Source of the DNA: Deltaproteobacteria bacterium
GTDB taxonomy: Bacteria; Desulfobacterota; GWC2-55-46
NCBI GenBank assembly: GCA_038043525.1
Contig: JBBTBW010000006.1
Location: forward strand, 77,442-141,441
Direction of reading: 5' to 3'
Length of the DNA: 64,000 bases
Part shown: positions 1-64,000 of the stretch, piece after piece
Numbering within the stretch: the stretch's first letter is position 1
Layout of the letters: each line of letters starts with the position of its first letter
Made by a program: the position numbers and the translations under genes
Notes under the pieces: model-generated
Told to the model about the DNA's origin: nothing
Seen by the model: only the letters and a program-made list of their open reading frames with translations
Database searches by the model: none

Positions 1-72
1 GGCCAGCACGTCAGGTTGCTTAGCGCCTCTGAGCCGGATTAACCGATCGACCCCATCCGGCCTGATGGTCAT
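1..72 (-). CDS. 5' fragment of an unknown gene (MTIRPDGVDRLIRLRGAKQPDVLA...) running off the window start
   Basis: ATG at 72..70 on the minus strand, with the reading frame open to the window edge. The start lies immediately downstream of the histidine-kinase stop codon. Only 24 codons are visible. Confidence 0.2.
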   Translation of the reverse strand, partial: MTIRPDGVDRLIRLRGAKQPDVLA

Positions 73-164
73 CCTGCCATCAGAGGTCTTGCCGCTCCCT
101 CTTCAATTCCCCCTGAACGCCGCGCGATAAGCTTAAGGCAAGCGTCCTTTATGCGGATACTCGT

Positions 165-2108
165 CTATTGGTCCGCAAGCGGCAGATCGCCGTATCCGGG
201 TTGATTATTCTGGTCTGTTTTTTCTTCACTGCTGATGGCCGGCAGGTATATGGAAAAGGACGTCCCCTTGCCCGGAGAACTCTCGACGGTTATCCAGCCG
301 CCATGGTCTTTTATTATGCCGTAGACCATCGAAAGACCGAACCCGAAGCCCGTGCCCTCTTCTTTAGTAGTGAAAAAAGGCTCGAATATCTGCTCGACAA
401 GGTCTTTGTCCATGCCGATGCCTGTATCTGATATGCTGAGCCTGACCGCCTCGCATGGGTGTGCGCCGGGGATGGATGCGGACTGTGCGAACGATACCGT
501 GGTGTTCTCTGTCTTTATTGTAAGTGTGCCGCCTCCTGACATCGCATCCCTTGCGTTTCCGGCAAGATTCATTATCACCTGCCCGATACTGCTCGCGTCA
601 GCCGTTATGGAGTATGGGCGCTCCTCAAACTCGGTCCTGACCTCGATGCCTGAGCCTATAAGCCTTGTGACCATCCCCAATATTTCCGTGACGGCCTTGT
701 TTATGTCTATGGGCCTTTTTTCTTCCGCGTGCCCCTTGGCGAATATCATAAGCTGTTTGACGAGTCTGGAAGCGCTGGCAGCCGAGAGCAGTATCCCTTC
801 TATCCTCTTTTTCAGAGGGTCGCTCTCACCCATCGTTTCGAACGCAAGCTCGGCGTTGCCTTCTATCGAGGTGAGGATATTGTTAAAGTCATGCGCTATG
901 CCGCCGGCAAACCTGCCTACCGCCTCCATCTTGGCCGCCTGATAAAGACGACGCTGTGCTAATTCTTTCTCCCGTTCAGCGCGTTTGCGCTCGGTTATGT
1001 CCCTTATGGTCCCGGTAAAGTTTTTCCCTCCTGCGCATGAAAAACTTCCCAGTGCGATCTCTATGGGGAATACCTCCCCGTTTTTTCTCAGGCCCTCAAG
1101 TTCGAGTATCCGCCCCTGGGCTGAGGTCGATCCGGTATCCAAGAACCTGTGGAGCGCCTTGCTGTGCCTCTTCCTGTAAGGCTCCGGCATGAGGCGTATT
1201 ACCATCATACCGATAAGCTCTTCCCGACGATACCCGAATATCCTCTCGGCTGTCGAGTTTACGTCTATGATTGTATCAGTGGTATCAGCCGTGATTATAG
1301 CGTCGAAGGCCGTGTCATGGACGAGCCGGTAGCGCGCCTCGCTCTGCCTGAGGGCGTTTTCAGCGTACTTGCGCTCTGTGATGTCCTCTCCGGAGCTTAA
1401 TGTCCCGGTAGGCCGTCCGTCTTCCTTGAGAACGGTATTATGCCAGAGTATGATCTTTTCATGCCCGTCAGCAGTGAGGACCGCGTTCTCATAGTACCCG
1501 GCGTACTCGTAGTCGCCGTTCATCAGACTTCTGAATACGGCCCGTATCTCATGGCGCGACCTTTCAGGCACGAATGATGATATCCAGTCCTTCCCGAGGA
1601 TATCAGCCTCACTACAGCCCAGTATTTCAAGCCCTTTTTTGTTGATGAGCGTTACCCTGGCATCCGTGTCGAGTACGACTATCACCACCCCGGCTATATC
1701 AAGATAACCCTGTGCCAGCTCACGCTCGCGTCCTTTGCTTTCTTCTGCGGCCGCAACCTGAGAGACCATCTTTATGAGCGGACGGAACAGGAAAAAATAG
1801 AGTATCGGTGAGAGCGTGGCGACGAGGAGGAGCGGGTCGAGGAAGATTCGCCACACAGTGGAAAGACCGGGGAAGGCCTCGAGGCCGAGCATGACGATCA
1901 TCTCTGTGATGATAATGGAGAGTGCGATTACAGCCAGGGTCCGTCTGGGTTCTGTATAGGCGCCGCGCCTCTCTGATTGTTTTTTCAGGGCCGTCGTCTT
2001 ATCTCCAGGTCTCAGTACCACGGCATATCTCCGATGATTGTATATGTGAGTAAGTCTGGAAGAACGCACCTGACGGGATATTCTCACGGCCAACGGCCTG
2101 CCAGGCAA
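165..2108 (-). CDS. Sensor histidine kinase with two TM helices, two PAS domains, HisKA and HATPase_c
   Basis: The 647-aa ORF has an H-box (GIAHDFNNILTSIEG), an N-box/G-boxes (NLAGNARDA, DTGIGMD, GTGFGFGL), PAS-like segments and two N-terminal hydrophobic helices. The exact start is uncertain. Confidence 0.85.
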   Translation of the reverse strand: MPGRPLAVRISRQVRSSRLTHIYNHRRYAVVLRPGDKTTALKKQSERRGAYTEPRRTLAVIALSIIITEMIVMLGLEAFPGLSTVWRIFLDPLLLVATLSPILYFFLFRPLIKMVSQVAAAEESKGRERELAQGYLDIAGVVIVVLDTDARVTLINKKGLEILGCSEADILGKDWISSFVPERSRHEIRAVFRSLMNGDYEYAGYYENAVLTADGHEKIILWHNTVLKEDGRPTGTLSSGEDITERKYAENALRQSEARYRLVHDTAFDAIITADTTDTIIDVNSTAERIFGYRREELIGMMVIRLMPEPYRKRHSKALHRFLDTGSTSAQGRILELEGLRKNGEVFPIEIALGSFSCAGGKNFTGTIRDITERKRAEREKELAQRRLYQAAKMEAVGRFAGGIAHDFNNILTSIEGNAELAFETMGESDPLKKRIEGILLSAASASRLVKQLMIFAKGHAEEKRPIDINKAVTEILGMVTRLIGSGIEVRTEFEERPYSITADASSIGQVIMNLAGNARDAMSGGGTLTIKTENTTVSFAQSASIPGAHPCEAVRLSISDTGIGMDKDLVEQIFEPFFTTKEEGTGFGFGLSMVYGIIKDHGGWITVESSPGKGTSFSIYLPAISSEEKTDQNNQPGYGDLPLADQ

Positions 2109-2345
2109 CTTATGCAGGACTTCATTGAGAGTATATATCGTAAAAGACGGTTGTGCCGCCTGCCTTAAGAGATTTTTTTACAGGAGGGTCCCTTGACACC
2201 GGGTTTTTTTTGTGTAAGTTTGAGCTGTGTATTAGAGGCTGAACTCGCCGTAAGCGGTCCCGCTCCTGAAACTCCGCACTCTTTAAGAGTCAAAAGGGTT
2301 CTTCGCACAGCTGGAAAATAATGATCAAAGGGAGGTTTTGAAAGG

Positions 2346-3122
2346 ATGAAAAGGACTAAGATGATGATCTTATTCGTATCCGCGCTGTCTCTTATTCTGC
2401 CGTCTATTGCCGCGGCGTATCCCAACGGGACCCCGATGTATGTTACCGACGCCGCGCCGTTTTGCGCCTCGTGCCACTCGGCGGCAAAGGCACAGTACAT
2501 GCCGGAACTGCCTGCTGAGGCGGCCAGAAAAGAGACCCCTGAGTTCAAGCATTATTCTCTTGTGAAGATGCCTGTGATGCCTTCGCCGTACGCGGAGCTG
2601 ACGGTTGAACAGAAGGAGAGGCTCATTAAAAATGCTCAGCAGATAGATTCCAGGTCGAGTGTCATTGTCAGCGCGCCGTTGAAGGCCAAGGCAGGTCAGA
2701 CCATAACCGTTACAGTCAAGGCGGCCGGAGGCAACGGCCCTGCGATAGGCATCATGCTTGTCGACGGGGCTTTGCGGTTTCAGTCGAGTCCGATCTCAGC
2801 TTCAGGCTGGACGATAGTCGGTGAACCTGAGGTGAGGGGGCAGGGTGGAAAGATACAGACCGAGTGGCTGGATAAGCGGCTTAAGGGCCTCTCCAGGTCC
2901 ATTAATTATGTAAATATCGAGGGGCAGGCCTTTGATCCGTCTAAAGAGATATACCCTGAGGCAACGGTGGTCTACACCTTGCGGGCGCCTTCTCAGCCCG
3001 GAGTCTATGTGATAGCCGCAGCATTTTTGTACGGCACAGAGAACGCCGAGTCAGCAGGTTTTTTCCAGAGGCCGTCCGGGAGGATCCTTTTTTCTGAGGA
3101 GGCCGGGGTGAAGGTGGAGTAG
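2346..3122 (+). CDS. Secreted putative monohaem c-type cytochrome / Ig-like domain protein
   Basis: Signal peptide (MKRTKMMILFVSALSLILPSIAAA) followed by a single CxxCH (CASCH). The remainder is beta-rich. Confidence 0.4.
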   Translation: MKRTKMMILFVSALSLILPSIAAAYPNGTPMYVTDAAPFCASCHSAAKAQYMPELPAEAARKETPEFKHYSLVKMPVMPSPYAELTVEQKERLIKNAQQIDSRSSVIVSAPLKAKAGQTITVTVKAAGGNGPAIGIMLVDGALRFQSSPISASGWTIVGEPEVRGQGGKIQTEWLDKRLKGLSRSINYVNIEGQAFDPSKEIYPEATVVYTLRAPSQPGVYVIAAAFLYGTENAESAGFFQRPSGRILFSEEAGVKVE

Positions 3123-3185
3123 TCTCGGGCAAGGTCCGACAGAGGTTCTTTATAGCAGGCGCAGGTTTTTTCAGGCTTAACGTTA

Positions 3186-3236
3186 ATACAAAGGCCTTAT
3201 TGCGGGCGAGAGCGCCCGCAATAAGGCCTTTGTATT
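3186..3236. terminator. Perfect 51-bp palindrome (24-bp arms) between convergent genes, acting as a bidirectional terminator
   Basis: aatacaaaggccttattgcgggcgagagcgcccgcaataaggcctttgtatt is self-complementary. It lies between the stop of 2346..3122 (+) and the stop of 3286..3459 (-). Confidence 0.6.
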
Positions 3237-3285
3237 TCGCGGTCCTCTTCGGACCGTATTTTTAATGCATCTACGGCAGTCCTGC

Positions 3286-3459
3286 TCAGTTGGCCTTTTC
3301 CAGGCCTTCGACCATCTCAACGAACATATTCGTCCTGATCGTCGTCTTTTCGCCGCAACCCGGGCATTCTAGGATCTTACCGATAGTAAGTTCTTTAGCC
3401 TTTTTCTTGAATTCCTTCTGACATGCAGGGCATGTGATGTTTATTATTACGTCAGCCAT
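3286..3459 (-). CDS. Small zinc-ribbon protein (CPxC...CPGC)
   Basis: MADVIINITCPACQ...ECPGCG has two CxxC pairs. A strong RBS (AAGGAG) sits 8 nt upstream of the ATG at 3459. The longer ORF in the track (to 3546) lacks an RBS. Confidence 0.55.
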   Translation of the reverse strand: MADVIINITCPACQKEFKKKAKELTIGKILECPGCGEKTTIRTNMFVEMVEGLEKAN

Positions 3460-3678
3460 TGTAGTACTCCTTTGATTTGATATTATGAATTTAACATAAA
3501 ATACGGTTCGAATGCAAATCAGGTATATAAAAGGGTCGTGTCCCATGCGGCAAGCTCTTTTTTTTTAGGCTATGATCTGATGATTTTGAACGGGTTGGCT
3601 GGCTTATGGCCATCTTACACCCACGGCGGTATGGAAGGCCTGTTAAAATGCTGGTTCAATTTTGTAAATTGAACACTT

Positions 3679-3741
3679 GGACTCCGTAATCCCTGTCAGG
3701 CCACGGACTTGGGGCTTAGGTTGCGAGCTTGAACCCGCAGA
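3679..3741. repeat. Left copy of a 63-bp imperfect direct repeat (about 90% identity) bounding an AT-rich insert
   Basis: ggactccgtaatccctgtcaggccacggacttggggcttaggttgcgagcttgaacccgcaga matches 4793..4855 with 6 mismatches. Confidence 0.8.
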
Positions 3742-3884
3742 GAATATGTCGGCTTAAATTGACTTTATCAGTCTGTTGAAGTATTTTATCCTGTAAGATC
3801 CTGCAACTTTCTATACAGAAAGAAACAGCTGTGTTTGCCTTTTTATACGGACTGTATAATTGTTGTTATGCATAACGAGGGAGC

Positions 3885-4385
3885 ATGGAAGAGTTTCTGA
3901 ATCAGATTGAGGATTCTTACAAAATTGGTCACTTCTACCTAGCATTGTTCTGTTGTCTTACTCTTCCCGACATTTGCGGGGCGATATCGTCCGACGACGG
4001 AATAGCAACTGGTCAAAAGTACAAGAACTGGTTTAATACTTACGTTGCACCAAATTATGGAGGGAATTTCAATGGAAGCAACTGCTATGCGTTCAGGTGC
4101 GCGGCTCTACACCAAGGTAGGTCTGATCACAGGGATCTTGGTTACGCGAGGATAGTTTTTCTAGTTCCAACCGCTACAAATGAATCGCTCATGCATAACA
4201 ATGTGTTAAACGACTCACTTAATCTAGACGTAGTAGCGTTTTGTCATGATATAGTCGGTGCGGTTCGAACTTGGATGCGCTGCGAAGCGTCGAAGCCGGT
4301 CTTTCAAAGAAATATGGCAACATTTTTAAAACGCCATGAAGGTGGGCTTGAACCATATATCGTTGGTACCGACGTGTTAAGTTAA
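3885..4385 (+). CDS. Hypothetical protein (166 aa) inside the AT-rich insert
   Basis: Clean ORF, low GC relative to its surroundings, and no recognisable motif other than an Rx4H dipeptide pattern (RCAALH). Confidence 0.5.
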   Translation: MEEFLNQIEDSYKIGHFYLALFCCLTLPDICGAISSDDGIATGQKYKNWFNTYVAPNYGGNFNGSNCYAFRCAALHQGRSDHRDLGYARIVFLVPTATNESLMHNNVLNDSLNLDVVAFCHDIVGAVRTWMRCEASKPVFQRNMATFLKRHEGGLEPYIVGTDVLS

Positions 4386-4399
4386 GAGGAGAAAGCTTC

Positions 4400-4732
4400 A
4401 TGCCAATTTACGAATATGAATGCCCAAGTTGCAGCGCGCGCTTTGAGGAACTACGAAAAATAGCAGAACGTGACCAATTGCTTCGGTGCACAGCCTGCGG
4501 ATCAAACGTAGTTCGCGTTTTAAGTTCTCCTAACCTTTTGTTGAATGCGAATAGCAGATCGAGCAAAACCCTAGGGTCATCAGAGTCAGTTGTGGCTGAT
4601 GTTCAGATCACGAACGGCACCTTTAAAAACTCTAACATTGGCATAAGTCTTCCAGAGGGTGCGAAGGTTACGATGAAGGGTAGCAAATTCGAGAATGTTA
4701 AGACTCCGGTGGAGTTTAGAAAGAAGAAGTAA
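4400..4732 (+). CDS. FmdB-family zinc-ribbon protein with a low-complexity tail
   Basis: The N-terminus MPIYEYECPSCSARFE...CTACGS is the canonical FmdB/CxxC-x17-CxxC zinc ribbon. A GAGGAG RBS sits upstream and the gene starts 15 nt after the preceding ORF. Confidence 0.65.
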   Translation: MPIYEYECPSCSARFEELRKIAERDQLLRCTACGSNVVRVLSSPNLLLNANSRSSKTLGSSESVVADVQITNGTFKNSNIGISLPEGAKVTMKGSKFENVKTPVEFRKKK

Positions 4733-4792
4733 TAGCGTGAACGTTGCTACGCATAACCAATCGGTTCCTTCGTCGCTTTGCTTTTTTATGCT

Positions 4793-4855
4793 GGAATCCG
4801 TAATCCCTGTCAGGCCACGGACTTGGGGTTCAGGTTGCAAGCCTAAACCCGCAGA
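4793..4855. repeat. Right copy of the 63-bp direct repeat
   Basis: ggaatccgtaatccctgtcaggccacggacttggggttcaggttgcaagcctaaacccgcaga. Confidence 0.8.
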
Positions 4856-4880
4856 CAGGTTCGCGGCCAAAGCGCGCGTA

Positions 4881-5351
4881 TCAGTCTTCGTCCGGGACCT
4901 TGCAGCCTATCATGGAGAGGAAGTTTCTCTGCTCGGCGGAGAGCCTGTGCTGGCAGACATACCAGCTGACGGTGTGGATGCGCACCCAGCCTATCTTCTC
5001 AAGCTCCGCGACCTTCATCCCAAGGACGCAATGCGCAAGCATGTCATGTAGCCAGGCAGGGCATCCGTAGAACCGCCCTTCCCTTGAGAGCCAGCCTGAG
5101 ATAAGCGTCTGGTTGTGGAGCGGCGTCTTCTTCCAGTCGAGTTCGGTTATGTGGAATACCTCGACCGTCGCGTCTATGACGTCTTCCGGGTGCTTCTCAC
5201 GCCAGAGGCTCTTGACTATGTTCAGCCAGTGCTCGCCCTTATCAAGCATCCAGAAGAAAGGCCTGGGCTGTTCATCCTTTCTGATATGGGGAGAGACAAG
5301 ATGATATATGAGTTTTTCTTCGTTGTGCATCCTGTGTCTCCGCTCCATAGC
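4881..5351 (-). CDS. Hypothetical protein
   Basis: The ORF at 4881..5459 would overlap tRNA-Phe, so the internal Met (MERRHRMHNEEKL) at 5351 was chosen as the start. No family was recognised. Confidence 0.4.
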   Translation of the reverse strand, partial: AMERRHRMHNEEKLIYHLVSPHIRKDEQPRPFFWMLDKGEHWLNIVKSLWREKHPEDVIDATVEVFHITELDWKKTPLHNQTLISGWLSREGRFYGCPAWLHDMLAHCVLGMKVAELEKIGWVRIHTVSWYVCQHRLSAEQRNFLSMIGCKVPDED

Positions 5352-5426
5352 GCCGATGAGCTTCAATGAGAACATGTATGGATAAAAAAAAGGCTCAGGC
5401 GATAGCCGGAACCTTATGAGTTTATA

Positions 5427-5502
<76 letters not shown>

Positions 5503-5935
5503 ATAAGGCATTTGAACGACTATTTTCATGTATGCGCTACTGTTTAAAACGATACGGCCTTGGCACGCGATTTATAGCGCAACTTTAGCCGACCGGTAAA
5601 GAACCATGATTTTAACAGATAGAACGGTTTAGTCAAGGGTTTTGTGGTCTTGGCGAAAGAGGTTTTATCTGGCCGTTTAGAGCCGTTTTTTTGCAGGGGC
5701 TCAGGCGGCGCTTTAGGATTACAATCTTAGGCCCGTCAGATGACGCCACAACGGCATAACAAAGCATCTCATGGCAAGTTCATCGTAAAGGAGGCTTTCC
5801 GGCGCTCTGGCGCGACCGGCCGGGGTATTGCCCGGACGCCTTTCAACTGATAAATGGACAGCGCCTTTCATATCAGCTAAAATATCGTTTTGCCCGCAAG
5901 GGCGATATTATCTTCAGATCAGGGGTTATTTTTTT

Positions 5936-7765
5936 ATGTCGAACGCAGGCAAAAGGACCGGCGCTGTTGCTGGCCCTCTTATACTCATCGCCATAGGCGC
6001 ATTTATGGCCTGGATGAGCTGGCTCAGGTGGCCGGACCTTATCGTGGACTTCGGAAGGGAGGTCTATGTCCCCTGGCAGCTTTCTCTCGGAGAGATCCTC
6101 TACAGGGACATAGCTTATTTCAATGGCCCGTTGTCTCCGTATCTCAACGCCGCTGTCTTCAAGGTCTTTGGCGTTTCTATCCTCGCCATGGAACTAGCGA
6201 ATATTTTCTTCATAGGTCTCATCACATTCGTCGTCTACAGGGTCTTTGAGACTAAAGGCGACAGGGTTGCGCCTGTTATGATCGGGATGATGTTCCTTGT
6301 CATATTCGCCTTTGCCAAGTATTTTCCGATGGGCAGTTATAACTTCGTCGCCCCTTATTCTCATGAGCTTGTTCACGGGACACTTGTCTCGTTTCTAGCG
6401 ATATACATGCTCAAGCGTTATCTGCAGGGCCCAAGTGTTATCTGGATAGGGGCGGCAGGTCTCTTTACCGGGCTTGCGTTGCTTACAAAGGTGGAGGTCG
6501 CAGTCTCTGCTGTCGTTTCGGTGGCCATAGGGCTTATGGTCATCGTCTGGCTTGAGAGGGCGGCGGCCGTACGCGTAAAGAATCTTATACTCGCATTCAT
6601 CGCAGGTCTTCTGGCGCCTCTCGTCGCCTTTATAGGTTTTTTAAGTCTTTATATGGGGCTTGGCAACGCAGTCAAGGGCGCATTCGGATCATGGCTGATC
6701 CTTGCCACTACCGGCATAGCCTCAAGCTCGTTCTATACGCGGATGATGGGCCTTGACAAGGTCGGACAGAACCTGGGGCTGGTCTTCGAGTATGGCCTCT
6801 GGTGGGCCGTTGTCCTTCTTATCCCATTAGCGGCAACATATCTGCTCCGCAATAACCCATTTGCGAAGAGGCACGGCTGGGCCATTGCGTTTGTTATCTC
6901 AGCGGGTGCGGCCATCTACTTCCTCGGCTCGGTATCGTGGCTCTTGATATTCAGGCCTCTCCCGCTCTTTGTCATCGCTATCATCATCGTCCTTTGGGCA
7001 GGTCTCATGCATGCAAGGCATGACAGGGAGTCATGGTCAAGGGCAGTACCGCTCCTTTCAATAGCCGTATTTTCCATTCTGATGCTCCTGAAAATTGTCC
7101 TCAACTCGCAGGTCAATGGCTACGGCTTTGTCTTGGCAATGCCCGGAGCCCTTCTGACCATTTACATGATAATCTCCAGGATGCCTGCGGCATTGGAAAA
7201 GAGGTGGGGATCTTCTTCTACCTTCAGGGGTTCTATCCTTGCTGTCGTCCTTGTCATCTTCGGATGGCATCTGTTGGAGGAGTGGAAGTATTACAGGCCG
7301 CTGACGTATCCTGTAGGCAAGGGCGGCGACACTATCCTCACCTATCCGCCCGAATCGGTAGGAGTCGGCTTCGGCATGAACGTACTCCTTGAAAATATCG
7401 AAAGGATAATGGGGCCTGAAGAGGGTTTTGTCGTAATGCCTGAAGGCGCGCTCGTCAACTATCTCTCAAGGAGGCCGAACCCGACCGGCTTCATCAACTT
7501 CGTACCGGCGGACGTGCAGATGTTCGGCGAGTCAGCTATGCTTGCCGCTTTGAGGAATGCGCCTCCTGAGTTCATGATAATGATCAGCAGGGATACCTCT
7601 GAGTACGGGGCCGCATACCTGGGGCAGGGGTACGGCTACGGTCTCTTCTCGTTTGTCTCGTCAAGATATGAGCCGGTATTGCAGATAGGTAGCCCTGACT
7701 TTCTCGTTGAGTCGAAAGGGTTCAGTCAGCCGCTGGGCATGATAGTTATGAAGCGCATAGAGTAA
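5936..7765 (+). CDS. Polytopic membrane protein with a C-terminal soluble domain; possible GT-C-type glycosyltransferase
   Basis: More than 10 predicted TM helices followed by a roughly 180-aa hydrophilic C-terminus. The ATG at 5936 is preferred over the upstream TTG at 5828. The functional call is weak. Confidence 0.35.
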   Translation: MSNAGKRTGAVAGPLILIAIGAFMAWMSWLRWPDLIVDFGREVYVPWQLSLGEILYRDIAYFNGPLSPYLNAAVFKVFGVSILAMELANIFFIGLITFVVYRVFETKGDRVAPVMIGMMFLVIFAFAKYFPMGSYNFVAPYSHELVHGTLVSFLAIYMLKRYLQGPSVIWIGAAGLFTGLALLTKVEVAVSAVVSVAIGLMVIVWLERAAAVRVKNLILAFIAGLLAPLVAFIGFLSLYMGLGNAVKGAFGSWLILATTGIASSSFYTRMMGLDKVGQNLGLVFEYGLWWAVVLLIPLAATYLLRNNPFAKRHGWAIAFVISAGAAIYFLGSVSWLLIFRPLPLFVIAIIIVLWAGLMHARHDRESWSRAVPLLSIAVFSILMLLKIVLNSQVNGYGFVLAMPGALLTIYMIISRMPAALEKRWGSSSTFRGSILAVVLVIFGWHLLEEWKYYRPLTYPVGKGGDTILTYPPESVGVGFGMNVLLENIERIMGPEEGFVVMPEGALVNYLSRRPNPTGFINFVPADVQMFGESAMLAALRNAPPEFMIMISRDTSEYGAAYLGQGYGYGLFSFVSSRYEPVLQIGSPDFLVESKGFSQPLGMIVMKRIE

Positions 7766-8040
7766 AGAGTACGTCTGCCGTGTTTGTCAGGTTCTTCGAG
7801 GATCGGGCGGCAGAAGTTTGAAACAGCCATCAGAGCGAGCGCTGGCAGATGCTCATTAATTGTTTTATCGGATCGAATAGGGGCTGAAGAGGTCTTTCGG
7901 GATAGACTGTGTCGTATGTTTTTCAGGGCTGTTCGGATGTGGGCGGCCGGGTATGGAGGCAAGGGGCCGGAAGGAATGCGGCTGAGCCTTGGGCAGAGCC
8001 ACGTGATATTTTCAGGTGTAGATCCCTTGGAAGGCCGTAG

Positions 8041-8787
8041 CTACCCGATAGGCTCTCTGAGATCTCCTGTCTCGTATTGTATGATTGCGATTGCGGCCAG
8101 AGCCGCTGTCTCAGCCCGGAGTATCCTGGGCCCGATACTGACTGCGACGAAGCCTGCTTTTTCGGCAGCGGCGACATCTTCGACTGAGAAACCGCCTTCA
8201 GGCCCGACTGCGACGACGATCGCACTGTCAAGGTCGGCGTTTTTAAGTGCCTCTTTTATTGAGATTGTCTTACCAGTACCTTCCCATAGTATCAGTCTGA
8301 TCCCCTCGGTACATCCCATGACCGCGTCTTTGAAGGCGGCTACAGGCGTTAGTTCAGGCAAGCGCGTCCTGCCGCACTGTTTGGCGGCCTCGATAGCGGC
8401 CTTCCTCCACCTTGTCCATTTTGTCTTTGAACCGTTTGATATCGGGATAGTCCTTGAAGTGGTGAAAAACGTGATCGTAGCTGCTCCAAGCTCTGTAGCC
8501 TTTTGGATCACGAACTCCGGCTTGTCTGATTTGAGAAGGCCTTGCAGGAGCCTGATAGCTCTGGGGCTTTCAAGCCTGCCGTAAGCAGTCCCTTCGACAG
8601 AGACGATTGCGCAACCAGCCTCCATCGCCGTGATCCGGCCTTGGACTTCAAGACCCTTGCCGTCAAAGACCGCAAGATCGTCGCCCTGTTTGAGCCTCAA
8701 GACCCTTTTGAGGTGGGTGAACTCGTCACCTGAGATGCGCACAGACTCCGCTCCGGCAGTTATATCTTCCGAGAAAAAACGCCTCAT
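8041..8787 (-). CDS. rsmE: 16S rRNA (uracil1498-N3)-methyltransferase RsmE
   Basis: MRRFF...GDEFTHLKRVLRL...PEGGFS...AVSIGPRILRAETAA matches the RsmE PUA/SPOUT layout. The start overlaps the prmA stop by 4 nt. Confidence 0.8.
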   Translation of the reverse strand: MRRFFSEDITAGAESVRISGDEFTHLKRVLRLKQGDDLAVFDGKGLEVQGRITAMEAGCAIVSVEGTAYGRLESPRAIRLLQGLLKSDKPEFVIQKATELGAATITFFTTSRTIPISNGSKTKWTRWRKAAIEAAKQCGRTRLPELTPVAAFKDAVMGCTEGIRLILWEGTGKTISIKEALKNADLDSAIVVAVGPEGGFSVEDVAAAEKAGFVAVSIGPRILRAETAALAAIAIIQYETGDLREPIG

Positions 8788-9725
8788 CCGAGAGCCTTTT
8801 TGATGATGGTCGCCGCCCACTCGCCTGACGTATAGTCCTTGAACTCCTTGAAGCCGTGCGCCTTGAAGGCGTTTTTTACCGTCTCTCTCTCATGGACGAG
8901 TATGCCGGAGAGTATAAGGAACCCGTTGTCCGCGACCTTTGCCGAGAGGTCCGTTGACATGCGCATAAGGTCTCCGGCGAGTATGTTTGCCGCCACAAGC
9001 GGGAACCTGCCGCGTATTTTTTCAAGGGGCTTGAGCGTCATCAGGACAACGGCCTTGTTCATCCGCGCGTTCTTGCGGGCGACCGTGGCGGCCACATGGT
9101 CTATCTCAGTGCCGACGGCCATTTTTACGCCGAGTTTCTTTGCGGCTATCGCAAGGAGCCCTGTCCCTGTGCCGACGTCGAGCATCCCTGAAAGGAGTCT
9201 TTTCCGTTCACTCCCGAGCAGAAGCGTTGTAACGGCCTTCAGGCACATCCGGGTTGTCGCGTGGCCGCCTGTTCCGAATGCCATGCCCGGGTCGATCTCG
9301 ATCAGTATATCCCCTTTCTTCTTCGTAACGGTCTTCCATGTAGGCTTGACTATGACAGAGACGCCTTTGCACGTGACCTTGACCGTTTTTACGGATGCGC
9401 GCCAGGAGTGCGACCAGTCCCGGTCTTTGTAGTCTGATGTGGCCAGCCTCCAGCCGAGGCTTCTGAGGCGCTCATCGAGCCTTCTGACAAGGCCGGCGTC
9501 CTTTTGCGGGAGGTAGGCCTTGAGTACGGCCTCAGGGCTGTCAGATTCCGTAAAGGCCGGAAGCTCGCCCTCCCAGAGGCTATATGAGACGAGTGTGCCC
9601 ACGGCCGATGGTTTGTCTTCGATCTCTTCGACTCCCGGGCTGCCCGCCTCGATGAGCGCGAGTGTTGCCGCGTCCTTTTCCGGCCTCGGTCCGGCGGCCT
9701 TTATCTCGATCCATTCTTTTATCAC
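8784..9725 (-). CDS. prmA: Ribosomal protein L11 methyltransferase PrmA
   Basis: FGTGGHATTRMCL and the DVGTGTGLLAIAA SAM-binding motif, with PrmA length and layout. Confidence 0.85.
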   Translation of the reverse strand: MIKEWIEIKAAGPRPEKDAATLALIEAGSPGVEEIEDKPSAVGTLVSYSLWEGELPAFTESDSPEAVLKAYLPQKDAGLVRRLDERLRSLGWRLATSDYKDRDWSHSWRASVKTVKVTCKGVSVIVKPTWKTVTKKKGDILIEIDPGMAFGTGGHATTRMCLKAVTTLLLGSERKRLLSGMLDVGTGTGLLAIAAKKLGVKMAVGTEIDHVAATVARKNARMNKAVVLMTLKPLEKIRGRFPLVAANILAGDLMRMSTDLSAKVADNGFLILSGILVHERETVKNAFKAHGFKEFKDYTSGEWAATIIKKALG

Positions 9726-9749
9726 TATCCGTCCTTTGTCGTCCGATGG

Positions 9750-10238
9750 TTACGAGCGCATATTTATGTACTGGAGGTTTATGTCGAAGTCGCGCCCTTT
9801 AAGATCTTGTATCACAGCCTGGAGGTCGTCTATCTTCTTGCCTGTGACCCGTATCTGGTCATCTTGTATCTGCGGCTGGACCTTGACCTTCATCTCTTTT
9901 ATGATCTTGTTGATCTCCTTCGCCTTATCCGTAGGGATGCCCTGGCGGATCTTTACGACCTGCCTCTTCATGGAGCCTGAGGCGTCTTCCACCTTGCCGT
10001 AATCGAGCGATTTAAGAGAGACCCCGCGCTTGACAAACTTGGTCTGGAGTATCTCTATTATGTTCCGGAGCTTGCCGTCGTCATCGGCCAGGATGATGAT
10101 CTCCTCTTTCTTGTCCCACTTTATCTCGCTCTTTGAACCCTTGAAGTCGTACCTCTGCTGGATCTCCTTGATGGCCTGGTTCACTGCGTTGTCGATCTCC
10201 TGCACATCCGCGTTCGAGACGATATCAAATGACGGCAT
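9750..10238 (-). CDS. yajQ: YajQ-family (UPF0234) nucleotide / c-di-GMP-binding protein
   Basis: The MPSFDIVS...YDFKGS N-terminus and 162-aa length are typical of YajQ. Confidence 0.85.
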
Positions 10239-10275
10239 ATCCCACCTCCGTATGGTTTGTCTGGCTTCTAAACTG

Positions 10276-10935
10276 CTATGGCCTGAGTACCTTCGCGCCT
10301 TTAGGCGGGGTGTACTCGAAAAAAGAGTCCTGCCTGGTCTCTCCGGTCTTTATGTTTCTGAAGGTCAGTCTCGTCGTATTCGCGAAAGAGTCTTCTATCG
10401 TCGCCCTTACCGCGAACCAGCTCTTTTTGTCGACCTCTATCGTCAGCCTCATCATATTCGGCTGCGGCGTCCTGGGCACGAGCTTAAGGCTGAAGATAGC
10501 GCCTTTATCCTCTTCCTTTGTTAGCTCGAAGTTCTTTTTTACGCTTCCGAGGCCTGAGAGGAAGTCGATGGCGAGGTTGGACGCGGCCTTGCCGACTTGG
10601 GTCTCGAATACCTGGTTGAGGTCGCTCTGGTATATCCACATCGTCTTGCCGTTGCTGACGATAAAGTCTTTTGTCGGCTTCGCAAAGACCCACTTCATCT
10701 TGCCGGGCTTTTTAAGGTATACGGTCCCTTCGTACTTCTCGGCTGATTTGGTGTGCCTTGATACGACCTCCTGCGTGAACGCGGCTTCGAGCGAATCTAT
10801 CGACTCGTATCTCTTCTGAAGCTCCGTGATGACGCGCTCAGCCTCGGCTGACGCTCCTCCGTGGGCTTCGGTGCAGATCAAGGGAAAGAGCATCATGCAA
10901 AAAACGATGGCGATACGCGCGTATATATTTTTCAT
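10276..10935 (-). CDS. lolA: Outer-membrane lipoprotein carrier protein LolA
   Basis: Signal peptide, the F(T/S)Q motif (AFTQEVV) and LolA length. Confidence 0.75.
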
Positions 10936-10985
10936 CTCAGAGGGCCTTTCCTTTTGATGTTATGGCTGAGTGCGTGTCAGGAGGC

Positions 10986-13196
10986 TCATTGGCTGTCGTA
11001 CTTTTTTATAAGGACCTCTCTGGGGCGCGACCCTTGCGCAGGGCCGACGAGGCCTTCTTTTTCCATCCGTTCGATTATCCTCGCCGCGGTGTTATAACCT
11101 ATGCGGAACCTTCGCTGTATGTATGAGGTCGATATCATCTCCAGAGTTGAGGCGAGTTCTACGGCGTCGAAGTACCTTTTCATGAACTCTTCTCCGAGTT
11201 CCGCCTCTTCCGAGGCCGTCTCGGATTCAGCCGGCTCAGTTATGACGGATTCATCATACTGAGGCGCGCCCTGCGCTTTCCAGAAGTCGGTGACTCGTTT
11301 TATCTCAGGCTCGGAGACGTAAGGCCCGTGTATCCTCTGGAGCTTTGAGGTCCCTGGCGGCAGGAAGAGCATGTCGCCCTGGCCGAGGAGCGTTTCCGCC
11401 CCCCCGGCGTCGAGTATTGTGCGTGAATCGGTCCGGGACGGGAGCTGGAACGCGATCCTTGCCGGGAAGTTTGTTTTGATCAGGCCTGTGACTACGTCGA
11501 CCGACGGCCTCTGGGTAGCTATCATAAGATGAATGCCTGAGGCCCTTGCCATCTGCGAGAGCCTGACAAGGCACTCCTCTACGTCCTTTCCAGATGTCAT
11601 CATCAGGTCTGCAAGCTCGTCTATTATTACGACTATGTAAGGGAGCCTCTTGTTCTTTTCTATCTCGCCGCCGTCGTCTTCGGATGCGCCTTCGAGCGCG
11701 AGATTATACCTCTCGATGTTCTTCGATCCCTTCTCGGCCATCAGCTTATAGCGCCTGCCCATCTCGGTGACTATGCCTCTGAGAGCCCCTGCGGCCTTCT
11801 TCGGGTCTGTTATGACCGGGGTTATGAGGTGCGGTATCCCCTCGTAGGCTGAGAGCTCCAGCATCTTCGGGTCGACCATCAGGAAGCGCACGTCCTCCGG
11901 TGTCGCCTTGTAAAGTATCGAGAGTATCATCGCGTTTACGGATACGCTCTTGCCCGTGCCTGTGGCCCCTGCGACGAGCATGTGAGGCATCTTCGCGAGG
12001 TCCGCCACGTAAGGCGCGCCGCTGATGTCTTTGCCGAGGGCGAGGGAGAGGCGCGAACGGCTTTTCGCGAAGGCAGGGCACTCCATCATCTCCCTGATCA
12101 TGATGGTGTCCCTCTTCTGGTTCGGTATCTCAATGCCTACTACGGCTTTCCCGGGTATCGGAGCTATGATCCTTATAGACATAGCCTTCATGGCAAGGGC
12201 GAGGTCGTCGGAGAGGTTGGTTATCCGCCCGACCTTGACCCCGGGGGCAGGCTCGAACTCGAACATCGTTACAACAGGGCCCGGCATCACTTCGAGGACG
12301 CGCCCCTCTATGCCGAAGTCGAGCAGCGTCTTTTCAAGCACCTTCGAGTTGGCAAGAAGCGCGTTCGAGTCGACTGACTCTGATTTTTCAGGAGCCGGGT
12401 CGAGAAGAGAGGTCGGCGGCAGTTTAAAAAAACCCTTCGGAGAAGTGAATTCGAGGCGCTCATCAGCCTCTTCCATCCGTTCCTTCTTTCCGTGTATCTT
12501 CGGGGCTGATATCTTTGGGGCCGGGGCAGTGGACATAGCGGCAGAAGGCGTCTTGTCTCTTATCGGCTTCTCGGCTTTTAAAGCCTCTTTTTTCGGCTCA
12601 AGTCTTTTTTTATCTGTATCGTCTTCTTCAGCCTCGGAATCTTCCTCGTCTCCGCTATCAGGCCTTCTCATCCGTTCGATTATGGATCTGAAGGCGCTTG
12701 TCGCCGGAGGGGTAAGTTTTACCCCGAGCTGTACAAGGGATATGCCTGTAGCGAGAAGGACTGTGATGAGGACGACAGCGGTGAGCAGTATAACCGAGCC
12801 TGTCACACCCAGGTAGTCGGCTGAGACGTTGCCTATGAACCCTCCGACGAACCCTCCGGCCTCAGGGGCTGAAAAGACAGTGGCAAGAAGGCCGGACGAG
12901 GATATGACAAAGACCGCGAAGCTCGCCAGCACTGCGGCCTTGAGCCTGGTGAACCTCCTCATGAGGAACTCCGCTGATATGACGGCGAGTATCAGCGGGA
13001 GGATGTACGAGGTGTAGCCGATAGAGGCTATGAGCGCCCATTCGAGGTGTCCGCCTATCGCGCCGCCCCAGTTAGAGGCGGCCCCTGAGGAATAGAGGGA
13101 CACGCCCGAGTACAGGGCAAGCGCGAGGATGAGGATGCCTGTTATTTCCTGGCGAGGGCCGCCCTCGGTCTCTTTTGTCTTTACGGTATTGGCCAT
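10986..13196 (-). CDS. ftsK: DNA translocase FtsK/SpoIIIE
   Basis: N-terminal TM helices, a proline/charged linker, Walker A GTGKSVSVNAM, Walker B VVIIDELADL and a C-terminal gamma winged helix (GYNTAARIIERME). Confidence 0.9.
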   Translation of the reverse strand: MANTVKTKETEGGPRQEITGILILALALYSGVSLYSSGAASNWGGAIGGHLEWALIASIGYTSYILPLILAVISAEFLMRRFTRLKAAVLASFAVFVISSSGLLATVFSAPEAGGFVGGFIGNVSADYLGVTGSVILLTAVVLITVLLATGISLVQLGVKLTPPATSAFRSIIERMRRPDSGDEEDSEAEEDDTDKKRLEPKKEALKAEKPIRDKTPSAAMSTAPAPKISAPKIHGKKERMEEADERLEFTSPKGFFKLPPTSLLDPAPEKSESVDSNALLANSKVLEKTLLDFGIEGRVLEVMPGPVVTMFEFEPAPGVKVGRITNLSDDLALAMKAMSIRIIAPIPGKAVVGIEIPNQKRDTIMIREMMECPAFAKSRSRLSLALGKDISGAPYVADLAKMPHMLVAGATGTGKSVSVNAMILSILYKATPEDVRFLMVDPKMLELSAYEGIPHLITPVITDPKKAAGALRGIVTEMGRRYKLMAEKGSKNIERYNLALEGASEDDGGEIEKNKRLPYIVVIIDELADLMMTSGKDVEECLVRLSQMARASGIHLMIATQRPSVDVVTGLIKTNFPARIAFQLPSRTDSRTILDAGGAETLLGQGDMLFLPPGTSKLQRIHGPYVSEPEIKRVTDFWKAQGAPQYDESVITEPAESETASEEAELGEEFMKRYFDAVELASTLEMISTSYIQRRFRIGYNTAARIIERMEKEGLVGPAQGSRPREVLIKKYDSQ

Positions 13197-13325
13197 TCTT
13201 CCTTTTGATGATCCAAGCGGTCATGTGCGCAAGATTACAGGCGCAGCCGGGCCTGATGACTGATGAGATGATGTGTGGCGCTATAAGGAGATCCTGGCCG
13301 CGGAGATCTTCATGGAGGCGCTCTG

Positions 13326-14471
13326 TCAGAGCGCCTTGAACTGCTTGCTGAGCGTGATCGACTGGTACTGGTACGATGAACCTATCTTCGGGCCGTAGAC
13401 CTTCTCCGGCATTTCGCTCATCTTCTCGTAGAAGATCTTGCAGAAGCTCTGTCCGTCGGCGATCATGAAAGGCACGTCATGGGCCCTTACTTCAAGGACA
13501 GCCTTGGTGCCATTGACCTCGCCCTTCATCCCGTAGCCGAAGCCGGGGTCGAAGAAGCCGGCGTAGTGCGTCCTGAGCTCCCCTGAGCCTGCCTCATACG
13601 CGACCATCTCGGCGGCGTACGTGGGCGGGACGCGTATCTTCTCTTTTGATGAGAGTATATAGAATTCCTCAGGCTCCAGGATGAGCGTGCCTTTGCTGTT
13701 CTTCGGCAGAGGGTCCCAGAAGTCGCCTATCCTGTAGTGGTTTTTTTTCGTAAGGTCGACTACGTGGCTGTTCTTCTTCGATCTGTATCCGATTATGCCG
13801 GAATTGTTGTCTCCGCTGAGATCGACCGACATGAAGAGGCCTTTTGATATCCTGACGTCGTCGGCGCCAAGATGGTTGTCTCCGTTGTATAAAAGACGCG
13901 ACGACTTGTTGAGCGCCTTTAGCCCGGCGTCCGTCAGTGTGCAGTCGCCCTGCATCAGCCGGAGCTGGACGAGAGAGAGGCCCTGCTTCACGTTTATCGT
14001 GAACGACCTGGGCATCACCTCTACGAAGAGCTGTCCTTTGTATCCGGCGGCTATATCGTCGAAACGCGGGTTTCTGTCTGTGAGTATGCGCGCGAAGACG
14101 TCGAGCCTGCCGGTAGTCGATTTGGGGTTCGCCCTTCCGTGGACGTTTTTCGGAAGGTCAAGCTCCTCCATGATCGGTATCAGGTAGACGTGCCCCTTCT
14201 CAAGTATGCCGCCGTTCGATATGTCTGTCTCGTACATCACAAGGTCTGAGCCGTATGCGTCAGGGGTGTGGAGCTTCTCTATGACCGAGTGGAACTCAGG
14301 GAGGAAGCTCGATACGAGCCTGTAAGCCTTTGCACCGAGCCTCAAGTCCATGGAAGCGGGCTGGATCTGTTCGTCGGAGATCGGAGACGACGCGCAGTGG
14401 ATATGCTTTTTCGCTATCGCCTTTTTAAGCATCTGACAGCTCAGGACGCCGCCTTTTTCAGGGGTACTCAT
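13326..14471 (-). CDS. 2'-deoxycytidine 5'-triphosphate deaminase-like protein (DCD family, dUTPase fold)
   Basis: PASMDLRLG and KSTTGRLDVF resemble dCTP-deaminase/dUTPase motifs, and the roughly 380-aa length fits the long DCD family. Confidence 0.55.
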   Translation of the reverse strand: MSTPEKGGVLSCQMLKKAIAKKHIHCASSPISDEQIQPASMDLRLGAKAYRLVSSFLPEFHSVIEKLHTPDAYGSDLVMYETDISNGGILEKGHVYLIPIMEELDLPKNVHGRANPKSTTGRLDVFARILTDRNPRFDDIAAGYKGQLFVEVMPRSFTINVKQGLSLVQLRLMQGDCTLTDAGLKALNKSSRLLYNGDNHLGADDVRISKGLFMSVDLSGDNNSGIIGYRSKKNSHVVDLTKKNHYRIGDFWDPLPKNSKGTLILEPEEFYILSSKEKIRVPPTYAAEMVAYEAGSGELRTHYAGFFDPGFGYGMKGEVNGTKAVLEVRAHDVPFMIADGQSFCKIFYEKMSEMPEKVYGPKIGSSYQYQSITLSKQFKAL

Positions 14472-14658
14472 GCCAAGACCTCTTTTTCGGCTCGCCTGAG
14501 GGCGTAACCGGTGATTTTGTCGCTAAAGTATCTGATAGCATACACAAAAGGAAGTCCATTTTAAAGCTAAAATTTTTCTTCCGGATGGAGGTCCAGGCAA
14601 GTAAAAAGCCCCGGCCGGCAAGGCGCGGGGCTTTTTCAGCAGGTCTTGTCTCTCTTGT

Positions 14659-15018
14659 TCAGCAGAACCGCAGTCCTGCCCTTGATATGCCGTATATATG
14701 CCTTGTCCATACTACCTGAGCCTGTTTTACAATGTCGAGGTCTTCTACTGTGACGTTGATCCTCTCATCCTGATTGAATGGGAGGTGGCCGAGCACCTTT
14801 ATGCCGAGGCCGGTATCCGATACGTCGACGGTCTTTACCGGAAGCCTGATGTCGTCTTTCAGGAGATCGCAGATCCTGTGGGTGATCTGGCGGTTGCCGC
14901 CTCTTCTGTCAGACTCAGCGCCTTTTTGCATGAAACCGCAGTATGGACATGGAAGATGTGAGTCTCGTGCCGCGGTAAAGGAGATATTTTCGCATCTCAG
15001 GCAGGTTATTTTATTCAT
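14659..15018 (-). CDS. PilZ-domain c-di-GMP receptor with an N-terminal zinc ribbon
   Basis: CLRC...CPYC zinc ribbon, RRGGNRQ (RxxxR-like) and DVSDTGLG (DxSxxG). Confidence 0.7.
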   Translation of the reverse strand: MNKITCLRCENISFTAARDSHLPCPYCGFMQKGAESDRRGGNRQITHRICDLLKDDIRLPVKTVDVSDTGLGIKVLGHLPFNQDERINVTVEDLDIVKQAQVVWTRHIYGISRAGLRFC

Positions 15019-15268
15019 GTGTACCTGTTCGGGTAATATCCGGTTTATTTTATTGTCGGTAGTCTCTTACATAATAGTCGTTTTCTTTTGGTTGTCAACA
15101 ACTTTTGGGCCTTTTAACATCATTTTAATCGTTTATTTAGATTCGTTCCTCTGGTTGTCGAAAATAAAGGCTCTCGGTCCTTCTTCTGAGGGGACTACAT
15201 GTATTGTATCACAGGCCGTCATGTTCTTTAAACCTCAGGCAATCCGCAGGGTTTTGTCTTAAGAGTCC

Positions 15269-15610
15269 TTGACATTTACGGGTGCATCTGGTACTCGTTA
15301 TCAGGTGAAGAAAGAAAAAAGACTTGACCCGCGCGACAAGAAACTTCTTCTTGCGGCGGCTATCCTGGTCGCGGTGGCGGTCTTTGCCGTCTTTGGCGAC
15401 AACGGCCTCCTTGATGTCTATAAGATGAGGAAAGAGCGCGACGGGATCATTGAGTATAACTCCGCTATGGAGGCCGAGAACAAGGGCCTTGAAGAGCAGA
15501 TATCCCTGCTGAAGACCGATAAGCGCTACATAGGGCGGATCGCGAGAAATGAGCTTGGGATGCTCGGCAAAAACGAGATGATCTACAGATTTGAGGAAGT
15601 GAAAAAGTAG
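15269..15610 (+). CDS. ftsB: Septum formation initiator FtsB/DivIC family
   Basis: Single TM helix, coiled coil and a conserved C-terminus IARNELGMLGKNEMIYRF. Confidence 0.75.
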   Translation: MTFTGASGTRYQVKKEKRLDPRDKKLLLAAAILVAVAVFAVFGDNGLLDVYKMRKERDGIIEYNSAMEAENKGLEEQISLLKTDKRYIGRIARNELGMLGKNEMIYRFEEVKK

Positions 15611-15691
15611 CTTTCCTGAGCGCCGCCTGATCAGAGCCGCTTGCCTCTCAAGTCAGGGGCGCACGCTTTTAAATCTTAAAAAAACGGTGAG

Positions 15692-16525
15692 ATGAAAAAC
15701 ACGCTGAAGACAGCCGGAGTGCAGTTCGCCTGCGTCCGGGACAGAGAGAAAAACCTTGCAAAGGCGCGCTCCCTGATCGAAGTGGCCGCAGGAGAAGGGG
15801 CGAAAATAATAGGGCTTCCACAGCTCTTTAACTCGCACTGGTTCCCAGCCGCCATCGACGAGCATAACTTCTCTCTGGCAGAAGATGGAGATGGCGCTAC
15901 TGTCAATATGTTAAGGGAAGAGTCGGCGAGGCACAAGGTCTGCCTCGTAGGGTCTATATTTGAGATCGACAACAAGGTCCACTACAACACGGCCTTTGTG
16001 ACCGGCCCTGACGGAGCGGTAATCGGCAGGTACAGGAAGGTCCATGTCCCGCAGATCCCGTTGTGGGAGGAAAAGACTTACTTCAGCCCGGGAGACCTCG
16101 GTTTTCCGGTCTTTAAGACGCCGTTTGCGACGATAGGCGTGCAGATATGCTGGGACATATTCTTCCCTGAGGGGTTCAGGATACTCGCGCTCAAGGGGGC
16201 TCAGATGGTATTCGCACCTACAGCCTCGGCCTTCATCCATTCGAGGAAGAAGTGGGAGCGTGCCATCGGCGCTGCCGCGCACGCGAACGGGATATTCATA
16301 TTCAGGGTCAACAGGGTAGGCAAGGAAGAGGCGCAGGAGTTCTACGGCGGCAGTTTCTGCGCAGGCCCTGACGGAGAGTTCGTAGGCGCGCCGTCCGGGG
16401 CTTCTGACGGAGTGGTGCTCGCCGATGTAGACCTCTCGGAGATGACCGAGGCAAGGAACGAATGGGTCTTTTTAAGAGACAGGCGGCCTGAGGAGTACGG
16501 CGATATATCGGGGAGCGGCAGATGA
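15692..16525 (+). CDS. Carbon-nitrogen hydrolase (nitrilase superfamily) amidohydrolase
   Basis: Catalytic triad context: E in IGLPQLFN, K in YRKVHVP, C in QICWDIFFPE. Confidence 0.8.
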   Translation: MKNTLKTAGVQFACVRDREKNLAKARSLIEVAAGEGAKIIGLPQLFNSHWFPAAIDEHNFSLAEDGDGATVNMLREESARHKVCLVGSIFEIDNKVHYNTAFVTGPDGAVIGRYRKVHVPQIPLWEEKTYFSPGDLGFPVFKTPFATIGVQICWDIFFPEGFRILALKGAQMVFAPTASAFIHSRKKWERAIGAAAHANGIFIFRVNRVGKEEAQEFYGGSFCAGPDGEFVGAPSGASDGVVLADVDLSEMTEARNEWVFLRDRRPEEYGDISGSGR

Positions 16526-18186
16526 GGAAAGGTGTTGCTGTAATAGTGACGGACGCGCTCGTCCAGGCGCGCTCTGAGGGGCTTATCCTTGCTCAGGAGT
16601 TTCCATCAGTAATCATAGACAAGCCAAAGAAAGAGGAGTTCGGGGATTTTTCAACGAACATCGCAATGCTCCTGGGTCCTATCGAGAAGAAGGGACCGAG
16701 GCTTGTAGCCGATATCATCGCTGAGAAGATAAGGCTTCAGCCGTTTATCGCGCGTTGTGACGTGGCAGGCCCGGGGTTCATAAATATATTCCTTGAGAAG
16801 TCCTACTGGACTTCAGTCCTTGCGGATATAATATCGAAGGGAGCTGAGTTCGGCAAGTCTGACGCAGGCAAAGGCAGGTCAGTACAAGTCGAGTACGTCT
16901 CCGCCAACCCGACAGGGCCTCTCCACATAGGCCACGGCAGGGGCGCGGCTGTAGGGGATTCGCTCGCCCGCATACTTGCCGCCGTCGGTTTTTCCGTCAA
17001 AAGGGAGTATTACATAAACGACGTAGGCCGCCAGATGAGAACTCTCGGCAGATCTGTATATCTGAGGCACCTTGAGATACTCGGAAAGCAGATAGAGTTC
17101 CCTGAAGACTCATACAAGGGCGATTATATAAAAGACGTTGCAGCGTCGTTTATAGCCGAGCACGGGGAAAAATACAAAAACGTCCCTGAAGATGCCGCTA
17201 TCCCGGCGTTTTCCGAGTTCGCTGGTAGCGCGCTCCTTGCCAACATAAGAACTGACCTCAGGGATTTTTCAATAGAGTTTGACGAGTGGTTCAGCGAGAG
17301 GTCGCTCCACGAAAAAGGCCTTGTAGATAAGACCATTGAAGAACTGAGAAGAAGAGGGCACATCTATGAGTCAGAAGGGGCGCTCTGGTTCAGGACGACT
17401 ACATTCGGAGACGATAAAGACAGGGTCCTTATAAAGGCCGACGGGGCGATGACGTACTTCGCCTCTGACATAGCCTATCACCTTGACAAGCTCGACAGGG
17501 GCTTTGATGTGCTCGTAAACGTCTGGGGGGCGGACCATCACGGCTACGAGGGAAGGATCCGCGCCCTTGTGCTGGCACTTGGCAGGGACGGTTCAGCCCT
17601 TCGCATCATCTTCATTCAGCTTGTGGCCCTCATGAGGGGCGGTGTGCCTGTTGCAATGGGCAAGCGCGAGGGAGAGTTCGTGACGCTCAGGCAAGTCATG
17701 GACGAGGTGGGAAGGGACGCCTGCAGGTTCTTCTTCCTCATGAGGAGGTCGGACGCTCAGCTCGACTTCGACCTTGAGCTTGCAAAGAGCCAGGCCCCTG
17801 AGAACCCCGTCTACTATGTACAGTACTGCCACGCCCGGATAAAGAGCATCATAGGCTTTGCCGCTGAAAAAGGGGCCATCATGCCCGAGACCCCGTCTCT
17901 TGAGATATTAGGCAGGCTTGAACAGAAAGACGAGATGGAGATAATAAGGCACCTCGCCTCTTTTGAAGAGGTCGTCGAGAAGAGTGCTTCGTTGATGGAG
18001 CCCCACAGGGTGAGTTTCTATCTTACGGAGCTTTCCGGCCTATTCCATCCGTATTACAACAAGAACAGGGTGGTTACAGACGACGACGGTCTCACTGGCG
18101 CTCGCCTCCTTTTGTGCGGCGCTGTAGCGACTGTGGTCGCCAACGGACTGAGGCTCCTGGGTGTGAGCGCGCCTGAGAAGATGTAG
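16522..18186 (+). CDS. argS: Arginine--tRNA ligase
   Basis: HIGH motif (PTGPLHIGHGRGAAVGD), an anticodon-binding C-terminus and ArgS length. Confidence 0.9.
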   Translation: MRKGVAVIVTDALVQARSEGLILAQEFPSVIIDKPKKEEFGDFSTNIAMLLGPIEKKGPRLVADIIAEKIRLQPFIARCDVAGPGFINIFLEKSYWTSVLADIISKGAEFGKSDAGKGRSVQVEYVSANPTGPLHIGHGRGAAVGDSLARILAAVGFSVKREYYINDVGRQMRTLGRSVYLRHLEILGKQIEFPEDSYKGDYIKDVAASFIAEHGEKYKNVPEDAAIPAFSEFAGSALLANIRTDLRDFSIEFDEWFSERSLHEKGLVDKTIEELRRRGHIYESEGALWFRTTTFGDDKDRVLIKADGAMTYFASDIAYHLDKLDRGFDVLVNVWGADHHGYEGRIRALVLALGRDGSALRIIFIQLVALMRGGVPVAMGKREGEFVTLRQVMDEVGRDACRFFFLMRRSDAQLDFDLELAKSQAPENPVYYVQYCHARIKSIIGFAAEKGAIMPETPSLEILGRLEQKDEMEIIRHLASFEEVVEKSASLMEPHRVSFYLTELSGLFHPYYNKNRVVTDDDGLTGARLLLCGAVATVVANGLRLLGVSAPEKM

Positions 18187-18301
18187 CGGCAGCGAGGTCT
18201 TCACGATTGGGTCGGGTGTTATATTTTGGCTGATGATGTTTTTTTGGCCTTTATCGGTTGACACGCCCGATAGTTTTTGATACATTATCAAATCTCAGCT
18301 A

Positions 18302-18379
<78 letters not shown>

Positions 18380-18385
18380 AAAATA

Positions 18386-19799
18386 ATCAGGGGTTACGCA
18401 ATTGCGTAACCCCTTTTTTGTTCTCAGAGGGGTTATTAGCTAACATTTTTCTAACAATACAATCTAAAGATACGGGGTATTCTCTTTGCTGGCTCAGATT
18501 TATAACCTGAACCCGCAGTAGAGTGAAATCTATCGAAATAGGTAATGAATTGGGTAGTGACCGATTGGAGAGCAAATGAAAAAATCAGAAGAACATTTGC
18601 TGTTTTCCTTAAGGCGGGCATTGAAAGATTTTAAATCAGATCCGTATGCTGACGGACGTTATGAAAGCCCACATTCTGAAGCAGAACTTGATTTGGACGA
18701 GAATGAACTACCTCTTCCATATATGGTGTTCTTGACATTGGTTACTTTTTCGGGTTTTTCATACTGGGGACGTGAGGAAAAAGTGGCTTGGTCTATACCG
18801 ATCCTCTATAAGGACATTCCTTTTTTATTGGCCTACCGTAAATTTGGATTCGACATAACGACGCCAGCCCTTACGAATGAAACCCGGAAAGCAGCAAAGG
18901 AAATGGTAAGCAAGCTACATAAGGGCATAGTTGTTGCCGACAAACTGCTGAAACCGTTTGCTGAGGCACAAATTAGAAAAAGAAACGTCACCATTCTCAA
19001 TAAATATCATAGTTTTAACAACAGATATCGTTTCTTTCGTGAGCAAGCGGCGCAAAGCTTCTCGAAACTGTCCCAAAGAGGCGCTTTGCAGACGAATAAA
19101 ACAACCAGTACAGTTGAAATATTAAATAACATCTCTACGTTAAGTAACGAAGGTTTCTATCATGCATCAGCTATGCTGGATGCTTATTTTAGTCGCCTGG
19201 AACACGTGCTTGTTTTGTTGCTCGCCTTTACCGATTACAATAGCAAAAAGGACGACCTGGTGAGATTTATAGGCTCCTTTTGGGACGATAAATTCACACG
19301 CATATTTGATATCCAAAAAGATGCTGGGGCAAAGAAATGTTACGATCGATTATGCAATATTAAAGACAGATTCCGGAATCCCCTTTCACATGGAGGTTTT
19401 GAAAGACAGGGAGCATCTCTCAACTTCCATGTACCTGTAGTAGGGGCAATACCTGTTCACCTTTCGAGATTCAAGGATAGTATTCATTATTCCTTTCACC
19501 CGATAGACGAAACCAGCTTCGAAGAGATATGTTCTTTGTTTGACAACGCCGATAAGCTTTTAGAAAACGGAGAAATAAAATTTGGCATGAGATATATAGA
19601 TAGTGGCCTTAACGTAGCCTTTGACGAAGACATGTTAAAGGAGTATCGGCAAGCAATACGATCTGAGAAAGAGATCGAAAATTTTATACAGCATCTGTCT
19701 GATCTATCAGATATGCACACGAATTTGAACTGGTGAGAACCTAACCACTTCATGACCCAATCCTCGCAACTACAGGCTCAGACTAAGTCTTAATGCGAA
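18386..19799. mobile_element. Degenerate tRNA-Met-integrated islet of about 1.4 kb with no integrase
   Basis: Bounded by the tRNA 3'-end direct repeat, with lower GC and a single cargo ORF. Confidence 0.5.
18576..19736 (+). CDS. Hypothetical protein (386 aa) of the tRNA-Met-associated insert; possible HEPN/Abi-like
   Basis: AT-rich ORF with no recognisable family. It contains an Rx4H motif (RNPLSH) of the kind found in HEPN nucleases. Confidence 0.5.
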   Translation: MKKSEEHLLFSLRRALKDFKSDPYADGRYESPHSEAELDLDENELPLPYMVFLTLVTFSGFSYWGREEKVAWSIPILYKDIPFLLAYRKFGFDITTPALTNETRKAAKEMVSKLHKGIVVADKLLKPFAEAQIRKRNVTILNKYHSFNNRYRFFREQAAQSFSKLSQRGALQTNKTTSTVEILNNISTLSNEGFYHASAMLDAYFSRLEHVLVLLLAFTDYNSKKDDLVRFIGSFWDDKFTRIFDIQKDAGAKKCYDRLCNIKDRFRNPLSHGGFERQGASLNFHVPVVGAIPVHLSRFKDSIHYSFHPIDETSFEEICSLFDNADKLLENGEIKFGMRYIDSGLNVAFDEDMLKEYRQAIRSEKEIENFIQHLSDLSDMHTNLNW

Positions 19800-19817
19800 T
19801 CCCCGCTACCAAAAATA
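19800..19817. repeat. 18-bp att-like direct repeat, right copy
   Basis: tccccgctaccaaaaata, followed by a hairpin aagagggtggtattcataccgccctctttt. Confidence 0.75.
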
Positions 19818-20071
19818 TAAAAGAGGGTGGTATTCATACCGCCCTCTTTTCTTATTTCAGGTTGTCAGGGATTGAAAGCAACTGAGGCCAAGAGAGTGGG
19901 AGCGAATGAACGCGGCCAGATCTCCAGGTCACTGATGACGATTTTGCCGCTGAATTTCAGGCCGTGTTTCCTTAAATGGAGACGCGGCTTTTTTCATTTC
20001 ATGCGTATGTTGCTTTGCCTGCGCGTTGGATGTTAATATCCTGAAATATTACGGATGGGACGGAGGCGTCT

Positions 20072-21640
20072 TTGGACCTGATAGTCAGCAATCTGCGCAT
20101 AGCCGTTGAGAGGGACGGAGTAGACGAATATCTGAAGGCCGCCTCTCAGAAGTTGCAGGTCGGCGTGAAGGCATTGAGTTTCGTCAAGATCCTCAGCAAA
20201 TCAATCGACGCGAGGAACAAAAAACAGTTTTTCTATGAGATCGCGATCGTGGTCGCCGTCCCTGAAGGGTTCAACAACCCTGAAGGCTTAGAGGTCTACA
20301 TAGAAAGACCAAAGACGGTCAAGGTGCTCAAAGGCCCTGTTGACAGGCCTATTATCGTAGGCTTCGGCCCTGCTGGTATGTTTGCCGCACTTGAGCTGAT
20401 AGAATACGGGCTCAAGCCGATAATATTCGAGAGAGGCAAAAAGATAGAAGAGCGCTCTGTAGATGTGCGCAGATTTATCAAGGAGAGGGTCCTTGACCCT
20501 GAGTCGAACATCCAGTTCGGCGAGGGCGGCGCAGGCTCATATTCGGATGGAAAGCTGTTTTCCAGGATAAAGAATTCCGAGTACATAGACAAGGTGTTAG
20601 ATACTTTTATCAGGTTCGGCGGACCGGAAGAGATAGGGTATATGCACAAGCCCCATCTCGGAACGGACGTCCTTTGTAAGATTGTCCGCAATATCAGGGA
20701 GCATATACTTGAGAGGGGCGGCCAGATCCATTACAGCTCGCGTATGACGGACATCATCATATCTGACGGCATGGCTTTGGGCGTTGTGATAAACGGCGGA
20801 AGCGAGTACCGTTCATCAAATATCTTCTTAGGCCTCGGCCATTCAGCGCGCGATACCTTCGAGATGCTTCACGCAAAAGGGGTCGCGATCGAGCAAAAGC
20901 CCATCTCCGTCGGCGTAAGGATCGAGCACCCGGCCGAGGTGATCAATGTTATGAGGCACGGAGAGAAGTACAAGTCATTCCCCGGGATCGGTGCGGCGAC
21001 GTATTCCTTGAGCCATAACGACCGTAAGATCGGCCGGGGGATATTTACCTTCTGCATGTGTCCGGGCGGCGAGGTTGTAAACGCCTCGTCAGAGGAAGGG
21101 ATGCATGTTGTAAACGGCATGAGCTACTCGACCAGGTCGTCTCCGTTTTCAAATTCGGCGATAGTCGTGACATGCAATACGGACGACTACGGCTCATCTG
21201 ACCCGCTGGCAGGGTTGGAATTCCAGAAGGCGATAGAGAGAAAGGCGTTTGCCTCTGCTGGGGGTGGATGGCAGGCCCCGGGACAGAACCTGATCGATTT
21301 TATGGCAGGAAGGGTCTCGAAGAGCCTGAATAAGAACTCGTTCGCAATGGGCCTTACTTCAGTTGATATGACGGAGGTCTTCCCGACCTTTGTAAATACA
21401 GCGCTCCTGTCAGCGTTCAACAAATGGAAGGATGCCTACCCGCTTTTCGTCTCGCACCATGCCTTGCTACTTGGTACTGAGACAAGGACGTCAGCCCCTT
21501 TAAGGCTCAAGCGGAGCGAGAGCTACGAGTCGGTAAACGTAAAAAACCTTATTCCGATAGGCGAGGGCTCAGGCTACACCGGAGGGATAACCAGCTCGGC
21601 CGCCGACGCTATAAAGGCTGTTGAGGCGCGGATGGGGTAG
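20072..21640 (+). CDS. FAD-dependent oxidoreductase (COG2509-like uncharacterised FAD-dependent dehydrogenase)
   Basis: Dinucleotide-binding GxGxxG (VGFGPAGMFAALE), an E 19 residues downstream (FERG), and 522-aa length. Confidence 0.6.
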   Translation: MDLIVSNLRIAVERDGVDEYLKAASQKLQVGVKALSFVKILSKSIDARNKKQFFYEIAIVVAVPEGFNNPEGLEVYIERPKTVKVLKGPVDRPIIVGFGPAGMFAALELIEYGLKPIIFERGKKIEERSVDVRRFIKERVLDPESNIQFGEGGAGSYSDGKLFSRIKNSEYIDKVLDTFIRFGGPEEIGYMHKPHLGTDVLCKIVRNIREHILERGGQIHYSSRMTDIIISDGMALGVVINGGSEYRSSNIFLGLGHSARDTFEMLHAKGVAIEQKPISVGVRIEHPAEVINVMRHGEKYKSFPGIGAATYSLSHNDRKIGRGIFTFCMCPGGEVVNASSEEGMHVVNGMSYSTRSSPFSNSAIVVTCNTDDYGSSDPLAGLEFQKAIERKAFASAGGGWQAPGQNLIDFMAGRVSKSLNKNSFAMGLTSVDMTEVFPTFVNTALLSAFNKWKDAYPLFVSHHALLLGTETRTSAPLRLKRSESYESVNVKNLIPIGEGSGYTGGITSSAADAIKAVEARMG

Positions 21641-21654
21641 GGCGCGCAGGTGAG

Positions 21655-21692
21655 GCTAATCCCTCCCGGCCTCACCTTAAATAAGGGGAGGA
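21655..21692. repeat. 38-bp hairpin-containing direct repeat, copy 1 (upstream of DUF559)
   Basis: ctaatccctcccggcctcaccttaaataaggggaggag matches 22158..22195 with 2 mismatches. Confidence 0.8.
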
Positions 21693-21809
21693 GCAAGACA
21701 ATGCCCCTATTTTTTCAAGAGATATTAATAGCGTAGTTGAGACGTTGAAAGAGCGCGCGGAGAAGTAAAGACAAAGCCCCCCTCTTTTTAAAGAGGGGCT
21801 GGGGGAGTT

Positions 21810-22244
21810 ATGAGGTTCCCGCACAACAACCAGAAGCTGAAAAAGAAGAGGCGTGAACTCAGACGGAATCAGACAGACGCTGAAAAGATGCTTTGGGCAC
21901 GGTTACGCAATAAACAATTTTATGGCGTAAAGTTCTTTCGACAATACAGCATGGGTGAGTATGTCCTGGATTTTTACTGCCCATCGCTAAAAGCCGCTAT
22001 AGAGCTGGACGGTGGACAGCACGCTGAAGACGAACAACGTAATCGCGACACTATACGCACAAACTATCTGCAAACGCATGAGATTACAGTCCTGCGATTC
22101 TGGAATAACGACGTACTCTCTAATATGGAGGGCGTCCTTGAGGAAATGTCCACACGACTAACCCCTCCCGGCCTCCCCTTAAATAAGGGGAGGAGTGAAG
22201 AAAAAGAAGAGGCGCAAACTCAGGCGGAAATATATAGGCGGTGA
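21810..22244 (+). CDS. DUF559 endonuclease-domain protein (Vsr-like fold)
   Basis: Hallmark DUF559 block: TDAEKMLWARLRN...FRQY...YVLDFYCPSLKAAIELDGGQH...RD...L...G..VLRF. Confidence 0.8.
   Translation: MRFPHNNQKLKKKRRELRRNQTDAEKMLWARLRNKQFYGVKFFRQYSMGEYVLDFYCPSLKAAIELDGGQHAEDEQRNRDTIRTNYLQTHEITVLRFWNNDVLSNMEGVLEEMSTRLTPPGLPLNKGRSEEKEEAQTQAEIYRR
22158..22195. repeat. 38-bp direct repeat, copy 2 (inside the 3' end of the DUF559 gene)
   Basis: ctaacccctcccggcctccccttaaataaggggaggag. Confidence 0.8.
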
Positions 22245-22619
22245 AAGTTTTTTTTAATCATCAGATTGAATCACGATGTGTATTGACGTAGCTGTTGCGG
22301 TACCTAAGTGGCGCTTAAAAGTTTTTTGGCCATCATCTTGAGATTCGCTGGTTCAGTAGCGAAGTGCAACACTTGGGAGAGCAGAAAGGAAGATTGCCTA
22401 ATCAATAACAGGCCCGGAAAATGCATAGGCTTCAGAAAACCAATCGAAGCAGCTGCTCCCTCCGTTGTACTTTAAGGTTGAATTCGGAGATTGGATCTGC
22501 CGGCCGCTGTCCGGTTCGTGTTCGGGTTGGATTGTCAGTTTCTTTTTTTCGGGTGGATTAACGGCGCTTTCGTGATATTCTGATGGGGTTAGTTTATCGA
22601 CATTCAAAGAGGCGCTACA

Positions 22620-23882
22620 GTGACGGAAGAAATCATAAAATGCCCTTCGTGCGGCTCGAATATCCCGCTTAATGAAACGCTTGCCAATCAGGCGAAGGAG
22701 AGCGCGAGGAAGGAGTTCGAGGCCCGCGGACGTGAAAAGGATAGTGAGATAAAGAGGCGTGAAGAGGAGCTTGAGCGCGCCCGCCAGGAGATCGAGGCCT
22801 CGAAAAAGGCTGTAGCCGAGACCGTTGAAAAGAGGCTCGCCTCCGAGAAGCTGAGGTTGTCCCTGGAAGCAGAAAAGAAAGCGCGCGAAGCGGTGCTTGT
22901 CGAGTTAAACGACCTGAATGCCGCAACAGCCGAGAAGGACAAGCTCCTTGCCGGTGCAAGGGATGCCGAGCTTGAGCAGAGGAAAAAGGCGAGAGACCTT
23001 GGGGAGAGGAACAAGACTCTTGAGCTTGATATGGCAAGAAAGATGGATGAGGAGAGGGAGCGGATAAAGGCCGCGGCTTTTGACACCTTCTCTGAGGAGC
23101 ACAGGCTCAAGGACCTTGAAAAGGACAAACAGCTCGGCGACATGAGAAAGACGATCGATGAGCTGAAGAGAAAGTCAGAGCAGGGATCGATGCAGACGCA
23201 GGGCGAGGTCCTTGAACTCGACCTTGAGTCCATGTTAAAGACAAGGTTCCCTATAGACGCGATAGAGCCGGTGATGAAAGGAAGGCGCGGCGCAGATATA
23301 CTGCACAGGGTCTACACAAGGGGTGGGACTATCTGCGGCACAATAATCTGGGAATTCAAGTCCACAAAGGCATGGTCTGACGACTGGATAGCAAAGCTTA
23401 AGGACGACCAGCGCGAAGAGCGCGCCGATATCGCGGTTATCGTGACAGGGACGATGCCTAAGGGAGTAGCTGCCTTCGCCCTTGTAGAAGGCGTCTGGGT
23501 GACCTCTATAGCCCTTGCCGGGCCTCTTGCCGAGGCGCTCAGGGTAAACCTCATCCAGCTTTCATCTTCGAGGCTCGCCTCGGTTGGCAAGAACGAGAAG
23601 ATGGAGGCGATATATAATTATCTTACCGGTCCCGAGTTCAGGCAAAAGGTGGAGGCGATTGCAGAGGCCTTTACAGCCATGAAAGACGACCTGGAACAAG
23701 AAAAAAGGGCCATGCACAGGATATGGGCCAAGAGGGATAAGCAGATAGAGCGTGTCGTCACGAACACGCTTCGGATGTACGGCGACGTTCAAGGCATCGC
23801 GATGCTCCCTGATATAAAATCGCTTGAGCTTGGTGCAGGCGCTGTTGATTCCGAGTCAGAGGATGGAACTGGGCTTTTTTAG
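22620..23882 (+). CDS. DUF2130-family protein: N-terminal zinc ribbon, long coiled coil, C-terminal PD-(D/E)xK-like domain
   Basis: CPSCGS, a roughly 180-residue E/K/R-rich coiled coil, then GADILHRV...GTIIWEFKS...IAVIVT, consistent with DUF2130. Confidence 0.65.
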   Translation: MTEEIIKCPSCGSNIPLNETLANQAKESARKEFEARGREKDSEIKRREEELERARQEIEASKKAVAETVEKRLASEKLRLSLEAEKKAREAVLVELNDLNAATAEKDKLLAGARDAELEQRKKARDLGERNKTLELDMARKMDEERERIKAAAFDTFSEEHRLKDLEKDKQLGDMRKTIDELKRKSEQGSMQTQGEVLELDLESMLKTRFPIDAIEPVMKGRRGADILHRVYTRGGTICGTIIWEFKSTKAWSDDWIAKLKDDQREERADIAVIVTGTMPKGVAAFALVEGVWVTSIALAGPLAEALRVNLIQLSSSRLASVGKNEKMEAIYNYLTGPEFRQKVEAIAEAFTAMKDDLEQEKRAMHRIWAKRDKQIERVVTNTLRMYGDVQGIAMLPDIKSLELGAGAVDSESEDGTGLF

Positions 23883-23912
23883 AGGCAAAGAAAACAATCA
23901 AAAGACAGGCGG

Positions 23913-24197
23913 GTGGAAATGGGCGTATCGATAGTCATTGTACTGCTGTTCGCGTTCTCGATCGGGATACTTCCGGCCTTCATGGCCTTGAAGATGAAGC
24001 GTAATTTTTTCCTCTGGTGGATATACGGATCGCTTCTTTTTCCGATAGCGTTGGCGCATGTCTACTGGCTTAAAAACGGCTTCCCTATCTTCAGGTCGTC
24101 AGGGACGAAGAGGTGCGGGTTCTGCAGGACCGTGGTAGACGTCAATGCCACGCATTGTACTCACTGCGGGTACGATTTTACGACGATGGGATATTGA
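23913..24197 (+). CDS. Small membrane protein with a C-terminal zinc ribbon
   Basis: Two TM helices, then CGFC...CTHCG. Confidence 0.45.
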   Translation: MEMGVSIVIVLLFAFSIGILPAFMALKMKRNFFLWWIYGSLLFPIALAHVYWLKNGFPIFRSSGTKRCGFCRTVVDVNATHCTHCGYDFTTMGY

Positions 24198-24475
24198 CAG
24201 ACGTCTTTTGAGCTTCCGTGCTTCGGCCATCCTGCGCGGCCGGCCGTGGTTTGGATAGGTTATTAATCGTTATTTTTAGGGCCTTAAAGTCTCGATTATC
24301 CTCTTCGGCAGGCCGTGTCTTTATAGCGCGGCCTGTCGATTTGATGTGAGCTACTCCATCACAGCCTGCCGGTCTTTTGCGCCGTTCGTTCGCATCTAAT
24401 GGTGCCTTTCCAATTCCGCAGAAAATATCAACTCTGAGATGCAAGGCGCTGATCTGTTGACCAGGCTACATCCAT

Positions 24476-25237
24476 CTATTCCAGGTCTATCGTCATTCCG
24501 TCGTAGGCGAGCTCGACTCCCTTAGGCAGAAGCCCGTTGTCTCTCTCGTAGTCGAGGCCGTGGCCGAGGTGCGTAAGGAGCGTCCGCCCGGGTTTGAGCA
24601 TGCCGGCGACCTCTATCGCTTGCTCTATCGTAAAATGCGTTGGATGCGGCTTGTGCCTGAGAGCGCCTATGACAAGGACCTCGATCCCTTCAAGCAGCCT
24701 GATAGATTCGGCAGGTATCGAGCTGCAGTCAGTGACGTACGCGGCTTTGCCTATGCGGTAGCCGAGTATCTGCGCCCTTCCGTGGTATATGTCTATCGGG
24801 GTGATTTTAACGCCTGCCGCTTCGAACGGCCCTGACACCTCAGAGGCCGTAAGGTTGGGCTTCCATCCATCCATGCCGTCGTCGGAGAATATGTAGTCGA
24901 ACATGGTCTTTATGCGCCCTATCGTGAAGGGGTTGCCATAGCATGGTATGGCGTCTTTTTGCACCATGTTGAAGGACCTGAGGTCGTCTATGCCGTGGAT
25001 ATGGTCTGCGTGGGGGTGCGTGAAAAGGACTGCGTCTACCCGCTCGACCCTGTTGGCGAGCGCCTGGGTCCTCAGATCTGTGGATGTGTCTATCAGGAGG
25101 TTCTTGCCGCAGGTATGAACGAGCAGGGATGACCTTGTGCGCTTGTTGCGGGCGTCATCCGAGGAACATACTGTGCAGTGGCAGCCTATGACTGGCACCC
25201 CTGTGGAAGTGCCGCATCCAAGTACGGTCAGTTTCAT
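24476..25237 (-). CDS. MBL-fold metallo-hydrolase (PhnP/ElaC-like)
   Basis: HPHADHIHG metal-binding motif, 253 aa. Confidence 0.8.
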   Translation of the reverse strand: MKLTVLGCGTSTGVPVIGCHCTVCSSDDARNKRTRSSLLVHTCGKNLLIDTSTDLRTQALANRVERVDAVLFTHPHADHIHGIDDLRSFNMVQKDAIPCYGNPFTIGRIKTMFDYIFSDDGMDGWKPNLTASEVSGPFEAAGVKITPIDIYHGRAQILGYRIGKAAYVTDCSSIPAESIRLLEGIEVLVIGALRHKPHPTHFTIEQAIEVAGMLKPGRTLLTHLGHGLDYERDNGLLPKGVELAYDGMTIDLE

Positions 25238-25388
25238 CGGTATGTTATCTGGAGATTGTCAGGCAGGATTGCCGTTAGGCGGCCAGGAACATTTTGCGGC
25301 TTCCTGTTCGCGGTTTACCGATTGGCGCAAAGAGCGTCGGTATTTTTTCGGGCGGCTGATGGCGCTCCCAACAGCTCTATCCGGCAGG

Positions 25389-25622
25389 TCAGGGTTTGTA
25401 TTCGCCTACGACCGTAAGCTCTCCCATGACCTCATCTTCGTGCGGCGCGTCAGACATGAAATCCGTCAGGTCGCTTCCGGCATAGTGCTCGAAGTGCATT
25501 CCGTCGATGAAGAGCGGGTTGTCTGTGACGTCGTATACCTTGCCCTTGTAGGCGATGTATATCGGGGTGTCCGGGTTCGCCCCGTCGAATTTTTTAAGTT
25601 CCGCTTCATTGAAGATTTTCAT
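25389..25622 (-). CDS. Cytochrome b5-like haem/steroid-binding domain protein
   Basis: A 77-aa ORF with the AELKKFDGANPDTPIYIAYKGKVYDVT pattern typical of cyt-b5-like domains. Confidence 0.6.
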   Translation of the reverse strand: MKIFNEAELKKFDGANPDTPIYIAYKGKVYDVTDNPLFIDGMHFEHYAGSDLTDFMSDAPHEDEVMGELTVVGEYKP

Positions 25623-25625
25623 GGA

Positions 25626-26501
25626 CTAAATATAAAACGGCGCCGGCATGAAAGTCAATACAAATACGGCCAGTGCCGCGATGGCTATGACCCTTCTCTT
25701 CCAGTCCAGAGGCTCGCGTTCGTTTTCTATAGGCGGATGGAACAACCCCAGTATCGAGATCAGCGCCGCCCATATAAACCACCCCGGCCAGGCGAAGACC
25801 CCGAGGGCCACCAGGATCGAGATTATCACCGCTGAAAAAGGGCGCTGCCGCCGTCCCAAGAGGGCATACGCGATGTGTCCGCCGTCGAGCTGGCCTATCG
25901 GCAGGAGGTTCATGGCTGTAACGAACATCCCTATCCAGCCTGCGAAGGCGACAGGGTGGAGAGAGACGTCGAGCCCTTCTCTCAAAGGCCCGAACGTAAG
26001 ATAGGTCAAGGCCTCGAATATCAAGGATGATCCGAGGCCGAGGGCTCCGGAGACCGAGCTTTTCTCAATGATCGCTGAGTGGTCGAGACCCCATGATGTG
26101 ACAGCGAGCGCGACTATGAACCCTGCAAGCGGCCCTGAGGCCCCGATCTCGACAAGGGCGTTCTTCGTGGTTATCGGCGACTTGATGCGGATGACGGCCC
26201 CGAAGGTCCCTATCATCGGCGGTATCGGCGGACCGGGTATGAATAAAGGGAACGTGGTTACTACATTATGTCTTTTTGCCGCGAAGAAGTGGCCAAGCTC
26301 GTGCGTGCCCAGTATCAGAAGGAGCGAAAAGGAGAATGGAACTCCTGCGAGCATCAACGACGGGTCGGAGAATATATCAGCCCCTTCAAAGAGAGCGCCG
26401 GCCGCGACCGTAGTCAATACGGTGCAGATGAAGAGCACTAATGGGAGGAGCGCCCTCGGGCCGCGCGCCCGTGAGGATGTCGAATGGTTCTTTCCATTCA
26501 T
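25626..26501 (-). CDS. Site-2 protease family (M50) zinc metalloprotease
   Basis: HELGHFFAAK (HExxH) within a polytopic membrane protein. Confidence 0.8.
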   Translation of the reverse strand: MNGKNHSTSSRARGPRALLPLVLFICTVLTTVAAGALFEGADIFSDPSLMLAGVPFSFSLLLILGTHELGHFFAAKRHNVVTTFPLFIPGPPIPPMIGTFGAVIRIKSPITTKNALVEIGASGPLAGFIVALAVTSWGLDHSAIIEKSSVSGALGLGSSLIFEALTYLTFGPLREGLDVSLHPVAFAGWIGMFVTAMNLLPIGQLDGGHIAYALLGRRQRPFSAVIISILVALGVFAWPGWFIWAALISILGLFHPPIENEREPLDWKRRVIAIAALAVFVLTFMPAPFYI

Positions 26502-26524
26502 GGGAGTCTCATTGCCGCCTGGTC

Positions 26525-27625
26525 CTAGCCCGGCCAGCTGTTCTTCTGTCTTATATGGTCGAGGTATATCTCGATCGCTGTCTGGCCTATGCAGAGTATG
26601 AGCGGGCCGGCGATGATGCCTATGAAGCCGAATACATGCACGGCGCCGAGGATGCTGAAAAAGAGAAGGAGCGGATGGAGGTTTGTCTTGCCGCTCACTA
26701 TGAACGGTCTCAAGAGGTTATCCACAAGCCCTATCACGAAGACCCCCCAGAGGATCAGACCCGCGCCTGCCGCGTAATGCCCTGTGATAAGAAGATAGGC
26801 TGATGCAGGAAGCCATACTATGGCGGAGCCGACCGTCGGGATGAACGAGAAAAAGAACATAACGAAGCCCCATACTATAGCCGCCTGCAGGCCGATGGCC
26901 CAGAACGCGAGGCCGCCTAAGAGCCCCTGGATGAGGGCCACGAAAACTCCGCCGTAGAGGGTCGAGGCTATCACGGAACGGTTGCGCTCTACCACCATCT
27001 CCTTGTCTGTCTCAGACAGTGGGAGCAGGTCTTTTATGAGAGTGAGGACCTTGTCCCCGTCTTTAAAGAGGAAGAACATGGCGAAAAAAGCGAGGATGAT
27101 GTTGAAAATAAACTCGGCGAAGCTTTTTATGAAACCCCTCAGCCCCTCGCCTGCGAACCCGGCGGCCTCTCTTACTATGCCAGCGAAGAAGCCCCTCAGG
27201 TCGACGCTGGATATGTCGACGTACCTGCCGATGAAACTCTCGAATTTGGAAAAAAAGAAGAGAGGCGACTGGTGCGCCCTGCCGGAGACCTCGTTCATGT
27301 AGCCCTCAGCCCAGTGATAGAGGCCGAAAAGCTCGTTCGCCATGGCCGCGCCGATTATCATCATAGGTATCATGATGAAAAGGGCTATTGAAGCGCATGC
27401 CACAAGGGATGCCGCCATCTGCCGGTTGCCGAACTTCTTCAGGAGCCAGATGTAGTAGGGGTAAAAGAGGATGACCAGCGCCGTCGCCCAGAATATCGGG
27501 ATCACAAACGGGACCAGTATCAGGTACGTCAGATAGAGGCCGAGGAACGCAAGTATTATCGCTAGTATGTTTTCTGATTTCATCGCGTGGGCCACCCGCC
27601 CGGAGGCGTTCAGGGGAGCGGACAT
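26525..27625 (-). CDS. AI-2E family transporter (PerM/YhhT-like)
   Basis: 8-TM topology and length typical of AI-2E/UPF0118. Confidence 0.7.
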   Translation of the reverse strand: MSAPLNASGRVAHAMKSENILAIILAFLGLYLTYLILVPFVIPIFWATALVILFYPYYIWLLKKFGNRQMAASLVACASIALFIMIPMMIIGAAMANELFGLYHWAEGYMNEVSGRAHQSPLFFFSKFESFIGRYVDISSVDLRGFFAGIVREAAGFAGEGLRGFIKSFAEFIFNIILAFFAMFFLFKDGDKVLTLIKDLLPLSETDKEMVVERNRSVIASTLYGGVFVALIQGLLGGLAFWAIGLQAAIVWGFVMFFFSFIPTVGSAIVWLPASAYLLITGHYAAGAGLILWGVFVIGLVDNLLRPFIVSGKTNLHPLLLFFSILGAVHVFGFIGIIAGPLILCIGQTAIEIYLDHIRQKNSWPG

Positions 27626-27734
27626 TTATTTTGATTTTCAGCCTGCATCCAAGTATAATTGTATTTTATCATAATACAAGCGGTTTTACCTGTAACAGCA
27701 CTAAAAAAGGCATAATAAAGAGGGTTGATAAGAG

Positions 27735-28757
27735 ATGACTAAGGCTGTAGCGCTACTATCCGGCGGGCTTGACAGCACGCTTGCGGTAAAAATGATGATC
27801 GAGCAGGGCATCGAAGTCTATGCCCTCAACTTCACCTCGGCTTTTTGCACCTGCAACAGCGGTGGGAAGCACCCGGGCGCCGAGGGCGGCGGGTGCAGGA
27901 GTGAGTCCAGGCGGGTCGCCGAAGAGTTCGGTATATCGATAAAGGTCATGTACAAGGGCACGGACTATATAGAGATAGTCCGTAACGCCAGACACGGCTA
28001 CGGCAAGGGGATGAACCCGTGCGTCGACTGCCGGATATATATGTTCAAGGCGGCTAAGGAGTATATGCAGGAGATTGGCGCCTCTTTCGTAATAACCGGA
28101 GAGGTGCTGGGTCAGAGGCCCATGAGCCAGAGGAAGGATGCCTTCAGGATTATAGAGCGTGAAAGCGGCCTTGAAGGGCTGATATTGAGGCCCTTGAGCG
28201 CGAAACAGCTGGAGCCGACCATCCCGGAGACGAGCGGCCTCGTCGACAGGGAGAAGCTCCTTGACGTTCTGGGTAGGTCGAGAAGACAGCAGATAGACCT
28301 TGCCGAGGAGCTCGATGTAAACGACTATCCGTGCCCGTCAGGGGGATGCCTCCTTACCGACAAGATATTCTCAAAGAAAGTGAGGGATCTCCTCGGCCAC
28401 AAGAAGGACGTTACAAAGAGGGACTTATCACTCTTGAAGTCAGGCCGCCACTTCAGGTTCGAGGGCGTCAAGATAGTCATCGGAAGGAACGAGGCTGACA
28501 ACGCAAAGATCAAGGCCCTTGCTCTCGCCGAGGAGACACTGATGGAGCCGTCGGGCTTTTCAGGCCCAGTAGCCCTTATCTGCGGGGAGGCTGGCCCTGT
28601 CGTTACGGCCTTTGCCGCCGGGCTTGTCCTTAGGTACGCGCAGGATAAATCAGTTGAAAAGAAGAGCTTTAACGTCACTGTAAACGGCATCACATCTGTC
28701 TTTGAGGCTGACGTAGCTGTTGAAGAGAGCATGATAGACGAGGTCAGGGTATGTTGA
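27735..28757 (+). CDS. PP-loop ATP-pyrophosphatase, ThiI/MnmA-like sulfur transferase lacking a THUMP domain, Cys-rich
   Basis: SGGLDS PP-loop at residues 9-14. NPCVDCRIYMFKAAKEYMQEIGASFVITGEVLGQ resembles the ThiI/MnmA catalytic region. Additional Cys clusters are present (CTCN, CPSGGC). Confidence 0.6.
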   Translation: MTKAVALLSGGLDSTLAVKMMIEQGIEVYALNFTSAFCTCNSGGKHPGAEGGGCRSESRRVAEEFGISIKVMYKGTDYIEIVRNARHGYGKGMNPCVDCRIYMFKAAKEYMQEIGASFVITGEVLGQRPMSQRKDAFRIIERESGLEGLILRPLSAKQLEPTIPETSGLVDREKLLDVLGRSRRQQIDLAEELDVNDYPCPSGGCLLTDKIFSKKVRDLLGHKKDVTKRDLSLLKSGRHFRFEGVKIVIGRNEADNAKIKALALAEETLMEPSGFSGPVALICGEAGPVVTAFAAGLVLRYAQDKSVEKKSFNVTVNGITSVFEADVAVEESMIDEVRVC

Positions 28758-29659
28758 AGTCAGGGGCTGAGATCGTTGAAAAGACAGCGGTAATCCTTGG
28801 TGCCGCGCTTGACGCTGAGATCGAGGCGGCGGCAAAGGGGCCGGAGGCAGGGGCGCTTGAAAAGCTCGAAGGGCTTAAAAAAATACTGTTGGAGATGCGC
28901 TCTGTACTTGTCGCTTTCTCTGGCGGGGTCGATTCGTCGTTCCTTCTGAAGGTCGCTGTTGACACGCTCGGGGACAAGGCCGGGGCGCTTACAGCGACCT
29001 CGCCGACCTATCCTGAGAGGGAGTTCAATGAGGCCTGCTCCATCGCTGCGAGTCTGTGCGTAAGGCACATAGTGGTCGAGTCCAACGAGCTTGAGATACC
29101 CAACTTCGCGGATAATACAGACAAGAGATGCTACTACTGCAAGAGCGAGCTCTTTCAGATATCGCGTGAAAAGGCGACAGCCTTCGGTTTTGATAACGTA
29201 GCTGACGGCTCAAACGCAGACGACCTGAAGGACTATAGGCCCGGCAAGACCGCCGCAAAGGAGCTTGGCGTCAGAAGCCCTCTGCAGGAGGCCGGCCTCA
29301 ACAAGCTGGAGATAAGAGCTCTTAGCAGGGAGCTGGGGCTTGCTACATGGTCGAAGCCATCCTTTGCCTGTCTTTCTTCCCGCTTCCCATACGGCACCCG
29401 TATCACCGAGGAGAGGCTCGATAAGGTCAGCAGGGGAGAAGAACTTCTCCACGGCCTCGGATTCAGGCAGTTCAGGGTAAGGTATCACGGCGATACTGTC
29501 CGCATCGAGGTCGCCCCTGAACATATAGGTACGTTCCTCTCGGATGACGTCAGGTCCAGTGTCGTGGAAGGATTTAAAGAGATAGGCTTCATATATGTGA
29601 CGCTCGACCTGCAGGGGTACAGGACAGGGTCGATGAACGAGGCGCTGCCGAGGTCGTAA
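28751..29659 (+). CDS. LarE-like PP-loop ATP-dependent sulfur transferase (COG1606 family)
   Basis: SGGVDSS PP-loop after an N-terminal helix. CYYCK plus a third Cys (FACLSSRF) as in Fe-S-type LarE homologs. Overlaps the upstream gene by 7 nt. Confidence 0.6.
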   Translation: MLKSGAEIVEKTAVILGAALDAEIEAAAKGPEAGALEKLEGLKKILLEMRSVLVAFSGGVDSSFLLKVAVDTLGDKAGALTATSPTYPEREFNEACSIAASLCVRHIVVESNELEIPNFADNTDKRCYYCKSELFQISREKATAFGFDNVADGSNADDLKDYRPGKTAAKELGVRSPLQEAGLNKLEIRALSRELGLATWSKPSFACLSSRFPYGTRITEERLDKVSRGEELLHGLGFRQFRVRYHGDTVRIEVAPEHIGTFLSDDVRSSVVEGFKEIGFIYVTLDLQGYRTGSMNEALPRS

Positions 29660-29891
29660 CGGCGCGTTCGTGAGGAGGCAGGTCTTTAATAGGCAGGCCC
29701 GTTTGAAATATGCATAGCCCTGAGAGAACGGATCGTCACGCTATATTTTATATCTGAAGAGCAACTCCGTTACCCTCGAATGGGCTTCCTTGCGGAACTT
29801 TTGAGGTTTGACGGCAAGGCGTCGTCTCTGTGAATAGCAACTGCGCATACTTGCCAGCGTAGGGCTGTTGCATGGGGTGGCGGCTTTTAGT

Positions 29892-32723
29892 TCAGATGCT
29901 TGGGTCTTCGGCGGCTTTTTTCGCTTCTTCTACCCAGTGCCTTGCATGGTGCTTTAATATGGACTTGAAAAACTCGCTCTCAGGGTTTAGCATCTCGTAG
30001 ACCGTAACCGGGGTCGAGGCCTCGAACCCCTTGAATATGACCTCGCCTGCCTTTACGAAGCCTTCTATCTGTTCTATCCCCCTTACGACAACCACCCCGA
30101 ACCGAAACTCCAGCGTCTCAGATGGAAAGAAAAAAGCCTCTCTGATCGACTCGTCAAAATCACTTGTATCGACGGTCTTTTTGAAGAACATCTTCGTGCC
30201 GCGCGTCTCTCTTATGTATGCGTCAAGGGCGCTTTCGCTGAGCGCCTGCCCTTTGTTGTAGATGTCGGTAGACGCGCTTATGAGCCTCAGTGACGTGAAC
30301 GCTTCGCCGGCTATAATCTTCCCGAGGTCGCTTAAAAACTCGTTGGCCATCACCTTGGACATCGCCTTCGCGGTAGCGGGAGTCCCCCGCGAGATCAGCT
30401 TCTCGAAGGCGTTTTCAAGCTCGGGAGGCATCTTTACGGAATAGGTCCTGTCGATATATATGTCGAAAGGATATTTTTTTTCGTGTTTATTCTTGAATCT
30501 TTCGTTCTCCAGCAACATCTCTAGTTTTGCCCGTACAAGCGGGTTTCTGCTCGTCCCTCTGGCCGCCTCGTTGATCTTCTCTCCGATCGAGACCCTGGCC
30601 GGCTCAGTGAACCCGTGTTGCGCTTCGATGACCATCTCTTCGGCCTTTGCCCCGTATGATATGTAAAGGCCTGCCTCCAGCTCGCCTTGGATGGCCGCTT
30701 CGAGCTCGTCCCTGTAGATGTTCTCCAGCCTGTGCTCTTCTTCTCCAAGGGCTACGAGCCTTGATTCGACCACCGGCTCTTTCCTTTCGATCATGAAGTG
30801 CAGCTCGGCCCTTCTATTCTTGAGGTCCTGCTTGCGCGTTTCGAACCTTTTGTTGACCTCTTCAAGCTTTGCCTCGTCATTCGCAGGCGGTAGTTTCCTG
30901 ATGAGCTGGTCCCGGTAGTTACGCGTTATCTTCTGCAGGTCCCTTGCCAGGGCGACGAGATAGCTGACCCCTCCTGAGAATATGGCGGCGTCGCCCGGAA
31001 GGTTCGTGAGCCTAATGCCCCGCTCATCGGCTATTACACCCATGCCGACCTTGTAACCGCTGGCGGCCTTCAGGATAGGCTTGTAGAAGTGGTCCTTCAT
31101 GAACTCGGCCATCGCGATCTCTTTGACCTTGAGCGTCTTTCTCGTGAAGTCTTTCATGTCGATGAAGAGCTGGCCTTCTTCTTCAAGCTCGAGGGTCTTC
31201 AGAAATGGCCTGTCGTCCGTTGAAAACCTGTAAAGCCTGCCTCTGTTGTATTCTTCGAGGAGCATGTTGGCGCCAAACTCTCCCCTTCTGTCCGCCATGC
31301 ACAGGCGCATGGCGCTTGAGTACTTTTCAATGTGCTCATCAAGGCGGAACGCGTAAAAACCGGAGAGAAAACCGTGGAGGGCAGTGAACTCCTCTTTCCT
31401 TGGAGAGCGCAGGAGTCCGCCGAATACCGACCTTTTGAAAGAGGCGAGGTAGCGCTGGAATGCCGCTATGGATTCGCTCCCTGCCGGGTCCTTTACAAAC
31501 CTCTCTCGCACGTCATCGAGCGCTTTGGACAGGTTTGCCGTCTGCTTGGGTTCGGCGAGCAGATTCCTTATCAGGCGGTCCTCGCCGAGTACGGAGTAAA
31601 GTATGTCTCTTGCCTCGCTCCCGGGAATGTCGAGGTCCATCAGGTGCGCTATCGCCTCCTGTCTGAACCTGATGATCTCGCCCTGTTGTCTGAGAGCGTC
31701 GATGCACTCGGCGTCTTCGAGGATCCTTTCCGCGGACATCTTTATAAGGCCTGCCGCGCTCTCGGTATCATTGGAAAACTCCGAGCCGAAAGGCTCGATA
31801 AGGCTGTATATGGCGGCATTGATGCCGTAAGGATTCTGGGAGTTGGACAAGACGGTCGAGGGTATCGCCGCGAAAGCCCTTGGGGTGATCGCGGAGGTTA
31901 TCAGAAGTTCGGTCGATGGGTTGTAAAACGACGCTCCGGATTCCTTGAGCCTGGAGAAGAGATCGGCTACAGCCCCTGAAAACGCGAGGAAGAGCGACAT
32001 GCCAACGGCCAGGTCGATCTTTTCGTAGGTAAGCCCCTTTATCTTACAGCCCTTGATCCGTTCCTTTTTCTTCCGGAGCGTGCCTAATATGGAAAGGAGG
32101 GCGAGGTACGAGGTCTTTTCCTCGCCGGAGAAGCGAGCCTCTTCCTTGAGCGTCTTTTCAAATATGTCAGAGACCCACTTGATGAACTTTTTGCCGTGGC
32201 CTTCCGGTCCGAACCAGTTCAGGAGTATCGCGCTGTCGATGTACGGGACGGAGCAGATGATCTCGGAGGCGAGTTTTTTTTCGATAGACCCGGTGATGAA
32301 GATATCCGTCCGGTAGGTCTTGTCTTTGAGAGGTTGCGCGGTCTGAGAAAACGGCAGAGGCTGAGCGGCTCCTTCCATCAGCCCTTCGCTTGACCCCAAG
32401 CCTTCGTAGCGCTTGGCAAGCATGGCTATAAGGCTCGATATGGCGTTGTCTATGCAGGCTTCATCGTCCGCACCCATGTGGTACGGGACCTTCAGCTCTG
32501 CTATCGACTCGCCGTGCCTGAACCTCATCCGCGTCGGCTCAAGCATCCACGGCCTGCCGTTTACTATGTCCGCGCTCTTTTTAAGGAGCGTATCAAAGAG
32601 CGCCAGGCGCTCCCTGCTGTAATCTTCAGGCATGTCGATACCAGTTTTTGCGTTGGGTGGCGAACCATGCTGTCTCTTTTGATACAGCTTATAATACTTG
32701 TCTTTGTAAAGCAAGTTTGACAT
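29892..32723 (-). CDS. Large hypothetical protein (943 aa) with a central class-III nucleotidyl-cyclase-like palm domain interrupted by a coiled-coil insertion
   Basis: LFIDMKDFT (metal Asp 1), LPGDAAIFSGG (metal Asp 2) and, after about 100 aa of coiled coil, TEPARVSIGEKINEAARG. This last segment aligns to the cyclase YDVWGDTVNLASR motif. The N-terminal 500 aa and C-terminal 200 aa are unassigned. Confidence 0.5.
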   Translation of the reverse strand: MSNLLYKDKYYKLYQKRQHGSPPNAKTGIDMPEDYSRERLALFDTLLKKSADIVNGRPWMLEPTRMRFRHGESIAELKVPYHMGADDEACIDNAISSLIAMLAKRYEGLGSSEGLMEGAAQPLPFSQTAQPLKDKTYRTDIFITGSIEKKLASEIICSVPYIDSAILLNWFGPEGHGKKFIKWVSDIFEKTLKEEARFSGEEKTSYLALLSILGTLRKKKERIKGCKIKGLTYEKIDLAVGMSLFLAFSGAVADLFSRLKESGASFYNPSTELLITSAITPRAFAAIPSTVLSNSQNPYGINAAIYSLIEPFGSEFSNDTESAAGLIKMSAERILEDAECIDALRQQGEIIRFRQEAIAHLMDLDIPGSEARDILYSVLGEDRLIRNLLAEPKQTANLSKALDDVRERFVKDPAGSESIAAFQRYLASFKRSVFGGLLRSPRKEEFTALHGFLSGFYAFRLDEHIEKYSSAMRLCMADRRGEFGANMLLEEYNRGRLYRFSTDDRPFLKTLELEEEGQLFIDMKDFTRKTLKVKEIAMAEFMKDHFYKPILKAASGYKVGMGVIADERGIRLTNLPGDAAIFSGGVSYLVALARDLQKITRNYRDQLIRKLPPANDEAKLEEVNKRFETRKQDLKNRRAELHFMIERKEPVVESRLVALGEEEHRLENIYRDELEAAIQGELEAGLYISYGAKAEEMVIEAQHGFTEPARVSIGEKINEAARGTSRNPLVRAKLEMLLENERFKNKHEKKYPFDIYIDRTYSVKMPPELENAFEKLISRGTPATAKAMSKVMANEFLSDLGKIIAGEAFTSLRLISASTDIYNKGQALSESALDAYIRETRGTKMFFKKTVDTSDFDESIREAFFFPSETLEFRFGVVVVRGIEQIEGFVKAGEVIFKGFEASTPVTVYEMLNPESEFFKSILKHHARHWVEEAKKAAEDPSI

Positions 32724-33059
32724 GGGTTTATCCTTGTAAAACGCGGGGAAGGTAAGATAATATTAACCGCATTGACTCTCTTGCCGCTGTCGTTTGAATG
32801 CGGCCGGTCCCTGTCTTGCCGCATGGAGCGGATCTCGGCGGTCGCGGCGGCCTTCATCCGTAGAAGTGTAGAAGCGCAGAAGGTCCGGGTTGAGAGGTCT
32901 CAGCTATCGCGCCTGAGAGGAGGGTCTTTGCCGGATAGGGCCTTTACACTGTTTTTATCTTATCGCGTGCGATGGTTTTTTTGCGGTGACATCCGTCACC
33001 GCTCTTACGCCTTAAGGCGCAACAGGGTCATAGAACCCATTTGAAGAGACAGATGTGAT

Positions 33060-34859
33060 ATGAGCGGATACCAGCCCGGAAAGACCCGAATAAACCCATA
33101 CTCGGTCGCCTGCGCGTTTATACCGGTCGTACTGGCCTTTCTGGTCTATTACGGCTCGCTTGCTAACGGCTTTGTATATGATGACAACGAGCAGGTCCTG
33201 CGGAATCCCTGGATAACCTCCATCGGATATCTTGACGACATATTCCTCTCCGATTCTTTCGGTTTTTTCAAGGAGACCTTTCAGAAGGTCTCCTACCGTC
33301 CCATTATGTTTGTCGTATACATGGCGGAGTACGCAATGTTCGGTATCTCCCCCTGGGGGTGGCATCTGACAAATGTCCTTCTGCACGGCATAAACGGAAT
33401 GATGGTCTTCCTTGTCATATCCCGCCTGCTCGCTATGCGTGAAGACGGCGCAGGTTTGTCTTCTCCGGCAGTGTATCTGGCCCCGCTCGTCGGCGCTGCG
33501 GTCTTCGTCACGCTTCCGGTAAACGCCGAGGTTGTCTCATGGGTCGGCTGTGTGCCTGAGCTATCCTATACGCTCTTTCTGCTCGTAGCGTTCTACCTCT
33601 ACACGCTGGCGTGGCAGGGTCAGAGAAGTACTTTGCCTCACGTCCTGTCCGCAGTCTTCTTTTTTCTGGCCCTTTTGTCCAAGGAGACAGCCATCATATT
33701 CCCTGTCATGGTATTTCTCTATGACCTTGCGCGGGACCGCTACGAAGGCCTCTTTGCCTCAACGCGGATAGTGCGTTATCTGCCGATGGCGGCGGCCGTG
33801 GCCGTCTATCTTATTGTGAGGTCATACATCATAGGCGGGGTCGCAAGGTCGGGCGGCATTGATACTGGTGTCAGCGATTATCTCTATTTTATCAACGCGT
33901 TTCCGTTGTTCATCAATTATCTTACAGCCCTGGTTCTTCCTGTAAACGACTATCCGCTACAGGTCTTTGAGCCTTTTTTATCAGCGTCAGAGCCTATGGT
34001 TATTATCTCTGTCGTCCTTGTGCTTGCTTTTGCGGTCTTCGCGTTGATATTCAGGAGGCGGTTTTCAGCGCTCCATCTCTTCGCGGTTGTCTGCATCATA
34101 TTGCCTCTTTTGCCGGCACTGTACGTGCCGACCTTCAGCAGGACGCCTTTCGCCGACAGATACCTGTATTTTTCAACCTTCGGGTTCTCGCTCCTTGTCG
34201 CCATGGGAGCGCGTAGCGCCATGATGCACAGAGGCAGGCTTTATGCAGCCGTCCTGGTCTTTCTGCTGATCGTTCTCACCGTAGTCAACTCCGTATGGGC
34301 CGCAGGCAGGAGCCGTATATGGAAGGACGACGCAACTCTGTGGACTTTCGCCGCGAAAGGTTCTGAGAAAAATCATGTGGCCATCCATTCTCTCGGGTAT
34401 CTGGCCATGAAGGCCGGGCGCGTCGACGAGGCTATATCGTTCCTGGAGCGCTCGAAAAGGCTTAACAACGAGTCAAGTTTCCCTGACCGCACCCTTCTTA
34501 TAATGACGCAGAGTATCCTCGGCGCGGGTTATCAGAAAAAAGGTTTGCTCGACAAGGCGGTAAGTGAGTATAATGACGTATTGAGGTTTGCCCCTGAGGA
34601 CTCATTCGTCAACTACAACCTCGGGACGATATACCAGCAGCAGGGTTTTCTTGCCGACGCTGTGGACCTTTACATGACGGCGCTTCTTTTGACAGATGAC
34701 CCTGTCCACAGAAAAGAGATATATGCGAATCTTGGCGGCGCCTATGCTGATCTCGGCAAAAGGGCTGAGGCTCTTGACGCCTACTCTGAGGCGCTTAGAC
34801 TGGCTCCGGATGATCCTGTACTCAGGCAGGCGGCAGAAGGGATGCAGGGGCTGAGATAG
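33060..34859 (+). CDS. TMTC/PMT-like GT-C membrane protein with C-terminal TPR repeats
   Basis: The N-terminal FVYDD motif in the first loop and about 11 TM helices (DUF1736-like), followed by C-terminal TPR repeats. Confidence 0.65.
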   Translation: MSGYQPGKTRINPYSVACAFIPVVLAFLVYYGSLANGFVYDDNEQVLRNPWITSIGYLDDIFLSDSFGFFKETFQKVSYRPIMFVVYMAEYAMFGISPWGWHLTNVLLHGINGMMVFLVISRLLAMREDGAGLSSPAVYLAPLVGAAVFVTLPVNAEVVSWVGCVPELSYTLFLLVAFYLYTLAWQGQRSTLPHVLSAVFFFLALLSKETAIIFPVMVFLYDLARDRYEGLFASTRIVRYLPMAAAVAVYLIVRSYIIGGVARSGGIDTGVSDYLYFINAFPLFINYLTALVLPVNDYPLQVFEPFLSASEPMVIISVVLVLAFAVFALIFRRRFSALHLFAVVCIILPLLPALYVPTFSRTPFADRYLYFSTFGFSLLVAMGARSAMMHRGRLYAAVLVFLLIVLTVVNSVWAAGRSRIWKDDATLWTFAAKGSEKNHVAIHSLGYLAMKAGRVDEAISFLERSKRLNNESSFPDRTLLIMTQSILGAGYQKKGLLDKAVSEYNDVLRFAPEDSFVNYNLGTIYQQQGFLADAVDLYMTALLLTDDPVHRKEIYANLGGAYADLGKRAEALDAYSEALRLAPDDPVLRQAAEGMQGLR

Positions 34860-35005
34860 GGCGTAGGCACGCTACGTTATCCGGCCTCTTAAGATTATGT
34901 TATAATCAACAGATGCGGTTTGGAACCTGGCAAGACGGTTTGATAGTCCGGCGCTCGGGCGATTGAGTTTTAGAAAGACGCTATGCAGTATTTGCTATCC
35001 ATGTT

Positions 35006-35872
35006 TTGAGCGCGCATGAACGATTCATAAGGCTCATTGACATGGAATCTGCCGCAGGAAGGAAGATAGAAAGATCTATGGCTTCTATGAGAGAACAGCT
35101 CGTAAACATGTTTACAAGGATAATGGCCGGCACTGTCACTCGCGAAGAGGGGACGATGCTGATAAATCACCTTGTGCGCGCGAGCCAAGCCGAGGCGGTA
35201 AAGGAGCTCTCTGCCCTTATCGAGACCCCGCCTCCCGGGGTATTCCCGAAGACCATACTCCATACCGTCTCGCTTTCAAGGAACAAGGCCCTGCATAATA
35301 TCATAATCGCAGGGCTTGAACACAAGAACGAGGACGTCTCTATCCTGGCGGCTCAGGAGCTGGCAAGCCAGAAGACTGTCGAGGCGAAGAGCGTCCTTGT
35401 TGAGCATCTTGACAGCGAGGTCTATCATGTCAGAAAGGCGTCGGCGATAGCCCTTGCAAGGGGTTTTGCGGATGATGGCCTGGAGATACTAAAGAGGCAT
35501 CTGCTGGAGCATCAGGAGCCTTTTTTCAGATCGACAACCGCGCAGGCCCTTTTGATGGCAGGGAAAAACGGGGTGGAAACACTCTTGAGCATCCTTTCTA
35601 CCGGCAATACCGGCGCCATGGAGACAGTTTCCGAGGTACTAGTCTCCTCGAACGATGCCATCTCAAGCACTGACATCCCAAAGATCTTCGACGCGTTAAT
35701 GAAGGCAGGGGACAGAAAGGATTCATCTGCCGTTATTGCCTTGCTGAAGGTCGCAGGCTCCCTCGGGTACAGGGCCAAAGGCTATGAAGGTTTTGTGATG
35801 GCCTTTACCGACCATCAGTATGATGTGGTAAGAAAAGAAGCGAATAACGCTCTGAAGCATATCAGGGCGTAA
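35006..35872 (+). CDS. HEAT-repeat protein
   Basis: Repeated alpha-helical HEAT/PBS-lyase-like units. Confidence 0.5.
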   Translation: MSAHERFIRLIDMESAAGRKIERSMASMREQLVNMFTRIMAGTVTREEGTMLINHLVRASQAEAVKELSALIETPPPGVFPKTILHTVSLSRNKALHNIIIAGLEHKNEDVSILAAQELASQKTVEAKSVLVEHLDSEVYHVRKASAIALARGFADDGLEILKRHLLEHQEPFFRSTTAQALLMAGKNGVETLLSILSTGNTGAMETVSEVLVSSNDAISSTDIPKIFDALMKAGDRKDSSAVIALLKVAGSLGYRAKGYEGFVMAFTDHQYDVVRKEANNALKHIRA

Positions 35873-36692
35873 TACCTCTGTAGAGCGCTTCCAGCCTTTC
35901 GCTCGCGTTCTTGTGGGCAGGGTCTATGGCAAGGGCGCTCTGGTAGGCTGTGATCGCCTCCTGGTACATCCCGAGCTTTTCATATCCGGTCCCCATCAAA
36001 TTGTACGCCTCGACCATCTCCGGGTTCAGTCTTGCCGCCATTAACAGCTCGTCGACAGCCTCTTTTGTCCGCCCTTCTTTAAGATGCAGTTCGCCTATCA
36101 GCAGCCACGTCCCGGCCTCTTTCGGATCGTATTTGAGGGCGGCCGACAGATGCGCCTCGGCCTCACTGTTCCTGCCCAGGCTCAGGTACGCGCGCCCTGT
36201 GTTGGCGTGCGCTTTAGCGTACGACGGCTTGAGCCTGAGGGCCACGGCGTACATCTCCAGCGCGTCTTCATGCCTGCCAAGCCCGTAGTAAGCAAAGCCC
36301 AGATTGTTGTAAGCCAATGCAAGGTCAGGCTTTAGCGCTATCGCGATGGAGTATTCCCTGATAGCCTCATCAGTGCGGCCTTTTATCTGGTAGATCGCTC
36401 CGACATTGAAGTGCGCCTTTGCGTACCAGGGATACAGCTCGAGCGCGCGGAGGTTCTCTGCAAGCGCCATATCGAAGCTGCCTGTCTCGGCAAGCACAGT
36501 GGCATAGTTGTAGTGAGGGCGGGGTTTCTGAGGGGCCTTGCCTGTGTTGTCAGCCCATAGCCTTGCCGGACTGACCCATACTTCGTTCCTGCTGTGAGTC
36601 GCCCAGGCCAGAGCGGTCGAGATAATGAGCAGGATGATCGTCGGGTATATGGCGGCAGAGGTCCTGATGCTCACGTCCGGCCTCCTTGTCAT
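35862..36692 (-). CDS. TPR-repeat protein with an N-terminal membrane anchor
   Basis: N-terminal TM helix and at least six 34-residue TPR units. Confidence 0.7.
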   Translation of the reverse strand: MTRRPDVSIRTSAAIYPTIILLIISTALAWATHSRNEVWVSPARLWADNTGKAPQKPRPHYNYATVLAETGSFDMALAENLRALELYPWYAKAHFNVGAIYQIKGRTDEAIREYSIAIALKPDLALAYNNLGFAYYGLGRHEDALEMYAVALRLKPSYAKAHANTGRAYLSLGRNSEAEAHLSAALKYDPKEAGTWLLIGELHLKEGRTKEAVDELLMAARLNPEMVEAYNLMGTGYEKLGMYQEAITAYQSALAIDPAHKNASERLEALYRGITP

Positions 36693-36707
36693 AATCTGCG
36701 CGGCATG

Positions 36708-38639
36708 CTACAGGGACCTTGCGAATGATCTTGCGGCCTTGAACAGGTATATGTTCTCGTTGGAGTCCTGCATATTGGTCTCGTTCAGAATGTACCTGTG
36801 ATCAAGCGAGAAGAGCCATGCCCGGAGCGGATAGACCAGGCTGTTTTGAATGGTAGACGTCCTTGTGAGCTGCCTGTCTTCGCGTTTCTCCGATATGCTT
36901 GAATCAAACTTCCAGGCCATGAGACCTAAAAGAGGCCTGTTGTAACTCGCCCGATACATGGCGGTAGAAGACCTGTCGTTGCCGCCGGCGTATTCGCGCT
37001 CAGTGAGCCTGTATGAAGCGGATAGCTCAAGCGGGCCGCCAAAGAGCACGCTGTTTTGCGAGATGTTCACGCCCTCGGTATCTACGGTTATCCATCCGTT
37101 GGTATCATTGAAAGTCTTGAGGCGCTCGGCGAACCCGGTAAGCGCGGCTGTTTTGAAGAGGTTTGTGCTGGTATCGAGCCTGTATGACTCGGACCTCTGG
37201 TCCATGCCTTCGATCCAGCTTGATGTAGAGCTCTTGTTGGCGCTGCCTGAGACCGAAATATGCTCGACGAAGGCCTTGTTGAAGAAGCTGAGATTGTAGG
37301 TCCTGGTGTTCGTGTTCGTCTTTCCGGTCGTCGATTCGCTCTCGGAAAACGATGCCGACGTGTTAAATCCGATATATTTGTTGAAGTTTATATTGCCCAG
37401 GCTTACCCCGCCGCTTTGGCCTACGGCGGTGCCTTTCTCTTCTCCTACCTCTTCTTCGATGTACGTGCCGCCGTAGGATATGCCCAAAGACGTCCAACTG
37501 AAGGAATCGCCATAGCTGGCTGTTGTAGTGGATGAGAAGGTCTTGTAGTCGCTTGTATTGGTGGATGTGGAATCGCTGGAGTTTGTCTGGCTGTTATTGT
37601 AGTTGACGTTTTCGGAGAGGGATATCGTCCTAGTCAGCTTGTATGTGACGCCTCCGCTTGAGGAGTTGCCGGAAGACTTGCTCTGAGAGCTCTCTGTCTC
37701 GCTCTCGGACTTGTTAAACCCCACAGAGGCACTTGTAGACAGCTCTTTTGAGATGTTGTATGACATGTTTCCTGAATAGGTCGACCCGTTCATGCGCCCG
37801 TCGTCAGAGGTCTTGTAGGCAGAATAGGCATGATGCTGTTGGAAGTCCCTGCTAGGCGCGGAGTTTAGCGAGAAGGAGTAGCCTTCATGCGCTGATTCTC
37901 CGTTTCTGCTGTTCTGTGAGTCGCTCCTTGATCCTCCCGCAGAAAAGGATGTGTTTTTGGAGACTTTGGTTCCGTGGGTCGCGTTTATCTGCCGGGTTGA
38001 CGATCTGTCTCCGGAGCTTGACTTGCTCTCGTTTTTGCGCAGAAATACCTCGTTGGTCGTAGGTCCTATGTCCTTGTCGATGTTCAGGTTAGTAGCGGTA
38101 GTATTATTCTTTGAATTGGCTGATTCCGTCTCCGTGCTGTCGATGGTCAGCTGGAGCTTGGGGAGCTTGGTTGTAAGAAGACGCCACTCGAGCCCGTAGC
38201 CGGTGGTTGTGCCTTTATTCGTGCCGCCGCCGCTGCTGCTTGTGCTCTCTTTTCTTGTCCCGTGCAGGGTCAGCGGGATAGCGGAGTTCGGCAGGATCGT
38301 GGTCTTTACGCGATAGTCAATGTCATCGGTCTCCGTCTCGCTTCCGTTTGTGTCCTGGTTGACGGTTGTGTAAGTAACATTGGCGTCGTATATGAAGACC
38401 TTTCGGGAGACAAGGTTCCCTATAGTGTCAAGCTTATAGCGTTCCGTGAAGTGTGAGTTCTTTGTTTTGTACTGGTCGGTGATGAAGTTTGCTTTTTCGT
38501 ATTCCAGGTATATAGTGCCGGTAAGCGTCCTGTATAAGTAGGGATCCTCTTCGACGCTTAAGCCTTTTGCGGGATAAAAAAGCACCGACGCAAAGGCGGC
38601 TAGAAGCGTTGCCAAATATGTCCATCTGCCGCGGAACAT
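36708..38639 (-). CDS. Secreted Ser/Thr/Asn-rich protein, putative outer-membrane beta-barrel
   Basis: Signal peptide, extreme S/T/N/G bias, alternating hydrophobic patterns typical of amphipathic beta strands, and aromatic residues near the C-terminus. Confidence 0.4.
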   Translation of the reverse strand: MFRGRWTYLATLLAAFASVLFYPAKGLSVEEDPYLYRTLTGTIYLEYEKANFITDQYKTKNSHFTERYKLDTIGNLVSRKVFIYDANVTYTTVNQDTNGSETETDDIDYRVKTTILPNSAIPLTLHGTRKESTSSSGGGTNKGTTTGYGLEWRLLTTKLPKLQLTIDSTETESANSKNNTTATNLNIDKDIGPTTNEVFLRKNESKSSSGDRSSTRQINATHGTKVSKNTSFSAGGSRSDSQNSRNGESAHEGYSFSLNSAPSRDFQQHHAYSAYKTSDDGRMNGSTYSGNMSYNISKELSTSASVGFNKSESETESSQSKSSGNSSSGGVTYKLTRTISLSENVNYNNSQTNSSDSTSTNTSDYKTFSSTTTASYGDSFSWTSLGISYGGTYIEEEVGEEKGTAVGQSGGVSLGNINFNKYIGFNTSASFSESESTTGKTNTNTRTYNLSFFNKAFVEHISVSGSANKSSTSSWIEGMDQRSESYRLDTSTNLFKTAALTGFAERLKTFNDTNGWITVDTEGVNISQNSVLFGGPLELSASYRLTEREYAGGNDRSSTAMYRASYNRPLLGLMAWKFDSSISEKREDRQLTRTSTIQNSLVYPLRAWLFSLDHRYILNETNMQDSNENIYLFKAARSFARSL

Positions 38640-38911
38640 GATCTGAGGTGCGGTCCTTTTGAATAGTTGTAGTAGCAGGCTGCCGAATGAACTTCGACTG
38701 CTTGGCTGGCATCAAATCTCGTTGCCGCTGCGTATACATGGATACGCAGCCTGACCTGCTTCCGGACGCCGCGCATCCGGAGCTTTTTAAGTTGCCTGAA
38801 CAGAACCTGATTTTTTCAGCAAAACGTCAGAGTGATCATAATAGATGTATGCCGGTATCACACCGGCCGCGCGCATCGGGGTAGTACCCGATGCGTTAAT
38901 GATCTCAAGTC

Positions 38912-39727
38912 TTATTTCGACCAGGCGCAACGGAAGCCGACGTCATCGAAGAGGCCTTCCGGTGGGGCGGCGTTCCTGAACGCTGTCCGCACATATACCT
39001 GAAGGTTGTAGTGTCCCATGCCACCCCAGCCGCCGCCGCGCACGACCTTGAACTTCTCGCCGTAGTCCTTGTCGTTAAAGTCGTTTCCGGGATACTGCTT
39101 GTACCAGTCGGAGGTCCATTCCTGCGCGTTTCCGGCCATGTCAAGGAGACCGTACGGGCTCTTGCCTTCTGTGAAAGTACCTACGGGAGTCGTCCCTCCG
39201 TAGGCGCCAAGCGTGTTTACTTTTTTGTCATCGAATTCCGCGCCCCACGGGAACCTGTTGCCGTCAGTACCTCTGGCGGCCTTTTCCCATTCAAGCTCGG
39301 TCGGCAGGCGCTTGCCTTTCCACTGGCAGTAGTCCTGAGCGTCGTACCAGCTGACAAGGATCACAGGGTGGTCGGCGATCTGCGCCGGGTATCCGTTAGC
39401 CCATCCAGCCGGGAGCCTGTGGCTGGTCTTGTCTGCGAACTCCTTGTACATGGCGTTCGTCACTTCAGTCTTATCTATGTAGAACTCGCCTATCGACTCT
39501 TTCCTCTCAGGCCTCTCGTTTGCGTACCAAGGCCGCCTGTCGCCGTACTGGAGCGCCTTTGCCTCTTTATCTACCTCGTTGCTGCCTACGATAGCATCGC
39601 CCTTTGGGATCTGTATCATGTCCTGAGGCGGTTTCTTGCATCCGAACGGCAGAAGAAGTATTGCGGATAGGAAGAGTATTTTAAGGCCTGTCCTTCCAGC
39701 GATAGACTGCATTATTGAGACCTCCAT
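38912..39727 (-). CDS. FGE-sulfatase (SUMF1/EgtB/PvdO) domain lipoprotein
   Basis: WYDAQDYCQWKGKRLPTELEWEKAARG...RGGGW matches the FGE-sulfatase domain signature. N-terminal lipobox PFGC. Confidence 0.75.
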   Translation of the reverse strand: MEVSIMQSIAGRTGLKILFLSAILLLPFGCKKPPQDMIQIPKGDAIVGSNEVDKEAKALQYGDRRPWYANERPERKESIGEFYIDKTEVTNAMYKEFADKTSHRLPAGWANGYPAQIADHPVILVSWYDAQDYCQWKGKRLPTELEWEKAARGTDGNRFPWGAEFDDKKVNTLGAYGGTTPVGTFTEGKSPYGLLDMAGNAQEWTSDWYKQYPGNDFNDKDYGEKFKVVRGGGWGGMGHYNLQVYVRTAFRNAAPPEGLFDDVGFRCAWSK

Positions 39728-39923
39728 GGGAATATTGCATATTGAGATACGATCCGGCGAAGCCTGCGACAGGTAGCCGCAAAGGCCCTGAGCTCATTGG
39801 TTTTTACCCGCGTTCAGGCGGCTTTAATGCCCTCATCTCTTGCCCTCCTTAAAAAGAGGGCAGGGGACGGCGCTTGTTTCGCGTCGTAAAAACCTCTGTG
39901 GCCGGATAGAGTGCGCGCCTTAT

Positions 39924-40946
39924 CTATTTTGCACCGGTAGCGCACCTGAACCCGAAGTTGTTGTTCCTGGTGTGCGGGTGAAAAAATATTCTATTGTAAG
40001 CAGGCGAGCTTATCCCGCACTTGTAGTTTGTGCAGTCGAACCATGACCCGCCTCTTAGGACCTTGAACTTCTCCCCGTAGTTTTCATCCGAGTGGGTATT
40101 GCCTGGGTAGGGCTTGAACCAGTCGTCTACCCATTCGAATGCGTTTCCGGCAAGGTCATAGACGCCGTACGGGCTTTTACCGCTCTCGAAGCTGCCTACC
40201 TGCATGGTGTCTTCGTTGCCGAACTGCGGAGTATTACCTTTGTTCTTGTCGAACTGGTCCCCCCACGGGAACGTTCTTTTGTCTGTGCCTCTGGTGGCCT
40301 TTTCCCACTCGCGTTCTGACGGGAGCCTCTTGCCCTCCCACTTGCAGAAGGCATCAGCGTCATACCAGCTCACGAATACTACGGGATGGTACTCTTTGCC
40401 TTCCGGTATCCTGCCGTCTGTCCAGTGGCCCGGAGCTTTAACCTTGCCGGCATCTACAAATGCCTTATACCGCTTGTTCGTGACCTCATACCTGTCTATA
40501 CGGAAGGCGCCGAGGCTTTCCTTGTGTTCCGGCTGGCTCTTGGGCCACCAGTCGTTAGAACCCATCGTGAACTCGCCGGCAGGCACAAGCGCCATCTCAT
40601 TAAACTGTCTGGCAGATCTCTTTTTTACAGCGCTCATGACCGGTGTCGCGCCGTCCGCGCTGCTCGCCACCATGAATCCGCCTTTAGCGTCATGAGGCGT
40701 CCTGAACCTTTCGTTTATGCTTACATAATTTTCGCTAAGCCCCGGGCCGTGGCATCCTACGCATGTCTCGTCTCTTGTATAATCCGTTGAGTAGCGTCTC
40801 TCCGGAGTGTGGCAGTCCATGCATTTGGGCTCGCCTGTGACCGGGTCGTAATCGCCGCTTTGGGCCCCTGCCTGGTGCGCATAGGCAAAAAGGCCTAAGG
40901 CCAGCGCGAATGCCGGAACAATGGCATACTTGATCTTTTTCTTCAT
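39924..40946 (-). CDS. Dihaem cytochrome c fused to an FGE-sulfatase (SUMF1-like) domain
   Basis: Signal peptide, CMDCH and CVGCH haem-binding motifs, then WYDADAFCKWEGKRLPSEREWEKATRG...RGGSW. Start placed at ATG 40946 with an AGGAAA RBS. Confidence 0.7.
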   Translation of the reverse strand: MKKKIKYAIVPAFALALGLFAYAHQAGAQSGDYDPVTGEPKCMDCHTPERRYSTDYTRDETCVGCHGPGLSENYVSINERFRTPHDAKGGFMVASSADGATPVMSAVKKRSARQFNEMALVPAGEFTMGSNDWWPKSQPEHKESLGAFRIDRYEVTNKRYKAFVDAGKVKAPGHWTDGRIPEGKEYHPVVFVSWYDADAFCKWEGKRLPSEREWEKATRGTDKRTFPWGDQFDKNKGNTPQFGNEDTMQVGSFESGKSPYGVYDLAGNAFEWVDDWFKPYPGNTHSDENYGEKFKVLRGGSWFDCTNYKCGISSPAYNRIFFHPHTRNNNFGFRCATGAK

Positions 40947-41000
40947 GATATTTTCCTGTGCTAGGGCGGCAGACTGCAAAAGTCTTACCCGCCAGGATGG

Positions 41001-41486
41001 TTACTTCTTTGATTCCTCGGCCTGTTTGCCTTCGCGTTCAAGTTGTCTTATGAAGGCCAGCACCGACCACCTCTCTTTTTCCGAGAGTATATCTGCCCAT
41101 CTCGGCATCGACATCGCCTCACCGCCGATTTCCTTGTGTATGCCTAAGGTGATGGATTCATACAACTCATTATCCGTCTTGGACATCCTCTTAGTGTCGG
41201 CTACGAAATCAGCAGGGTGCGGCGTGAGCGCGATGCCGACAGGGCCGTCGCCGCGGCCCTTCTGTCCATGGCAGAAGTGGCAGTACCTGAAGTAGATCTC
41301 TTTTCCAACGACAGTATCGGCTGACGCCTGTGTCGCTGCTTGGCTCGTTACTGTCTGCGGTCCAGTCGCGGCCTTCTCTTTTTTACCGTCTCCGGGCGAA
41401 CATCCGTAGAGTGCCGCTGAGCCGATCAGTAGCACTAACAATGCCGGAAGCCGCGCGGCCGGATAGAACGATCTCTTTATTTTCAT
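41001..41486 (-). CDS. Monohaem class I c-type cytochrome
   Basis: Signal peptide with lipobox-like LYGCS, haem site CHFCHG and a distal Met (SMPRW). Confidence 0.7.
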   Translation of the reverse strand: MKIKRSFYPAARLPALLVLLIGSAALYGCSPGDGKKEKAATGPQTVTSQAATQASADTVVGKEIYFRYCHFCHGQKGRGDGPVGIALTPHPADFVADTKRMSKTDNELYESITLGIHKEIGGEAMSMPRWADILSEKERWSVLAFIRQLEREGKQAEESKK

Positions 41487-41551
41487 GATATGAAGCCCTT
41501 TTCCTGATGGTCTTGCAACCATGCCCGTCCATTATTTCGTATCCAGCCGCC

Positions 41552-42586
41552 CTATTTCTTGTCGAGGTATTCGATCTTGGCGACGCTTTTCATCTCTGTT
41601 ATCCATGCATTCCAGAGCATCTTCTGTTCTTTTGACTCGAGTTCCTTTTCGAGTTTTTCCTTGTTCAGATCTTCAAACTTCTTTTGTGTGGAGACCTTCC
41701 GATCTACCAGCTTGACTATGTGATAGCCGTATATGGTTGAGACAGGCTCGCTGACCTCGCCTGGCTTCATCTTTTCGGCGGCCGCGTCTATCTCATCGAA
41801 GAGGCTTCCTTTGTGCGCCCAGCCCATGTCGCCGCCGTTCTTGGCGTTGGGGTCTTCAGAGTGCAGCTCTGCGATCTTGGCGAAGTCCTCACCGGCCCTT
41901 ATCTGCTTGAGTATGTCCTGCGCCTTTTTAAGAGAGGCGTTCCATGCCTTTTGACCGCCTGACGGGTCGGCCTTTATAAGGATAGACTTCAGGTGTATCT
42001 GTTCCGGCTCCTTGAACTTGGCGAGGTTCTTGTCGTAGTAAGCCTTCATGAATGCTTCGTTTACGGCGTTTTCGGCTTTTTTCTTGAACTCCTCTATCTT
42101 CTTCTGCGAGACGCGGGCTACGAGTATCCCCATCTTCATGTCAAGTTTGAGTTCATCCATCGTCATATTGCTTCTTTTAAGGACGGCCTCGAGCTTATCG
42201 CCTTTGGGCAGGTTTTTCTTTATCACAGCTATCTTGGCGTCGACCTCTTTTGCCTTTACGTCGTCCATCTTATTCTCAACGGCGTACTTGAAGATCAGCT
42301 CGTTGGTGACGATTTTTTCAAGGGCCTGGGCGCGGATCTGCTTGAGGCGCTTCTCGCTGACGGATGAATGGTACGATACGATCGGCATGAGGTTGTTTAT
42401 GGCTATCTCGAGGTCCTCTTTGGTTATGTCCCTGCCATTGACCCTGGCTACGATCTCAGGCGTCCTGGCTGAGACGGCCGCCGGTGCGTCTTTTGCTTGC
42501 ACTGACTCCGCACCGTAAAAACCTGCCGGCGAGAGCAGCATTAGAAAGACGGACATTGCCAACGTTTTTCTGGAAAGATAGGCCAT
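41552..42586 (-). CDS. SurA/PpiD-like periplasmic chaperone with a parvulin PPIase domain
   Basis: Signal peptide, a chaperone domain and a C-terminal parvulin motif GGDMGWAHKGSLFDEIDAAA...GYHIVKL. Confidence 0.75.
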   Translation of the reverse strand: MAYLSRKTLAMSVFLMLLSPAGFYGAESVQAKDAPAAVSARTPEIVARVNGRDITKEDLEIAINNLMPIVSYHSSVSEKRLKQIRAQALEKIVTNELIFKYAVENKMDDVKAKEVDAKIAVIKKNLPKGDKLEAVLKRSNMTMDELKLDMKMGILVARVSQKKIEEFKKKAENAVNEAFMKAYYDKNLAKFKEPEQIHLKSILIKADPSGGQKAWNASLKKAQDILKQIRAGEDFAKIAELHSEDPNAKNGGDMGWAHKGSLFDEIDAAAEKMKPGEVSEPVSTIYGYHIVKLVDRKVSTQKKFEDLNKEKLEKELESKEQKMLWNAWITEMKSVAKIEYLDKK

Positions 42587-42909
42587 TTCGATACCTCCGA
42601 TTTTAATGACTGCTGATTATAATATAAAGTCATGTAAATATAAAACTAAAAAAACAAAGGCTCAGGCTTGAAAAATCTCCGCAATCTGACGCCTGTCTAT
42701 TGTATTCGGAGACCTTTAAATGCGTATTAGTCTTAAATTAAAAATTTTTAATGGGAGGCAGGCCGCTCCAGCGTTCTAAGGCCCGAAAAAACCTCACTGT
42801 AAGTACCTATCGGCTCTGACAGATAGATAATTGAGGAAAATCTGGGCACGGTCTTTCAGCCTTTAAAAAGCAGAGATAACCCATCTTCGATCGTCTGCCG
42901 GTATAGAAA

Positions 42910-42936
42910 AGGAGGGCCGAGAATCGGCCCTCCTTT
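42910..42936. terminator. Intrinsic terminator hairpin, A-run upstream and T-run downstream (bidirectional)
   Basis: aaaa ggagggccgagaatcggccctcc tttt. Confidence 0.6.
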
Positions 42937-42944
42937 TCTGATGC

Positions 42945-43620
42945 GCTATGCGGTTTTGACGCCGCAGAGTTTTTTTTACTTGTTGCGGCAGGTTCTGCAG
43001 AGGCCTGAACCGGAGTTGCCGCTGACCCTTCTGAGGAAGAGACCGTTGGACTCTTCTTCAAGATCGAGCACCGCTACGTTCGTGTAGGTGGAATCCACCT
43101 CGTTGTACACTTGTTGTTGAAGTGCGGGTCGTGGCAGGAAGGAGCATAAAGGAGGCCGACGAGCAGGCTCGGTATCTACTCAGTGCGGGTTCAAGTTTGC
43201 AACTTGAACCCGATAATTCGTCAAGGCGCATTTTGAGATTTATGGAGCAGGTTGCAAACCTGCTCCCGCCATAGGCGTAGACAAGGTTCCGGCCTTTGAA
43301 TTTATCCTTTGTCTTGAAACAAACCCGGGCCATGGCGTAGCGAGCCTGACTGAGAGACGACGAGCAGGCGGCGGGTGTGACCCGCCCTACCGCCTGAAAG
43401 AGAGCGATGCGAGTCATACCCAAAAAGCCGCACGGAAGTGCAAAGCTAAAATCAGACCTATATTTTTTGCAAGGGGCCGTTAGAGCCAAACCAGAAGCTC
43501 ACGGTGGTGCGCAAAAAGAAAATCAGCAAATACATGACCGCTGGAATAGTTGCTTTGTCATTGGCGTCAAACAAAACCCGGACCGTGGCGTAACGAGCCG
43601 TATTAAGCTCAAGTAAGAAA
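42945..43620. repeat. Gene-free region of about 0.7 kb with internal direct repeats and multiple hairpins; candidate structured ncRNA locus
   Basis: The motif aaacaaa(a)cccgg(g/a)cc(a/g)tggcgta(g/a)cgagcc occurs twice, at 43316 and 43567. Hairpins are ggagcaggttgcaaacctgctcc, ggcgggtgtgacccgcc and the palindrome cgggttcaagtttgcaacttgaacccg. No ORF with an RBS is present. Confidence 0.5.
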
Positions 43621-43648
43621 GGGGCGGCCATTGATGGCCGCCCCTTTT
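43621..43648. terminator. Strong intrinsic terminator (GC-rich 10-bp stem plus T4)
   Basis: ggggcggccattgatggccgcccctttt. It serves the NHL gene on the minus strand and any plus-strand transcript from the upstream region. Confidence 0.7.
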
Positions 43649-43669
43649 GAGATCAAAATATAAAGTCTG

Positions 43670-44728
43670 TTACTTCTTCGCCGGTGCGGCTGATGCTGCG
43701 GCCCGTGCCTTAGACTTCTCGCCGAGGAATTCAAATACCTCGACCCTTCTGTTCCATGAGTCGACGATATATATATAGTCGTTTTTGTCTATCGCCGCGC
43801 CGGAAGGAAGCACCATCTGACCGCGCTCGTTGCCGTAGCTGGCGAACGGCAAGAGGATCTGGCCCTCATCATCGAAGATCTGTACGTTGTTGAAGGCCGA
43901 GTCCACGACATAAACATGGCCTTCGCTGTCTACAGCGATGCCTTTAGGCCGCGCGAACATCCCTGCGGCATCGCCGAACTGGCCGAAGGCCCGTATGAAC
44001 TTGCCCTCGGAATCGAATATCTGCACCCTGCCGTTCATCGTATCTACTACGAATACCCTGCCTTTGGGGTCGACCGTTATGTTAGATGGAAAGTTGAAGT
44101 GGCCTTCCTCTTTGCCGCGCTTCCCGATAGTCCTGATAGGCTTGAGCGTTTCAAGGTCGAAGACCCGTATGTCATGCGTGTGCGTGTCCGTTACGTAGAG
44201 CTTCTTGTTGATGTTGTCGGATATTATCCCCGTAGGCTGCTTGAACGGGACATCAGGTGTGATGTTGGTGATGAATTTGCCGCTCGCGTCATAGATCGCG
44301 ACCTTGTCGTCTTGCGAGTCGGTGACGAATATCCTGCCGATGTGGTCGACTGTGACGCCTATAGGCTTGTAAAGGGTCCGAACCCCGCCCATCTCCGAGA
44401 GTGTAGTGGTGGTCTTTTTCTCGGGATCGATTATGAACACGTCGCCAGCGGCCGTATCGGTAACATAGATGCGGCCCTTGTCGTCTGCATATATGCCGTT
44501 TGGCTTTTTAAGGGCTGACGAGGCCTCGGCGCCAAGTAGTATGTCTGCCGCTATGGAGGACTTTTTGAAGTCCAGGTTATCGCTCCCCCTGTAATCCCTT
44601 AGGTATTTTATGCGGGGCTCGTCAGGAGGCGCCGGCCAGTACAGGTCCGGGAGAGGAGGGGCCGCACAGCCGTATACGATAATTGGCAGAGCAACAAGCA
44701 TCAACAGCTTTTTCAGGGTGGCCTTCAT
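43670..44728 (-). CDS. NHL-repeat (six-bladed beta-propeller) lipoprotein
   Basis: Lipobox VYGC and repeated NHL units (YVTDT, FVTDS, YVVDS, YIVDS). Confidence 0.75.
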   Translation of the reverse strand: MKATLKKLLMLVALPIIVYGCAAPPLPDLYWPAPPDEPRIKYLRDYRGSDNLDFKKSSIAADILLGAEASSALKKPNGIYADDKGRIYVTDTAAGDVFIIDPEKKTTTTLSEMGGVRTLYKPIGVTVDHIGRIFVTDSQDDKVAIYDASGKFITNITPDVPFKQPTGIISDNINKKLYVTDTHTHDIRVFDLETLKPIRTIGKRGKEEGHFNFPSNITVDPKGRVFVVDTMNGRVQIFDSEGKFIRAFGQFGDAAGMFARPKGIAVDSEGHVYVVDSAFNNVQIFDDEGQILLPFASYGNERGQMVLPSGAAIDKNDYIYIVDSWNRRVEVFEFLGEKSKARAAASAAPAKK

Positions 44729-44904
44729 GTACTGATCCCTCGCTTTATTGACTGCCGGCGGTCTTTTTTGATATTTCTAACAAGTCGTTCCGTCGGCGGT
44801 ACACTGTTTTTTCAGATAATATTTGGTAACGATGTTTGGATTTTACTATGCCGTTCCGTTTAAAGTCAAGACTTGTATTGGTCCATTGGGATAGTCAAGG
44901 CGTC

Positions 44905-45534
44905 TTATCTCCACCGTTCCCTCTCCATAGACTGTCCTTTAAGCACTATATGGCATCTTATGCAGTTCTCCCTCGGCCAGAAGGTGAAGGCGACCTTGCC
45001 GTGGCATCTGCCGCACCATTGGCCCTGGAATATCTCGTCCATGCTTATCGGGTTGGCGCCGGCCTCAGGGATGAATATCTTTGGATGGCAGTTGTTGCAA
45101 CTCAGCCAGTATGTATGTATCGAGTGAGGAAAAAGGACGTTTGCCATAAGCGGCACCTTTGCCTCAATGAAGATGTTGAGGTGTAAAGGGGCGTCTTCCT
45201 CCACGCCTGGCTCGATGGCGCTCTTCGGGTTAATGTAACCCTGGACAACCGCAGCCGTCCAGTTGACCTCGCCGGCTGTATCTTTTGGAAGCGAGTCAAG
45301 GGCCTCTATCTCGGTCGTGCCGGGCCTGATAGAGGATCTCCTGGCTACCTCTTTGTAAAAGTTCTCGTAATAGTCGTCGAAATTTTGAGGAGGTGCTACA
45401 ACCGGCTTGCTTACATCGGTGCTGACGAGCTGGTCTATGGACTCGCCAAGCCCGCACCCTGTCAATAAGAAAAGGGAAATGACTGCCGCAGCGGCGAGGG
45501 GGAGCGCGTTGAGGTATCTGAAAAATGCTTTCAC
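44905..45534 (-). CDS. Trihaem c-type cytochrome lipoprotein
   Basis: Lipobox LTGC. Three CxxCH motifs (CNNCH, CGRCH, CIRCH) packed into the C-terminal 60 residues, as in c7/c3-type cytochromes. Confidence 0.75.
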   Translation of the reverse strand: MKAFFRYLNALPLAAAAVISLFLLTGCGLGESIDQLVSTDVSKPVVAPPQNFDDYYENFYKEVARRSSIRPGTTEIEALDSLPKDTAGEVNWTAAVVQGYINPKSAIEPGVEEDAPLHLNIFIEAKVPLMANVLFPHSIHTYWLSCNNCHPKIFIPEAGANPISMDEIFQGQWCGRCHGKVAFTFWPRENCIRCHIVLKGQSMERERWR

Positions 45535-45689
45535 TTAAGGTGTCACCGCTAGGTCTGGTTATAGTAATTACACTTTTAAGCCTATATTACTTTTACTATA
45601 GGCGTGTGGTGATTGTCAAGCGATAAGCATGGCTAATAGCTTGAATATTGTTGACAATTTCATTATGAAGCGGTATCTCTATCTGATAA

Positions 45690-46910
45690 ATGTCAGAACA
45701 AAAGGTTATATGGTCATTCGGCGGCGGTAAGGGCTTGATAGAAAAAGGCGTTGCCGTCGCTAATATCGCGTGCGGCCTCGCGCTAAGCGGAGCGCGTGTC
45801 CTTCTTGTCGATGCCGATCCGCTCGGCACAGGAATGCATACCTTTTTCAGCGACGAGAAGCCCTCCTACGGGTTCGATGACTTTCTTAGCGGCAGTGTGG
45901 CAAGCCTGGCGGATGTCTCTTGGGAGACTGGTGTTGACGGCCTTAGGCTGGTATCCGTCGGCACCGGGTTTTTGAGGCTGGCCGACCCGGATTTCCCCAT
46001 GAGAAAAAGGCTTTTAAAAGAGGTTTGGGACCTTGATGTCGGCTATATACTCGTAAACCTCGGTTCAGGCGCTTCCGGGGACATACTTGATTTTTTCTCT
46101 CTGTCAGATGAAGGGATTATTCTCCTTTCGCCAGAGCCTGTGTCAGTCCAGGGCGGGTTTGATTTTCTCAGGGGTTTTGTCTACAGGCGGTTAGCGATCA
46201 TCTTTTCAGATGATCTCGCTGTCTCGGCCCTTATAAGCGAGGCTACAGACGCGAGGGGGCATAACCCGGTAAAGACTTTTTCAGACCTGTGCGAGCGGAT
46301 AGCATCCGTTGACAGGGATGGCGCGCAAAAGGCTATATCGGAAATAAAAAGGTTCGCTCCGCAGTTGCTCCTGAATATGGGTGGCGCTCAGGAAGATGTC
46401 GGTGCGCCAAGCGCCCTTGCTTCAGTCTCAAAGAGGTTTTTGGGTCTCGATACCGGCTTTATCGGGACCATCCATTCAGGGACCGGGGTCGGCTCCGCCG
46501 GAAGGGCGCGTCTGTTCATGCTCGACGGCGGCGAAGCAGATGCGAGCAAGGAAATCGAAGACATTATCTCTTCCCTTATCGGAGAGCGGCAGGAAGCACC
46601 TGTGCCGGTACAATCTATTGTTGGTTCAGGTCCTGGCGCACAGGCGCAGGTCCAAGAGGTGTTCGGTTTTAATGACAACGTATATCATGAGGACTCGGTC
46701 ATGCACGTCCAGACAGAGGTGCAGGGCGGAGAGGACCCGTCCATAGAGACGATCATCTATCATGGCGGAAGGATATTTTTCTCAAAAAAAACACTCTGGT
46801 CGTCTCTTGCCCCTGAAGTGGTAAGCGCTGGGATCAAGGACTTCGCTACGCGCCAGCACAGGGTCGCGATAGCCGCGATAAAACTGAATAAAATAAGTTT
46901 CAAAGGTTGA
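45690..46910 (+). CDS. MinD/ParA-superfamily protein with a degenerate Walker A and a long C-terminal extension
   Basis: SFGGGKGLIEKGVAVANIACGLALSGARVLLVDAD parallels MinD/FlhG (KGGVGKTT...LxDxD), but the P-loop is non-canonical. Confidence 0.5.
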   Translation: MSEQKVIWSFGGGKGLIEKGVAVANIACGLALSGARVLLVDADPLGTGMHTFFSDEKPSYGFDDFLSGSVASLADVSWETGVDGLRLVSVGTGFLRLADPDFPMRKRLLKEVWDLDVGYILVNLGSGASGDILDFFSLSDEGIILLSPEPVSVQGGFDFLRGFVYRRLAIIFSDDLAVSALISEATDARGHNPVKTFSDLCERIASVDRDGAQKAISEIKRFAPQLLLNMGGAQEDVGAPSALASVSKRFLGLDTGFIGTIHSGTGVGSAGRARLFMLDGGEADASKEIEDIISSLIGERQEAPVPVQSIVGSGPGAQAQVQEVFGFNDNVYHEDSVMHVQTEVQGGEDPSIETIIYHGGRIFFSKKTLWSSLAPEVVSAGIKDFATRQHRVAIAAIKLNKISFKG

Positions 46911-46913
46911 TCT

Positions 46914-47615
46914 ATGGGCGCTTTAGTCGGTCTCTTAGGCGGTTCGTTCGAGTTTATAAGCAGGTTTGCAGATCTTTTGCGGGACTGCGGGTTTGATCCG
47001 GTGGTCGGACCGTCCGATGCCGGGCTGTCCAGGGCAGGCGAGGTAAGTATTTATGAGGTCACTGACAGGTCTGTTTGCGAGTCGCTCCTTGAAAAGGACG
47101 GCACAGAACCGTTCTTGGTCTATTCGGACCTTCAATTTACCCCTGAGGAGCTTGTCTCGCTCAAGGCAAAGGGATTTGTAGGCGCGATAACGACAAGGAC
47201 CTCGCCGGAGGATACGGCATTCCTTGTGAATAAGGCGCTTTTTTACTCCAGGATGTTAAAGAGGAATCCGCGCGTTCCGGTAAGCCTGCCGGTGGAGCTG
47301 TCTGTAGGGGTAAGGGTATTAAAGACAACCGCCTCGATGCTCAGCAGGGACGGGATCTTCGTCATCACGATGAACCCTCTGCCGGTAAACTCGCTCTGTG
47401 ATCTTGCATTCAGACTGCCAGGGCCAGAGCATACCTTTAAGACCGTATCAAGAGTCCTGTACAATATAACCATCAACAAGGAACTGGGCATAATCGCAGA
47501 CCCGAGGGACCCGTTCAAAAGGCTTGTGGCGCATCCCGGCATGGCAATGCTCTTCGTTGATATGAGCGTTGATGACAGGGCGCTGATAGAGGCGTATATA
47601 GAGACTATCTCCTGA
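46914..47615 (+). CDS. PilZ-like (non-canonical) domain protein
   Basis: KRNPRVPV...TASMLSRDGIFV approximates the PilZ RxxxR/DxSxxG motifs with substitutions. Lies 4 nt after the MinD-like gene. Confidence 0.35.
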   Translation: MGALVGLLGGSFEFISRFADLLRDCGFDPVVGPSDAGLSRAGEVSIYEVTDRSVCESLLEKDGTEPFLVYSDLQFTPEELVSLKAKGFVGAITTRTSPEDTAFLVNKALFYSRMLKRNPRVPVSLPVELSVGVRVLKTTASMLSRDGIFVITMNPLPVNSLCDLAFRLPGPEHTFKTVSRVLYNITINKELGIIADPRDPFKRLVAHPGMAMLFVDMSVDDRALIEAYIETIS

Positions 47616-47681
47616 GCATCTGCAAGTCATTCTTTTTCGCAGGAGTCGACGTATGCATTCAATATCGCCCCTGCAACGCGA

Positions 47682-48350
47682 CTATCTCTTGACTGCCGCC
47701 TGTTTTTTCACGAACTCTTTTAGTATACTTACCACCTCTGAGTCTTCCACCTGTAGGAAGTCCTCGTAGAGCTGGCTTACCGCGAAAAACGGCTCAGGCA
47801 TCGCAGGACATACGACGGAGTCCACCTCAGCCATCGCCTGGATGATCTCTACCGTATCCGTTGGCCCTCCGGGCACAGCGACAACTATCTTCGCCGCACC
47901 ATCGGCATGCGCGGCCTGGATCGCCGAGACCATCGTTGAGCCTGTCGCAAGGCCGTCATCGATTATCAAGACCGTTTTTTTATTGAGATCGACCTTGTGC
48001 TTGACCTTTCTGTATAGGGCGAGCCGCTCTTTAATAGTCTCAAGGCGCGCCTTTTTTTCCTCTTCGATGTACTCCGGCGGTATGCGCAGGCTTCTTACGG
48101 CGTCAGCGTTGAGATACACCTGTCCGTCTTCAGTGACAGCGCCGATCGCCAGTTCAGGGTTGTACGGGGCCCGCAGTTTGCCTGCCATTATGATGTCTAG
48201 ATCGCACCCGAGCCTGTCTGCGACCTGGGCCGCTACTGTAACGCCGCCTCTAGGCAGACCGATGACAACGATATCTTCGCCTGAATATCTTGTAAGCCTC
48301 TCGGCAAGGAGCTTTCCGGCTTCATGCCTGTCAGCGTATTTTCTGGACAT
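47682..48350 (-). CDS. Phosphoribosyltransferase-family protein (COG1926-like)
   Basis: PRPP-binding loop VLIIDDGLATGSTM. Confidence 0.7.
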   Translation of the reverse strand: MSRKYADRHEAGKLLAERLTRYSGEDIVVIGLPRGGVTVAAQVADRLGCDLDIIMAGKLRAPYNPELAIGAVTEDGQVYLNADAVRSLRIPPEYIEEEKKARLETIKERLALYRKVKHKVDLNKKTVLIIDDGLATGSTMVSAIQAAHADGAAKIVVAVPGGPTDTVEIIQAMAEVDSVVCPAMPEPFFAVSQLYEDFLQVEDSEVVSILKEFVKKQAAVKR

Positions 48351-48773
48351 AGTATCCTCATAACTGCGGATTTTTTTAAATCATATCCCTTGAGGGCGCA
48401 TTGTCAAGAAGCGGTTTCCTCCGGAGAGGACTTGTCCCTACATGGGATCTCAGTTGTGTTGCCTATGTCTGCCTCAATAATAGCTGGTCAGGCCGTTGGC
48501 ATCCAACTTTTTTCCAAGCATGCGTGAAGTTTGGATCGGCACAGTATATGAAGCGAGTTCGGCCGGCCTTGACCTATCTGCTTTCGTCCTGATATACTTC
48601 ATTTCAATGCGAAGTGAGAAGGCGCGATCAAGGCGGTACGTGAACCTTGCGGCAGAGTCTGATAAGAGGCCGAGGTTTTCAATCAGGGGATCGTTTTCAG
48701 CCGTTTTAACCGGCGCTACGACGCATCTATCAATAATAGCCAATAGCCATAGCAGAAGAAGATAAGGGGTGAT

Positions 48774-50168
48774 ATGGAGCTTTCATATTCGTTCGATCCG
48801 TTCAAGGTCATCAGGTCCGCGCTTAAAAACGGCGGCGACTTCGCCGACTTGTATATCGAGGACCTGACTAACACCTCGATAGTCTGCGAAGAAAACAGGA
48901 TAGAGAAGGTCATTACCGGCCGCGACATGGGGTGCGGTATAAGGGTCATAGCAGGCCTTAAGACCTACTACGCGTATACGAATGATATTACCGAGGTTGG
49001 CCTCCTTGAAGTGGCCGGCGTTGTCGCCGCAGGCGTGAGGGACGGGGCCGACAGGGGTGATATCTCTCTGGTTAAAAAGGAGAAGGCCTCTGGTTTCGAT
49101 ATAAAAAGGCCTCCGGCCCTGACCGGCCTTACTGACAAGATAGACCTTGTCAACAGGGCGAATGTAGTTGCGTGGGGGTTTGACAGACGGATAGTGCAGG
49201 TTAAAGTGATCTACGGCGACAGCTTCAAGCGTGTGGCCATAATAAATTCGCTCGGCGAATGGGTAGAAGAAGACAGGACAGGGCTCGTCTTTTTATGTAA
49301 CGCTATTTCAAAAGAGGGTGACGTCATACAGACCGGCTACGAGCCTGTCGGAGGGGCCGTAGGCGTCGAGATACTCGACGAGTTCCCGCCTGAGATGGTA
49401 GCCGAGACAGCCGCCAGAAGGGCGGTTGAGATGCTGGGCGCAAGAAGGGCCCCGGGCGGACGCATGGGCGTAATACTCTCAAGCGAGGCAGGCGGCACGA
49501 TGATACACGAGGCTGTAGGCCACGGCCTTGAAGCAGACCTTGCGCTTCAGAACCTCTCCGTATACTCCGGAAAGATAGGCCTTGAGGTCGCCTCTCCAAA
49601 GATAACGGTCTATGACGACTCGACGATCCCTTTCAAAAGGGGGTCGTTCTTTTTTGATGATGAGGCTGTCCCTTCTGAAAAGACGGTCCTTGTTGAAAAT
49701 GGCATTTTGAAAAGCTATATGTGCGACAGGTTGAATGCCATGCGCTCAGGAGGCCGCTCCACAGGCAACGGCAGGAGGGAATCGTATCACCACAGGCCGA
49801 TCCCGAGGATGACAAATACGATCATAGCGCCGGGCAAGGACGACCCTACCGCCATCATACGCTCGCTTGATAAGGGGCTTTTTGTCAGGAAGATGGGCGG
49901 AGGCCAGGTGAATACGGTAAACGGCGACTTTGTCTTCGAGGTGACCGAAGGCTACATGATAGAAAACGGCAAGGTAGGCGAGCTTGTCAGAGGTGCGACC
50001 CTTACAGGAAACGGCCCGGCTGTGCTAAAAGACATAGACATGGTCGGCACAGACCTCGGGTTCGGGATCGGGACCTGCGGCAAGGACGCGCAGGGCGTGC
50101 CGGTTTCAGACGCCCAGCCGACGCTGCGCATACCTGAGATAGTAGTTGGCGGAGACGTAAAGGGCTGA
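48774..50168 (+). CDS. tldD: TldD/PmbA-family metalloprotease
   Basis: HEAVGHGLE metal motif, 464 aa, and a conserved GxC motif near the C-terminus. Confidence 0.8.
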   Translation: MELSYSFDPFKVIRSALKNGGDFADLYIEDLTNTSIVCEENRIEKVITGRDMGCGIRVIAGLKTYYAYTNDITEVGLLEVAGVVAAGVRDGADRGDISLVKKEKASGFDIKRPPALTGLTDKIDLVNRANVVAWGFDRRIVQVKVIYGDSFKRVAIINSLGEWVEEDRTGLVFLCNAISKEGDVIQTGYEPVGGAVGVEILDEFPPEMVAETAARRAVEMLGARRAPGGRMGVILSSEAGGTMIHEAVGHGLEADLALQNLSVYSGKIGLEVASPKITVYDDSTIPFKRGSFFFDDEAVPSEKTVLVENGILKSYMCDRLNAMRSGGRSTGNGRRESYHHRPIPRMTNTIIAPGKDDPTAIIRSLDKGLFVRKMGGGQVNTVNGDFVFEVTEGYMIENGKVGELVRGATLTGNGPAVLKDIDMVGTDLGFGIGTCGKDAQGVPVSDAQPTLRIPEIVVGGDVKG

Positions 50169-50471
50169 GGGGTATGATGCTGGCGGTTTGCTTTGACGTC
50201 TGACGGCGACTGTGAAGTGTTTACCTGTTGGGGTTTTGATGTATCGCAGGCACACTACGCTCGTGTACCAAAAAATGAAAGGCCACAGCGTCTCAGCTGT
50301 GGCCTTTCATTTTTAATCCGGAGTCTATTGCCGTAGGGCGCAAAGCATCGTGCCCATGCCTGCTTGCCTCTATCAACTCCGATTGACAGCCTGCCAGTGT
50401 TTACTTTAAAATGACATAAGCTCGGAATCTTGCGGAGCAAAAATGTATCTTACGGCAGGGATAAATATCCG

Positions 50472-52424
50472 ATGAAGCCAAGGCATATCGTAACTACTAT
50501 ACTCGCGGCCGTATTCGCCGTATCATTCGGCGTTGCTACGCGCATCATAAACCCGTCCGAGAGCGTCAACGCCCTCTGGCTCGTTGTCGCGGCCGCCTGT
50601 TTTTTTATGATCGCCTACAGGGTCTACGGCGCGTTCCTTGCCGCCAGGATCTTCAGCCTGGATAACAGACGGAGGACCCCGGCGGTAAGGCTGGAAGACG
50701 GCAAGGACTATCACCCGACACATACGCTCGTCCTTTTCGGCCACCACTTCGCGGCCATAGCAGGCGCAGGCCCTCTCATGGGTCCGGTACTCGCCGCGCA
50801 GTTCGGGTACCTGCCAGGCTTCCTCTGGATACTCATCGGAGCGGTCTTTGCCGGGGCTGTGCACGACATGGTCATACTCGCGGCCTCAGTGAGGAGAAAC
50901 GGCTCTTCGCTCTCGACTATGGCAAGAAACGAGGTCGGCCCTGTCGCCGGGTTTACAGCCGCTCTCGCCATACTCTTTATTATAATTGTCGCCCTTGCAG
51001 GTCTCGGCCTTGCCGTCGTAAACGCGCTTTACAAGAGCTCGTGGGGCGCATTCACTGTATCAGCCACGATCCCGATAGCGCTTTTCATGGGCTTTTATCT
51101 CTACAGGTGGAGGCCGGGCAAAGTCTTTGAGGTGAGCGTCATCGGCATCATTCTCCTTTTCGTAGCGGTCATTGGAGGCCGCTACGTGCCGGGATCATCG
51201 ATCGAGCAGTACTTCATGTATGAAAAATCCACGCTTGTCGCGGCCCTTGCGGTCTACGGCTTCATGGCATCAGTACTTCCGGTCTGGATGCTCCTTGCGC
51301 CGAGGGATTATCTCTCCACATACATGAAGATAGGGACCGTTGTCATACTCGCCGCAGGCGTCATATTCCTCGCCCCTGAGATACAGATGCCGGCTGTCAC
51401 GCGCTTTATAGACGGAGGCGGCCCGATAATACCCGGGACCTTGTTCCCGTTCATGTTCATAACGATAGCGTGCGGCGCTATATCAGGGTTCCATTCGCTC
51501 ATAGCCTCAGGCACTACGCCGAAGATGATAGAGAAGGAGTCTGACATAAAGCCGATAGCCTTCGGGGCTATGCTTTGCGAGGGCTTCGTAGCTGTCATAG
51601 CCCTCATAGCGGCGGCAGTTCTGATACCCGGAGACTACTTCGCGATAAACACGATGCTCGGGCCTGATGCGCTTGCCTCATTGGGTTTTCCGTCTGAGAG
51701 GATAGCAGAGCTATCCGAGACGGTAGGTGTGAACGTCGCAAACAGGCCCGGTGGCGCAGTCTCCCTTGCAGTCGGCATGGCGTACATATTCTCGGCGCTT
51801 CCGGGGATGAAAGGGCTGATGCCGTACTGGTACAACTTCGCGCTTATGTTCGAAGCGCTCTTTATACTTACTACTGTCGACGCAGGCACAAGGGTGGCGA
51901 GGTTCATACTGCAGGAGTTCGGCGGATACGTCTATAAGCCGATAGGCCGCACCAACTGGATGCCCGGGGTGGTCATTACGAGCGCGGTCGTGGTCCTGGC
52001 CTGGGCATATCTGATAAACTCAGGGAGTGTGTCGACCATCTGGCCGATGTTCGGGGTCGCAAACCAGCTCCTCGCGGCTCTCGCCCTGTGCGTAGGCACT
52101 ACGATCATTCTCAAGATGGGCAAGTTGAAGTACGTCTGGGTGACCTTTGTGCCGATGGTCTTCATGTTCGTGATGACGCTTGTCGCGGCATGGAAGCTAT
52201 ATTGGATATTCGACGCGAAGGCCTTGGCTGCGGCGCACTCAGATGCCTTCTCTTACAGGCTCGATTCCGTTTTAGTGGCATCAATGGCGCTTCTTGCCGT
52301 CATAGCCCTTCTCGATTCGATCCTTAAGTGGAGGTCCATGTACGTTTCAGGCTCTCTTTTAAGCGGCGCAGTTGTTGAAGATGATGCGATCGAGAGTGAG
52401 ATGGACGCGACCCCCGGATCCTGA
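50472..52424 (+). CDS. cstA: Carbon starvation protein CstA (peptide/pyruvate transporter family)
   Basis: The roughly 650-aa, about 16-TM architecture and conserved N-terminal region are typical of CstA. ATG 50472 is preferred over the upstream alternative. Confidence 0.8.
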   Translation: MKPRHIVTTILAAVFAVSFGVATRIINPSESVNALWLVVAAACFFMIAYRVYGAFLAARIFSLDNRRRTPAVRLEDGKDYHPTHTLVLFGHHFAAIAGAGPLMGPVLAAQFGYLPGFLWILIGAVFAGAVHDMVILAASVRRNGSSLSTMARNEVGPVAGFTAALAILFIIIVALAGLGLAVVNALYKSSWGAFTVSATIPIALFMGFYLYRWRPGKVFEVSVIGIILLFVAVIGGRYVPGSSIEQYFMYEKSTLVAALAVYGFMASVLPVWMLLAPRDYLSTYMKIGTVVILAAGVIFLAPEIQMPAVTRFIDGGGPIIPGTLFPFMFITIACGAISGFHSLIASGTTPKMIEKESDIKPIAFGAMLCEGFVAVIALIAAAVLIPGDYFAINTMLGPDALASLGFPSERIAELSETVGVNVANRPGGAVSLAVGMAYIFSALPGMKGLMPYWYNFALMFEALFILTTVDAGTRVARFILQEFGGYVYKPIGRTNWMPGVVITSAVVVLAWAYLINSGSVSTIWPMFGVANQLLAALALCVGTTIILKMGKLKYVWVTFVPMVFMFVMTLVAAWKLYWIFDAKALAAAHSDAFSYRLDSVLVASMALLAVIALLDSILKWRSMYVSGSLLSGAVVEDDAIESEMDATPGS

Positions 52425-52526
52425 TGAGGACGCTTTACGGTCTCCGATGCTTTATTTGAAAAGAGCCTGACGGCCACAAGGCCTTCAGGCTCTTTCTTTA
52501 CGTATGGAACGTCTAGCCGTCTCATG

Positions 52527-52991
52527 CTACTTGACGTTTATCGTTATCTTTCTCGGTTCGTCCTCTGCCACTTTAGGCATATCCACCGTCAGTATGCCGT
52601 CTTTCAGCGCTGCCGTTATCCTGTCATGGCAGACCTTGAACGGGATGCCAATAGTCCTTGAATAAGAGGTGTACTCCCGCTCCGAGTATCTGCGGTCCTC
52701 TTGGGCCAAGCCCTCTTCAGGCTTTAGCTCTCCTTTGATAGAAAGCGCGTCATCCAGGAATGATATCTCTATATCCTCTTTCTTCACGCCCGGCATCTCC
52801 GCCTTTACGATGACAGATGTCTTGGTCTCGAATATCTCGATCGCCGGGGTCGCAGTCGCCTTGTCAGTCCCGGGCCTTCTCCATGATGGCTCGGTCTTTC
52901 TGCCTGATGGGAAAAGCTCGACCCAGATCTTATCCATCTCCCTCCTCATCGACTCTATCTCTTTAAACGGGCTCCATTTTTCGATAGTCAT
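52527..52991 (-). CDS. Hsp20/alpha-crystallin small heat-shock protein
   Basis: Alpha-crystallin domain with a conserved GILTV-like motif (DGILTVDMPK). Confidence 0.85.
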   Translation of the reverse strand: MTIEKWSPFKEIESMRREMDKIWVELFPSGRKTEPSWRRPGTDKATATPAIEIFETKTSVIVKAEMPGVKKEDIEISFLDDALSIKGELKPEEGLAQEDRRYSEREYTSYSRTIGIPFKVCHDRITAALKDGILTVDMPKVAEDEPRKITINVK

Positions 52992-53158
52992 TTAAGTCTT
53001 TTCTCCTTTTGTTATTCCTGTCATCTCAGGTCTGGTCGTGGCGTATCGCGGAAAGCCTTTAACAAGGTCTTGACCCGGATGGCCTGCGCGCTTTCACAAT
53101 TTAAAAGATAGGTAGGAGACATCTTCTTGTCAAGGGGTGCTTAACAGGAATTGCTTTT

Positions 53159-54058
53159 TCAAAAGAGAAGGGAGATTGCGATGATGATCCCTGTGCAGAA
53201 GTGCGCGAGGATCACCGATTTTATCGCCGGGATAATTCCCGGGCCTTTGTTGTAGTTGTGCAGGAAGACCTTCATGCCCTTAATGATAATAATGAGAGGA
53301 AGGACGGCGGCGAGCGAGATGAGAGGCAGCCACCCGGCCAATACGCCTGAGATGATGGAGAGGTACGCGGCCGATGCGAGTGCGGCAACGTAGTAGCGCG
53401 CCCTTTTGGGGCCGAGCCTTACTACAAGCGTTCGCTTGCCTGTAGCCTTGTCAGCCTCATAGTCCGGGAATTCGTTTATGAAAAGGAGAGTTGAGATCAG
53501 GCACGCTACGGGGATGGAGGCGGCAAGAGGCTTCAGGTCAAAATGCCCGGTCTGCGCGACGTACGTGCCGAGTACGGCGAGTATGCCGAAGTCGAGCCCG
53601 ACCGTTATCTCGCCCAGCCCCCTGCCTGCGAGCGAAAGCGGCGGCGCGGAATAAAAAAAACCTGTAAAGAGCCCTACGCCGCCTATAACGAATAGCCATG
53701 GGGTCGTTGTAAGTGCGAGCCAGATGCCGGCTACGCTGCCGAGGGCGATGAGGCCGAGGCCTATGTCAAGGGTCTCTTTGGGGGAGACAAGCCCTTGTTG
53801 GATGAACCTGCTTCCTCCGGTAAATGGCGTCAGGGCCCCTGTGTTGATGTTATCCGTTCCTCCGAGATAGTCGAAGTAGTCGTTAAGGATGTTCATCCCG
53901 GCGTGATAGGAGATGGCCGCTATGAGGGTGAGCAGAAAAACGCCGGGGGCGAACGAGTCTTCGTTCCATGCCGCGGCAGTGCCGATTAAAACCGGGATTA
54001 TGATGGCCGGAAGGAACTGAGGGCGCACCGAGAGGAAGTATGTCTTGGCTCTGTTCAT
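53159..54058 (-). CDS. menA: 1,4-dihydroxy-2-naphthoate polyprenyltransferase (UbiA superfamily)
   Basis: NDYFDYLGGTD Asp-rich motif and MenA-like topology. Confidence 0.75.
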   Translation of the reverse strand: MNRAKTYFLSVRPQFLPAIIIPVLIGTAAAWNEDSFAPGVFLLTLIAAISYHAGMNILNDYFDYLGGTDNINTGALTPFTGGSRFIQQGLVSPKETLDIGLGLIALGSVAGIWLALTTTPWLFVIGGVGLFTGFFYSAPPLSLAGRGLGEITVGLDFGILAVLGTYVAQTGHFDLKPLAASIPVACLISTLLFINEFPDYEADKATGKRTLVVRLGPKRARYYVAALASAAYLSIISGVLAGWLPLISLAAVLPLIIIIKGMKVFLHNYNKGPGIIPAIKSVILAHFCTGIIIAISLLF

Positions 54059-54178
54059 AGTTTAAGTCCGGCCTTTGGCGTCCGGGCCATGACGTATGGC
54101 CGTTCTACTCGTTCGCGTATATTCAGACGGCCGGCGCCAAATAGGCAGGCAGAGAGCCGCCCAGTGGCGCTTGTGCCG

Positions 54179-55201
54179 TCATGAGCCGATAGTGTAGAGG
54201 ATGATGAATACGAAAAGCAGGTACAGGAAACCGTTAACCAAGAAAAAGCGCGTCGTCAGCTTCTTCTTTTTTATGACAAGCCAGTATATCCATGCCGCAG
54301 CGAAGATGGTTATGATACTGCTTGCCATGACCGTAAGGTTTATCGTCCAGGGCGTAAGGAATATGCCTATCGCAGGCAGAAGGCTCCCCTGGAATACCAT
54401 CGCCCCGGTGATGTTGCCTACGGCAAGCGTGTCTTTCCCTCCCCGCATCCATATTATGGAGTTGAACTTCTCCGGAAGCTCCGTTGCGATCGGCACTATT
54501 AGGAGCGAGAGCGCCATCACAGGGACGCCGAGGACGACGGAGAGCGACTCGACGCCGTGGACGAACCCACGCGCGCCGATGATTATGAGGCTGAGGGCGA
54601 AGAGAAGCTGTAGAACGACTACGGCCATGTGGTCTTTAAGCACGTGCGAGAGGTACAAAGGCTTGCTCTCTTCCGTTGCGTGGCCTCCGTCGACGAGCGA
54701 CGCGCTTGCCTTGATGGTCTCAAGGACGTAGTAGAAGTAGGTCAGCACCAGGATGCACGCTACGAATATGCGCACGAGCCTGTACTCGTACGGGGTGAAG
54801 GCGACGAGAAAGGCGAGTATGAAGGCGAAGAGGAAGAACTCAAGGTCCCTTTTAAGCCCTGTCGGCTCAGGCCTGACACAGTCAGCTCCGCGTTTTTTCA
54901 TGAACTTCCATGCGGAAAACCCGACAAGGAACATGGCGAGCGTTGAGAGCATGAAAGGGGCCCCGAGGATCGCGCCTACGCCTATCTCTTCGCTCACCTT
55001 CGCGGAATTGCCGCCGAAGATGGCGACGAGCGGGACCATGGTTTCGGGAAGGGCCGTGCCGACCGCCGCGAACAGGCTGCCTGTCACTCCTTCGGAGAAG
55101 TTTAGCTTCGAGCCGAGGGCTTCTATTGCGTTAGTGAATATCTCGGCCGCCGCTACTATGACAATCAGATAGAATATAAGGGTCAGTATGTCGAGAGTCA
55201 A
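54179..55201 (-). CDS. Ca2+/cation antiporter (CaCA, YrbG-like) family membrane protein
   Basis: Two alpha-repeat signatures: GTALPE and GNITGAMVFQ. Confidence 0.7.
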   Translation of the reverse strand: MTLDILTLIFYLIVIVAAAEIFTNAIEALGSKLNFSEGVTGSLFAAVGTALPETMVPLVAIFGGNSAKVSEEIGVGAILGAPFMLSTLAMFLVGFSAWKFMKKRGADCVRPEPTGLKRDLEFFLFAFILAFLVAFTPYEYRLVRIFVACILVLTYFYYVLETIKASASLVDGGHATEESKPLYLSHVLKDHMAVVVLQLLFALSLIIIGARGFVHGVESLSVVLGVPVMALSLLIVPIATELPEKFNSIIWMRGGKDTLAVGNITGAMVFQGSLLPAIGIFLTPWTINLTVMASSIITIFAAAWIYWLVIKKKKLTTRFFLVNGFLYLLFVFIILYTIGS

Positions 55202-55319
55202 TTCAAAAGGCCTCCGTAGTTTTTTCCGGGTGCGTCTGCTTGTAGATCTGCTATGTGATGCCTGGCGTCACGCCGTACGTCAGGATCAGAGGGTCTCAGT
55301 CATGCCCTCTTGAATATAT

Positions 55320-56369
55320 TCATCCGTTATTGTCAGGCCTCGGCCTGCGGACGAGTTCCGCGCGTTCGCCCCTGAAAAAGAGGAGTAAGACCATCCCTGC
55401 TACCAGTATCGAAGAGCCGACTATGATGAGCGTGATGCCCGGGTCTTTGTTTATAGTGAGTACGACATACTCTTTCGTATCATAGTCGACGAGGGTTATC
55501 ACCGATCCGGCGAGAGGTACGCTCGCTCCCGGCTCTTTTAAAGGGAGGTACGCGGCGGCTCCGTCAGAAGATACGATCTCCGCGTATGGGTTTACGAACT
55601 CAGGTGTGAGCGAGGTCGGCCTGCCGCCGCTGTCAAGGGCGAAGTCCGGATATACGCCGCCGAACCTGAAGGGTTTTCCGCCCGGCCCTGCGAAGCCGGA
55701 AGAGAATGGGGCGTTGACTTTAAGCCCGTCTATATCGAGCACAAGCCCTTTCGGGGCGCTGCCCTGATCGGCATGGTAGAAGGCGATGCCTTTGTAGATG
55801 AGAGGCCCGTTTATCTCTATCGGCCCGGTCGTTATCTCTTTTTTTTCGCTGTCAAGGAGCGTGACCGTAGTCCTCAGATATTCGAGTCCGCCTTCAGGGC
55901 CGGACCGGGCCTCGAACTTATCGAGCCTGACGAAAAGGCCTTGCGAGCCCGGTACAGGTCTGGCCGTGCCAGCATAGAGCATATTGTCGTAGCTTCTGAA
56001 TCCCCACGCGCTACCGGCGAGGTGTCCGAGCAGGGCAATGAGAAATCCTACATGGACTATGTGCGGGAATAGCGCCTGCCAAGGCTTTTTAGCCTTTATG
56101 ACGGCGTAGACCTTGTCGATCGTGCATACGAGGGTATTCATTCCGAAGGCCGCCGTCAGGAATATAAGCGCCCATATCCAGAGGGTGAGGCCCAGGTACT
56201 TTGTTCCCGCGGAGAAGAGAAGCGGCAAAAGCACGGACTGGTCGAGCGCCATCGAAAAGCGCGGGTTCGCCATGGAGATCAAGGACCCCCATGCCGCTAC
56301 CGTGCATATCAAGACCGCCAGAACGACCGTAAGGTATATGGATGCGAAAAAAGACCAGAGCTTTTTCAT
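55320..56369 (-). CDS. ResB/Ccs1-family cytochrome c biogenesis protein (system II)
   Basis: N-terminal TM, a large periplasmic domain, C-terminal TM helices, and a conserved His in the first helix region. Confidence 0.55.
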   Translation of the reverse strand: MKKLWSFFASIYLTVVLAVLICTVAAWGSLISMANPRFSMALDQSVLLPLLFSAGTKYLGLTLWIWALIFLTAAFGMNTLVCTIDKVYAVIKAKKPWQALFPHIVHVGFLIALLGHLAGSAWGFRSYDNMLYAGTARPVPGSQGLFVRLDKFEARSGPEGGLEYLRTTVTLLDSEKKEITTGPIEINGPLIYKGIAFYHADQGSAPKGLVLDIDGLKVNAPFSSGFAGPGGKPFRFGGVYPDFALDSGGRPTSLTPEFVNPYAEIVSSDGAAAYLPLKEPGASVPLAGSVITLVDYDTKEYVVLTINKDPGITLIIVGSSILVAGMVLLLFFRGERAELVRRPRPDNNG

Positions 56370-56414
56370 TGCTTTTTATTGCCTGCCGTCAGTCCATCCG
56401 GGACCGGTGCGGCA

Positions 56415-57269
56415 TTATTTTTTCGCTGAGAACCAGGACATGATGTTTCCCGCGAGCCTCATGTTGCCGGCCTCTTTCATGAACTTGTTGGCAAACGGCG
56501 CGTCGTCAGCGACTACTACTACTTTCCCGGCCCCTGAGCTGGCGGCCGCCACTATCCCGTATGACTGGATCGGCTCGCCGTGGTCAAAGGCCCTGTTGCG
56601 GTTCAGATCCATCCAGGCTTTCTCCGATGTAGACGCTACGACAGAGGCGCTCCCCTCGGTCATGAGCGCCCACGACCCGAATACCGCTATCTTGCCTACC
56701 CCGGCAGTTACAGGGTGCTCGGCGAGCTTCGTCACGTAAAAGTCCTGCGACTTGCCTTTTATAGTGCCTTCGTGCTCGGCTATGACGAAGTTCGATACCA
56801 GTATGCCGAATGATTCGGTAAGCTGTGCGACAGGAGGGGATATGTGCATGAGGACCAGCAGGTTGCCCCCGTTTTCCACAAAGATGCTCAGCGCGGCTAT
56901 CTCATCTCGCGAGACAGGCTTTGACGGCCCGGCGATGATGTATGTATCGACTCCTTCAAGGGTCTTAAGTGAGATGGCCTCAGCGTTCATGGAGACCTTC
57001 GCGCCGGTCTTTTTGATGGATGTCGTGAAGTTCGAGTAGTGGAGAGGCCCTTTCTTTACAGGTGAGAATATCTCGCCGTGAGAGGTGTCGAATACCACCT
57101 TCGCCGGCCCAGTTGCTACTTCCGGCTTTACAGGCTCCGGCGCTACGGAGACCGCCGGTTGAGATACTTCTGCCGGAATGATCGGCGCAGCCGCCTCTGG
57201 CGTCTGCGCGTAGAGCGGCGCGGCAAGCATGAGCGAGGCTATTATAGTCGTTATGCCGTTTAGTCTCAT
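56415..57269 (-). CDS. Secreted hypothetical protein (DUF4350-like)
   Basis: Signal peptide. No catalytic motifs were recognised. Confidence 0.35.
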   Translation of the reverse strand: MRLNGITTIIASLMLAAPLYAQTPEAAAPIIPAEVSQPAVSVAPEPVKPEVATGPAKVVFDTSHGEIFSPVKKGPLHYSNFTTSIKKTGAKVSMNAEAISLKTLEGVDTYIIAGPSKPVSRDEIAALSIFVENGGNLLVLMHISPPVAQLTESFGILVSNFVIAEHEGTIKGKSQDFYVTKLAEHPVTAGVGKIAVFGSWALMTEGSASVVASTSEKAWMDLNRNRAFDHGEPIQSYGIVAAASSGAGKVVVVADDAPFANKFMKEAGNMRLAGNIMSWFSAKK

Positions 57270-57447
57270 CTGTGGTCTCCGTGGTCTGCGAAGTATTGGT
57301 TTATATGACGGAAAAGACAGCCTTCAGGATATATGGACGGCGGCATATCTGTCAAGCAATAACCGTCAGAACGGCCACAAGACATAAAATCATATTCCGT
57401 CGCATTTTTCTTGATTTTCTACCGAACCCTTGTGTTAAACTCTACTC

Positions 57448-57816
57448 ATGTATGAACTTACGGTAGAACTCCAGTTTTCATCCGCTCACAGCCTCAGAGG
57501 CTACGAAGGCGCCTGCGAAAACCTCCACGGCCACAACTGGAAGGTCGAGGTCACGGTCGAATCGGCCGGCCTTGACAATCTCGGCATGGTAATGGATTTC
57601 AAGAGGATAAAGAGCGAGGCGAAGAAGGTGATAGACGCCCTTGACCACAGGTTCTTAAATGAAGTCCCGCCCTTTGACACCATCAACCCTACCGCTGAAA
57701 ACATCGCGGCCAGCATATACGCAGGGATAGGCACCTCTTTAAACGGCGGCGGTGTCAGGGTCTCCAGGGTCAAGGTATGGGAGTCCGATACCTCTGCCGC
57801 GTCCTACAAGGATTGA
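57448..57816 (+). CDS. queD: 6-carboxy-5,6,7,8-tetrahydropterin synthase QueD
   Basis: CENLHGHNW...H motif (Cys/His zinc site) and 122-aa length. Confidence 0.85.
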   Translation: MYELTVELQFSSAHSLRGYEGACENLHGHNWKVEVTVESAGLDNLGMVMDFKRIKSEAKKVIDALDHRFLNEVPPFDTINPTAENIAASIYAGIGTSLNGGGVRVSRVKVWESDTSAASYKD

Positions 57817-57817
57817 G

Positions 57818-58600
57818 ATGCCAAAGAAGGTCCTGAGGGACATACAAGCCGAGCCTGATCTGAGGCGCATAGCCATCGACAAGGTCGGGGTCAAGGACAT
57901 CCGCTATCCGATCGTCGTGCTTGACAAGAAGAACAAGACGCAGCATACGGTCGCGTCGTTCAATATGTACGTGGACCTGCCGCACCAATTCAAGGGCACG
58001 CACATGTCGAGGTTCGTGGAGATCCTGAACGAGCACAGGCGTGAGATCACGGTCAGGAACTTCCCCGGCATCCTGGAGAAGATGAAAAAGAGGTTTAGCG
58101 CAACGACAGCGCACCTCGACGTCGTATTCCCCTACTTCATCGAAAAGACTGCCCCTGTATCGAAGTCAAAGGGGCTGATGGACTATATGTGCAGGTACTC
58201 CGGGACGCTGGGCGCAGCCAGGGATTTTGTCCTTGAGGTAAAGGTCCCGGTCTCTACGCTTTGCCCGTGTTCCAAGGAGATAAGCGAAAGGGGGGCGCAC
58301 AACCAGCGCGGCATGGTCACTGTCGCCGTGAGGTTTGACGGGTTCGTCTGGATAGAAGACATCATCAAGACGGTGGAGGCATCCGCCTCAAGCCCTGTCT
58401 ATTCGCTCTTAAAGCGCGTCGATGAGAAGTATGTTACAGAGATGAGCTATGACAATCCGATGTTTGTGGAAGACGTGGTAAGAGAGGTGGCGATAAACCT
58501 CGGCAAGATCAAAAAGATATCATGGTTCAGGATAGAGGCGGAGAACTGGGAGTCGATACACAACCACAGCGCGTATGCCTTTTTGGAGAGACGCCGCTGA
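57818..58600 (+). CDS. folE2: GTP cyclohydrolase FolE2/MptA (type IB)
   Basis: The DUF198 family block: DLPHQFKGTHMSRF and a C-terminal CPCS motif. Confidence 0.8.
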   Translation: MPKKVLRDIQAEPDLRRIAIDKVGVKDIRYPIVVLDKKNKTQHTVASFNMYVDLPHQFKGTHMSRFVEILNEHRREITVRNFPGILEKMKKRFSATTAHLDVVFPYFIEKTAPVSKSKGLMDYMCRYSGTLGAARDFVLEVKVPVSTLCPCSKEISERGAHNQRGMVTVAVRFDGFVWIEDIIKTVEASASSPVYSLLKRVDEKYVTEMSYDNPMFVEDVVREVAINLGKIKKISWFRIEAENWESIHNHSAYAFLERRR

Positions 58601-58603
58601 GCC

Positions 58604-59389
58604 TCAGCCCTTGTACATCACCTCGTTTATCTTGAGCTTCAGTTCCTCCGCCCAGAACGGATTGCCTTTCTGTATAAATCCTTTCACATGCATCTCGAAC
58701 CACTTGGGGTCGAGCACCAGATCATCTATGATGTCTTTGCCGGTAGTGACTATGGCGGGGATGTTGTAACCCATCTCCAGAAGCCGCTTAAGAAGGTCTT
58801 CGCCGTCGAGCAAGGCCTCCGGGTCTGTAGGGTTTTTCAGGTAAAGGTCGGTTATGATCAGCTTTACCTCCGTGCCCTTGACGATCCTCAATGCCTGCGC
58901 GGCGTTTTTGACTACGATGAGCCTCATCCCCATGTTTGCCAGCGTGTTTTCCGCCATCTGCCTTGAGAACTTATCATCATCTACCAGAAGCACCGTCTCT
59001 ATCGCCTCTGCCGACGTTTCATCCGTCTCCATTGACGCCTGGTCCTGCTCGGTCATACTGGCAGGTTGATGCTGGCGAGAAGAGACCTCAGCCCCAACGC
59101 CGGAGCGAAGATGCTCGTGTGCGCGCACGGCCTGTTGATCATGGGCTTCGGCCTGCGGCGTCGCGTGAGGCTGGGCAGGGGCTGATACGGCTTCTTTCGG
59201 ATGCGTTTTTATGCCTGTTGCCTTAAAGACGCCTGAGACTTTCCCGATGAGGTGGGGCGCGCCGCACCTTATGCAGTTTATTCTCGCGCCATGCTCCCAC
59301 TCGCCAAGCGTCTCGATGGGGACCCATAGCCTGAACGTCGAACCGCATTCGGCGCAGTGTATCTCAACGGCTTCTTTTTGCATGGCCAT
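58604..59389 (-). CDS. Response-regulator receiver-domain protein with an N-terminal double zinc ribbon
   Basis: CAECG...CIRCG, then REC (VLLVDDD...D...K). Confidence 0.65.
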   Translation of the reverse strand: MAMQKEAVEIHCAECGSTFRLWVPIETLGEWEHGARINCIRCGAPHLIGKVSGVFKATGIKTHPKEAVSAPAQPHATPQAEAHDQQAVRAHEHLRSGVGAEVSSRQHQPASMTEQDQASMETDETSAEAIETVLLVDDDKFSRQMAENTLANMGMRLIVVKNAAQALRIVKGTEVKLIITDLYLKNPTDPEALLDGEDLLKRLLEMGYNIPAIVTTGKDIIDDLVLDPKWFEMHVKGFIQKGNPFWAEELKLKINEVMYKG

Positions 59390-59519
59390 TCTGGTCTGTC
59401 CCGGTTCTGTTGATGCGTCTTTCGGACGATTATAAGGGCTGGATATTGTTCAAATTAGTGTAGCTTATTAAGGATGTAGTGTCAATGGTTCTCAAGGCGC
59501 AGGTCTCTTGGATGCATCC

Positions 59520-61697
59520 TCAGAACTGATCTATGCTTCCCTGTATTCCGGCTATCTTTCCGAGGCCTTTCAGGTTGAAGGTGACGAATACGATCTTCTC
59601 TTCAAGCCTTTCGGTGTATGTAAATACCGTATCCCAGCACTGGTGTTTGTATTCGACCCCGTAGGAGGTCTCAAGCGACCTGTATTCGTCGAAAGAGAAC
59701 CTTTTGAGGTATGTGAGGTCTATCGAGGGTATCACCTTGAGCCTTGTGGAGCCTTCCAGGTAGCTCGCCCCGCCCCGTACGAACCTGTACGATACGTCGA
59801 GCCTGTCGCCGCGCCTGTCGCTTGCGCCGAGCGAGGCGTCGTAGCTCGTGAACCAATGCTCGTATACGTCGTATCTGCCCTTTGCCGTCAGGGTAGTCCA
59901 GTCGGCCGGGTTTACGATAAGCTCTCCTGTCGCCTCTGAAAGAGGGCGTCTCTTATCTGTCGGGCCTGTTAGTTCTCTGGTCGCCTCGCGGATGTTATAT
60001 GTCTGGCTGAGGTCGAGATACGCGTAGTTCTTATAACTGCGGCTGGCGTTTTTTTCAAGCCTCCCTGTCAGAGTGGAGTTAAGCGAGTATGTCAGGCTGT
60101 TGGCCGCTTCGACCCTATCGACCGAATCAAAGCTCGGCATGTCGTCTTGCACCGCCTCCGGTATGTACGTGTATGACAGTTTGGGCCTCACCGTGTTTCT
60201 TATCGCGGTAAGTTCGTTCATATCCGTATAATAGACGCGCGCGAATGTCGTTGTCATCTCTACGTTGGCGTCGTAGAGATATCTGTCAAAGTACCTGCTG
60301 TTCGGATGGTCCGTGACCTCATAAAAAGTCGCCCGGCCTCCCAGCGACGGCTTCAGGTCGAAGTACCCTGCCGCGCTCATCGGCAGGGAGACCCTTGGGT
60401 GCAGGTCGATCCTCTGGCCCCTGACCCCTTCGAGCCTCCAGAAGTTGACGGCGGTATTCTCCGATGAAAGATACAAAGGCGTTGAGCCTATCCGCCTTTC
60501 CATGTTCGTGAAGGATATCTCAGGAAGCCTCTGGAGCGTATCTCTGTCGTGCAGGCTCAGCAGGTTGTTGAAGTGCCTGAACTGCCCGACCAGGTTATAC
60601 CCTGACCAGCTCCTGCTTATCGAGACGTTGCTTTCAATGGATTCCAACGACCTCTCCTGGACGCCTTTGCCGAAGTCGATGAAGTATTCGTCATCGCTCA
60701 CCAGGTCGATGTTGGCCCTCAGGTTTATGTTGTCGCCGAATATCTCGTTGTGCTGCCACTTCATCCGCCATCTGTCGTCAGTTGCGCCAAGCGGCCTTGA
60801 AAGGTTGTTGACGTCTTTTCTGAAGCTTCTGACGCGCTCTATGTCGTTTTCCTTGTAGCTGTACAGATAAAATTCCCCGGAGCTTGCCCGCGTCCTTATG
60901 TATCTGTATTCGAGCGCCTTTCCGATGCCTCTGGCGCTGTCATAGTCGAGATAGAACGTCGCGTCGGTGTTTTTTGATATCGCCCAGAAGAAGGAGTTTT
61001 TGAGGACCAGCCCCCTGAGCGCCGAGTACCCGGGCTTGGGCTGGAGGAACCCTGTCTGCCTGCCCCTTTTTATCGGGACGGAGAGATACGGGGAGTAAAG
61101 CACAGGCACTCCCTTCACGTAAAATACGGCGTTCCATCCGGAGAGGAAGTCCCCTATTACAACGTCCGCTGTGGAAGCGCCGAAGCTCCACGCGGGTTGG
61201 GTACCCGGGTCGCAGTCGCATGTGGTGTAGAGGGTATCTTTCGAGGTGTACGACTCTTTGCCGGTCTTTTTAATGACAGCTCCGGTAATGTGTATATTTT
61301 CTTCCTTGTAAAAGAGCCTGCCCTTGACGACTACCGCAGTCTTGTCGCGCAGGTTCATCTCAAGCGTTTCGCCGAAGAGCGTGTTGCCGCCCTCGTCCAG
61401 CACTCGGACGTTGCCTGCGGCCGTTGCTACGCCTGCTTCCATGTTAAGCATGGCGAAATCAGCCATCAGCGTCGTCGTCTCCTGGACTATTACGACGTTG
61501 CCGGTGGCCAGGTAAGTGTTAAGGGCCTTGTCGTAGCTGATGTTGTCAGCTGTGACGTCGACAGGCGCCTCGCTTTTGAGGAAATCCCCAGAAAGCTCTG
61601 CCGCCGGGCAGATACCGGCACCGAGCGTCAGCCACGCTGCGAGCGTTATGAAAAAACGCGTAATATATCTATTCATCAGCTCCTGATACGTTTTCAA
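59520..61697 (-). CDS. lptD: LPS-assembly protein LptD (OstA)
   Basis: Signal peptide, an N-terminal OstA jellyroll and a C-terminal beta-barrel. Alternative start at 61676. Confidence 0.75.
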   Translation of the reverse strand: MKTYQELMNRYITRFFITLAAWLTLGAGICPAAELSGDFLKSEAPVDVTADNISYDKALNTYLATGNVVIVQETTTLMADFAMLNMEAGVATAAGNVRVLDEGGNTLFGETLEMNLRDKTAVVVKGRLFYKEENIHITGAVIKKTGKESYTSKDTLYTTCDCDPGTQPAWSFGASTADVVIGDFLSGWNAVFYVKGVPVLYSPYLSVPIKRGRQTGFLQPKPGYSALRGLVLKNSFFWAISKNTDATFYLDYDSARGIGKALEYRYIRTRASSGEFYLYSYKENDIERVRSFRKDVNNLSRPLGATDDRWRMKWQHNEIFGDNINLRANIDLVSDDEYFIDFGKGVQERSLESIESNVSISRSWSGYNLVGQFRHFNNLLSLHDRDTLQRLPEISFTNMERRIGSTPLYLSSENTAVNFWRLEGVRGQRIDLHPRVSLPMSAAGYFDLKPSLGGRATFYEVTDHPNSRYFDRYLYDANVEMTTTFARVYYTDMNELTAIRNTVRPKLSYTYIPEAVQDDMPSFDSVDRVEAANSLTYSLNSTLTGRLEKNASRSYKNYAYLDLSQTYNIREATRELTGPTDKRRPLSEATGELIVNPADWTTLTAKGRYDVYEHWFTSYDASLGASDRRGDRLDVSYRFVRGGASYLEGSTRLKVIPSIDLTYLKRFSFDEYRSLETSYGVEYKHQCWDTVFTYTERLEEKIVFVTFNLKGLGKIAGIQGSIDQF

Positions 61698-61783
61698 GGA
61701 TTATATGGGCGAAGGACACCTGCCCGGGCCTGTCCTGAGATACGGCGCGACAGGTTTCTGAACTTAGCATAGGGTGATATATT

Positions 61784-63097
61784 TTACAAGCCCCCGGCCC
61801 TTTTCAGTACGCCTTTAATGGCCCGTTTTGCCTCTCCTACGGTAAATATCGAGCCGGTGACAAGGACCATATCGCTCTTAGCGGCCCTTGCGACGGCCTC
61901 TTTCAGCGCGCCTCGCACGTCTGTCTTTATGACGACTTCTTTTTTGTACGGCGCGATCCGTACCGCAAGGGCAGGGGCCGGCTCTGCCCTGGTGGTCTTT
62001 GGCTCGGTCACGATGACGGTTGAGGCTAAGGGGACAAGGCGCTCAAGGATGCGGTTGATGTCTTTATCCTGCATGACACCGATGACGAGTATGAGCCTTT
62101 TGTAGCGCATATCCTTGAGGGCGCGCTCAAGCGTGGCTGCCCCGTCAGGGTTGTGGGCGCAGTCGAAGACCACCAGCGGATTTTTCGAGACGGTCTCCAT
62201 GCGTCCCGGCCAGACGGCTTTTTTCAGCCCTGCGCGGATCGCAGAGCGCGGTATCCGGAGGCCTTTGGCAACGAGTCCCTCGATAGCGGCGATGGCGCAG
62301 GCCGCGTTCTTTATCTGGTGCGCCCCGGCAAGACCGAGAGAACAGCCCTTCAGCTCAAGCGTGGTCCCGGTGTAATCAAAGGTTGCCCGGCGTCCTTTCG
62401 GTCCGCACAAGGGACTGGCTGAAAAGTCCGCGCCCATGACGCAGAGCCTGGCCTTGGTCTTTCCGGCGTGAGCTTTCATGATCGAAAGGGGGACGGTCTT
62501 ATCCTCGGCAGTAAAAAAAGCAACGCCTTTTTTCATGATGCCCGCCTTTTCGGCGGCGATAGAGCGGATATCGGAGCCGAGGAACTCTTCGTGGTCTATC
62601 CCGATGTTTGTGATGACCCCGGCAACAGGCGTTATGACATTCGTAGCGTCAAGCCTGCCGCCGAGGCCTGTCTCGATGACGGCGATATCGATTTTTTTCT
62701 CCCTGAAGTATTCAAAGGCCATCGCTGTCGTGAACTCGAAGAATGTCGGTTCGTCGCCATCGGCGTCCGGGATTGATGCCGCCTTTTTCACGGAGGCGGC
62801 GAGTCTGCCTATATCCGCGTCAGAGATCATGCGGGAGCCGACGCGTATGCGTTCATTGAACTTTATCAGGTGAGGGGAGGTGTAGACGCCGGTTCTGAAG
62901 CCGGCCTCGATCAGGACAGATGAGATGAAGGCCGAGGTCGAGCCCTTGCCGTTGGTCCCGGCTATGTGTACGCAAGGGTACGCTTCCTGAGGGTCTCCGA
63001 GCGCCGAGAGGAGCCTCTTTATGCGCTCTAGCCCCGGGCGTATCCCGTGTCTTTCAAGGCCGCCTAAGTATTCGAGTATTTTATCAGTGGAGGGCAT
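61784..63097 (-). CDS. folC: Bifunctional folylpolyglutamate synthase / dihydrofolate synthase
   Basis: P-loop GTNGKGST and Mur-ligase layout. Confidence 0.85.
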   Translation of the reverse strand: MPSTDKILEYLGGLERHGIRPGLERIKRLLSALGDPQEAYPCVHIAGTNGKGSTSAFISSVLIEAGFRTGVYTSPHLIKFNERIRVGSRMISDADIGRLAASVKKAASIPDADGDEPTFFEFTTAMAFEYFREKKIDIAVIETGLGGRLDATNVITPVAGVITNIGIDHEEFLGSDIRSIAAEKAGIMKKGVAFFTAEDKTVPLSIMKAHAGKTKARLCVMGADFSASPLCGPKGRRATFDYTGTTLELKGCSLGLAGAHQIKNAACAIAAIEGLVAKGLRIPRSAIRAGLKKAVWPGRMETVSKNPLVVFDCAHNPDGAATLERALKDMRYKRLILVIGVMQDKDINRILERLVPLASTVIVTEPKTTRAEPAPALAVRIAPYKKEVVIKTDVRGALKEAVARAAKSDMVLVTGSIFTVGEAKRAIKGVLKRAGGL

Positions 63098-63174
63098 CTC
63101 AGGAGGACCGTTTTACGGTGTTGTTGCATAGCCGTGACGCTTGAAGGCAAAAGGGATTATGCTGGCCCAGGTTG

Positions 63175-64000
63175 TCACGAGAGCATGGATATGAGCTTCG
63201 AGAGCGTCTCCTTGAGCATCTTTCTTTCTACGATCATGTCTATCATGCCGTGTTCGAGGAGGTATTCAGCCCTCTGGAAGCCTTCAGGGAGCTTCTGTCT
63301 TATCGTCTCAGCTATGACTCTGGGCCCGGCGAACCCGACAAGCGCCCGCGGCTCGGCGATGATCACGTCGCCAAGCATCGCGAAGCTCGCCGTGACCCCT
63401 CCCATCGTCGGGTCGGTTACGACCGATATGTAGGGGAGGCGCGCCTCTCTGAGGCGGCCGAGCGCGGCCGAGGTCTTTGCCATCTGCATGAGCGAGAGTA
63501 TCCCTTCCTGCATGCGCGCTCCGCCTGAAGATGAAAAGATTATCGCGGCCGAGCGTTCAGTGATGGCAAGCTCTATTGCGCGGGTGATCTTTTCACCGGC
63601 TACAGAGCCCATAGACCCGCCCATGAACGCGAACTCGAATGCCGCCGCTACAGCCTTCTGACCGTTTATAAGCCCCTGGCCTGAGATTATCGCGTCGCGC
63701 AGGCCGGTCTCTTTCTGAGCGGCCTTAAGCCTGTCTTTGTACTTCTTGAGGTCCTTGAACTCAAGCGGGTCCTGCGGCTCTATAGCCCGGTCGATCTCCG
63801 TAAATGTGCCTTCGTCGAAGACTATCTTCAGGCGGTCCGTGGCACAGATGCGGAAGTGGTAGTTGCACTTGGGGCAGACATCAAGGTTCCGTTCGACCTC
63901 TTTCTTGTAGATGATCTCTCCGCAGTGATCGCACTTGACCCAGAGACCGAGAGGCACTTTTACGCTTTTGCCTTCGTCCCCGTTGGAAAAGATATCTTTT
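63175..64000 (-). CDS. accD: Acetyl-CoA carboxylase carboxyltransferase subunit beta (5' end beyond the window)
   Basis: Zinc ribbon [23 protein letters not shown] and the carboxyltransferase domain. The reading frame is open upstream to position 64000, and [20 protein letters not shown] aligns to the AccD N-terminus. Confidence 0.85.

Follow-up and report, generated by a model that had tools for sequence, protein, structure and literature searches.

Two overlapping genes in the window (the whole 64-kb stretch of DNA analysed here) each encode a PP-loop protein with a CxxC motif and a third conserved cysteine. The question raised by this locus is what each protein does and why the two genes are joined. 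The reading that we consider fairly probable is that they form a two-gene operon encoding two separate, co-expressed Fe–S-dependent PP-loop sulfur-insertion enzymes, one acting on tRNA and the other on the nickel-pincer cofactor. Both genes belong to described families and the locus itself is no discovery; the conserved pairing of the two families appears not to have been reported previously. The pair and its surroundings contain the following features.

27735..28757, plus strand: gene 1 (ORF1), 340 aa, ATG start
28751..29659, plus strand: gene 2 (ORF2), 302 aa, ATG start, a LarE of the predicted [4Fe-4S] (CxxC+C) type
28751..28757, plus strand: 7-nt overlap ATGTTGA, with the gene 2 start inside the Cys340–stop codons of gene 1
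27631..27659, plus strand: candidate sigma-70-like promoter TTGATT-17-TATAAT from a consensus scan (10/12 matches), a consensus match only
29892..32723, minus strand: 943-aa gene convergent with the pair, 232 nt downstream of gene 2

The coordinates and frames of the two overlapping genes are exactly those given in an earlier note on this DNA, which also placed the convergent gene correctly. Inspection of the sequence shows that the gene 2 ATG is embedded in the final codons of gene 1 (GTATGTTGA), with a GAGG located 11–12 nt upstream of this ATG. The promoter candidate lies upstream of gene 1, in a divergent intergenic region of 109 nt. The convergent gene had been labelled 'cyclase-like', a label that profiles do not support: its 943-aa product has no significant match in Pfam or NCBIfam and no sequence match in the PDB. 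Other flanking genes in the window encode an AI-2E transporter and an M50 peptidase and are functionally unrelated to the pair. An Rfam scan of positions 24000–34000 around the pair matched no RNA element, and neither larA, larB or larC nor a THUMP-type ThiI was found within the 64-kb window.

The gene 1 protein is composed of a ThiI-type PP-loop domain followed by an NFACT-R_2 (DUF814) domain.

Residues 3–155 of gene 1: ThiI domain PF02568 (Pfam, 58.6 bits versus a cut-off of 20.5)
28443..28703, plus strand: NFACT-R_2/DUF814 domain PF18297, residues 237–323 (Pfam, 54.4 bits versus a cut-off of 26.9)
27759..27776, plus strand: PP-loop ATP-binding motif SGGLDS, residues 9–14
28020..28031, plus strand: CxxC motif (C96-V-D-C99, within NPCVDC, residues 94–99)
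28347..28349, plus strand: Cys205 in a GGC motif, the third invariant cysteine

These two domains fill the 340 residues, and no THUMP or rhodanese domain is matched in Pfam. The profile search bears out the first description of gene 1 as ThiI/MnmA-like without THUMP, and the motifs quoted for it (SGGLDS, NPCVDC and ITGEVLGQ) are all found; the NFACT-R_2/DUF814 domain had been missed. An AlphaFold model of the protein (pLDDT 93.9) contains two domains. The PP-loop half has fold matches to MnmA, ThiI and MmLarE, and the C-terminal half is matched by Foldseek to RqcH in the ribosome-quality-control complexes 8s1u_H and 7aqc_R.

Several more specific identities were considered and rejected. Canonical ThiI/TtuI is ruled out by the absence of THUMP and by the TIGR00342 model, which scores 54.2 bits against a cut-off of 264.5 and aligns over model positions 174–313 only. 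Membership in MnmA was judged by the equivalog score together with the PRC-barrel and C-terminal β-barrel domains. Gene 1 scores 38 bits against 284 for NF001138 and has the HUP domain only, unlike the genuine MnmA neighbours at loci L024 and L036, which carry all three MnmA domains. For either gene, matches to QueC, NAD synthase, asparagine synthase and MnmA are weak, at the level of the PP-loop and far below the cut-offs. Homologues of gene 1 are inconsistently annotated as QueC, MnmA or hypothetical.

Conservation among the homologues is concentrated in a small number of positions. In an alignment of 65 diverse sequences, S9, G11, L12 and D13 of the SGGLDS motif are invariant, and R238 and R251 of the NFACT-R_2 domain are at least 90% conserved; G180, R181, R183, Q186 and E165, from the GRSRxxQ and TxxE loop motifs, are invariant or at least 90% conserved. 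The survey further shows that the family has an invariant Fe–S-type cysteine triad and a co-varying four-Cys module. The triad (C96, C99 and C205) is kept in 256/256 homologues, with C205 also invariant in alignment A1, and is a putative [4Fe-4S] ligand set by analogy to the M. maripaludis TtuI, where a CXXC+C motif provides the ligands (PMC9825150). The extra cysteines remarked on in the earlier note are real: C38, C40, C54 and C200 strictly co-occur across homologues, forming a subfamily-specific set that probably holds a second, structural metal. An association of the four-Cys module with an adjacent LarE was also considered, but it is weak (19/20 versus 43/59) and was dropped.

The sequence places gene 1 in the 'ThiI+DUF814' family, defined computationally in 2014 by Burroughs and Aravind, who predicted that its members act as tRNA 4-thiouridine synthases without a THUMP domain (PMC4075521). 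Gene 1 has in common with this family the SGGxDS motif, a CxxC plus an internal cysteine, GRxRxxQ, TxxE and two DUF814 arginines, together with the lack of THUMP and rhodanese domains; the gene 1 subfamily differs by the co-varying four-Cys module. The family is widespread (944 clusters at 50% identity in a representative search with E ≤1e-30) and apparently never tested. Our literature search found no experiment on any ThiI+DUF814 protein. The search also found no usable evidence on s4U8 in organisms with ThiI+DUF814 alone, and the tRNA s4U8 role is a prediction from one comparative-genomics study (PMC4075521).

The M. maripaludis TtuI/ThiI (PMC9825150) resembles gene 1 in its ThiI-type PP-loop catalytic domain and CXXC+C triad, and the chemistry proposed for it, adenylation followed by attack of a cluster-bound sulfide, would be the same. 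Unlike TtuI, gene 1 lacks the N-terminal ferredoxin-like and THUMP domains and has an NFACT-R_2 domain at the C-terminus. In the mechanism we propose, the PP-loop domain of gene 1 would bind ATP and adenylate the uridine O4 of an RNA held by the NFACT-R_2 domain. Sulfide bound to the free iron of a [4Fe-4S] cluster on C96, C99 and C205 would then displace AMP to give 4-thiouridine. The target is most likely to be tRNA U8, and gene 1 is a predicted [4Fe-4S]-dependent RNA (tRNA U8) sulfurtransferase.

A nucleotide or cofactor had been suggested as the target in place of tRNA. We favor an RNA substrate because of the NFACT-R_2 domain, the membership in ThiI+DUF814 with its predicted function, and the sulfur and tRNA-modification genes that surround the family. 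The same-strand neighbours at 80 species loci include LarE, Rrf2, CysK, MnmA, IscS, ThiF/MoeB, HcyBio with NIL-ferredoxin, TilS, ThiG/ThiH and MnmG. Such neighbours serve sulfur mobilisation and tRNA modification, and the survey strengthens the link of the ThiI/NFACT-R family to tRNA thiolation and to genes for sulfur mobilisation.

The same neighbourhoods bear on an alternative in which gene 1 does not thiolate tRNA U8 and instead supplies sulfur for thiazole/thiamine or acts on another RNA (rRNA or another tRNA position), with gene 2 an ordinary LarE. The homologue in Smithella (L027) is embedded in a thiG-thiH-thiF-thiE cluster, and genes for ThiF/MoeB-like proteins, ThiH and ThiG recur near homologues at 7, 4 and 2 loci, respectively. 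The NFACT-R domain of RqcH, to which the gene 1 fold is matched, works on the ribosome, and no experimental proof of s4U8 activity was found in the literature. However, the presence of MnmA, TilS, MnmG and IscS among the neighbours indicates a tRNA connection, and the distributions of ThiI+DUF814 and THUMP-ThiI are near mutually exclusive (Burroughs and Aravind, PMC4075521). Gene 1 also lacks the rhodanese domain that E. coli ThiI is known to require for its thiamine role (summarised in PMC4075521). This alternative is unlikely, in our judgement. The Smithella cluster would fit a thiamine-related role for gene 1 and counts against the preferred reading.

Gene 2 contains the features of a LarE, of which three map to the following positions.

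28919..28936, plus strand: PP-loop motif SGGVDS, residues 57–62, with S57, G59, D61 and S62 invariant in 21 paired LarEs
29129..29140, plus strand: CYYC (C127..C130; CYYCK spans residues 127–131), invariant in alignment A2
29369..29371, plus strand: Cys207, putative third ligand of the cluster, shifted by one residue past L. plantarum Cys176

The TIGR00268 model matches gene 2 with 331.4 bits (cut-off 150) over its entire length (positions 1–259 of 259), and the L. plantarum LarE (5UDQ) and the M. maripaludis [4Fe-4S] LarE (8CNZ) are matched with E-values of 3.6e-52 and 3.7e-18. The SGGVDS and CYYCK motifs and the third cysteine are present as first read, and the assignment as LarE-like with the CxxC+C arrangement typical of Fe–S-dependent LarE is upheld. 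C127, C130 and C207 are invariant among the paired LarEs of alignment A2; the cysteine triads of both genes are thus conserved in alignments. In the alignment, Cys207 is followed by S210/R211 and, farther on, by R242/R244, which are equivalent to S180/R181 and R212/R214 of the L. plantarum protein. Ser180, Arg212 and Arg214 are the substrate phosphate-binding residues of LarE (PMC9283937), and the corresponding S210, R242 and R244 are conserved in 21–22 of the 22 aligned sequences. The paired LarEs all keep SGGxDS, CxxC-K, the shifted third cysteine, S180, R181, E200, R212 and R214 (L. plantarum numbering), and TIGR00268 matches 21/21 of them.

The sacrificial and [4Fe-4S] types of LarE differ in their cysteines. 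The sacrificial L. plantarum enzyme (5UDQ) shares with gene 2 full-length homology, the fold family and the substrate-binding residues, but it has W97 and A100 in place of the CxxC cysteines and sacrifices the sulfur of its Cys176; gene 2 instead carries a predicted cluster-binding triad. The single-Cys sacrificial type is ruled out for gene 2 by the presence of the CxxC and the one-residue shift of the third cysteine. This shift was described for the T. maritima LarE, which makes the cofactor precursor with the same motif (PMC9283937). Both the T. maritima enzyme and the M. maripaludis LarE (8CNZ) resemble gene 2 in SGGxDS, CxxC+C, the shifted third cysteine and the residues equivalent to Ser180, Arg212 and Arg214. 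Unlike these proteins, gene 2 has ∼36 extra N-terminal residues, does not lie in a lar operon and is translationally coupled to a ThiI/NFACT-R gene. The N-terminal extension is acidic and does not look like an RNA-binding segment. Judged by these profile and alignment data, gene 2 is a LarE, predicted to be of the catalytic [4Fe-4S] type, and would insert sulfur for synthesis of the nickel-pincer cofactor. The non-Lar role proposed earlier is not indicated, because the LarE-defining residues that were tested are all kept and larC lies near the pair in related lineages. LarE is commonly encoded away from lar operons (PMC11796402).

Why the two genes are joined can be addressed from the neighbourhood survey. 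Across the 80 species loci, the gene most often found near gene 1 homologues is LarE, which directly adjoins the homologue in 15/80 and lies within 3.5 kb in 3 more. The pair is seen in both gene orders, with start and stop codons overlapping in either case, and spans three phylum-level groups (Thermodesulfobacteriota, Myxococcota and Omnitrophota). Within the source lineage, the overlapping gene 2 start is kept in 13/13 other loci checked, in the form of ATGYTGA, ATGTTAG, ATGCTAA or a 10-nt version; the reversed order has a 4-nt ATGA/GTGA overlap. Because the overlap is conserved, translational coupling and co-expression of genes 1 and 2, which had been read from the overlap alone, are plausible. 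Dependence on a common sulfur and Fe–S supply would account for their co-expression.

The unrelated flanks in the window (the AI-2E transporter, the M50 peptidase and the 943-aa protein) might suggest that the adjacency is meaningless, the genes being chance neighbours and the overlap a by-product of compact gene packing. This reading is already disfavoured by the survey, in which the pair turns up in four or more different arrangements, in three phylum-level groups and with changing flanks. Only ∼1/4 of genomes have a LarE (PMC11796402), making repeated chance adjacency very unlikely, and we find a chance origin scarcely credible.

The recurrence of the pair could also reflect a heteromeric sulfurtransferase acting on a common substrate, which would be either RNA or some nucleotide cofactor distinct from the nickel-pincer precursor, with LarE having a non-Lar function in this lineage. 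Conservation of the overlap in two gene orders across the three phylum-level groups, the rank of LarE as the single most frequent neighbour and the absence of larB and larC from the 64-kb window are all consistent with such a complex, and a recurring trio of MnmA, LarE and gene 1 puts LarE among tRNA enzymes. However, ∼3/4 of the gene 1 loci have no LarE within 8 kb, including those of Geobacter, Nitrospirota, anammox bacteria and Thaumarchaeota; gene 1 therefore needs no adjacent LarE. The paired LarEs score far above the equivalog cut-off and retain all of the phosphate-binding residues for the normal LarE substrate, and larC is located in the same cluster at three loci. The acidic extension of gene 2 also argues against a shared RNA substrate. 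No fusion of gene 1 to LarE was found among the long homologues, two of which (P0172, 695 aa, and P0234, 519 aa) have a TatC-like tail and a ∼210-residue N-terminal extension instead. A heteromer of this kind is decidedly unlikely. The stronger version, in which the LarE homologue and ThiI/NFACT-R are obligate partners in several anaerobic lineages and form a heteromeric Fe–S-dependent pair, either working jointly on a single RNA or nucleotide or passing sulfur from one protein to the other, we regard as highly improbable. If true, 'LarE' would have a function other than nickel-pincer cofactor synthesis, and the missing partner of a widespread but never characterised family of RNA-thiolating enzymes would have been found.

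The pairing of two separate enzymes most likely reflects a shared sulfur supply and not a new system. Co-regulation by itself would not demand such tight coupling in two independent gene orders, which would also be consistent with a complex. The lack of larB and larC in the 64-kb window counts against the preferred reading, as does the near absence of TusA, the only neighbour reported for ThiI+DUF814 (PMC4075521): a tblastn search with E. coli TusA as the query gave a clear match in L061 alone among 89 loci and none beside the window pair. A TusA neighbour is, however, a feature of context and does not define the family by sequence. LarE, and not the published TusA, is the commonest ThiI/NFACT-R neighbour in this lineage and its relatives. 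No mention of a link between LarE and ThiI/NFACT-R was found in the literature.

In some lineages, the pair forms the end of a longer cluster, LarC-TilS-Rrf2-CysK-HcyBio-NIL/Fd-MnmA-LarE-ThiI/NFACT-R. A larC gene (PF01969) heads this same-strand cluster in L036, L094 and L095, where it is located ∼6–8 kb upstream of the pair. When the verified L036 LarC was used as a query, the best 120 matches were all close relatives of L036. The cluster suggests that, in some bacteria related to sulfate reducers, nickel-pincer cofactor synthesis is regulated together with sulfide assimilation and tRNA thiolation, and it gives a practical means of finding the sulfur donor for the cluster-dependent enzymes. 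Clusters of sulfur-generating, -relay and -using genes that include LarE, ThiI, MnmA and HcyBio were described around Thi4 (PMC13325395), and the co-localisation of LarE, ThiI, MnmA, HcyBio, CysK, NifS/IscS and ThiF is common to both settings. Unlike the Thi4 neighbourhoods, those described here are anchored by ThiI/NFACT-R, and the window retains the LarE pair without the rest of the cluster.

The two ORFs lie exactly where the earlier note placed them, and the 7-nt overlap that it described is seen in the sequence. The pair and its nearest features are:

24476–27625, reverse strand: block upstream of and divergent from the pair, encoding an MBL-fold hydrolase, a cytochrome b5-like protein, an M50 peptidase and an AI-2E family transporter
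27631–27659: sigma-70-like site TTGATT-17-TATAAT, one good candidate match in the intergenic region upstream of gene 1
27735–28757, forward strand: gene 1 (ThiI/NFACT-R), ORF of 340 aa
27846–27854, 27894–27896 and 28332–28334: four-Cys module of gene 1 (C38, C40, C54, C200), defined by co-occurrence across homologues
28751–29659, forward strand: gene 2 (LarE), ORF of 302 aa
29892–32723, reverse strand: gene for a 943-aa protein, convergent with gene 2 and 232 nt beyond it

The ATG of gene 2 is positioned inside the final codons of gene 1 (GTATGTTGA), with a GAGG 11–12 nt on its 5' side. Gene 1 and the transporter gene diverge from a 109-nt spacer. No Rfam family matches within 24000–34000. In the window lineage, gene 1 ends in Arg-Val-Cys-stop (Cys340 codon at 28752–28754) and the LarE ATG is made from the Val and Cys codons (GTATGYTGA). 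Of 256 homologues, 120 have the C-terminal Cys, every one of them a close homologue, and it may be kept either by function or by the overlapping start codon.

Gene 1 contains two Pfam domains: a ThiI-type PP-loop domain (residues 3–155, 58.6 bits), which had been recognized from sequence alone, and a C-terminal NFACT-R_2 domain, formerly DUF814 (residues 237–323, 54.4 bits against a cut-off of 26.9), which had been overlooked. Scores fall far under the curated cut-offs for canonical ThiI (TIGR00342, 54 bits against 264.5), MnmA (38 bits against 284) and QueC, and gene 1 is therefore none of these. Judged by sequence, the architecture is that of the ‘ThiI+DUF814’ family, which Burroughs and Aravind defined by computation in 2014 (PMC4075521). 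Members keep the PP-loop residues and have a CxxC plus an internal Cys, the loop motifs GRxRxxQ and TxxE, and two conserved arginines in DUF814. From these features, and from a distribution almost mutually exclusive with that of THUMP-containing ThiI, those authors predicted an alternative tRNA 4-thiouridine pathway (PMC4075521). Our literature search found no experimental study of any member. The gene 1 family comprises 944 representative clusters at E ≤ 1e-30, and close homologues are publicly named ‘7-cyano-7-deazaguanine synthase’, ‘MnmA/TrmU’ or ‘hypothetical’. The QueC- and MnmA-type names are unsupported at curated cut-offs, leaving the family without a proper model and name; the homologues P0006, P0021, P0037, P0039 and others, for example, are called ‘7-cyano-7-deazaguanine synthase’ (NCBI) or ‘tRNA U34 2-thiouridine synthase MnmA/TrmU’ (JGI).

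All of the published sequence features of the family are present in an alignment of gene 1 with 65 diverse homologues (39–63% identity). S9, G11, L12, D13, C96, C99, R183 and C205 are invariant, and conservation reaches 90% or more at G180, R181, Q186, E165, R238 and R251. The Cys triad C96/C99/C205, an alignment check on the earlier note, occurs without exception in 256 of 256 full-length homologues. The same CXXC+C arrangement in the ThiI-type domain of TtuI from M. maripaludis and P. furiosus is a [4Fe-4S] ligand set essential for catalysis (PMC9825150), from which Fe–S dependence of gene 1 is a reasonable inference. The ‘extra’ cysteines of the earlier note are also present and behave as a unit: wherever C38, C40 and C54 occur together, C200 is there too (135 of 135 homologues), against 6 of the 121 others. 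This strict co-occurrence suggests that the module is probably a second, subfamily-specific metal site. An AlphaFold model built from the alignment (pLDDT 93.9, pTM 0.90) is of low confidence only in one disordered loop, residues 47–52, which lies between cysteines of the module. In Foldseek searches of the PDB, the N-terminal half of the model matches MnmA, ThiI, M. maripaludis LarE, QueC and TtuA, and the C-terminal part matches ribosome-bound structures of RqcH, the prototype of the NFACT proteins.

Gene 2 matches the LarE equivalog TIGR00268 (NCBIfam) end to end (331.4 bits against a cut-off of 150). Residues 43–301 align with L. plantarum LarE (5UDQ, E 3.6e-52), and the [4Fe-4S] LarE of M. 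maripaludis (8CNZ) is also matched (E 3.7e-18), bearing out the proposal of a LarE-like protein with CYYC and a third Cys. The L. plantarum enzyme differs in having W97 and A100 in place of both CYYC cysteines, and the third Cys of gene 2 lies one residue past the Cys176 position. Exactly this pattern has been described in T. maritima LarE, where the three Cys bind a [4Fe-4S] cluster and the enzyme is catalytic, not sacrificial (PMC9283937). An acidic N-terminal extension of about 36 residues is poorly conserved among relatives. A Pfam search of roughly 45 ORFs across the 64-kb window found no LarA, LarB, LarC, TusA, IscS, THUMP-ThiI or MnmA. Genes for LarB, LarC and LarE often lie apart from one another, e.g. 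in cyanobacteria (PMC11796402), so a LarE outside a lar operon is not in itself unusual.

The gene 1 alignment was scanned against one genome per species and the best 80 loci were kept, among which LarE is the commonest genuine neighbour. LarE directly adjoins gene 1 in at least 15 of the 80 (14 complete ORFs and the truncated L017) and lies 1.3–3.5 kb away in at least three more; these are lower bounds because the flanking sequence reaches 1.2 kb or more on each side at just 61 loci. Each of the 21 neighbouring LarEs is a TIGR00268 match. The arrangements (L, numbered loci with gene 1 homologues) are:

gene 1 then LarE, overlap of 7 or 10 nt: window lineage, 13 further loci including L007, L009, L090 and L092
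gene 1 then LarE, overlap of 4 nt: L034, Myxococcota MAG
LarE then gene 1, overlap of 4 nt: L036, L044, L047, L048, L095
LarE then gene 1, abutting: L094
LarE then gene 1, 9-nt gap: L050, Omnitrophota MAG
gene 1, MnmA, LarE: L024, Desulfomonilia
bioB-like radical SAM, gene 1, thiG, thiH, thiF, thiE fragment, LarE, another radical SAM: L027, Smithella sp. SCADC, 6863–14293
MnmG, gene 1, HcyBio, NIL-ferredoxin, LarE, with IscS further on: L057, Omnitrophota

Because the pair occurs in either gene order, with flanks that vary and in three phylum-level groups, adjacency by chance is very unlikely. The association does not extend to every lineage: in Geobacter, Geomonas, Pelobacter, Nitrospirota, anammox Planctomycetota and Thaumarchaeota, no LarE was found within 8 kb of the gene 1 homologue. 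The L027 homologue is embedded in a thiazole/thiamine cluster, and this context makes a thiamine-related, or other non-tRNA, role for the family possible.

The pair closes a same-strand cluster in L036 (51–9005), L094 (10001–18933) and L095 (10001–20977), and partly in L047 and L048. The order is LarC, two small ORFs, TilS, Rrf2, CysK (in most loci), HcyBio (COG1900), NIL-ferredoxin, MnmA, LarE and ThiI/NFACT-R. LarC was confirmed as PF01969, ‘nickel pincer cofactor biosynthesis protein LarC’; the matches listed in a LarC homology search are close relatives of L036 only. This conserved cluster places nickel-pincer genes with those for sulfide-dependent homocysteine synthesis and tRNA thiolation. 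We know of no resolved reaction mechanism for HcyBio, and its co-location with LarC and LarE may therefore merit attention. Over all loci, same-strand neighbours are LarE (25), Rrf2 (12), CysK (12), MnmA (11), IscS (7), ThiF/MoeB (7), HcyBio with NIL-ferredoxin (6), TilS (5) and ThiH (4), a neighbourhood of sulfur assimilation and utilization with a strong tRNA-modification component. TusA, a neighbour reported in 2014 (PMC4075521), is essentially absent from the surveyed loci. A 2026 survey around Thi4 found the same cast clustering, including LarE, ThiI, MnmA and HcyBio (PMC13325395).

The best-supported reading is that genes 1 and 2 are co-transcribed, are coupled in translation and encode two distinct enzymes that share a mechanistic class. 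The product of gene 1 would be an RNA sulfurtransferase that depends on a cluster and most likely targets tRNA U8, and that of gene 2 a cluster-dependent LarE acting on the nickel-pincer cofactor precursor. The likeliest reason for their pairing is that both need Fe–S loading and a donor of sulfide or persulfide and are regulated in common, as the larger clusters with an Rrf2 regulator suggest. The main alternative, that the two act as one system with this LarE outside Lar chemistry, is kept alive by the conserved translational coupling and the recurrent MnmA–LarE–gene 1 trio; however, LarE retains its substrate-binding residues, relatives carry larC in the same cluster, LarE is missing from most gene 1 loci, and no fusion of the two genes was found. 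The observation in the earlier note stands, and its interpretation in part only. Both proteins belong to already known families; what is added, on a small scale, is the conserved LarE–ThiI/NFACT-R linkage and the four-Cys module, for which our literature search found no prior report.

In the lineage the pair is held in a conserved block, between the hydrolase–cytochrome b5–peptidase–transporter genes and a protein of about 900 aa. The upstream genes are syntenic in L007, L009, L090 and L092; the hydrolase is of the ‘GPMC system’ (NF038231, 376 bits) and the cytochrome b5-like protein has 77 aa. The downstream gene, called cyclase-like in the earlier note, is indeed convergent, but profile searches give the cyclase label no support: its 943-aa product has no significant match in Pfam, NCBIfam or PDB sequences. 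It is kept at the same position, at 44–57% identity, in L007, L010, L012, L013, L016, L046, L090 and L092, and is a conserved, lineage-specific protein without assigned function. An identical protein pair occurs on the NCBI MAG GCA_964356895.1 and in several groundwater assemblies, and the labels on related contigs are Thermodesulfobacteriota, Deltaproteobacteria or ‘Desulfobacterota UBA5799’. Elsewhere in the window, Pfam gives nothing at E ≤ 0.001 for five consecutive ORFs at 2346–8584 (258, 166, 192, 645 and 266 aa). The stretch 18001–23900 has a GC content of 0.436 against about 0.54 and may be an acquired islet; it contains a 386-aa ORF without a Pfam match (18576–19736), followed by genes for an FAD-dependent protein, DUF559/MTES_1575 (Vsr-like endonuclease fold) and DUF2130.

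Follow-up and report, generated by a model that had tools for sequence, protein, structure and literature searches.

Class III nucleotidyl cyclases are the enzymes mainly responsible for cAMP and cGMP production; those of Pycsar systems produce cCMP and cUMP. The base that they accept is specified by a pair of residues, Lys/Asp(Thr) for ATP and Glu/Cys(Gly) for GTP. An N-x3-R helix and the motif F-x-D-x-x-G/D-F-T are signatures of the class III cyclase homology domain (CHD), not of GGDEF or Cas10 proteins, and CD-NTases have a Pol-β-type fold distinct from the class III palm. The closest described systems to the protein analyzed here are the catalytic domains of bacterial homodimeric class III adenylyl and guanylyl cyclases, at 13–20% identity, exemplified by Pseudomonas aeruginosa CyaB (PDB 3r5g), Synechocystis Cya2 (2w01), Mycobacterium tuberculosis Rv1900c (1ybt), Spirulina CyaC (1wc1), and Mycobacterium avium Ma1120 (4wp3). 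Pycsar pyrimidine cyclases (PycC; BcPycC 7r65, AnPycC 8jsz, and EaPycC 8jsf) are a related known system, and a P. aeruginosa transcriptional regulator with a class III cyclase-like ATP-binding domain (6yii) is also listed among the closest.

The gene was located in the window, the whole 64,000-nucleotide stretch of DNA that was analyzed, as an uninterrupted open reading frame at 29892..32723 (943 codons plus a stop codon at 29892–29894). The list of open reading frames and the translation confirmed the 943-aa frame given in an earlier, sequence-only reading, which was silent on strand, and placed it on the minus strand, as are all features described below. A Shine-Dalgarno-like AAGGA lies 7 nt upstream of M1, a better match than that of the alternative start M31 (32631–32633), upstream of which no obvious sequence of this kind was found. 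Use of M31 would yield a 913-aa form, the length of the NCBI entry for the same gene (MEK6759129.1), and the majority of homologues begin at its equivalent. Residues 1–30 (32634..32723) form a non-conserved N-terminal extension (column identity 0.03) that is disordered in the structure model (pLDDT below 50). No strong transmembrane segment was found in the 943-aa protein.

The protein had been described as an orphan, which proved incorrect: 97 homologues were present in a set of 5.8 billion proteins, an exhaustive search returned 294 representatives of 50%-identity clusters, and 65 loci were found across 64 GTDB species-representative assemblies. Full-length homologues occur in these 64 assemblies, 63 of which carry a single locus. 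Carriers include Thermodesulfobacteriota and Myxococcota, and the family is kept in uncultured sulfate-reducer-like bacteria. Searches of Pfam, NCBIfam, PADLOC, and PDB sequences, the last with both phmmer and a profile, assigned no family to any part of the protein, in agreement with the earlier statement that its N- and C-terminal regions match nothing recognizable. Literature searches found no description of the family and nothing on a “GPMC system.”

For the fold, a template-free structure model (mean pLDDT 81) was searched using Foldseek, as had been suggested for the palm domain, and a class III CHD was matched with a probability of 1.0 and E ~0.02; 142–185 residues could be superposed onto single-domain CHD chains of 167–254 residues. 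Because the fold tools omit the matched query residues, the match was placed at residues 476–780 from the order of secondary-structure elements and from hhalign. The element order in the model, β1-α1-α2-β2-β3-α3-[insertion]-β4-β5-β6-α4-β7-α5, is that of the CHD, with β1-α1-α2-β2-β3-α3 in the first half (residues 476–611; 30891..31298) and β4-β5-β6-α4, an extra helix, β7, and α5 in the second (residues 682–780; 30384..30680). Against a deep CHD profile (120 PF00211 proteins and 6 mammalian C1/C2 domains), hhalign gave P = 1.1e-3, which improved to 1.6e-4 once the insertion was deleted from the query, with both Asp residues in register; with an insertion-free member as reference, P = 2.6e-4 was obtained over 118 columns, again with both Asp in register. 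This profile–profile similarity covers the first half (β1–α3; P = 1.6e-4 to 1.3e-3, 76–118 columns). The second half (residues 676–790) gave no significant hhalign alignment to the CHD (E = 0.15–0.5), and hhalign with a shallow profile of 7 sequences (6 mammalian domains and the bait consensus) was not significant. PF00211 itself gave no match even at E up to 10 for this protein, 16 family members, and 9 diverged long variants, and per-member Pfam scans of the same 16 members and 9 long variants returned neither cyclase nor GGDEF matches. The suggested alignment to PF00211 therefore held for the first half by hhalign, but not for the second half and not as a direct Pfam match. The fold match, the hhalign register of both Asp residues, and their conservation support the class III cyclase-like palm first read from the sequence; we regard the fold, together with the alignment register and conservation of both Asp residues and the existence of the gene and its family, as established.

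Conservation was counted among 74 full-length diverged members, down to ~20% identity, and the three motifs were present where they had been claimed. Motif 1 (FIDMKDFT, residues 520–527; 31143..31166) is the counterpart of the canonical F-x-D-I-x-G-F-T, and a canonical-looking D-L-K-G-F-T occurs at this position in 24 of the 74 members. Its D522, invariant (74/74), lies at the end of β1 in the model and matches the CHD profile at its first Asp, making it the putative first metal-binding Asp. Motif 2 (LPGDAAIFSGG, residues 575–585; 30969..31001) contains D578, which lies in the β2–β3 hairpin, just before β3, and is Asp in 69 and Glu in 2 of the 74 members; the G-D of the motif aligns to the G-D of K-T-I-G-D-A-Y-M in the CHD profile, and the second metal-binding Asp is putatively D578. 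Both metal-binding contexts proposed earlier thus matched the two Asp residues of the profile by hhalign and were conserved. Motif 3 (RVSIGEKINEAARG, residues 710–723; 30555..30596) contains N-x3-R at the start of α4, a helix that begins at E715 in the model, after β6, and G-E-K-I-N-E-A-A-R fits the pattern G-x-x-V-N-x-A-x-R at the start of this helix. N718 (66/74), R722 (68/74), G723 (74/74), and R726 (73/74) are well conserved. Motif 3 was equated with GxxVNxAxR because of motif identity, conservation, and position at the start of the post-β6 helix; N718 and R722 are thus putative transition-state residues in a register that we infer from these features rather than from statistical alignment, and one low-confidence hhalign path shifts the Asn/Arg motif by ~4 residues. 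The β4 phosphate-binding Arg of CHDs is not conserved in the family.

The base-specifying positions were assigned from the motif register. The canonical Lys/Glu position corresponds to N574 (D578 minus 4), with Asn in 61 of the 74 members and Ser in 7, and the second position to V711, with Val in 65 and Ile in 7. The canonical pairs Lys/Asp(Thr) and Glu/Cys(Gly) are not conserved, and a conserved Asn574/Val711 takes their place; therefore, neither substrate nor product can be read from the sequence.

The insertion between α3 and β4 (residues 612–681; 30681..30890) had been described as a charged coiled coil of ~100 residues that splits the palm. It is indeed highly charged (44% Asp, Glu, Lys, or Arg), but is ~70 aa long and modeled as an antiparallel two-helix hairpin (helices 615–646 and 652–679, where protein numbering is model numbering plus 1), and a true coiled coil goes beyond what was shown. 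Its length varies among family members (3–170 aa), and “split” is overstated: the insertion does fall in the palm, in the α3–β4 loop, but because of this loop position and its reduction to ~3 residues in some members, it is best considered accessory rather than defining. On either side of the CHD, residues 33–473 (31305..32627) form an all-helical N-terminal domain not assigned to a fold family, a putative regulatory or sensor module, and residues 781–943 (29895..30383) form an α/β C-terminal region. Residues 884–912 (29988–30074; ...GEVIFKGFEASTPVTVYEML) may be a displaced terminal β-hairpin of the CHD; hhalign of residues 800–943 against the CHD was not significant (E ~0.2).

The explanation that we favor, with moderate confidence, is that residues ~476–780 constitute a very diverged class III nucleotidyl-cyclase CHD, interrupted in the α3–β4 loop by a hairpin of variable length, within a cytosolic member of a ~900-aa, vertically inherited family without prior characterization. 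From the cyclase-type center we infer that the protein probably makes a nucleotide signal, the sense in which it had been called a novel signaling-nucleotide synthase. By analogy with canonical class III cyclases, two CHDs would pair head-to-tail, with D522 and D578 of one subunit holding two Mg2+/Mn2+ ions on the NTP triphosphate, and N718 and R722 in α4 of the partner positioning the ribose and stabilizing the transition state. Attack of the 3′-OH on the α-phosphate would then release pyrophosphate and form a nucleotide that is cyclic (or otherwise transferred), with the conserved ~440-aa N-terminal helical domain most likely controlling activity. A more specific version, which we consider doubtful, is that of an active cyclase whose Asn574/Val711 pocket accepts a substrate that is neither ATP nor GTP and which makes a non-canonical messenger (e.g. 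a cyclic pyrimidine or some other unusual product). In Thermodesulfobacteriota and Myxococcota this messenger would then carry a chromosomal, housekeeping signal gated by an undescribed ~440-aa helical sensor domain.

Other readings of the palm were weighed against this one. The same fold could serve a different chemistry, either as a GGDEF-, Cas10-, or mCpol-like synthase whose oligonucleotide products are linear or cyclic, or as a GTP-cyclohydrolase-III-like hydrolase, which we judge to be unlikely: GGDEF diguanylate cyclases and Cas10/mCpol palms scored 3–4 Z units below class III CHDs in both models, and the protein carries N-x3-R and F-x-D-x-x-G/D-F-T. The reported absence of a GGDEF signature was corroborated, with neither a GG[DE]EF motif nor a Pfam GGDEF (PF00990) match found and with L-P-G-D-A-A-I-F in place of the motif, and neither a GGDD motif nor a CRISPR or CARF-type context was detected. 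A speculative link to CD-NTases (CBASS) was not upheld, as no CD-NTase was among the fold matches and neither a Pol-β-like fold nor a GS...[DE]x[DE] motif was found. A pseudo-cyclase, which we judge as unlikely as a different chemistry, would have a CHD-like domain that binds nucleotide or nothing and acts as a regulatory or scaffolding module within a large helical protein, comparable with the domain of 6yii. That the likeness to cyclases stems from short motifs matching by chance, or from an artifact of structure prediction, in a protein unrelated to cyclases, could draw on the modest Foldseek E value, pairwise hhalign probabilities of 18–51%, and a domain-only model with weak confidence in its core (pLDDT 40–60), but is very improbable. 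Given the length and composition of the protein, a permissive regex for the three ordered motifs, written post hoc, is expected to match ~2.5e-8 times, and co-occurrence of motifs 1 and 3, with regexes likewise written after the motifs were seen, was recorded 0 times in 200,000 shuffles; a chance origin of the triad is negligible.

Genomic context bears on a further rival, an anti-phage signaling cyclase of Pycsar or CBASS type in a defense island. The gene is surrounded by housekeeping functions, namely LarE, a PP-loop ATPase, TPR/HEAT proteins, an AI-2E transporter, and an M50 protease. An Apyc1-like MBL also lies nearby. Synteny is conserved across the whole lineage, with other contexts in distant members, and purine or biotin genes adjoin the family gene elsewhere. 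PADLOC returned 0 matches, no defense genes were found nearby, and no effector gene (TIR, TM, or CNBD) adjoins the cyclase-like gene. On this context the defense-island reading was rejected, and we consider it very unlikely. A single locus in nearly all assemblies, lineage-wide synteny, and purine or biotin neighbors are instead typical of a core gene inherited vertically. The only widely conserved neighbor is the LarE sulfur transferase, arranged tail-to-tail at 46 of 53 informative loci and missing in P0086 and in a Myxococcales relative; guilt by association with LarE was rejected on account of this convergent arrangement, these two absences, and the lack of a mechanistic link.

Pfam, NCBIfam, and PADLOC fail to detect the family, which comprises ~300 clusters at 50% identity and is therefore absent from every census of cyclic-nucleotide signaling. 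The catalytic core is retained, yet the base pocket is distinct and conserved, the helical insertion varies, and both flanks are uncharacterized. If active, the family would add a signaling enzyme, possibly with a new messenger or sensor domain, to poorly studied uncultured anaerobes and would warrant building a new profile model with which to annotate genomes; were the non-canonical messenger reading true, the family would provide the first role for such a messenger beyond phage defense.

Compared with class III CHDs, the family has a hairpin of 3–170 aa between α3 and β4, an extra helix after α4, and a terminal hairpin that may be displaced, and the base-specifying Lys/Asp or Glu/Cys is replaced by a conserved Asn/Val. 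Its flanks (~440 aa, helical, at the N terminus and ~160 aa at the C terminus) are not among the partner domains known from cyclases, such as HAMP, GAF, PAS, CHASE, or BLUF. Unlike Pycsar, the family has neither an adjoining effector nor a PADLOC PycC match and occupies a housekeeping, vertically inherited context, and the protein is much larger than PycC, with additional domains. Its specificity residues also differ from those described for UTP or CTP cyclases (PMC11224242).

The target gene occupies window positions 29892–32723 on the minus strand (32723→29892) as 943 codons without interruption, and its G+C content (0.538) matches that of the window (0.532). All three peptides quoted in the sequence-only reading were found in the product: FIDMKDFT (motif 1, residues 520–527), LPGDAAIFSGG (motif 2, 575–585) and RVSIGEKINEAARG (motif 3, 710–723). 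Residue numbers count from M1; in alignment A1 and the structure models the numbers are lower by one, the first codon having been clipped. Using permissive regular expressions written after the motifs had been seen, about 2.5e-8 occurrences of the ordered triad are expected for a protein of equal length and composition, and motifs 1 and 3 appeared together in none of 200,000 shuffles. No strong transmembrane segment was found in the protein. The start codon is ambiguous between M1 and M31 (window 32631–32723, minus strand): most homologues start at the equivalent of M31, as does the NCBI entry for this gene (MEK6759129.1, 913 aa, ‘hypothetical protein’, from a Deltaproteobacteria MAG), and residues 1–30 are not conserved and are disordered in the model, whereas a Shine–Dalgarno-like AAGGA lies 7 nt upstream of M1.

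For structural analysis, a template-free AlphaFold2 model was built from a 42-sequence alignment (mean pLDDT 81). A disordered tail (residues 1–31) is followed by an all-helical N-terminal domain (~33–473; pLDDT mostly 85–97), a central α/β region with the order β1-α1-α2-β2-β3-α3-[two long helices]-β4-β5-β6-α4-(extra helix)-β7-α5, and a C-terminal α/β region (~781–943). The palm domain proposed from the sequence was supported when the model was searched against the PDB with Foldseek: the top matches were almost exclusively class III adenylyl and guanylyl cyclases, including bPAC, Cya2, Rv1900c, CyaC, Ma1120, sGC and mammalian AC, with probability ~1.0, although E was only ~0.02. The central domain is almost certainly a true class III cyclase homology domain (CHD), though one that has diverged very far from the others.

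No part of the target was recognised by Pfam, NCBIfam, PADLOC, PDB phmmer or a PDB profile search, and individual scans of 16 family members and nine long variants gave no cyclase or GGDEF match. PF00211, the operational membership test for class III cyclases, was among the failures. CHDs for profile alignment were retrieved with a consensus-like CHD sequence, which served as bait only (E = 5e-64 to AC8) and recovered real mammalian C1/C2 sequences and 120 real PF00211 proteins. With a shallow CHD profile, hhalign gave E of 0.1–0.16, which is not significant, the motifs being already paired in the path. A deep profile could be aligned to the β1-α3 half at P = 1.1e-3, and at 1.6e-4 when residues 612–680 were removed; a more diverse family profile with the insertion-free member P0287 as reference gave P = 2.6e-4 over 118 columns. 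In every deep-profile alignment L-F-x-D522 lies opposite L-F-x-D of the cyclases, and G-D578-A opposite the G-D-A in K-T-I-G-D-A-Y-M, so that both putative metal Asp residues are in register. The second half alone (676–790) and the C-terminal region gave no significant alignment to CHDs (E 0.15–0.5). We therefore only infer that G-E-K-I-N718-E-A-A-R722 corresponds to the cyclase G-x-x-V-N-x-A-x-R; the transition-state role first read into motif 3 has in its favour the identical pattern including the N-x3-R spacing, the position at the start of the helix after β6, and strong conservation. Residues 884–912 (…GEVIFKGFEASTPVTVYEML) resemble the terminal CHD hairpin (…RGKVQAKGKGKLEMFFV), with which the best local hhalign path pairs them (E = 0.2). 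We suggest that they may be that hairpin, in which case a second CHD insertion of ~100 aa would be present.

Conservation was assessed across 74 aligned full-length members with identities down to ~20%. D522 and G723 are invariant, D578 is present in 69 (plus two Glu), and N718, E719, R722 and R726 in 66, 71, 68 and 73, respectively; K524 and T527 are kept in 65 and 68. At position 525, 46 members have Asp and 24 have Gly, so that one third of the family reads D-L-K-G-F-T, almost the canonical F-x-D-I-x-G-F-T. In seven of the most diverged members (P0234, P0284, P0315, P0332, P0340, P0345 and P0364), D522 is kept and several of D578, N718 and R722 are lost; these may be inactive, paralogue-like branches. 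Four residues before the second metal Asp, adenylyl cyclases carry Lys and guanylyl cyclases Glu. The cytidylate cyclase EaPycC has Arg there (R142 relative to D146; PMC11224242). The family has Asn574 at this position (61 Asn, 7 Ser) and Val711 at the second base-contacting position, seven before the Asn (65 Val, 7 Ile). From these residues the family is predicted to have its own conserved pocket, which fits none of the specificity classes characterised so far. The α3-β4 insertion, charged and helical in all length classes, measures ~70 aa in the target, not roughly 100 as first estimated; it spans ~3 residues in P0263, P0265, P0266 and P0287 and ~170 in Myxococcota-type variants. Given this range it is an accessory element in a permissive loop, and a ‘split’ domain does not define the family.

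Nor is the protein an orphan. A word-indexed search returned 97 homologues, nearly all full length (900–930 aa, 40–85% identity) and every one named hypothetical, from ‘Deltaproteobacteria’/Thermodesulfobacteriota MAGs plus two Myxococcales proteins at ~25–32% identity. When 1.84 billion cluster representatives were searched exhaustively with a profile, 294 matched at E ≤ 1e-3 and 170 at E ≤ 1e-30, among them ~1,000-aa variants, one from a Myxococcota MAG. GTDB species representatives yielded 65 loci in 64 assemblies, all uncultured and of groundwater, sediment or hydrothermal origin; 63 carry one locus each, and JACRNN01 alone has two, both partial. One member, P0086 (locus L003, 10001–12748), is labelled ‘phage pi2 protein 07’ by JGI, which looks like an annotation artefact since the genes around it serve purine and biotin biosynthesis and none resembles a phage gene.

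Divergent TPR and HEAT-repeat genes lie upstream of the target gene, and a convergent operon lies downstream. In this, a ThiI/MnmA-like PP-loop ATPase fused to an NFACT-R_2 RNA-binding domain (27735–28757, plus strand) overlaps by 7 nt the start of LarE (28751–29659, plus strand; 302 aa, no Pfam match, TIGR00268 at 3e-99, PDB 5udq at 4e-52), so the two PP-loop enzymes appear to share one operon; 43 related loci keep both genes together. LarE is an ATP-dependent sacrificial sulfur transferase in nickel-pincer cofactor synthesis. Among related MAGs it follows the target gene tail-to-tail in 46 of the 53 loci with enough flank, including the most diverged Thermodesulfobacteriota members, and at 59–77% identity it is better conserved than the target gene. 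It is not adjacent at P0086 or in the Myxococcales relative (neighbours glnA/P-II). No effector, CRISPR or other defence genes were found near the target, and PADLOC was negative. The conserved synteny, the differing context of distant members and the lack of defence neighbours are what one expects of a chromosomal gene that stands on its own and is inherited vertically.

Several other features of the window were recorded. An MBL-fold hydrolase (24476–25237, minus strand; NCBIfam ‘GPMC system MBL fold metallohydrolase’ NF038231, 6e-113) lies ~5 kb from the target gene, and 34 of 69 related loci have it; its orthologue in locus L001 (16983–17744) has a precomputed match to PF23023 Anti-Pycsar_Apyc1, a cyclic-nucleotide phosphodiesterase family. 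A role as a cNMP-degrading partner is conceivable, and so is coincidental synteny; a literature search found no mention of a ‘GPMC system’. A 643-aa ORF (36708–38639, minus strand) with no Pfam or NCBIfam match adjoins the TPR and HEAT-repeat genes and occurs in 17 related loci. A cluster at 38912–45534 (minus strand) encodes two FGE-sulfatase-domain proteins, a cytochrome c, a SurA-like PPIase, an NHL-repeat beta-propeller and a cytochrome c7-type protein. At 45690–47615 (plus strand) lies the gene for a MinD/ParA-like ATPase that ends in a RomY N-terminal-type domain (NF053858, 4e-15); a PilZ-domain protein is encoded directly after it, and the two may form a polarity, motility or c-di-GMP module. 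The only Rfam/ARAGORN RNA matches in the window were tRNA-Phe(GAA) (5427–5502, minus strand) and tRNA-Met(CAT) (18303–18379, plus strand).

Taken together, an active-type class III cyclase mechanism is the explanation we favour, and it is probably correct. By analogy with canonical homodimeric enzymes, two CHDs would pair head-to-tail, D522 and D578 of one domain holding two divalent cations and the NTP triphosphate, and N718 and R722 of the partner orienting the ribose and stabilising the pentavalent transition state. The base would be read by the Asn574/Val711 pair, the variable hairpin could modulate dimerisation, and the most evident candidate for a regulatory or sensory module is the N-terminal helical domain, which is strongly conserved. 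Since both metal Asp residues, the Asn and the Arg are kept, catalytic competence is expected. A non-catalytic, nucleotide-binding pseudo-cyclase (6yii-like) seems unlikely. It is similarly improbable that the same palm fold serves another chemistry, for instance oligonucleotide synthesis of the GGDEF/Cas10 kind or hydrolysis like that of GCH-III. A defence cyclase, against which the neighbourhood and the PADLOC result speak, merits very little credence, and we regard it as highly improbable that the resemblance to cyclases, modest as the Foldseek E value is, reflects chance or artefact.

Annotation has overlooked this family of ~300 clusters altogether; since its catalytic core is intact and its base pocket fits no class, it offers a concrete candidate, open to testing, for a new messenger or sensor. 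Our literature search found no description of it. The target is homologous to class III cyclases and is proposed to work alike, but it fails PF00211 and is without the canonical specificity pair. Its architecture combines a 440-aa helical domain without family match, a CHD whose helical insertion varies, and a C-terminal region without family match; no cyclase is known to have been described with this arrangement. Given the well-known diversity of class III cyclases, one more divergent branch is no great surprise.

Follow-up and report, generated by a model that had tools for sequence, protein, structure and literature searches.

A conserved dihaem–FGE-fold fusion protein encoded with a class-I cytochrome c and an FGE-fold paralog in a Deltaproteobacteria bacterium

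Gene content and conservation of the locus

The stretch of DNA analysed here (64 kb, hereafter the window) contains a gene cluster encoding a SurA/PpiC-like protein, a cytochrome c and two FGE-domain proteins, A and B. An ORF check confirmed that these four genes all lie on the minus strand at the coordinates listed below, where they are given with their neighbours and the evidence for each assignment.

44905..45534, minus strand: c7-type trihaem cytochrome lipoprotein (PF14522 E 3e-12; TIGR04257 E 1.6e-17, above cut-off; synteny)
43670..44728, minus strand: NHL-repeat beta-propeller lipoprotein (Pfam NHL E 7.6e-30; synteny)
42979..43146, minus strand: tetrahaem cytochrome remnant, a pseudogene (tblastn)
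41552..42586, minus strand: SurA_N/PpiC-type peptidyl-prolyl isomerase (Pfam rotamase E 1.8e-23, SurA_N_3 E 3.6e-12; synteny)
41001..41522, minus strand: class-I cytochrome c, monohaem lipoprotein (PF00034 E 4e-9, PF13442 E 1.5e-8)
39924..40946, minus strand: protein A, dihaem plus FGE-sulfatase domain (Pfam, homologs, AF2, Foldseek)
40809..40823, minus strand: haem-binding motif 1 of A, CMDCH, residues 42-46 (invariant C42, C45, H46)
40749..40763, minus strand: haem-binding motif 2 of A, CVGCH, residues 62-66 (invariant C62, C65, H66)
40008..40052, minus strand: signature loop of A, GGSWFDCTNYKCGIS, residues 299-313 (Cys305-x4-Cys310; candidate Cu(I)/redox site)
38912..39727, minus strand: protein B, FGE-domain lipoprotein (PF03781 E 4.4e-54)
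39008-39037, minus strand: signature loop of B, GGGWGGMGHY, residues 231-240 (conserved in B)
36708..38639, minus strand: 643-aa secreted protein, probable outer-membrane beta-barrel (weak PF13505 in orthologs; synteny)
35862..36692, minus strand: TPR protein, 276 aa (Pfam TPR families, E down to 2e-35; synteny)

A promoter-like site was found at 42616-42644 on the minus strand before the PpiC gene, which is probably the first gene of the transcription unit. In transcription order, the PpiC gene lies upstream of the cytochrome gene, not downstream as stated in the original prediction. The chaperone role suggested there for its product in folding the module is not supported either: this gene occurs only in the extended cluster of one of the two clades of the module (clade 1) and is absent from clade-2 modules, and the probable outer-membrane barrel of that cluster would be a more natural client.

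By synteny, the NHL and c7 trihaem genes also belong to the clade-1 extended cluster. The 643-aa protein, which is secreted, Cys-free and rich in Ser, Thr and Asn, comes after B in every clade-1 locus and is followed in all of them by the TPR gene. The window protein gave no match in Pfam or NCBIfam, and three of seven orthologs weakly matched PF13505 (OMP_b-brl; best E 1.6e-4), suggesting that it is probably an outer-membrane beta-barrel. B neighbours A in every clade-1 locus read, with a gene for a SpeE-like membrane protein (520-540 aa) intervening in L001-L006 and not in L090, L092 and L093. The FGE genes are thus in tandem in the window, as originally described, solely because this lineage has no SpeE-like gene. 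In relatives, a tetrahaem cytochrome gene lies between the NHL and PpiC genes; with the L004 and L001 proteins as tblastn queries, only the last ~55 aa were matched in the window, split by a frameshift and with the last haem motif reading CRTCR. The window copy of the cluster has lost this neighbouring gene, and A and B are intact.

The core module, consisting of the cytochrome c, A and B genes and in some cases a third paralog, C, was found in Thermodesulfobacteriota, Nitrospinota and Nitrospirota MAGs in unrelated gene contexts, many of the hosts being annotated as Thermodesulfobacteriota or Deltaproteobacteria MAGs. The clade-2 and Nitrospirota modules have no barrel, c7 or NHL gene. The cytochrome c gene is directly upstream of A, often overlapping it, in all modules read but L086, L008 and L010, the latter two being haemless Nitrospirota loci, and it overlaps or abuts A in nine independent contexts. 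The dedicated c-type cytochrome predicted on the same strand is real, a class-I cytochrome beside A in a unit conserved across phyla. In the window it carries CHFCH at 41268-41282, a distal Met in MPRW and the lipobox LYGC, and family models indicated a weak likeness to MoxG/PedF/CcoP-type domains. In L009, two genes precede the module: one is oxidase-like and of the COX1 family, and the other encodes a UbiA-family prenyltransferase, which we infer to be haem O synthase-like.

Haem domain and Cys-x4-Cys loop of protein A

The ORF of A opens at a TTG codon at 40979 (39924-40979), and the ATG at 40946 is the likely start, giving 340 aa, the length of the nearest homolog. Public annotation gives 'formylglycine-generating enzyme family protein'. 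The protein comprises, in order, a Sec signal, a dihaem c-type domain (~31-82), a flexible linker of ~35 aa (~83-117) and an FGE-sulfatase domain (~118-340). The latter matched PF03781 with an E value of 6.5e-55 over profile positions 3-254 of 255, following the two CxxCH motifs, which confirmed the predicted fusion of a dihaem domain with an FGE-sulfatase domain; Pfam also returned weak c3/paired-CXXCH matches. In the AF2 model, the FGE core has pLDDT above 90 and the linker below 50, and Foldseek assigned A to the FGE fold (E 1e-17 to 1e-21). Literature searches returned no description of an FGE fold fused to a cytochrome.

Exactly two CxxCH motifs spaced 20 residues apart were present in 120/120 best homologs of A. 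In the second, remoter clade, 118 of the 120 listed homologs have two haem motifs, the first being CX3CH in 57 of them. Two haem motifs are thus kept in 238/240 listed homologs from two clades sharing 39-88% identity, a pattern far beyond chance, and the CxxCH motifs first noted in the window are conserved in orthologs. In an alignment of 112 sequences (39-88% identity), twelve residues of A were invariant, namely C42, C45, H46, C62, C65 and H66 of the haem motifs, and S301, C305, C310, S313, P315 and N318 in and after the signature loop. Such invariance is typical of a precisely built site, not of a scaffold.

The loop, with the consensus GGSW-x-D-C-x-x-Y-x-C-G-I-S, contains Cys-x4-Cys in 240/240 listed homologs. 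The Cys pair of A is located at +4/+9 from the GGS serine and -14/-9 from the next conserved Arg, compared to +3/+8 and -13/-8 for C336/C341 of human FGE, and so maps at most one residue from the Cu ligands; in an alternative profile alignment, it was matched to human C341/C346 instead. The FGE Ser (S266 of tcFGE) and the structural disulfide C201-C335, corresponding to human C218-C365, are retained, and the partner of the C235-C346-type disulfide is absent in A, which leaves the Cys305/Cys310 pair free. In the window clade, the second-sphere residues Trp228 and Arg276 of FGE are replaced by Phe270 and Ile312, respectively. Trp228 is an O2-pocket residue of tcFGE, and the W228F mutation cripples this enzyme (PMC6676471). 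Within the FGE domain, the AF2 model has low confidence (pLDDT <50) in the signature loop alone. As regards the Cu-binding residues raised in the original prediction, the Cys pair is kept within one residue; the Ser is also kept, and the equivalents of Trp228 and Arg276 are not. The same question is not meaningful for EgtB-type Fe ligands, since A has no DinB domain, the place where these ligands sit.

The predicted second FGE paralog is B, which is 46% identical to A (~270 aa; lipobox LPFGC, Cys30) and contains neither haem nor the Cys pair. The Cys pair is thus kept in one of the two paralogs and not lost from both. Both CxxCH and the Cys pair were absent in 120/120 B homologs, the lipobox being present in 94/120, and a loop proper to B (consensus GGGWGGxGHY) is retained though the Cys pair is lost. 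In L011, the dihaem domain is attached to a B-type paralog, and this alternative fusion is evidence of the Rosetta-stone type for a joint function of A and B; this locus has no Cys-pair protein, suggesting that the pair is dispensable in some variant.

Comparison with known FGE-fold and cytochrome-coupled proteins

A shares with the aerobic FGEs (human SUMF1, S. coelicolor and T. curvata) the PF03781 fold (Foldseek E ~1e-17, TM ~0.65 on target), the GGS serine, a Cys-x4-Cys in the same loop and the structural disulfide C218-C365. Different from these enzymes, A is periplasmic, has an N-terminal dihaem domain, a Cys pair one residue off and the loop DCxxYxCGIS, and always comes with a cytochrome c and at least one paralog lacking the Cys pair. 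EgtB, OvoA, OvsA and SenA are cytoplasmic enzymes that oxidise thiols or selenols in an O2-dependent manner, and their FGE-like C-terminal domain gave the best partial NCBIfam match to A (TIGR03440, 121 bits, residues 195-347). However, A lacks the N-terminal DinB_2 domain on which the Fe site and catalytic Tyr of these enzymes depend, and it was rejected as an EgtB at 121 bits against a cut-off of 360.

PvdO, ToxD and CalU17 have the FGE fold without FGE activity, PvdO being a periplasmic protein of pyoverdine maturation and the other two belonging to natural-product pathways. ToxD is the best PDB match to A (E 6.5e-32 by sequence, 2e-21 by fold). Unlike A, these proteins have no haem, and the aligned ToxD and CalU17 segments lack the loop Cys pair; unlike in their setting, no biosynthetic cluster is present beside the module. 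A was also rejected as a PvdO (55 bits against a 500-bit cut-off). B and C resemble PorK/GldK, the type IX secretion ring lipoprotein, in being FGE-fold lipoproteins, probably of the outer membrane, without catalytic Cys, and in lying beside an outer-membrane barrel-like gene in clade 1. PorK, however, exceeds 400 aa, no T9SS genes are present here, and identity with PorK/GldK was rejected (TIGR03525, 79-80 bits against a 350-bit cut-off).

Cytochrome-c-fused NirK, dihaem CcpA and the flavocytochrome c FccAB are redox enzymes that have a c-type cytochrome as fusion or pairing partner. By analogy, A may follow the same design, in which a covalently attached c-haem domain and a dedicated class-I cytochrome c supply electrons to the catalytic domain or draw them off, with an FGE fold as the catalytic domain instead.

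Candidate functions of the module

We tentatively favour, with a probability of about 0.35, that A is a periplasmic FGE-superfamily redox enzyme with a Cu(I) centre at Cys305/Cys310 that is fed via the haems and the cytochrome c. This builds on observations (the domain architecture, the invariant motifs, the conserved module and the paralogy) and would add to them copper, O2, a direction of electron flow and an A-B complex. The reactive centre would be the Cys305-x4-Cys310 loop, most likely holding Cu(I) by two thiolates in the manner of FGE, whose resting state has linear bis-Cys Cu(I) coordination (PMC6676471). FGE turnover takes two external electrons, and the physiological reductant is not known (PMC12123546). 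A would be joined to the respiratory chain by the dihaem domain that it carries on a tether and by the lipoprotein cytochrome c encoded alongside, with electrons passing from membrane carriers through the class-I cytochrome c and the mobile dihaem arm to the Cys-pair/Cu site, where they would stand in for the DTT or glutathione of FGE in vitro assays. The reaction may use O2 to oxidise a substrate that contains a thiol, which could be a peptidyl-Cys or a small molecule. The paralogs B and, in loci that have it, C lack the Cys pair, and each retains a conserved loop of its own; they would be membrane-anchored partner subunits with a probable role in docking, in presenting the substrate or in anchorage close to the outer membrane.

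Given the conserved fusion and unit and the invariant haem motifs and Cys pair, an electron-transfer-coupled FGE-like oxidoreductase, as originally proposed, is the most economical reading, although the one-residue shift and the second-sphere replacements weaken it. Moreover, the Thermodesulfobacteriota/Deltaproteobacteria lineage is mostly anaerobic, so the use of an O2-dependent reaction is not obvious, and operons of an enzyme with a dedicated cytochrome c more often encode dehydrogenases donating to the cytochrome. A dihaem domain and a fold of copper and oxygen chemistry in one conserved set suggest a new electron-fed cell-envelope enzyme; the set, previously unstudied, is carried by uncultured sediment and groundwater bacteria.

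Rather less likely, A, B and C may form a non-catalytic FGE-fold (C-type-lectin-like) scaffold for an outer-membrane-associated electron conduit, like PorK/GldK or Tsi3, a T6SS immunity protein with an FGE fold (10.1101/2021.05.21.445229). The haems would then merely pass electrons between the c7, tetrahaem and class-I cytochromes and the 643-aa barrel complex. The clade-1 neighbours (c7 trihaem, NHL propeller, tetrahaem, SurA-like, probable outer-membrane barrel and TPR) fit such a conduit, as do B and C, which are lipoproteins without Asp at +2, and the missing Cys pair of B; non-enzymatic FGE-fold proteins exist, and PorK structures were among the matches. However, the clade-2 and Nitrospirota core modules do without the barrel, c7 and NHL genes, A and B remain intact in the window despite loss of the tetrahaem gene, the GldK/PorK model scores 80 bits against a 350-bit cut-off, and Cx4C-GIS-x-P-xx-N, the invariant loop, resembles a site that reacts or binds metal.

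Less likely still is a reverse electron flow, in which A would be a periplasmic dehydrogenase or thiol (sulfur-compound) oxidase whose Cys pair acts as a redox-active disulfide or persulfide carrier. On the model of FccAB, TsdAB or SoxAX, electrons would then leave A by way of its dihaem domain, pass to the dedicated cytochrome c and end at a terminal oxidase. The arrangement of an enzyme with a dedicated class-I cytochrome c, the weak MoxG/PedF/CcoP-type likeness and the COX1-family gene adjoining the L009 module are consistent with this direction. In the window clade, neither a distal His nor a distal Met is conserved in the haem domain, so that the position could be taken by an atypical ligand, for instance Cys, which occurs as a haem ligand in sulfur-oxidising cytochromes. 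Nevertheless, the FGE fold is not known to carry a dehydrogenase cofactor, O2 is the oxidant in all characterised catalytic relatives (FGE, EgtB, OvoA/OvsA), and no sulfur-oxidation genes were found in the window.

A role in copper handling appears improbable. Here the Cys pair would hold Cu(I) and the haems would reduce Cu(II) to Cu(I), making the module a periplasmic cupric reductase or chaperone for haem-copper oxidases, for Cu nitrite reductase (NirV-like) or for detoxification. Bis-Cys Cu(I) is the FGE resting state (PMC6676471), L009 lies beside COX1-like and UbiA-family genes, and NirV, of the FGE family, is linked to nitrite reduction (10.1101/2021.05.21.445229). The rhizobial match in the NirV comparison, however, has no Cys pair and is not beside nirK; no cop, sco, pcuAC or cuproenzyme genes occur in the window or most loci, and two or three FGE paralogs would be left without reason.

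That A is a canonical FGE maturing Sec-exported Cys-type sulfatases, with the cytochromes as reductant, is very improbable, and the module was rejected as a sulfatase maturase: the FGE fold, Cx4C pair, conserved Ser and public annotation speak for it, but CxPxR is absent from all ORFs of at least 100 aa in the 64-kb window, no sulfatase domain was found in the scanned window ORFs or the related loci read, the clade has other residues in place of Arg276 and Trp228, the loop reads CxxYxCGIS against C-H-x-S-Y-C-x-R-Y-R in FGE, and A is ~29-31% identical to FGEs compared to 46% to its Cys-less paralog B.

Architecture of a dihaem-FGE fusion and its gene run

An uninterrupted run of minus-strand genes occupies 35.8-45.6 kb of the window. 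The original prediction placed here a periplasmic redox cluster with tandem FGE proteins, one of them fused to a dihaem cytochrome c, and the gene calls and domain assignments confirm its presence and position.

Genes of the minus-strand run in the window, in transcription order
44905-45534 (-): c7-type trihaem lipoprotein (PF14522, 3e-12; TIGR04257, 63 bits vs a cut-off of 40)
43670-44728 (-): NHL beta-propeller lipoprotein (domain search)
42587-43669: gap of ~1.1 kb between the NHL gene and the SurA_N/PpiC gene
41552-42586 (-): SurA_N/PpiC isomerase (domain search)
41001-41522 (-): predicted class-I monohaem cytochrome c, 173 aa (PF00034/PF13442)
39924-40946 (-): protein A, dihaem-FGE fusion (PF03781)
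38912-39727 (-): protein B, FGE-domain lipoprotein (PF03781; lipobox LPFGC)
36708-38639 (-): 643-aa Cys-free, Ser/Thr/Asn-rich secreted protein (no Pfam or NCBIfam match)
35862-36692 (-): TPR protein (domain search)

Protein A consists of a Sec signal peptide, the haem motifs CMDCH and CVGCH 20 residues apart, a ~35-residue linker whose sequence varies among homologs and is often Lys/Ala-rich, and a PF03781 domain. The match to this domain is full-length in A (E 6.5e-55, profile positions 3-254 of 255) and lies downstream of the two CxxCH motifs, confirming the fusion of haem sites to an FGE domain; B matches the same profile with an E value of 4.4e-54 (positions 3-255 of 255). A and B are thus members of the FGE-sulfatase superfamily (PF03781 fold). 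The AF2 model of A matched ToxD, CalU17, FGE and EgtB, each with a Foldseek probability of 1.00, and the Foldseek comparison with the PDB did not discriminate among these four.

The dihaem domain of A (residues 31-82, ~40701-40856) is predicted to be a c-type cytochrome with covalently attached haem, on account of the signal peptide and the two invariant CxxCH motifs; its Pfam matches were sub-threshold only (c3_2, 19 bits vs 25). In the clade of A homologs to which the window protein belongs (clade 1), apart from the histidines of the CxxCH motifs the domain conserves neither His nor Met, its conserved residues being Y33, Y52, D55, Y56, R58, Y74, R80 and Y81. A more distant clade of A homologs (clade 2) has one additional conserved His (GHP) after the second haem motif. 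A different domain or subunit may supply the distal haem ligands, or one of the haems may have five-fold coordination; the absence of conserved distal ligands in clade 1 bears alike on all the readings of A weighed below. The 173-aa protein encoded before A is assigned by its sequence features to the class I cytochromes c, with scores of 38.1 bits against PF00034 (gathering threshold 21.3) and 35.3 bits against PF13442 (27), a lipobox (LYGC), the haem motif CHFCH and a distal Met in MPRW.

A Deltaproteobacteria MAG encodes a protein identical to window A (MEK6759135.1), and no cultured host was found among the A-family members looked up by name. Proteins of this family are publicly named 'FGE family protein', 'SUMF1/EgtB/PvdO family nonheme iron enzyme' or 'gamma-glutamyl hercynylcysteine S-oxide synthase'. 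The labels formylglycine-generating enzyme, nonheme iron enzyme and hercynylcysteine S-oxide synthase are generic transfers, unsupported by the evidence here. Rfam and tRNA scans returned nothing relevant within the locus, and a promoter/terminator scan gave promoter predictions there no better than those for shuffled sequence.

Conservation of the fusion, its paralogs and the module

The best 120 A homologs, all of them from MAGs, were 53-88% identical to A over 87-100% of its length. Exactly two CxxCH motifs at fixed spacing, together with the loop GGSW[YF]DCTxYKC, were present in every one of them (120/120). Clade 2 was found by searching with a relative from locus L009 that is 40% identical to A, and its hosts are Thermodesulfobacteriota, Nitrospinota and Nitrospirota MAGs. 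Among the 120 clade-2 members listed, 118 contain two haem motifs, the first being a CX3CH variant in 57 of these, and all 120 contain the loop GGS[WYF]x[DNS]Cxx[YF]xCG[IL]S. The invariant positions of a joint 112-sequence alignment include C42, C45, H46, C62, C65, H66, S301, C305, C310, S313, P315 and N318. The haem motifs, on whose conservation in orthologs the original prediction depended, are therefore kept. The prediction depended too on the catalytic residues not being lost from both paralogs. B lacks the Cys pair, whereas A retains a candidate pair and the Ser, so the loss in both that would count against the prediction is not observed.

In the B family, none of the 120 clusters listed has a CxxCH motif or the Cys pair, the loop RGGGWGGxGHY is kept and most have a lipobox. 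A and B share 46% identity, either is ~22-31% identical to solved FGE-fold proteins, and each is 88-89% identical to its nearest relatives. In a rough neighbour-joining tree, A, B and a third paralog present in some relatives (C) formed three monophyletic subfamilies, grouped together and apart from other FGE-like proteins and human FGE. In an exhaustive search of representatives, giant multi-FGE-domain proteins predominated; full-length fusions made up few clusters at 50% identity, about eight in the top 150.

In clade 1, an extended gene order is kept across loci at 56-88% identity: c7, NHL, tetrahaem, PpiC, cytochrome c, A, an optional SpeE-like gene, B, a ~635-690-aa protein, TPR and HEAT. 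In clade 2, the core consists of cytochrome c, A, B and then paralog C, a lipoprotein whose loop reads GGSWGL[ST]HRF; the core stands alone in unrelated neighbourhoods, and the cytochrome gene often overlaps A. The core is thus a conserved module of three to four genes. As a separate observation, clade-2 cytochromes c have a conserved C-terminal motif, L-C-x-C-x-[YF]-[ED]-G, which the window cytochrome c lacks.

Clade-2 neighbourhoods, and cytochrome c genes with the C-terminal motif
L087: module after lptD; cytochrome c gene at 7622-8038
L088: module after a FecR-like gene; cytochrome c gene at 7528-8004
L094: module adjoining mla genes
L009: COX1-family oxidase-like gene (divergent, 62 bits) and UbiA-family prenyltransferase gene (putatively haem O synthase-like) directly upstream, 685-3131; cytochrome c gene at 3725-4246
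L011: cytochrome c gene at 9541-9894

Variant loci (L008-L011) were among the matches listed in a scan of genome contigs with generic FGE patterns. In two Nitrospirota loci (L008 and L010), the A-type protein is haemless and keeps the Cys pair; in L008, which lies between serS and rho, a B-type lipoprotein is encoded after it. In a Nitrospinota-type locus (L086), the fusion occurs by itself. In L011, the cytochrome c gene is followed by one for a dihaem B-type FGE protein (9839-10861) with the GHY loop and no Cys pair, and then by a C-type lipoprotein; no Cys-pair protein was found at this locus. The dihaem protein was placed inside the B subfamily in the same tree. The haem domain has thus moved from A to B, which argues that the paralogs act together.

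Two neighbours seen in relatives are not intact in the window. At 42979-43146 (-) lies the remnant of a tetrahaem cytochrome gene, of which only the last ~55 codons persist, split by a frameshift and with the final haem motif CRTCH changed to CRTCR; in relatives, the gene between the NHL and PpiC genes is intact (306-376 aa, four CxxCH). A SpeE-like membrane protein (520-540 aa, PF01564, spermine/spermidine-synthase-like) is encoded between the FGE genes in L001-L006, overlapping A, and is absent from the whole window as well as from L090, L092 and L093. A and B are nevertheless intact, suggesting that their function is independent of the tetrahaem and SpeE-like neighbours.

The 643-aa protein encoded after B probably forms a large beta-barrel in the outer membrane, to judge from its signal peptide, its lack of Cys, weak OMP_b-brl matches in three of seven orthologs and an aromatic terminal residue in at least one ortholog (L004). 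A profile of this family had no sequence match in the PDB, and its gene is always followed by one for a TPR protein of 265-276 aa. The SurA-like chaperone would more naturally serve this barrel-like protein.

The cysteine loop of A compared with FGE and related enzymes

In FGE, Cu(I) is bound linearly by two Cys residues (C336/C341 in the human enzyme, C269/C274 in tcFGE), which are joined by the substrate Cys; the O2 pocket is lined by Ser266 and Trp228 of tcFGE, and Arg276 touches the substrate thiolate (PMC6676471). Protein A has the Ser, as the invariant S301, and a Cys pair in the same loop with the same x4 spacing (C305/C310); it also keeps the structural disulfide C218-C365, as C201-C335. 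The Cys pair of A lies at +4/+9 from the Ser rather than +3/+8, and at -14/-9 from the next conserved Arg rather than -13/-8, and because of this one-residue offset pairwise HMMER and MAFFT alignments place it one column from C336/C341. A profile alignment instead pairs the cysteines of A with human C341/C346, a gappier solution that we regard as less parsimonious; C346 forms a disulfide with C235, for which A has no counterpart. The equivalent of Trp228 is Phe270 in clade 1 (GNAFEW) and Trp in clade 2, and the Arg276 position is a conserved Ile312, two residues after the second Cys (Leu in L086). Of the second-sphere residues Ser266, Trp228 and Arg276, A therefore keeps only the Ser. B differs from FGE in lacking both cysteines. 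AF2 modelling of A with 61 close homologs gave a pLDDT of 64 with the Cys loop unresolved, and with 112 sequences a pLDDT of 77, with the FGE core above 90 and the loop (residues 303-312) below 50.

No CxPxR motif was found in any ORF of at least 100 aa across the 64-kb window, and no sulfatase domain in the window ORFs scanned or among the genes tabulated for related loci. On present evidence, A does not appear to be a sulfatase maturase.

Other assignments within the superfamily were also considered. EgtB, OvoA and SenA have at their N terminus a DinB_2 domain bearing a 3-His Fe site. A is none of these enzymes: no DinB domain was found, and the scores against the corresponding models were 121 vs 360 (TIGR03440), 113 vs 420 (NF041186) and 57 vs 400 (TIGR04344), roughly a third of the thresholds. 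Nor is it PvdO: A and B scored 55 and 41.5 bits, respectively, against a cut-off of 500 (NF051459), and no pvd genes were found. For the NirV line, tblastn against plasmids gave many rhizobial FGE-like genes at ~36% identity; the one rhizobial match examined, on Ensifer pT173e, is unannotated, does not adjoin nirK and lacks the Cys pair.

A possible haem-fed redox enzyme and its alternatives

We propose that A may be an FGE-superfamily redox enzyme whose Cys pair would be the reactive centre, most likely as a Cu(I) bis-thiolate. Electrons would run from the membrane-anchored cytochrome c through the tethered dihaem arm to this centre and support the O2-dependent oxidation of a thiol substrate, with B and C as partner lipoproteins. 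We put the probability of this reading as a whole at about 0.35. FGE turnover requires two external electrons, for which the physiological reductant is unknown (PMC12123546). A more ambitious version is doubtful: an unrecognised class of periplasmic oxidases or oxygenases, in which respiratory electrons delivered through the cytochrome c and the dihaem arm would drive an FGE-type Cu(I) bis-thiolate on a non-sulfatase substrate, with B and C as obligatory subunits. If true, this would account in a natural way for the re-reduction of FGE-type copper-oxygen chemistry in vivo.

Among the alternatives, the best placed, though rather unlikely, is that A plays no catalytic part and serves instead, in the manner of PorK, as a scaffold in an outer-membrane electron conduit. 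The proteins are not PorK/GldK themselves: they scored 79-80 bits against that model (TIGR03525) with a cut-off of 350, and although B is a lipoprotein, no T9SS genes were found in the window. Conduits of the MtrAB/PCC type combine an outer-membrane barrel of the MtrB/OmbB type with an inserted periplasmic multihaem cytochrome of at least eight haems. The barrel-like 643-aa neighbour has no match to MtrB/PioB models, the local cytochromes have one to four haems, and clade-2 modules lack a barrel. Somewhat less likely still is a flow in the reverse direction, in which a thiol or sulfur substrate would give electrons to the cytochrome. Copper reduction or chaperoning is improbable. A canonical periplasmic FGE is very improbable, no CxPxR motif or sulfatase domain having been found in the window ORFs covered.

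What is new is the partnership of c-haem with the FGE fold and the conserved module; the FGE superfamily is already known. Neither a cytochrome-fused FGE-fold protein nor the module was found described in the literature, covered in part, an absence that does not amount to proof. FGE, an unusual mononuclear Cu(I) enzyme, has wide use in aldehyde tagging. A natural FGE-fold protein with its own haems and a dedicated cytochrome c would add a new cofactor combination to the superfamily and offer a directly testable model for electron supply to a copper-thiolate centre of this type. The module is hosted by uncultured Thermodesulfobacteriota, Nitrospinota and Nitrospirota of groundwater, sediments and the ocean, and its conservation there suggests that it may represent an unrecognised envelope redox function, for example in oxygen, thiol or copper handling. 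An uncharacterised function of this kind may thereby be flagged in widespread, biogeochemically important lineages.

Several further observations were made in the window. A ResB-like protein (System II cytochrome c biogenesis) is encoded at 55320-56369 (-), ~15 kb from the cluster, as fits a window that encodes many c-type cytochromes. The NHL lipoprotein scored 190 bits against the model of ScyF, a scytonemin periplasmic protein (cut-off 350), which probably reflects no more than the NHL repeats that both share. Large ORFs without a Pfam match encode 645 and 266 aa within 5828-8584 (+) and 943 aa at 29892-32723 (-). The 645-aa product (5828-7765) has no similarity to the 643-aa barrel-like protein and was rejected as its paralog; at the place syntenic to the 943-aa ORF, L001 and L002 have an unannotated gene of 903-938 aa, matched by size and position only. 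Divergent to the cluster, at 45690-47615 (+), lie genes for a ParA/MinD-like ATPase, whose C-terminal region is RomY N-terminal-like (NF053858, 56 bits vs a cut-off of 50), and then a PilZ-domain protein; the synteny of this pair with the cluster extends to L001 and, in part, to L004.
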